From Candidatus Rifleibacteriota bacterium (GTDB lineage: Bacteria; Muiribacteriota; Ozemobacteria; Ozemobacterales; Ozemobacteraceae): a stretch of 16,822 bases of DNA. Location: positions 1 to 16,822 of the forward strand of contig JBNJGH010000076.1 of the NCBI GenBank assembly GCA_051747585.1. The letters are read 5' to 3'. This document shows, piece by piece, positions 1 through 16,822 of the stretch. The notes beneath the pieces are model-generated. The model made no database searches. It was not told the DNA's origin and worked only from the letters and a program-made list of their open reading frames with translations. Made by a program: the position numbers and the translations under genes. The stretch's first letter is position 1. The number at the start of each line of letters is the position of its first letter.

Positions 1-1
1 T

Positions 2-190
2 CCCTATTTTCTGCCGGCAATCTCGCCACATATTGACCGAATTATAAATGAGGTTTATTCTCAGGTAAGAGCTTTTTTGGAAAAGAATTCAGCAATTCTC
101 AAAAAGCTTGTAGATAAATTGCAACAAAACAGAACTTTAAAAAGAGAAGAAGTTGAAGAAATTGTTAATCAAGATATTCTAAAAAAATGA
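2..190 (+). CDS. 5'-truncated CDS: C-terminal helices of an FtsH-like / peptidase M41 domain protein
   Basis: Frame 2 is open from the window edge to TGA 188-190 and reads PYFLPAISPHIDRIINEVYSQVRAFLEKNSAILKKLVDKLQQNRTLKREEVEEIVNQDILKK*. This resembles the FtsH M41 C-terminal pattern (I..II.EAY..A..IL.EN...L..LA..LLE.ETL..EEI..I). The stop overlaps the next start (ATGA, 187-190). The HExxH and AAA motifs would lie outside the window. Confidence 0.75.
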   Translation, partial: PYFLPAISPHIDRIINEVYSQVRAFLEKNSAILKKLVDKLQQNRTLKREEVEEIVNQDILKK

Positions 191-3100
191 GCAAAAACAA
201 AGAAGAAGTATATTTAAAGATGCAAAAGCCGGCAGATATGCTGGCAGTGAATTTTCTTGCATCATCAGGCGACCTTAAGGGCAACTTCGTTCAAGAAGTT
301 GATCCGCCCTGGACTATCTGGTGGAAATCGGTAGAGGATCAATCTATATTGGGGCGCCTGGGCAGTCTCATTAAGAGCGGTCTTCCTCAACCTGAAGAGG
401 TCTGGGACGTGGGCCGGCCTAATGGCGAATGCCGCGAAATTTCCTGGCTTGATCTTTTTCGTAAGTCTGTAATCAAACCTGCTCAGAGTCGCAAGGTATC
501 TAATGAGGTAGTTTTATTAACGACCGATAAAGAAATTTTTTATATGGTAGTTAAAAACCATTTCATGCTACAGCAGGGTAAAATTGAGTTTGCTGCCTAT
601 AATGCAGAAGGCCGGGAATATTTTTTGTTGAAAATAAAAGAGCCTAGTTTGTGGGTTTTAAATACTATCAATAAGTCAGACTGGTTATGGTTCAACCTGG
701 TTCCCGGCCAATCAGGCATTTATATTGAAGCCGGTTATTATATTCATGACATCTCTTCTGAAAGCTGCTTTAACAAGTTTCAGATTGCCGAAAACGGCGT
801 TTTGCTTATTCAAAAAAGCGGCAGGCTTCTTTCTTTAAAGCCTAAGTGGAAAAAGGGAGAGAGCCTTATAAAAGTTGATTTTGCCGGTGCCGAAATCAAA
901 CAAGTTGATGCGCAAGAGAAAATTTCGCTCAAGCCTGTTCTGCGCGAAACAGAGCGCAGGCTGTTGCCCGTTCTCTGGCATGTGGAAAACAAAGAGCAGT
1001 TTAAAGCTATACTGCTGAATGAAAAGCTTGATCCATTCAAGCATTACCGACTTGCTATATGTAAAGACAACTCTATCTGGGTGTATGCTCGAAGCAGTAG
1101 GGCCGACCGTGGTCTGGCAACAATTTTGACCGATGCGTTCGCTGCATATACACAAACACAGCACCGGGTTTTTGTTCCCGCCGGAAAGCTGCTTGCACCG
1201 GGTTTGTCATCCGAAAGGTTACATGAAATTGTTGGTGGTTCAAACAGTGATTTTGTTATAATTACAGAGTGGGAAGAACAATTAAAGCCCTTGTTAATAA
1301 GGCAGGAGGATCTTCAGCCGGTTGAAGACTTTATAACCATCGAGGCAGAAAAGGCTGCAGAAAAAGCACAAACTATTAACCCGAGCTGGAAATTTGTTTT
1401 TCGAGATCTTAAAAAAAAAAAGCAGGTAATTGAGATTGATGTAGACGAACCGGCTTATGGAAAACTAAAAGCTACATCAGAAGACGGTCAGGTTGCCAGT
1501 GTCGACGAAATTTCCCGCCGGCGCAAACGTAGAAAAAAAACAATCGATCTCAACAATGTGCCCGAACTTGCTGCGTCAGAGACCTCATCTCTAAAGGTAG
1601 AACTCGACCAGATCGATGTTCAGCTCCTGCAGAATGTCGGCAATGCCCGGTTATGGGAGCAGAGAAGCGAAATATGCGTTAAAATGCGAATGAATGTTTC
1701 TGCGCTCGCTTCGCTTATGAACGCGGCAGTATTAAATAACGATATAGATATTCTGATCGATTGTTTGTTTGAGTTTTGTTCTTTAAGGTCTGAGTTCGCT
1801 GCTCTGAGACAAGAAAATATAACTGAAATAGAAAAAGGCCGGTTATTGGCTGCAATAAGAAACGAAAAAGTAAATGCAGAATTTTATTATGTGCTGATGC
1901 TTGCTTATGCTGCCAAATTTAATGATTTTGATATTTTTCAGCAGGCAGTTTCAGCCATGAAAACATCCTTCCCCGGAGAGGATCGCAAATTTTACGGCTT
2001 TAGCGAAATAAGATCTGCCTCTGGTGGTGGCATAAATGTTGAAAACAGAGTTGAGCTTTTGACCGAAAACGAGTTGCCCAGAATAAGAACTAACGTTAAA
2101 AATTTTATTCTTCAGCTGGGTTGCGGAAGAAATATATACTCGATGCATCTTGCTCGAAAGCAGCTCAATAAAATTCTTGCCTATCATTTGTCGCCGGGCA
2201 TTGCAGATCGAATAGTGTCAACAATCAGGTATACAACCAGTGACAACAGAGGCACCAACGAAAAAGCAACGGGCTTTTTTAATTTTTTCTGGAAAAAGAT
2301 TGAAAAATGGCCCAAAAGCATGGAAACCGGTGATAATAGGCCTGAGGTCAATCGCTGGTTGAGATTGATGACAATGGATAAAATTAGAGAAACCCCTTTA
2401 AAAGACTTTTTTACCGGTGATCTATATCGCCCGCCCTTCTATTTTATTCGTTCACAGGAAAATAAAAGAAATGGTCTGTTGCAGGTTAACTGGATCAAAG
2501 ATCTTTCAAGCGAAGAGTTCCCTGAAAAAAGCGATGGACGTTCAATAGCCAATGCAATCTATTACCGCTTTGCAGATAATGATGCAGACTGGGATAAATT
2601 TTTCAGGATGGCTTTGTCCAGTGGTGATCCAGAAGCTCTGGCAAAAGCGCAGAGATTGTTGCTGCTTATGGTTTCACAGTTTGGCCCTCATCCTGTATTC
2701 AAAAATTATATAATGCCCGCCAGGCTTGATCAGAAAAACGACAACGAGCAATGGGATATTTATAGCCTGACAATGTATTGTGACATGTATCGACTTTGTC
2801 TTGTTTATAAACAGCCGGTAGATGAGCAAAGATTGTTTAACCATTTGATTAATCGTATCCCGCAGCCACCTGAGGGCTGGGAAGACTTCAGCGGTTCGGC
2901 CGAGTGGATTATTTTATGCTTATTACTCTCAAGCTCGCCTAAGAGAAGATTCTTGCTCGATACTTTAATTTTAAGAGTAACCAGGTGGTTAGATCACGCT
3001 TTTCATTTTTATGATTACAAAAAGTTTGCTCAGTCTCTTACTATTTTGAGTTTTTTGAGTATAGGAATATTGGCTGATCTTGTTCCTGAAAAGCTCGAGC

Positions 3101-3210
3101 TGCATCAGTTGTTGGAAAAACGCAAAGTTATATGGATGGAACATGCTTTTAAAACTGCCGCCGCCGGTAAAGAAGCATTTGAACAGTGGCGGGAATCATG
3201 CGGATTTTAA
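187..3210 (+). CDS. 1007-aa hypothetical protein; probable large component of an FtsH-MoxR-vWA ternary system (N-terminal ~410-aa alpha/beta region, charged linker, helical C-terminal half)
   Basis: Long ORF coupled to the upstream gene by an ATGA overlap. Motifs FLLKIKEPSLWVL, IYIEAGY and VFVPAGKLLAP recall the large conserved subunit of FtsH ternary systems (tentatively fvmX7-like, from memory). No recognisable catalytic motif. Confidence 0.6.
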   Translation: MSKNKEEVYLKMQKPADMLAVNFLASSGDLKGNFVQEVDPPWTIWWKSVEDQSILGRLGSLIKSGLPQPEEVWDVGRPNGECREISWLDLFRKSVIKPAQSRKVSNEVVLLTTDKEIFYMVVKNHFMLQQGKIEFAAYNAEGREYFLLKIKEPSLWVLNTINKSDWLWFNLVPGQSGIYIEAGYYIHDISSESCFNKFQIAENGVLLIQKSGRLLSLKPKWKKGESLIKVDFAGAEIKQVDAQEKISLKPVLRETERRLLPVLWHVENKEQFKAILLNEKLDPFKHYRLAICKDNSIWVYARSSRADRGLATILTDAFAAYTQTQHRVFVPAGKLLAPGLSSERLHEIVGGSNSDFVIITEWEEQLKPLLIRQEDLQPVEDFITIEAEKAAEKAQTINPSWKFVFRDLKKKKQVIEIDVDEPAYGKLKATSEDGQVASVDEISRRRKRRKKTIDLNNVPELAASETSSLKVELDQIDVQLLQNVGNARLWEQRSEICVKMRMNVSALASLMNAAVLNNDIDILIDCLFEFCSLRSEFAALRQENITEIEKGRLLAAIRNEKVNAEFYYVLMLAYAAKFNDFDIFQQAVSAMKTSFPGEDRKFYGFSEIRSASGGGINVENRVELLTENELPRIRTNVKNFILQLGCGRNIYSMHLARKQLNKILAYHLSPGIADRIVSTIRYTTSDNRGTNEKATGFFNFFWKKIEKWPKSMETGDNRPEVNRWLRLMTMDKIRETPLKDFFTGDLYRPPFYFIRSQENKRNGLLQVNWIKDLSSEEFPEKSDGRSIANAIYYRFADNDADWDKFFRMALSSGDPEALAKAQRLLLLMVSQFGPHPVFKNYIMPARLDQKNDNEQWDIYSLTMYCDMYRLCLVYKQPVDEQRLFNHLINRIPQPPEGWEDFSGSAEWIILCLLLSSSPKRRFLLDTLILRVTRWLDHAFHFYDYKKFAQSLTILSFLSIGILADLVPEKLELHQLLEKRKVIWMEHAFKTAAAGKEAFEQWRESCGF

Positions 3211-3230
3211 ATTAATTTCGGAGTGATAAA

Positions 3231-4214
3231 ATGAATTATGAATTAAAAGATATGGATAAAATAAATGCCGCCAGGTCACGCATAGTTGATTACTATACCA
3301 GACTTAACGAGTATTTTCTTAAACGATCGGATTTGCTTAAGCTAATGATGGTTGCGGTTGCCTCGCAGGAACCGATGTTGTTTCTGGGGCGTCCGGGTAC
3401 GGCAAAGTCTTTGCTGGTTTCGGTTTTCTGTCAGGGCCTGGGCTTGCAACAAGATGACTACTTTGAATATATGCTGACTAAATTCACCGAGCCCAGTGAA
3501 ATCATGGGGCCGGTAGATATTGAACAGCTCAAAAGTGGTAAATATCTGAGAAAAGTTGAAGGCCATCTGCCCACCGCCAGAATTGCCTTTCTCGATGAAA
3601 TATTCAAGGCTAACTCAGCTATCCTCAATGTTTTATTGACCATAATCAATGAGCGCAAATATTATCAGGAAGGTAAGCCCTACCCGGTACCAATGGTCTG
3701 TATGTTTGCTGCCAGTAACGAAATACCCGATTTTGGCGAATTTGATGCGCTCAAAGACAGGTTTATTATAAAAGCAGAAACTTTACCGGTTAGAGATGCC
3801 TGTTTTCATGAGCTGATACGCTCAGGTATCAAATTCGAAACCAGAACCGCCAACCGGGAAATGCCCTGGAAATCTGATTGCAGTCTTGAAGATTTCCTTC
3901 TGGTGCATGACTACATGCTTTCTACTCTTCTGCCGGCAGCCATTGAAAAGGATGATGCGGTAATTCTGGGTGATGAGCGCATAACCACGGCGTTTAAAGC
4001 TTTGATTTCTGTGCTTGCAGATGAACTGAAGGTTGAAATAACTGATCGTAAGCTGATTAAACTCTATAAGCTTATTCTGACTCAGGCTTTTATATTTAAT
4101 GGCGGCAACGTTACCCGTGACGAGCTTAAAATACTCTGTTATTGCGGCAACAACTTTTCTGATGTGCGCAAAATTCGCAACTACATTGAAGAAAGACTTG
4201 CAAATCTAGATTAA
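3231..4214 (+). CDS. MoxR-family AAA+ ATPase, RavA-like (327 aa)
   Basis: Walker A GRPGTAKS (3387-3410), FEYMLTKFTEPSEIMGP, Walker B IAFLDEIFKANSAILNVLLTIINER, sensor-1 ASNE and Arg finger LKDRF. GGAG RBS at 3220-3223. Shorter than enterobacterial RavA. Confidence 0.93.
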   Translation: MNYELKDMDKINAARSRIVDYYTRLNEYFLKRSDLLKLMMVAVASQEPMLFLGRPGTAKSLLVSVFCQGLGLQQDDYFEYMLTKFTEPSEIMGPVDIEQLKSGKYLRKVEGHLPTARIAFLDEIFKANSAILNVLLTIINERKYYQEGKPYPVPMVCMFAASNEIPDFGEFDALKDRFIIKAETLPVRDACFHELIRSGIKFETRTANREMPWKSDCSLEDFLLVHDYMLSTLLPAAIEKDDAVILGDERITTAFKALISVLADELKVEITDRKLIKLYKLILTQAFIFNGGNVTRDELKILCYCGNNFSDVRKIRNYIEERLANLD

Positions 4215-4223
4215 AGGCCGATT

Positions 4224-5546
4224 ATGATACTACTTAAACCGGAACAGATTGCCAGCTGGTATAAGTTTTCGCTGGAATATTCAGGATATAAAGAATTATA
4301 TGGATTTGCCAGAGACTTGTGGAAAGACCTGGTGCGAAGAGGCAACCGAGCTGTGCCGCCAGGTTTTTTAGCCCGATTTATAGAACTATATCTCAGTGTA
4401 TCTGTTGGTGTGAAAAATGAAAATCATTCAACCGATCCGCTTGAAGATCAATATCTTGATCTAATACGAAAAGCTCCCGGTGCAGACAGACTCGAGGGCA
4501 TTTTTATCATTTCCGGTGCCGACAGAGACCCGGTTCTTGCTCAGCCTGTTCTGGTGCAACTTATTGACCGGTTGCCGGCTTTCAGACATAAGGCCCTTGT
4601 TTTTTCCGAGTCTGATTTTGAAAAATCATTTGAAGTAGAAAATCCTGCAAATGCAGGTTTCAATATGCAAGAAGTCTTGCAGCTTATTTATAAAAGTTCG
4701 ATTGAAGAATTTTCGCAAAAAAGCTTCAGTTTTGATGCAGATGACATTTTCGAAATCGGTCACCCGCAGTTGTTTTCAAGAGCAGCTGATCGACTGTTTT
4801 ACCGCCGCATGGTCAATGCGATGCATGGTTTGGGCACCTGGACCCGTAGTATTTTCACCCTTAAAGAAGAAAGCAGCTGGGTAGTTACCAAGTATGGTGA
4901 ACCGCAGGTGCTTCCGCTCGGTGGTTACGACGAGTTAACCAACAAAGGTACCATTTCTTCTATTGTGCCTTCTGAACTGGCATATATGGATGAAAGTATG
5001 GAATTTGATCTTTTTGACTACAAGTTTATCGAAAATCAGTTGATGTATTTCAAGCGTGATTCGGGAGCAGTATTTCGTATCAGGCGCGATATACGCATAA
5101 AACTTCGTTTGAGCGAATTTTTTGAACACGAAAAACACCTTGGTTTGCTTTTTGCCTGGATTTTTAATTTTGCCGGCAAACTTATAGAAACCCTGGTTAA
5201 AGATATGGTCAATGTTTTTATCGAACTTGAAGGCTATGTTCCATCATCGCTTAAAGATGCCTGCAGGTTTTTCGGTCACTTTCTTGATGAGAAAAAATTA
5301 TCTGACCGAATCTGCCTCAGAGCAGGGGACTTTACTACCTCTGAAACTATGGAACTCAGACCCGAAGCTCAAACATGGTTGTTTGCAGAAAAACCCGAAA
5401 ATAACTCTATCTTTATAGAGCTGCAATTTCCACAATCTGATGAATTTGCCGCCTATGAAAATACCGAGCAATATCGCATTCTTGGCGGACTTATAAATGA
5501 TTCAATCGAAAGGATGGTTAAACATGATCAGGGTGGCTGGAGTTGA
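4224..5546 (+). CDS. ViaA-like vWA-type MoxR partner with degenerate MIDAS (probably metal-inactive vWA), 440 aa
   Basis: Starts 9 nt after the MoxR gene. Contains GGYDELTNKGTISSIVPSELAYMD...DLFDYKFIENQLMYFKRD, resembling the ViaA-family pre-vWA motif (LLPxELA...FY.K..E.QLL.Y). The following strand IRIKLRLSEF lacks DxSxS. Confidence 0.7.
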   Translation: MILLKPEQIASWYKFSLEYSGYKELYGFARDLWKDLVRRGNRAVPPGFLARFIELYLSVSVGVKNENHSTDPLEDQYLDLIRKAPGADRLEGIFIISGADRDPVLAQPVLVQLIDRLPAFRHKALVFSESDFEKSFEVENPANAGFNMQEVLQLIYKSSIEEFSQKSFSFDADDIFEIGHPQLFSRAADRLFYRRMVNAMHGLGTWTRSIFTLKEESSWVVTKYGEPQVLPLGGYDELTNKGTISSIVPSELAYMDESMEFDLFDYKFIENQLMYFKRDSGAVFRIRRDIRIKLRLSEFFEHEKHLGLLFAWIFNFAGKLIETLVKDMVNVFIELEGYVPSSLKDACRFFGHFLDEKKLSDRICLRAGDFTTSETMELRPEAQTWLFAEKPENNSIFIELQFPQSDEFAAYENTEQYRILGGLINDSIERMVKHDQGGWS

Positions 5547-6120
5547 ACCCGTAACCGAAGTCGAGGGTCCTGCCCGTCGCTTCGCTTTATGGTTCCAGGG
5601 TTGCTCTATAAAATGTGAGCAATGTTGTAACCCGCAAATGCTTGATGGTTCAAGAGGACGTTTAATCGATCCTGCCGATCTGGCCAAAGATATCTATAAT
5701 GCTGATTCTGATGGGCTAACGGTTATGGGAGGCGAACCCCTGGATCAGTTGCAGGGATTAAATCAGTTGTTGGATGAATTGGCAAAGCTGGGCTATAATA
5801 AAGATATGATTCTTTTCTCGGGTTTTACCTGGCAGCAGATTGAAGCAGACAATGAAAAGAAAGAGACTGCAGCCAGATTTGACCTGCTGATTGCCGGTCC
5901 TTACATTGAGTCGATGTCCTCGCTTAAAAGAAAATGGATTGGTTCTGACAACCAGACTGTGCACTTTTTTTCAGACAAACTTGCCTGTCTTAAAAAAAGT
6001 TGGCCGACAGCTAAAAAAGAAGTCGAAATTCATATAGATGAAGATGGAATTACGTTAAATGGTTTTCCATTAGGCGATGACAGCGAATTCGAAAAATTTT
6101 CGTTTTTAGAGAAAGGTTAA
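5524..6120 (+). CDS. Radical SAM protein, NrdG/activase-like single 4Fe-4S cluster (198 aa)
   Basis: Motifs EGPARRFALWFQGCSIKCEQCCNP (CxxxCxxC at 5602-5625), GLTVMGGEPLDQ, FSGFT, DLLIAGPY and WIGSDNQ. ATG 5524 is preferred over 5497 because an AAGGA RBS precedes it and the homologous fold starts there. Confidence 0.9.
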   Translation: MIRVAGVEPVTEVEGPARRFALWFQGCSIKCEQCCNPQMLDGSRGRLIDPADLAKDIYNADSDGLTVMGGEPLDQLQGLNQLLDELAKLGYNKDMILFSGFTWQQIEADNEKKETAARFDLLIAGPYIESMSSLKRKWIGSDNQTVHFFSDKLACLKKSWPTAKKEVEIHIDEDGITLNGFPLGDDSEFEKFSFLEKG

Positions 6121-6121
6121 T

Positions 6122-6421
6122 ATGAAAAAATTTACTATTGATCTTGAATTTGATGAGGTTACGGGGGACAGTCGTATTCTGGTTGATTTTAACGATGACA
6201 GTATGACTGCGCTTGAAATTAATGAATCGATTCAAAGCGGTGAACTGCTCGAAGAGGTTGTCGAGCAGGCCGGAGAAGTGCTTGGCGAAAATATTGCCCG
6301 GCAGATTCGCGAAGGGCGTCTTAAAGCTCTATGTCTTGATAATCATCCTGAATTAAAAAATATCGAACAGGGAATTTTGATTAACAGTTCACAAAACACA
6401 AAACAGGAAATCGAACAGTGA
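6122..6421 (+). CDS. Small acidic hypothetical protein (99 aa), ternary-system-associated
   Basis: Starts 1 nt after the radical SAM stop, with AAAGG upstream. Its stop overlaps the next GTG start (GTGA). N-terminal beta-hairpin-like FTIDLEFDEVTGDSRILVD. Confidence 0.75.
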   Translation: MKKFTIDLEFDEVTGDSRILVDFNDDSMTALEINESIQSGELLEEVVEQAGEVLGENIARQIREGRLKALCLDNHPELKNIEQGILINSSQNTKQEIEQ

Positions 6422-7368
6422 AAATTCAGCTTTATCCCGAAGATCTGCTTCTTGAATATACTGAGAAGCTGCTCGAAGGAGAAACCACCAATCCTGATAT
6501 TAAATATTCGGGATATTTTGATGCTTTTCCGCCTGAAATCGATTTCAGCGAAGAATTTTGCGAAAAATGGCAACAGGTAATTGAACCTGTCGTTAAAAAA
6601 TTTATTTGTGACAGTTTTGCTTTTTATCCTTTTTTGTTTGAGTCTGATGGTTATACCAGAAAATATTCGGTAACAGATGTCGAGTTCTGGGAAAGCATAG
6701 ACATAAGTTTTTCCCAGCGAAGTGCTCTGAGATTGTATGAGCGCATGATCAGCGATAAAACGAAGCAATTGCCTGATTATATTCTTTCGCTCCCCGGAGA
6801 TGCTGTTTTCCTTTCAATAGCCACTACAAATTTCAACCTTTATTCTTTTCCCTGGCTGGAAAAAAATAAAGCAAACTGGGTTATTAAGGCTCTTTACGCA
6901 ACCTGGAACTTTCTTAACACAGATGAAATTCCATGGGAAGGCTTATTGGCCAAACCAAAAACTGTTGAGTTGCCTTTGCGAGGTTATCTTATAGATCGAG
7001 CGGCTGTCTATATGAGATGTGTAAATTATATTCTCGAAAGAATTGCTGAAAAACAGGTCACCCAAAGAAGTGAGCTGAAAAAAATTTCAGCGATGCCCGG
7101 CTGCGGTGTGCCTCTAAAGCTTTATCTTACTCGTAATCCCGATAAAATTATCAAGAGCTCGAATAAATTTATTAAAATGCTTGAAAAAGCGGTCTCGTAT
7201 TGGACAGCAGAAGGCATGTGCGCCTTAGATGACGACAGATTTATAAATGGGGTTTTTAATTCATCGGGAATAAAAGAGGAGCTTAAGGGGTTTGATGAAG
7301 TTGTTACAAAGATTTCTGATACAAATAGATTGGAGGAGAGAGTAGATGAGTCGGTCGTATTCAGTTAG
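6418..7368 (+). CDS. Hypothetical protein (316 aa), ternary-system-associated
   Basis: GTG start overlapping the upstream TGA, with an AGGA RBS upstream. Long ORF within the coupled operon. No recognised catalytic motif. Confidence 0.75.
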   Translation: MKIQLYPEDLLLEYTEKLLEGETTNPDIKYSGYFDAFPPEIDFSEEFCEKWQQVIEPVVKKFICDSFAFYPFLFESDGYTRKYSVTDVEFWESIDISFSQRSALRLYERMISDKTKQLPDYILSLPGDAVFLSIATTNFNLYSFPWLEKNKANWVIKALYATWNFLNTDEIPWEGLLAKPKTVELPLRGYLIDRAAVYMRCVNYILERIAEKQVTQRSELKKISAMPGCGVPLKLYLTRNPDKIIKSSNKFIKMLEKAVSYWTAEGMCALDDDRFINGVFNSSGIKEELKGFDEVVTKISDTNRLEERVDESVVFS

Positions 7369-7915
7369 TTTATCAGTTGGGGTAACTATACCGGAGGGTG
7401 AAAGACTTAAAGAAGGCCGTTTCGATATGGATTTTACTTTGCTTGAAATTCTTTCTCCCGATCGTATGAAAAGTATTTTAAAAGAGAAGTTGCTTGAAAA
7501 GGGTTTTGAAGAAACTCCGGAGGGTATGGCAATGCCTTTGAATGACGGGCAGCAGGCTGTGCTTGATCTGGATAGTATGGAAATGCAGGTTAAGGTTAAC
7601 ATGCCCGAAAAATGCAATATACTGGTTGAGGGCCTGCTGCTCGAAGAGTTTCAAGAATCTCTTGCCCGCGCCAGACAAGAGGGCAATGTAATGCAAAACC
7701 AGCGGGTTGCTCAGCAGATGGAAATCGAAAAAAATCGTGCTGTAAATGTTTTAAAACAGATTGCTCTAAAAGCTAAAAAAGAAGTTAACCTTGCGCTTAA
7801 AGAGACTTATAGAGAGGCAATAAAAGAAAAAGCTGCCTCTATGGGCAATGTCGAAAATGTTTCTGAATCAAAAGAAGGCAACACCTATCGCATACGCGTC
7901 GAAGTAAGCGCCTGA
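7346..7915 (+). CDS. Hypothetical protein (189 aa) with central coiled coil; last gene of the operon
   Basis: GGAGG RBS at 7332-7336 and a 23-nt overlap with the upstream gene. Motifs MSRSYSV, LLEILSPDRMKSILKEKLLEKGF and EAIKEKAASMGNV...YRIRVEV recall a conserved FtsH-ternary subunit (tentatively fvmX5-like). Confidence 0.75.
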   Translation: MSRSYSVSLSVGVTIPEGERLKEGRFDMDFTLLEILSPDRMKSILKEKLLEKGFEETPEGMAMPLNDGQQAVLDLDSMEMQVKVNMPEKCNILVEGLLLEEFQESLARARQEGNVMQNQRVAQQMEIEKNRAVNVLKQIALKAKKEVNLALKETYREAIKEKAASMGNVENVSESKEGNTYRIRVEVSA

Positions 7916-7922
7916 CAAACGC

Positions 7923-7965
7923 TCTGGTGGTTGAGCGTTAGTCGAAACCACCAGAACTGATTTTT
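7923..7965 (+). terminator. REP-like hairpin, possibly acting as intrinsic terminator of the + operon
   Basis: Perfect 10-bp stem TCTGGTGGTT (7923-7932) / AACCACCAGA (7946-7955), starting 7 nt after the stop and followed by ACTGA-TTTTT (T run 7961-7965). The loop is the reverse complement of TCGACTAACGCTC. Confidence 0.55.
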
Positions 7966-7971
7966 GTAACA

Positions 7972-8054
7972 TGGTCATTTTGACGGGCAGGATGCCCTGA
8001 TACTGGGTCGCATGAGGACACAAAGCGACCCAGTGAGACTAGGTTCAATGACCA
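7972..8054. repeat. Compound/nested palindrome: outer TGGTCATT...AATGACCA enclosing two inner hairpins
   Basis: Outer arms at 7972-7979 and 8047-8054. Inner hairpins are GGGCA-GGA-TGCCC (7985-7997) and ACTGGGTCGC-13nt-GCGACCCAGT (8002-8034). Confidence 0.7.
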
Positions 8055-8061
8055 ACCAATA

Positions 8062-8127
8062 GTCATTTCGACTACGCTCAATGACCAATGGATGGTTGCA
8101 GGGTCCCTTCGACTACGCTCAGGGACC
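8062..8127 (+). repeat. Two REP-like hairpins with identical loop TCGACTACGCTC
   Basis: GTCATT-TCGACTACGCTC-AATGAC (8062-8085) and GGTCCCT-TCGACTACGCTC-AGGGACC (8102-8127). Confidence 0.8.
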
Positions 8128-8135
8128 GCTTAGGG

Positions 8136-8201
8136 TGTCATTACGAGGAAAATGACAGCCTCAAATTGTCATTGCGAGGAGCGCAGCGACGAAGCAATCT
8201 C
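8136..8201 (+). repeat. TGTCATTGCGAGG-type palindromic element: one internally deleted copy and one left-half copy
   Basis: TGTCATT-ACGAGGAA-AATGACA (8136-8157) and TGTCATTGCGAGGAGCGCAGCGACGAAGCAATCTC (8167-8201). The latter resembles a widespread intergenic palindromic repeat similar to Rickettsia palindromic elements. Confidence 0.7.
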
Positions 8202-8306
8202 TGGTATGCTAAAAATTTAGTATATAAGAAAAAATACAAAAATGTCTTGAAACCAGCTAATATTGCTAAATAGATAATTGCTGTCAAAATAACGAAGCTT
8301 TAGTCT

Positions 8307-8774
8307 TCAGTGTTTGTGCTTATGCTTTTTGTTAAAGTAGGCAAGGTTGAATTCTTCAATTAATTTGCCCAGTTTTTTTGCATTTTCAAGCTCAGTTGTT
8401 TGTTTGCATTTCATGGCGGTTACCATAATTTTATGAACAAGTTCGAGCTTGTTTAGATAACCAGCTTTGTTTGTTTCTTTTTCCGAGGGTTTTAATCTCT
8501 GGCAGAGAAAATATTGGCTGCAGATGTCGATTATATCATCTGCATGAAAGTCTTTAGTTGTTGTCCAGCGAACGATCTGGTTGTAATTGGGTTGCCCGGC
8601 TTTGCCAAGTTCAATAATCTGTTTCATGCTTTTGCTTATTGTAGTTACATGCTCGTTCATAACTGAAAAACGAAGGTCATCGGTATAAATACCACATGGA
8701 ACCTGACAGTGAGCAAAAGCTTGAGACATACCTATAATTAGTAAAAAGGCAACGGTTAGAATTGTATTTTTCAT
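8307..8774 (-). CDS. sodN: Nickel superoxide dismutase precursor with Sec-type signal peptide
   Basis: Ni-hook HCQVPCGIY (HCxxPCGxY, 8711-8685) directly follows a 21-aa leader ending in AFA. Also NQIVRW..TKD.HA and KCKQT motifs. AGGAGG RBS at 8784-8779. Confidence 0.95.
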   Translation of the reverse strand: MKNTILTVAFLLIIGMSQAFAHCQVPCGIYTDDLRFSVMNEHVTTISKSMKQIIELGKAGQPNYNQIVRWTTTKDFHADDIIDICSQYFLCQRLKPSEKETNKAGYLNKLELVHKIMVTAMKCKQTTELENAKKLGKLIEEFNLAYFNKKHKHKH

Positions 8775-8823
8775 AAAGCCTCCTGAAAATTTTTTCTGTT
8801 AATCTTAATCTATTCGATTAGAA

Positions 8824-11800
8824 TTAAAGATCAAGACGTTCTATTAAACCGTAAACCGGAATTTCTACCCAATCGGGGCGGTTAGCTATTTCATAATTAA
8901 GTTCGTAGACGGCTTTTTCTATACTGAGAAAAGATACAATTCTTTTGAAGACTCTTTTGTTGTTTGGAACAGATACGCAGTCTTCGGTTTCAGTCAGGTA
9001 ACCATCGAGGAACTTTTGTCCTGCAAGCTTTTCCCATTCTTTAGTGTAGGTTTTCATTAAATCAAATGCTTCAGGGCGATCTTCTCTAACTTTTCGTCTT
9101 GCAGTTTCGGCAGCATAGCTGAAGGAACGCAAAATTCCCGCAACGTCGCGTAAGGGGCAGAACTTTGCAATTCTTTCTTTAAGTGGTCGTGCAGGCTCGC
9201 CTTCAAAATCTATTATTATAAAATCATTGGCAACCAGTAATATTTGTCCCAGATGCAGGTCACCGTGGTGTCTGGTTTTATACAAGCCAGACTTATCAGG
9301 AATAAGAGATCTTATTTTTTCAATTGCAGACTCTTTATTTTCTATGAGCTTGTTTGTTTTTTGTTTTAGCTCTTCATCAAAATCGCCTTGTCGCTTTTTC
9401 AGCACTTCAATTGTTTCTATAAAAGAGGTTTCAATTTTTTCTGACCAGTTTTGCCATTCTTCGGATGTAATAATTTCAGGCTTAAAGTCAGGGTCATCGG
9501 TGTCAGCTGCCAGAGCTTTGTGCATTTGTCCGACCCTCTTGCCTAGAGTTTGCATCATGGTAAGATACATATTGTGAGAAGCTTGCTCTTCTTTGCGCTC
9601 AGGCCGGTCAGGATTTTGTGCCGAGATAACGCAGCTGTCTTCGTATCTTTCAAGATAATCAAGAGTGAAGGTCCAGGCATCATTTTGATTGTCGATGAAT
9701 TCCTGCAAAATACCAAGGGTTATTACCTGGCCGTTTTCCTGTTCGAGCTCGATCGAGCCGGCAACTCGGGCTATATTGTTGAATTCAGGGGCTTCGGTAA
9801 GGTAGCGGCCCATTTGAAGCTCGGGATTCGCCCCTTCCTGAACCTGGCGGTAAATTTTGAAGATGAACTTTTCGCCAAAGAAAATCGATGTGTGGCTTTG
9901 TTCTATTATAGGTCGTCTGACTTCAAGATCAGAAAAGTCTTCTTCATCAGGAAGCAGGCCATTGCTGGTAAAGCTTAGTTTGCCGCTTTCCAGTATTACT
10001 TTTCTTTGCTGCTGCATAAATTTGAGCAAAGCCAGGCAGTATTCGTCACTTATCATTGAGTCTATAAGATAGCCGATCTGGTTTTGCTGTCTGGCTTTTG
10101 CAAGAATCCAGTCTGTTGGAATTTTCAGATCGTCTTCTTTTTCCCACATCAGGTGAATGGGAGTAAAGTATTTCTGGCTGGTGTTGTCGGTAAAATGCCA
10201 GGAGAAAACAGCCAGTAACCAATCGTGGCATTCTTGCTGAGAAATGGTCAGCGCAATGTCTGCTTCAATGTAAGCAACGTCTTTGCCTTTTCCGGCAAAC
10301 CATCTTTTGTTATTTGCATAAAGAATAAGAGCTTCATACAGTAATTTTTCCCGCTTTTTATTATTTAGAAGCTTGTGCAGAACTGCGAGACGCTTTTCTT
10401 CGGGATGGGTTTTAAAAACAAAGACCGGTAGTTCGGAATAGCTGAGAGAATCAGTTTTTTGCCAGGCCGGCCCGTCTGCTTCAAATGAAAGTTCGAAAAG
10501 ATAAAAGCCATAAGAAGACAGACTTAATTGATAGGGCTCCTTGGTTATAGTCGGGAAAGCGTTTTTGCTCAACAGCTCTACCGGTGTAAAACCTTTGAAA
10601 TCCTGAAGATCGATGTGTACGGGTTGTGCCGATCTTGATAAATTTGCTACACAGAGAATGTTGGTGTTTTCAAAACTTCTTATGTAAGCGATTACCTTTC
10701 GGTTTGCCGGTTTTATGAATTCAAAAGTGCCCTGACCAAAAGCATTAAAGTGTTTGCGCACCGAAATCATTTTTTTCATCCAGTTCAGCAGTGAAGCAGG
10801 GGTTCTACTTTGAGCCTCAACATTAACGGCATAAAAGCCTGTAACTGTGCTCATAACCGGTGGCAGAAAAAGGCGCTCAGGATCGGCTGTTGAAAAGCCG
10901 CCATTTCGGTCGGGGGTCCATTGCATCGGGGTTCTCATTCCGTTACGGTCACCGAGAAACATGTTGTCTCCCATGCCTATTTCGTCTCCGTAATAAACTA
11001 CCGGAGAACCTGGCATGGTAAACAGCAGAGCGTTTAAAAGTTCTATTTTGGCCCTGTTATATTCCATTAAAGGGGACAGTCTGCGTCTTATGCCTACGTT
11101 GATTCTGGCTCTCGGGTCTTTTGCATAAACCTGATACATGTAGTCTCGTTCTTTGCTTGTTACCATTTCAAGAGTCAATTCATCATGATTGCGCAAGAAT
11201 ATAGCCCATTGACAATTTTCCGGTATTTCAGGGGTTTGTTTCATTATTTCAACAATTGGAAACCTGTCTTCGAGGGCAAGTGACATATAAATGCGCGGCA
11301 TAAGCGGAAAATGAAATGCCATGTGGCATTCATCATTGTCACCGAAATATTCGGCAGCATCTTCAGGCCATTGGTTCGCCTCGGCGAGAAAAACTCTGTT
11401 TTTATACCTTTTATCAAGCTCTGCGCGAAACTTTTTTATAACGTCGTGGGTTTCCGGAAGATTTTCGCAGCTGGTGCCTTCGCGCTCACACAGATAGGGG
11501 ATGGCGTCGAGGCGAAGGCCGTCGACACCCATGTCAAGCCAGAAACGCATTACACCTATAAGTTTTTTTATTACCTGCGGATTATTAAAGTTCAAATCTG
11601 GCTGGTGAGAAAAAAACCTGTGCCAGTAGTAGGCCTTGGCTATCGGATCCCATGACCAGTTGGAAGTTTCGGTGTCGGTAAAAATTATACGCGCATCTGA
11701 GTATTTATTGTCATCATCATGCCAGACATAAAAATTCCTTTTACTCGATCCCTTTTTGGCTCTTCTTGCCTGTTGAAACCATGGGTGTGTATCAGAAGTG

Positions 11801-12141
11801 TGATTAATTACAAGCTCAATGATAACCCTTATATCTCGTTTATGTGCCTCACGCAGGAACTTTTTGAAATCTTTGAGGGTGCCGTAGTCGGGATGTACGT
11901 TTGTGTAGTCAGATATATCGTAACCATCGTCGCGAAAAGGAGAAGGGTAAAAAGGCAGAAGCCAGATGGCGTTAATTCCCAGATCTTGAATATAGTCGAG
12001 TTTTTGAGTCAGACCCGGGAAATCGCCAACGCCGTCGCCATTGCTGTCATAAAAAGCTTTTACATGAACTTCATATATTATTGCATTTTTATGCCAATGG
12101 GGATCATCGGGCATATTTAGTTTTCTGATTCTACTGTTCAA
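8824..12141 (-). CDS. treS: Trehalose synthase (maltose alpha-D-glucosyltransferase, GH13) fused to maltokinase (Mak/Pep2)
   Basis: GH13 motifs LVINHTSD, GLRLDAIPYL, LAEANQWP and FLRNHDELTLEMV. C-terminal kinase motifs EQSHTS, HGDLHLGQIL, IIDFEGEP and PLRDVAGILRSFSYA. TTG start with AAAGGAG RBS 8 nt upstream; alternative ATG at 12114. Confidence 0.95.
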   Translation of the reverse strand: MNSRIRKLNMPDDPHWHKNAIIYEVHVKAFYDSNGDGVGDFPGLTQKLDYIQDLGINAIWLLPFYPSPFRDDGYDISDYTNVHPDYGTLKDFKKFLREAHKRDIRVIIELVINHTSDTHPWFQQARRAKKGSSKRNFYVWHDDDNKYSDARIIFTDTETSNWSWDPIAKAYYWHRFFSHQPDLNFNNPQVIKKLIGVMRFWLDMGVDGLRLDAIPYLCEREGTSCENLPETHDVIKKFRAELDKRYKNRVFLAEANQWPEDAAEYFGDNDECHMAFHFPLMPRIYMSLALEDRFPIVEIMKQTPEIPENCQWAIFLRNHDELTLEMVTSKERDYMYQVYAKDPRARINVGIRRRLSPLMEYNRAKIELLNALLFTMPGSPVVYYGDEIGMGDNMFLGDRNGMRTPMQWTPDRNGGFSTADPERLFLPPVMSTVTGFYAVNVEAQSRTPASLLNWMKKMISVRKHFNAFGQGTFEFIKPANRKVIAYIRSFENTNILCVANLSRSAQPVHIDLQDFKGFTPVELLSKNAFPTITKEPYQLSLSSYGFYLFELSFEADGPAWQKTDSLSYSELPVFVFKTHPEEKRLAVLHKLLNNKKREKLLYEALILYANNKRWFAGKGKDVAYIEADIALTISQQECHDWLLAVFSWHFTDNTSQKYFTPIHLMWEKEDDLKIPTDWILAKARQQNQIGYLIDSMISDEYCLALLKFMQQQRKVILESGKLSFTSNGLLPDEEDFSDLEVRRPIIEQSHTSIFFGEKFIFKIYRQVQEGANPELQMGRYLTEAPEFNNIARVAGSIELEQENGQVITLGILQEFIDNQNDAWTFTLDYLERYEDSCVISAQNPDRPERKEEQASHNMYLTMMQTLGKRVGQMHKALAADTDDPDFKPEIITSEEWQNWSEKIETSFIETIEVLKKRQGDFDEELKQKTNKLIENKESAIEKIRSLIPDKSGLYKTRHHGDLHLGQILLVANDFIIIDFEGEPARPLKERIAKFCPLRDVAGILRSFSYAAETARRKVREDRPEAFDLMKTYTKEWEKLAGQKFLDGYLTETEDCVSVPNNKRVFKRIVSFLSIEKAVYELNYEIANRPDWVEIPVYGLIERLDL

Positions 12142-12184
12142 TTTTTGTACTCCTTTGCTGCGGCTTATAGCTTATGTTTCAATC

Positions 12185-13900
12185 TTAAAGTATTGCAATA
12201 GTTATGTTGTCTGCACCAGAAATTATTTCATTACCCAAACCAAAGTTATTGTTATTTTGTAACAGAACTTTGCATTTTTTTAACTCTGGTATCTGCAGTT
12301 TGATTTTTTGTTCTTTATTGCCGGTATTGGCAAAAATTACCAATGAACCGTTTCGATAAAAATAAAGATTTTCTTGAAGTTGCCTGAATTCAGGAGTTTG
12401 TTTTCTTAGATTTTTAAGATATTTTTTTCTTAGTTTAATCAACTGTTTATACCAGTCCAACATTTGTCGGTGCTGATCGCCTTCCTGTTCATTCCATTTA
12501 AGAATACTACTTTTAAATGTGTCAGGAGCCTGGGGATCGGGAACTTTTTTGTTCAGCGATGGATATTCCCTCCGGCGACCACGTTTTACCGCACGGGCAA
12601 GCTTTTCGTCGATATGGTCGGTAAAATACAAAAATGGAGTTGAGGCCGACCATTCTTCACCCTGAAACAACATGGGAACGAAAGGAGAAAGAAGCATAAG
12701 GGCGGCTGCCAGCTGGCATTGGCTGAAGCCGGTAAGATGGTTGAGTCGTTCCCCAAGACCTCGGTTTCCTACCTGGTCATGGTTCTGAATCGATACGACA
12801 AAATGTTCCGGCGCAAGGTCATTGGCCTTTCTGCCATGTTTTCTTTTTCGGGATGGAGAATAGACACCATCATAAACAAAATTGTCTTTAAGGCACTTAT
12901 TCAAATCTTTTGCGCCTTCGAAATCGAGGTAATAGTTTTGTTGCTCGCCGGTAAACATAACATGAATAGAATGATGAAAATCATCCATCCATTGGGCTGC
13001 CAGGCCGTAACCACCTTTTTCCCGGCTGTGAAGTAATCTTGGATCGTTAAGGTCTGATTCGGCAATCAAAAAATATTTTCGGCCTGTCTTTTCTTCCAGT
13101 TTTTCTACATTGGCTTGTAATTCTTCAAGAATATGAGTCGCGGAAAAGTCGTAAATTGCATGAACTGCATCGAGACGTAATCCATCAAAATTAAATTTTT
13201 CGAGCCAATGCAAGGCATTTTCAATTACAAATTCTCTTACCTGGTCACTATATTCCCAGTCAAAATTAACGGCTTCGCCCCAGGGGGTGTGGTAGCGACC
13301 GGAAAAATAATGACCATATATACCAAGATAATTTCCATCAGGCCCAAGATGATTATAAACAACATCTAAAATAATTCCCAGGTCTTTGCTATGACATGCA
13401 TCTACAAGTTTTTTGAGGTCGTCTGGCGTCCCGTATTCTTTGTGGGTAGCGAACAGGCTTACCCCGTCGTAACCCCAGCCATGGTGCCCGGGAAAAGCAG
13501 CAACAGGTAAAAGCTCTATGTGAGTTACGCCTAGATCTTTAAGATAATCGAGCTTGTCTATTATTGCGCTAAAGGTCCCTTCGGGAGTAAAGGTTCCAAT
13601 ATGTAGTTCGTATATTATGGCATCTTTAAGTTGACAGGCAGAACAATCTTTGTGCTGCCATTTAAAATTATTCGGCCATTTTTGAGAAAGCCCGTGAACC
13701 CCTTTGGGTTGAAATTCTGATCTGGGATCTGGAAACGGCCCATCGCCATCTATCTTGAAACCATAAGCCAGAGGCGATTTTGCAGCTTTAATTTCCTGTT
13801 GCCAGAAGCCATTTTTATCTGCTTTCATTGCAATCTCTTTATCGTTAACAACTAATGAAACTTTATTTGCTTTGGGTGCCCATACTTTAACTGTTTTCAT
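12185..13900 (-). CDS. treZ: Malto-oligosyltrehalose trehalohydrolase (GH13)
   Basis: Motifs VWAP (CBM48-like N-terminus), IYELHIGTFTPEGTF, WGYDGV, DVVYNHLGPDGNY, GLRLDAVHAI, LIAESD and QNHDQVGNR. ATG 13900 is preferred over TTG 13909 because of the AAAAGGA RBS spacing (13916-13910). Confidence 0.95.
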   Translation of the reverse strand: MKTVKVWAPKANKVSLVVNDKEIAMKADKNGFWQQEIKAAKSPLAYGFKIDGDGPFPDPRSEFQPKGVHGLSQKWPNNFKWQHKDCSACQLKDAIIYELHIGTFTPEGTFSAIIDKLDYLKDLGVTHIELLPVAAFPGHHGWGYDGVSLFATHKEYGTPDDLKKLVDACHSKDLGIILDVVYNHLGPDGNYLGIYGHYFSGRYHTPWGEAVNFDWEYSDQVREFVIENALHWLEKFNFDGLRLDAVHAIYDFSATHILEELQANVEKLEEKTGRKYFLIAESDLNDPRLLHSREKGGYGLAAQWMDDFHHSIHVMFTGEQQNYYLDFEGAKDLNKCLKDNFVYDGVYSPSRKRKHGRKANDLAPEHFVVSIQNHDQVGNRGLGERLNHLTGFSQCQLAAALMLLSPFVPMLFQGEEWSASTPFLYFTDHIDEKLARAVKRGRRREYPSLNKKVPDPQAPDTFKSSILKWNEQEGDQHRQMLDWYKQLIKLRKKYLKNLRKQTPEFRQLQENLYFYRNGSLVIFANTGNKEQKIKLQIPELKKCKVLLQNNNNFGLGNEIISGADNITIAIL

Positions 13901-13905
13901 TTCAT

Positions 13906-16566
13906 TCAATCCTTTTCACTGTTTCTTATAAGTACTGATACAGGGAAATTCTTTATAAGCTCTTTTACTTTAACCGAACCTGATGAATGCTCGGCCTGGG
14001 AAAAAATGTCTAACCATTGGCCCTCAGGTAGAGCTATTCTGGTCGAGCCCCAGTTGTTTTTTAAACTATATTGTAAGCGCGGAATTGCTACAATGACATT
14101 CTCTCCGCGCATGAAGGCAACCAGATAATCAGATTTCGCTCCAAGTACTTCTATTGTTTTATAACTGTCGGGCTCGTTAAATTCCGGGTATTTTTTTCGA
14201 AGTTTGAGAAGGGTTTGTATTATGTATAGCTTCGGCAAGCCTTCTTCGAGATTGAATAAGATTTCCCGGCAGCTTTTTCCTTTAATTTTTGAAATTTCAA
14301 TCATTCGTTTTTTGAAATCTACCGGTCTGCGATTGTCGGGGTCGGTAAGACTGTTATCCCAGAGTTCGGTTCCCTGGTAGATGTCCGGAACGCCCGGAGC
14401 GGTCAGCTTAAGACAAAGTTGAGCCAGAGAATTTATGCGCCCGGGAATTATTAGAGGCTTTACAAACTTTTCAAGCGCTTGAATGAAGTCTTCGTTATCC
14501 AGAACTTTTTGAATGAAATTCATTAAAGCGTTTTCAAACTCGGAATTTGGATCAAACCAGCTGGAATGCACTTTCGCTTCTCTAACTGCCTTTTCCATAT
14601 AACGGGAAATACGTTGTGAGCTGATCGGCCAGGCGCCAACCAGAGTTTGATAAAGAAGGTATTCCGTGTTGGCATCGGGATAAGAGCCCTTTTTGTATTT
14701 CGCATTAATTTCACTGAATTGTTTCAGGGCCTCTTGCCATTCTTCGGGAATTTCGCTGAGCAGATTGATTCTGGCACGAACGTCTTCGCTGCGCTTGCTG
14801 TCATGGGTCGAGCTTGCAAGCATTGTCAGCGGCCAGTCGTGGGCCATTCTTTCGCTCCATTGATGAAACTCGGCCGGCTCAACCCATGGCTGGTCAGGTG
14901 ACCCGCCAACCTCATTCGCACTGGTCAGGGGGTTGTAAATATAAAATACCGTATCTTCAAGACTTTTTGCCATTACCGGGCCGGTGAATTGCTGAAATCT
15001 TCTGACAAAATTGTCTTCTTCTTCACCTCGCAATTTTAATAATAAAATTTCACGAAAGAAATCAAATATATATGAACCCAATTCAGGTTTGTTTTCTTTA
15101 GCCTTCTTGATAGCATTTTCAATCCGTATGGTATCTCTTTCAAGCACTTCGTCAGTTTCAGGTTGAATATAGGTGCGGTAAACTCCTAAAGCTGTGGCTA
15201 CCTCTGTAATTGCCTGGAACAGTTCAGTTCCGGCAAAGTCCCGGTACCTTCGATGATTTTCACATATCATCATCAGATCAGTAGCGAGCCGGTTTATTTC
15301 GCTTCCTAAAAGTTTGTTTATAACTTCTTTCTTTTTATTATAAACAAGATCTTCAAATTCAATATCGAGATCGGTAAAATCATGCCAGATTTTTTCAAGT
15401 TGCTGGTGACCGTCTTTCTCAATGAAAAGGCCGTTGGCCAGATTGAGAAAGTCATAGCCGGTAGTTCCTGAAATCAGCCAGTCCGAGTTTAACTTCTCAT
15501 GCCTTTCAAGTATTTTTTCGGCATAAATTGGAGCATTCGGGCAAGCTCTTCGCAGTCTTAAAAAGTAGCCGGTCGGGTCATAAAGGCCATCGGGATGATC
15601 GACCCTGAAGCCGCTGATTTTATTTTCATTGAATAGTTCGATCACAAGTTTGTGTGAATCTTTAAAAACGGTTTCGTCTTCCATTCGAAGACCAACAAGA
15701 GAATTTATATTAAAAAATCGTCGGTATCCGATCTGATATCTTGACAGTTTCCAGTAGGCCAGCTTATAGCTTTGTTTGCCAATGATTTCGTCGAGAAGTT
15801 CTACATTTGAATTAATTTCTTCGACCGCCTGGTCAATGAGTTTTTCGATATGAAGATTCTGACAAAGATTCTCGAGCATTTCTTCCAATACTGCCTTGTC
15901 ACGTTGGCGCTGTTGTATTTTTTTTATTTCCCGTGAAGATGCGTGAGGCAGGTTTTTAAATGCATTTGCCATGTAACCTATTTCTTTAATATCACTTTTT
16001 TCATAGGCCAGCTCAAGGATTTTGGGTATAGTTCTGGGGGCAAGCGGGAAAATATTTTCATAATAGCGTATAGTAAATTTTCCTCTGTCATGATGTAGTT
16101 TAAGCTCGCCGTTTTCAAGAATAATGCCGTAATGATTGCCTAAAATTGGCAATAGAATGAGGTTTGAACGGTCTTCTGAATCATGGTGCCAGTCAACATC
16201 GAAATATCTTGAATGCTGGCTGGAAGGGCCGTTCTCAAGAACATCCCACCACCATGGGTTTTCGGGGCCGCTGATGGCCATATGATTTGGAACAATGTCC
16301 AGAATTATTCCCATTCCGGCTTCATCGAGTTCGCGGCAGAGTTCATTAAAGTCATATCTGCTGCCAAGTTCTGTGTTGAGCAAATTATGATTGACCACAT
16401 CATAACCGTGAGTGCTCCCGGAAGTTGCCTGCAGGCATGGAGATAAATATAGATGACTTATACCGAGAGCTTTATAAAACTCAAGGTTATCTAATACATC
16501 CTTGAAGGTGAAGCTTGAATTAAGCTGTAGTCGATAGGTTGCACGTGGAAATTGTCTTTGGCTCAT
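13906..16566 (-). CDS. treY: Malto-oligosyltrehalose synthase (GH13)
   Basis: Motifs PRATYRLQ, GSTHGYDVV, DIVPNHM, YRRFFNINSLVGLR, GFRVDHPDGL, EKIL, QQFTGPVMAKSLEDT, STHDSKRSEDVRAR and PGVPDIYQGTE...LTDPDNRRPVDF. Confidence 0.96.
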   Translation of the reverse strand: MSQRQFPRATYRLQLNSSFTFKDVLDNLEFYKALGISHLYLSPCLQATSGSTHGYDVVNHNLLNTELGSRYDFNELCRELDEAGMGIILDIVPNHMAISGPENPWWWDVLENGPSSQHSRYFDVDWHHDSEDRSNLILLPILGNHYGIILENGELKLHHDRGKFTIRYYENIFPLAPRTIPKILELAYEKSDIKEIGYMANAFKNLPHASSREIKKIQQRQRDKAVLEEMLENLCQNLHIEKLIDQAVEEINSNVELLDEIIGKQSYKLAYWKLSRYQIGYRRFFNINSLVGLRMEDETVFKDSHKLVIELFNENKISGFRVDHPDGLYDPTGYFLRLRRACPNAPIYAEKILERHEKLNSDWLISGTTGYDFLNLANGLFIEKDGHQQLEKIWHDFTDLDIEFEDLVYNKKKEVINKLLGSEINRLATDLMMICENHRRYRDFAGTELFQAITEVATALGVYRTYIQPETDEVLERDTIRIENAIKKAKENKPELGSYIFDFFREILLLKLRGEEEDNFVRRFQQFTGPVMAKSLEDTVFYIYNPLTSANEVGGSPDQPWVEPAEFHQWSERMAHDWPLTMLASSTHDSKRSEDVRARINLLSEIPEEWQEALKQFSEINAKYKKGSYPDANTEYLLYQTLVGAWPISSQRISRYMEKAVREAKVHSSWFDPNSEFENALMNFIQKVLDNEDFIQALEKFVKPLIIPGRINSLAQLCLKLTAPGVPDIYQGTELWDNSLTDPDNRRPVDFKKRMIEISKIKGKSCREILFNLEEGLPKLYIIQTLLKLRKKYPEFNEPDSYKTIEVLGAKSDYLVAFMRGENVIVAIPRLQYSLKNNWGSTRIALPEGQWLDIFSQAEHSSGSVKVKELIKNFPVSVLIRNSEKD

Positions 16567-16641
16567 AAAAATCTCTCTTTTTCGGATTTCTGACTTAATT
16601 TTTCAATTTGTCGGGTTTCTTGTTTGTATCTAATTCCCAAT

Positions 16642-16670
16642 ATTATAAAACAAACATTATATTATGCCAA
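16642..16670 (-). promoter_or_regulatory. sigma70-type promoter for the treY-treZ-treS(-sodN) operon
   Basis: On the - strand, TTGGCA (16670-16665), a 17-nt spacer, then TATAAT (16647-16642), ~75 nt upstream of the treY ATG. Confidence 0.65.
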
Positions 16671-16739
16671 GCCACTCAACTAATCCCAGCAATTCTCGGT
16701 CAGCGACTATCAGTTGGTTTCAGAAAAGAAAATTCCTCA

Positions 16740-16795
16740 CACCAAGTCTCAAAGCCACAAAGAAAATAACCACAGAGCGCACAGAGAACACAGAG
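16740..16795 (+). repeat. Short tandem heptamer repeats (CACAAAG-like x3, CACAGAG x3)
   Basis: CACCAAG-t-CTCAAAG-c-CACAAAG (16740-16762, period 8) and CACAGAG-cg-CACAGAG-aa-CACAGAG (16771-16795, period 9). Confidence 0.7.
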
Positions 16796-16822
16796 AATCT
16801 TTTTCAGATTGTGAAAGCCGGA

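Follow-up and report, generated by a model that had tools for sequence, protein, structure and literature searches.

A rearranged FtsH-MoxR-vWA operon of the Ozemobacteraceae, predicted to encode a cytoplasmic ATP-driven protease machine

Genes and features of the locus

The window analysed here, a stretch of 16,822 nucleotides, is one whole contig (C76) of an uncultured sediment bacterium of the Riflebacteria. Its open reading frames include eight genes, all on the + strand, which are joined by overlaps and gaps of -4, +20, +9, -23, +1, -4 and -23 nt. An earlier note on this DNA had described the same co-oriented genes, and all of its junction values were reproduced exactly. The terminal hairpin that it had mentioned is likewise present 3' of the last stop codon (7923..7965, + strand). 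This terminator-like element consists of a 10-bp stem (arms 7923-7932 and 7946-7955) with a 13-nt loop, followed by a TTTTT tract at 7961-7965. Its fold was calculated at -19.4 kcal/mol (z = -2.36), and an equally stable fold was obtained for 2 of 200 shuffled sequences. A simple terminator scan did not call the hairpin because the loop exceeds 8 nt. In a hydrophobic-segment search no membrane segments were found in any of the eight proteins.

The first frame (2..190), open at its 5' end, covers the final 62 codons of a gene for an FtsH-like AAA+/M41 protease, which is soluble. On these residues alone the match to the C-terminal end of Peptidase_M41 (E 7.3e-5) stays below the cut-off. The first 99 nt of the window overlap exactly with the 3' end of contig C26, on which the first 663 codons of the gene are located (L013:10010-11998). 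The joined frame, with its stop at window position 190, encodes 693 aa and can be aligned end to end with a congeneric orthologue of 694 aa. Its C26 part matches AAA (9.5e-41) and M41 (1.6e-28), so that the M41-like C-terminus read from the window in the earlier note was borne out and supplemented by an AAA module and the HExxH motif. Walker A (at 298), pore-loop, arginine-finger and HExxH (at 522) motifs are all intact, and in its AAA module with pore loop and its M41 peptidase the protein corresponds to the housekeeping membrane FtsH. In contrast to the latter, the operon protein has neither transmembrane helices nor a periplasmic domain, and no hydrophobic segment was found in it; instead it has an N-terminal region of about 285 aa without a Pfam match. 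The inactive N-terminal AAA domain, a hallmark of ternary-system FtsH proteins, could not be demonstrated here by sequence. A canonical FtsH is encoded elsewhere in the same genome (C44, M41 E 7e-76).

The second gene (187..3210) encodes a protein of 1007 aa, the N-terminal ~400 aa of which form an fvmX7 domain of alpha/beta modules. A disordered basic linker (residues 397-452) and an all-helical repeat region (residues 463-1007) follow. The fvmX7 model PF20005 matches the window protein weakly (E 0.15), and a split orthologue (L025:4762-5985) with 30.8 bits at a cut-off of 24. Comparison of the N-terminal part with canonical fvmX7 by hhalign gave a Prob of 97.7 (E 2.2e-12, 295 columns), whereas no similarity to the canonical counterpart was detected by hhalign for the C-terminal ~550 aa. 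The AF2 model of the protein (pLDDT 76.6) led to nothing beyond generic helical matches. In the genomes of six relatives the gene is split at the linker.

The third and fourth genes encode a MoxR-type AAA+ ATPase of 327 aa (3231..4214; AAA_5 4.4e-22) and a divergent vWA protein of 440 aa (4224..5546). The best Pfam model of the ATPase is the MoxR of beta-propeller systems (bpMoxR, PF20030, 1.4e-54), and a P-loop GRPGTAKS and the Walker B residues DE can be read from its sequence. The vWA protein matches ivWA (PF19997) with 5.7e-13 and 49.1 bits at a cut-off of 35, residues 231-297 covering profile positions 1-71 of 253. According to an alignment of 12 orthologues it has an N-terminal extension of about 230 aa, and a DxSxS MIDAS motif was absent on inspection by eye. 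The terms RavA-like and ViaA-like used in the earlier note are appropriate only at the superfamily level: as in the RavA-ViaA pair of Escherichia coli, a MoxR-class AAA+ ATPase gene adjoins a vWA-type gene, and MoxR-vWA pairs are established chaperone modules (PMC7159879). The RavA model matches residues 15-184, the core of the ATPase (E 1.3e-37), with 130 bits at a cut-off of 681; the 327 aa of the protein compare with 498 model positions, so that it lacks the C-terminal portions of RavA. Furthermore, the vWA partner matches ivWA and not ViaA, and the operon has six more obligate companion genes.

The fifth gene encodes a radical SAM enzyme (198 aa, 5524..6120; Fer4_12, 3.6e-28), as the earlier note had stated, and this enzyme is of the glycyl-radical-activase type. 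Its frame can be read from 5497 or 5524, and the -23 nt junction results from placing the start at 5524. In several of 20 orthologous frames in-frame stops precede the equivalent Met or Val, which is thus the only start possible there and supports the choice of 5524. The enzyme has CxxxCxxC at C27, C31 and C34 and a GGEP motif. Its best solved relative by profile is the activase PFL-AE (8fo0/3c8f, E 1.9e-13), with which the stretch VEGPxRRF..FQGCSxxCxxCxN can be aligned, the loop that precedes the cluster motif among it. With about 200 aa, an N-terminal CxxxCxxC after a (D/E)GPGxR-type loop and a GGE SAM motif it resembles the PFL-AE and NrdG activases, but it misses all equivalog cut-offs; the best NCBIfam match, NrdG (TIGR02491, 5.5e-25), reaches 88 bits against a cut-off of 126. 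No SPASM or other peptide-maturase domain was found in the enzyme, and no protein with a Gly_radical domain in the genome, which is 93.6% complete. The class III reductase NrdD with its own adjoining activase forms a separate pair on C137.

The sixth gene (6122..6421) encodes an acidic protein of 99 aa, here p99, which we regard as a divergent fvmX3-analog. A structured part of about 75 aa ends in GxIxxxCxD (G65, C71, D73) and is followed by a variable polar tail, which in this clade ends in Gln. Only 19 cluster representatives among 1.84 billion were found at E<=0.001, and Pfam gave a weak match (E 0.059). Comparison of the p99 family with fvmX3-analog by hhalign yielded a Prob of 82.8 (E 9.3e-6, 60 columns), and in an Atlas search an fvmX3-analog cluster appeared at rank 12 (score 0.79). 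C71 is invariant. Outside the fold core the two families have one residue in common, the glycine G65. The P-x-EHExxH motif, invariant in 14/14 fvmX3-analogs, is absent from p99, which carries CxDHHPE. Thus, its job possibly differs from that of fvmX3-analog.

The seventh gene (6418..7368, GTG start) encodes a protein of 316 aa, p316, which takes the place that in canonical operons, beside the radical SAM gene, belongs to fvmX6. It had no match in Pfam, NCBIfam or PADLOC, and 15 homologues were obtained from 5.8 billion clusters. A Foldseek search with its AF2 model (pLDDT 90.2, pTM 0.87) gave no match at E<=0.001, and a structure search by VIA a best Z of 7.9 to a generic three-helix bundle. 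Homology to fvmX6 is only hinted at by an hhalign comparison (P 0.063, 143 collinear columns) and by hmmsearch, whose best E values of 0.018 and 0.022 were obtained on tiny databases. The last gene (7346..7915) encodes an fvmX5 protein of 189 aa (PF20003, 5.6e-19), matched over the full length of the model (1-187 of 187) with 69.2 bits at a cut-off of 24.2. Of the four proteins considered unknown in the earlier note, one is therefore fvmX5 outright and two could be assigned by profile comparison (fvmX7 and fvmX3-analog), while p316 is still without a family.

Relationship to FtsH ternary systems

Seven of the eight families could thus be recognised, the eighth, p316, being placed by position only. 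The Pfam matches to ivWA, fvmX5, bpMoxR and fvmX7 together with the profile-profile match of p99 uphold the assignment to the FtsH ternary systems made in the earlier note, and we hold this assignment with high confidence. These systems were predicted computationally as bacterial conflict machines (PMC7159879), and our literature search found no experimental paper on them. The radical SAM component mentioned in the earlier note is indeed described in the text of Kaur, Burroughs, Iyer and Aravind (eLife 2020; PMC7159879), where the 'simpler' radical-SAM subtype constitutes vWA-MoxR subsystem 3. This subtype has an N-terminally extended vWA protein, a radical SAM enzyme and a small protein that both stand alone, and a MoxR with GxxxTAKS (PMC7159879), all of which are matched in the window. 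Common to both are also a soluble FtsH with M41, fvmX7, a degenerate vWA, an activase-like radical SAM enzyme, an fvmX3-analog-like protein and fvmX5. The operon is a complete, reshuffled and strongly diverged example of the cluster type predicted in 2020 and not a new system; its host phylum, the Riflebacteria, is not among the phyla named in the text of that paper.

The rearrangement is evident from comparison with metagenome loci. Among distant loci of at least 5 kb, 21/36 contain, as a minimum, a radical SAM gene with fvmX5 behind it, and on contigs reaching further FtsH and then MoxR come after fvmX5. Subsets of these loci were typed for genes that our own profiles had missed, which revealed fvmX6 in 4/4, fvmX7 in 3/3 and fvmX3-analog in 14/14. 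The canonical order is accordingly radical SAM-fvmX6-fvmX5-FtsH-fvmX3-analog-fvmX7-MoxR, with vWA presumed to follow MoxR at a point that no locus reaches, whereas the window has FtsH-fvmX7-MoxR-vWA-radical SAM-fvmX3-analog-fvmX6(?)-fvmX5. The small-protein gene, which follows FtsH in canonical operons, follows the radical SAM gene here, and its product has lost the invariant EHExxH and has CxDHHPE and the Gln-ending tail. Compared with the canonical system, divergence past sequence recognition affects p316 and, in the 1007-aa protein, the C-terminal 550 aa.

Distribution and genomic context

The operon is confined to the Ozemobacteraceae, where it was found as one copy each in 29/51 genomes and 9/15 genera. 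Its presence follows genera (g5 14/15, g7 4/4, g1 4/5, g4 0/7, g12 0/7), and its lack in whole genera shows that it is dispensable. A search for the 1007-aa protein in other families of the phylum found it absent from 16/16 genomes. Gene order is identical in 13/13 loci from relatives and in 27/27 related loci, 17 with all eight genes and 10 cut by contig ends; this set of 27 has 12 contigs in common with the set of 13. The homologues thus do co-occur, as the earlier note had asked to be checked, and the eight-gene arrangement is not due to chance. Identity to the window proteins amounts, across the 27 loci, to 69-88% for MoxR, the most conserved gene of the operon, 62-80% for FtsH, 30-57% for fvmX5 and 27-45% for p316. 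The neighbouring tatC has 47-57%, which is below MoxR and FtsH. Judged by these identities, the core is conserved and the periphery fast-evolving.

On C26, tatC, two genes for proteins of 288 and 418 aa and the MscS gene precede FtsH in the same orientation, with gaps of 6, 46, 11 and 24 nt up to FtsH. More than eight genes may therefore belong to the transcription unit. In 9/27 loci tatC lies <=2 kb upstream of FtsH, in the window's genome three genes upstream. Several genera have the same Fer4 and DUF362 genes, which lie divergently, upstream of the operon and genes for a ~620-aa protein and an amidohydrolase downstream. Neither integrases and transposases nor known defence families were found in 61 flanking ORFs of 8 relatives' loci. 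The operon occupies one fixed chromosomal site near tatC. Together with the genus-wise distribution and the single copy this fits vertical descent with losses at least as well as it fits horizontal spread.

Possible function of the operon

We consider it somewhat probable that the rearranged FtsH-MoxR-vWA ternary system encoded by window positions 2-7915 and the end of C26 works in the cytoplasm as an ATP-driven protease machine. Together with its vWA partner, MoxR would likely form a chaperone/co-chaperone pair that assembles or remodels a complex on an fvmX7 scaffold, to which the fast-evolving subunits p316, fvmX5 and the helical half of the fvmX7 protein could contribute recognition surfaces. 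The activase-like radical SAM enzyme might act on a protein partner by hydrogen abstraction or some other modification; p99 (G65, C71) or p316 would be the best candidates, the choice of substrate being a guess. Soluble FtsH would provide the output by unfolding and cleaving either a target or p99. The trigger may be an internal signal or, as Kaur et al. would have it for a conflict system, an invader. A sensor complex signalling through the protease and the radical enzyme, as envisaged in the earlier note, drew support from none of the computed results.

For a conflict or defence role the chances appear slightly less than even. The claim of a defence system in the earlier note found no support in the computed results: PADLOC matched none of the eight proteins, and a chromosomally fixed, single-copy locus distributed genus by genus is unlike the usual mobile defence island. 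In line with that note, no nuclease, TIR or other known effector was found in domain and PADLOC searches. The same fixed position with conserved neighbours across genera, the flanks free of mobile and defence genes and the genus-coherent single copy would suit a proteolysis module with a lineage-specific housekeeping or regulatory task rather than an immune system. In such a module MoxR and vWA would mature or load a client complex, soluble FtsH would turn over an endogenous protein in a regulated manner and the radical SAM enzyme would activate or mark this client under anoxic conditions. The strong conservation of the ATPases relative to tatC, the established chaperone function of MoxR-vWA pairs (PMC7159879) and the possible co-transcription with tatC and MscS point the same way. 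However, the operon is absent from 22/51 genomes of the family, including two whole genera of 7 genomes each, and the 1007-aa protein from all 16 genomes of the other families, so that it is not essential; its peripheral subunits, such as p316, diverge faster than neighbouring genes, as conflict genes should, and in unrelated lineages this gene set is found with no tatC in its vicinity. We regard a housekeeping module as rather unlikely.

A second alternative takes up a suggestion of Kaur et al. and sees a peptide-maturation unit in the back half of the operon, where the radical SAM enzyme would modify p99 and the M41 protease would free its variable C-terminal tail as a response-amplifying toxin or signal peptide. 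The conserved N-terminal part of p99 and the polar, variable tail after the invariant CxD speak for this reading. We nevertheless judge this improbable, given an enzyme of the activase type devoid of peptide-maturase domains, canonical operons in which fvmX6 and not the small protein adjoins the radical SAM gene, the single glycine shared by p99 and fvmX3-analog beyond the fold core, and an operon without exporter or membrane protein. A service to the Tat export pathway, checking or degrading folded, cofactor-bearing substrates, is brought to mind by the nearby tatC and the divergent Fer4 and DUF362 genes. It is very improbable: vertical inheritance alone would keep the genes adjacent within one bacterial family, none of the eight proteins has a membrane segment, and in 13 metagenome loci, not all of them canonical, the genes that precede the radical SAM gene vary and lie mostly on the opposite strand.

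The ternary protease machine favoured here finds a supporting parallel in the Esr MoxR-vWA-beta-propeller threat-sensing pathway of oral Actinobacteria, a system from the same 2020 catalogue, which is reported to mediate the response to epibionts (bioRxiv 10.64898/2026.09.08.750141). Both share the MoxR-vWA core. As far as the available part of that report goes, surface beta-propeller sensors, a kinase/phosphatase pair, FHA proteins and the Esx secretion drive belong to Esr and are absent here, while Esr lacks the FtsH and the radical SAM enzyme that the window operon both possesses.

An operon of eight genes spanning two contigs

The window is one entire contig (C76) of a source assembly of 4.1 Mb in 330 contigs, and its 5' end cuts a gene. 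The first 99 nt of the window are identical to the last 99 nt of C26, another contig of the same genome, on which the frame of an FtsH-like protein runs for 663 codons. Joined in frame, the two parts give a protein of 693 aa with its stop at window position 190, which aligns over its full length with a congeneric orthologue of 694 aa (79.4% identity). The open reading frames of the operon are located on the plus strand at 2-190, 187-3210, 3231-4214, 4224-5546, 5497-6120, 6122-6421, 6418-7368 and 7346-7915. If 5524 is taken as the start of the fifth gene, the junctions are -4, 20, 9, -23, 1, -4 and -23 nt, identical to those reported in the earlier note for eight co-oriented genes. Position 5524 is the right start of this radical SAM gene because several of 20 orthologous frames contain in-frame stops just upstream of the equivalent Met or Val; in all 20 of them a start codon is present 11-12 residues ahead of a conserved VEGP. 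The operon was also said to end at a hairpin, and such a terminator-like structure was found on the plus strand after the last stop, with a 10-bp stem (7923-7932 paired with 7946-7955; fold -19.4 kcal/mol, z -2.36) and TTTTT at 7961-7965. A simple terminator scan missed it because its loop is 13 nt long.

On C26 (L013:6164-9985, plus strand), tatC, a 288-aa gene, a 418-aa gene (both familyless) and an MscS channel gene lie upstream of the FtsH gene on the same strand, and the gaps along this run are 6, 46, 11 and 24 nt. Transcription of the operon may start from a promoter upstream of tatC.

Components of an FtsH ternary system

FtsH ternary systems were predicted computationally, with enrichment in bacteria that have a multicellular stage (Kaur et al. 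2020, PMC7159879). Our literature search found no experimental study of them; this kind of system is already known, from computation only. We assign the operon to this family with high confidence.

The 693-aa FtsH-like protein contains the active AAA+ domain expected of the FtsH-type component (PF00004, E 9.5e-41, residues 294-427), with a Walker A motif GPPGTGKT at 298, a KWVG pore loop and an RPGRF arginine-finger region. The M41-like C-terminus that had been read from the fragment at the window start proved to be part of a Peptidase_M41 domain (E 1.6e-28) with the motif HESGH (HExxH at 522). The protein is predicted to be soluble because it has no hydrophobic segment. A second, N-terminal and catalytically inactive FtsH-type AAA+ domain has been described for this component (Kaur et al. 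2020, PMC7159879). Residues 1-285 have no Pfam match here, and hhalign of the N-terminal region against the protein's own AAA module gave a lid-like match of 49 columns only (P 0.09).

The MoxR ATPase (3231-4214, plus strand) matches bpMoxR (PF20030, 1.4e-54), and its P-loop GRPGTAKS agrees with the variant GxxxTAKS described for FtsH- and beta-propeller-type systems (Kaur et al. 2020, PMC7159879); it thus has both the P-loop and the MoxR clade of the simple radical-SAM subtype of FtsH ternary systems. Of its earlier description as RavA-like, the MoxR class stands, but the full-length RavA model does not apply, as the RavA equivalog NF010054 scores 130 bits against a cut-off of 681 and is covered at positions 8-177 of 498 only. 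The vWA protein (4224-5546, plus strand) matches ivWA (PF19997), entitled 'vWA domain found in the FtsH ternary systems', with 49.1 bits (cut-off 35) over profile positions 1-71 of 253 only. No DxSxS motif was seen by eye in an alignment of 12 orthologues, and the match is consistent with the divergent vWA domain of these systems, possibly without metal-binding aspartates. An extension of about 230 aa lies N-terminal to the match; fusion of the vWA to a large all-alpha N-terminal domain is a feature of the subtype (Kaur et al. 2020, PMC7159879).

The radical SAM component named in the earlier note is a stand-alone enzyme (5524-6120, plus strand; Fer4_12, 3.6e-28) with an intact CxxxCxxC, 33-40% identical to the radical SAM genes heading canonical operons. 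Among NCBIfam models, those for NrdG, pyruvate formate-lyase (PFL) activase and further glycyl-radical activases come nearest, each scoring under its cut-off. Its nearest solved relative is the PFL activase PFL-AE (profile E 1.9e-13), the alignment taking in the VEGPxRRF loop as well as CxxxCxxC. In PFL-AE, the (D/E)GxGxR loop touches the substrate at its glycine loop. A housekeeping NrdG was considered and rejected, since TIGR02491 reaches 88.1 bits against a cut-off of 126.1 and the class III reductase NrdD, encoded on contig C137, is followed immediately by an activase-like frame of its own. A Gly_radical domain was not detected in the genome, which is 93.6% complete.

Four products had been left as unknowns. 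The last of them (7346-7915, plus strand) could be assigned outright as fvmX5 (PF20003, 69.2 bits, full length). The 1007-aa protein (187-3210) itself matches fvmX7 (PF20005) weakly, with E 0.15; the N-terminal product of a split orthologue scores 30.8 bits (cut-off 24), and when the N-terminal parts were compared with seven canonical fvmX7 proteins by hhalign, they aligned over 295 columns with Prob 97.7 and E 2.2e-12. The fvmX5 and fvmX7 proteins of the simple radical-SAM subtype are thus both present, and the Pfam comparison proposed in the earlier note returned ternary-system families for the vWA, fvmX5 and MoxR proteins directly and for fvmX7 in an orthologue. In the AlphaFold model of the 1007-aa protein (pLDDT 76.6), alpha/beta modules up to residue 396 are predicted to be followed by a disordered basic linker (397-452) and an all-helical part (463-1007). 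A PDB sequence search with this protein returned nothing, Foldseek found generic helical repeats for the model (best E 0.03, TPR and proteasome Rpn1/Rpn2 solenoids), and a VIA fold search returned short TPR and four-helix pieces (best Z 8.7), the N-terminal half being barely tested by it. In several genera (L021-L025, L043, L047, L051) the gene is present as two genes of about 410 and 600 aa, the break falling near residue 410, around the start of the modeled linker.

The 99-aa protein (6122-6421), referred to as p99, has no Pfam match above threshold; the fvmX3-analog family PF20002 reaches 13.9 bits against a cut-off of 27. A PDB sequence search returned nothing below E 0.15, and its profile found only 19 cluster representatives among 1.84 billion. 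After removal of two of these, P0031 and P0033, which are long, internally repetitive proteins, G40, G55, C71 and D73 are invariant in the p99 family, the tail beyond CxD is variable and a C-terminal Gln is confined to the Riflebacteria clade. When the alignments of both families were compared by hhalign, residues 1-69 of p99 aligned with residues 1-61 of the fvmX3-analog (Prob 82.8, E 9.3e-6, 60 columns), in agreement with the weak Pfam match and an Atlas lead to the same family. By this comparison, p99 corresponds to the stand-alone small protein of the subtype. G65 of p99 aligns with the nearly invariant G56 of the fvmX3-analog, the sole glycine common to both. However, the fvmX3-analog family has an invariant EHExxH, which p99 lacks; the equivalent positions read E-I-N-E-x-I. 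An fvmX3-analog can lose its only invariant motif and move beside the radical SAM gene, a natural variant for probing the role of this protein.

The 316-aa protein p316 (6418-7368) has the right position and size for fvmX6 (PF20004), beside the radical SAM gene. It has only 15 relatives among 5.8 billion clusters, the window's own included, and no invariant Gly or Cys. Of six orthologues scanned, none matched Pfam at E<=0.05, the PDB sequence search gave nothing below E 0.5 and the Atlas unnamed clusters only (0.77). The structure is confidently predicted (pLDDT 90.2, pTM 0.87); Foldseek found no match for the model at E<=0.001, and a VIA-wide search gave a best Z of 7.9 to syntaxin/spectrin-like three-helix bundles, within noise for helical models. 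Comparison with fvmX6 by hhalign yielded 143 collinear columns at P 0.063, which leaves p316 as the one product of the four without such an assignment, and hmmsearch gave weak matches (E 0.018 and 0.022, in databases of 18 and 20 sequences) to overlapping regions in both directions. From sequence and position, p316 is likely the fvmX6 counterpart. That p99 and p316 simply represent a split fvmX6 was rejected because hhalign of p99 against fvmX6 found nothing.

Gene order, distribution and chromosomal site

A metagenome scan with the radical SAM alignment yielded 324 relatives; 79 loci were kept and the 36 of at least 5 kb were profiled. The radical SAM and fvmX5 genes are both present in 21 of the 36, with fvmX5 about 1 kb downstream on the same strand in 20. 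FtsH comes after fvmX5 in 19 loci, i.e. in all whose contig extends that far, and then a gene of about 1100 aa and MoxR where the contig reaches them. By Pfam typing, the gene after the radical SAM gene is fvmX6 (4/4 tested) and the ~1100-aa gene is fvmX7 (3/3 tested). An 83-89-aa gene follows FtsH directly in 14 canonical loci, and all 14 proteins match PF20002 and contain an invariant P-x-E-H-E-x-x-H. From the profiled loci and this typing, the canonical order is radical SAM-fvmX6-fvmX5-FtsH-fvmX3-analog-fvmX7-MoxR; the canonical metagenome loci end short of the vWA gene, whose place after MoxR we infer. The order here, in contrast, is FtsH-fvmX7-MoxR-vWA-radical SAM-fvmX3-analog-fvmX6(?)-fvmX5: the front and back blocks have exchanged places, and the small gene, which canonically follows FtsH, now stands after the radical SAM gene. 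This Riflebacteria order was found in 5 of the 36 loci.

The P-x-E-H-E-x-x-H of the 83-89-aa proteins (L070-L136) resembles the HExxH of zincins in a protein far too small for a peptidase, and seven of the 14 end in Gly. In locus L087 (57-9603) the radical SAM gene and an fvmX5-FtsH-...-MoxR operon point away from each other, a third arrangement of these genes. In 10 of the 36 loci (L083, L089, L100, L104, L111, L123, L125, L126, L128 and L133) the radical SAM relative, of 33-37% identity, has no fvmX5 or FtsH neighbours in the available stretch, the contig of at least one of them (L089) ending about 1 kb past the gene. This enzyme family also occurs in other contexts.

Related loci come from records labelled Candidatus Riflebacteria, Ozemobacter, Rifleibacterium and Ozemobacteraceae, and the hosts are uncultured genomes assembled from metagenomes. 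The sequencing runs matching the window include no listed RNA run, and the DNA runs are sediment metagenomes. Of 24 other genomes of the family, 15 encode the 1007-aa protein; none of 16 genomes from other families in the phylum does. With the profile of the vWA domain, one copy each was detected in 29 of 51 family genomes, 18 of 27 high-quality genomes and 9 of 15 genera, the presence by genus being 14/15 (g5), 4/4 (g7), 4/5 (g1), 0/7 (g4) and 0/7 (g12). The apparent absence from genome G006 is due to a contig end, since this genome still has the 1007-aa gene and part of MoxR. Gene order was kept without exception in 13 loci from relatives and in 27 species-genome loci, 12 of which are contigs already among the 13; all eight genes are held by 17 of the 27, and 10 are cut by contig ends. 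The neighbourhood comparison thus bears out the grouping of the eight genes, which co-occur in constant order in every related locus examined.

Across the 27 loci, identity to the window proteins separates a conserved core from a fast-evolving periphery: MoxR 69-88%, FtsH 62-80%, vWA 38-73%, 1007-aa protein 33-68%, radical SAM enzyme 40-58%, p99 34-74%, fvmX5 30-57% and p316 27-45%. For neighbouring genes the values are 78% (TreS), 63-67% (MscS) and 47-57% (TatC). The chromosomal site is stable. Insertion of a 418-aa gene and an MscS gene between tatC and FtsH is seen in the genus of the window and, in another genus, in one complete chromosome, and a nickel superoxide dismutase gene lies downstream of the operon in two other genera. 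The 61 flanking frames of eight loci include ferredoxin-type, DUF362, TatC, amidohydrolase, chemotaxis, TPR and sugar-nucleotide genes; none of the 61 matches an integrase, a transposase or any recognised defence family. The clear picture is that of an operon vertically inherited within one bacterial family. The only related loci outside Riflebacteria-labelled records are one labelled Erysipelotrichia and one labelled Sericytochromatia (L054), a short stretch of 1672 bases with a MoxR end (69%) and a vWA start (38%) in the same order.

Proposed mechanism and alternative readings

We lean towards reading the operon as an eight-gene FtsH ternary machine. After Kaur et al. (PMC7159879), fvmX7 would serve as the scaffold of a large complex that MoxR and the vWA protein assemble or remodel, and the trigger would be sensed by the variable subunits. 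The activase-like radical SAM enzyme would have its substrate in the complex itself, a partner protein for which p99 (at G65 or C71) and p316 are the candidates, and the soluble FtsH would carry out unfolding and proteolysis. When p99 was modelled in complex with the radical SAM enzyme, SAM and a 4Fe-4S cluster being included, the ipSAE values were 0.00 and 0.00, which counts neither for nor against an interaction. Judged from sequence, none of the eight proteins has a membrane segment, the catalytic motifs of the three enzymes are intact and the genes strictly co-occur. We argue that the eight families act together because the full set persists even though three members are beyond Pfam recognition and the order has been reshuffled.

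The earlier note had proposed an 'FtsH ternary' conflict system with a role in defence. The family holds; the defence part does not find the same support, as a search of PADLOC-DB 2.0.0 for catalogued defence proteins gave chance-level matches only, for 3 of 8 proteins (PrimPol, RtcR and ZorB; E 0.001-0.006), the flanks of the eight loci contain no defence genes and inheritance appears vertical. The system behaves as a stably inherited chromosomal operon in one family, which weighs on the label 'conflict system', and we propose an anti-invader role only tentatively. The main alternative, a lineage-specific regulatory or proteostasis module, would suit an operon that stays at one locus, is distributed by genus and has no defence genes beside it; however, the operon is absent from 22 of 51 genomes and its peripheral genes diverge rapidly, and we regard this explanation as rather unlikely. 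Both further readings are weaker: a role in peptide maturation appears improbable, and a Tat-linked function, tatC lying within 2 kb upstream of FtsH in 9 of 27 loci, highly improbable.

Within the FtsH ternary reading, a quite speculative version, to which we give little credence, is that the radical SAM enzyme might place a backbone radical or covalent mark on p99 (G65 or C71), and that marked p99, threaded by its disordered tail, might license or block the soluble FtsH; in Riflebacteria the operon would then be a vertically inherited, oxygen-sensitive cell-fate switch and not a mobile defence set. If true, such radical-gated switching of an AAA+ protease would be without described precedent.

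FtsH ternary systems rank with the largest conflict machines predicted in bacteria. What sets the operon described here apart is its rearranged order, an fvmX3-analog that has been moved and remodelled, two components that sequence no longer identifies and vertical inheritance in one family. Because its proteins are compact and predicted to be cytoplasmic, without membrane parts, the set appears suited to reconstitution and a first biochemical test. Among related systems, a MoxR-vWA-beta-propeller pathway is reported in a 2026 preprint to be needed by an oral actinobacterium for responding to epibionts (bioRxiv 10.64898/2026.09.08.750141), and VMAP-type ternary modules near CRISPR loci are mentioned in a 2023 Science paper.

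The same genome encodes a second soluble M41 protease on contig C271 (L014:1382-3430, plus strand). Its open frame of 683 aa combines Peptidase_M41 (E 2.3e-17) with an AAA domain and a ClpB_D2-small lid, and the gene of a WYL-WCX-HTH regulator lies divergently beside it (L014:3-884, minus strand). This appears to be a module of its own, possibly of defence type. That the M41 fragment of the operon belongs to the C271 protease was rejected, the latter being a different protein with a Clp-lid. In the window, the operon is followed by an intergenic stretch (7916-8306) full of short dispersed REP-like repeats; a 13-mer at 8187 recurs across the genome, with 113 occurrences in 78 contigs, and a 14-mer present here in two copies, at 8067 and 8108, has 36 genome-wide. 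Beyond it, the minus strand of 8307-16566 carries the nickel superoxide dismutase gene (8307-8774) and a trehalose cluster of a TreS-maltokinase fusion (8824-12141), TreZ (12185-13909) and TreY (13906-16566).
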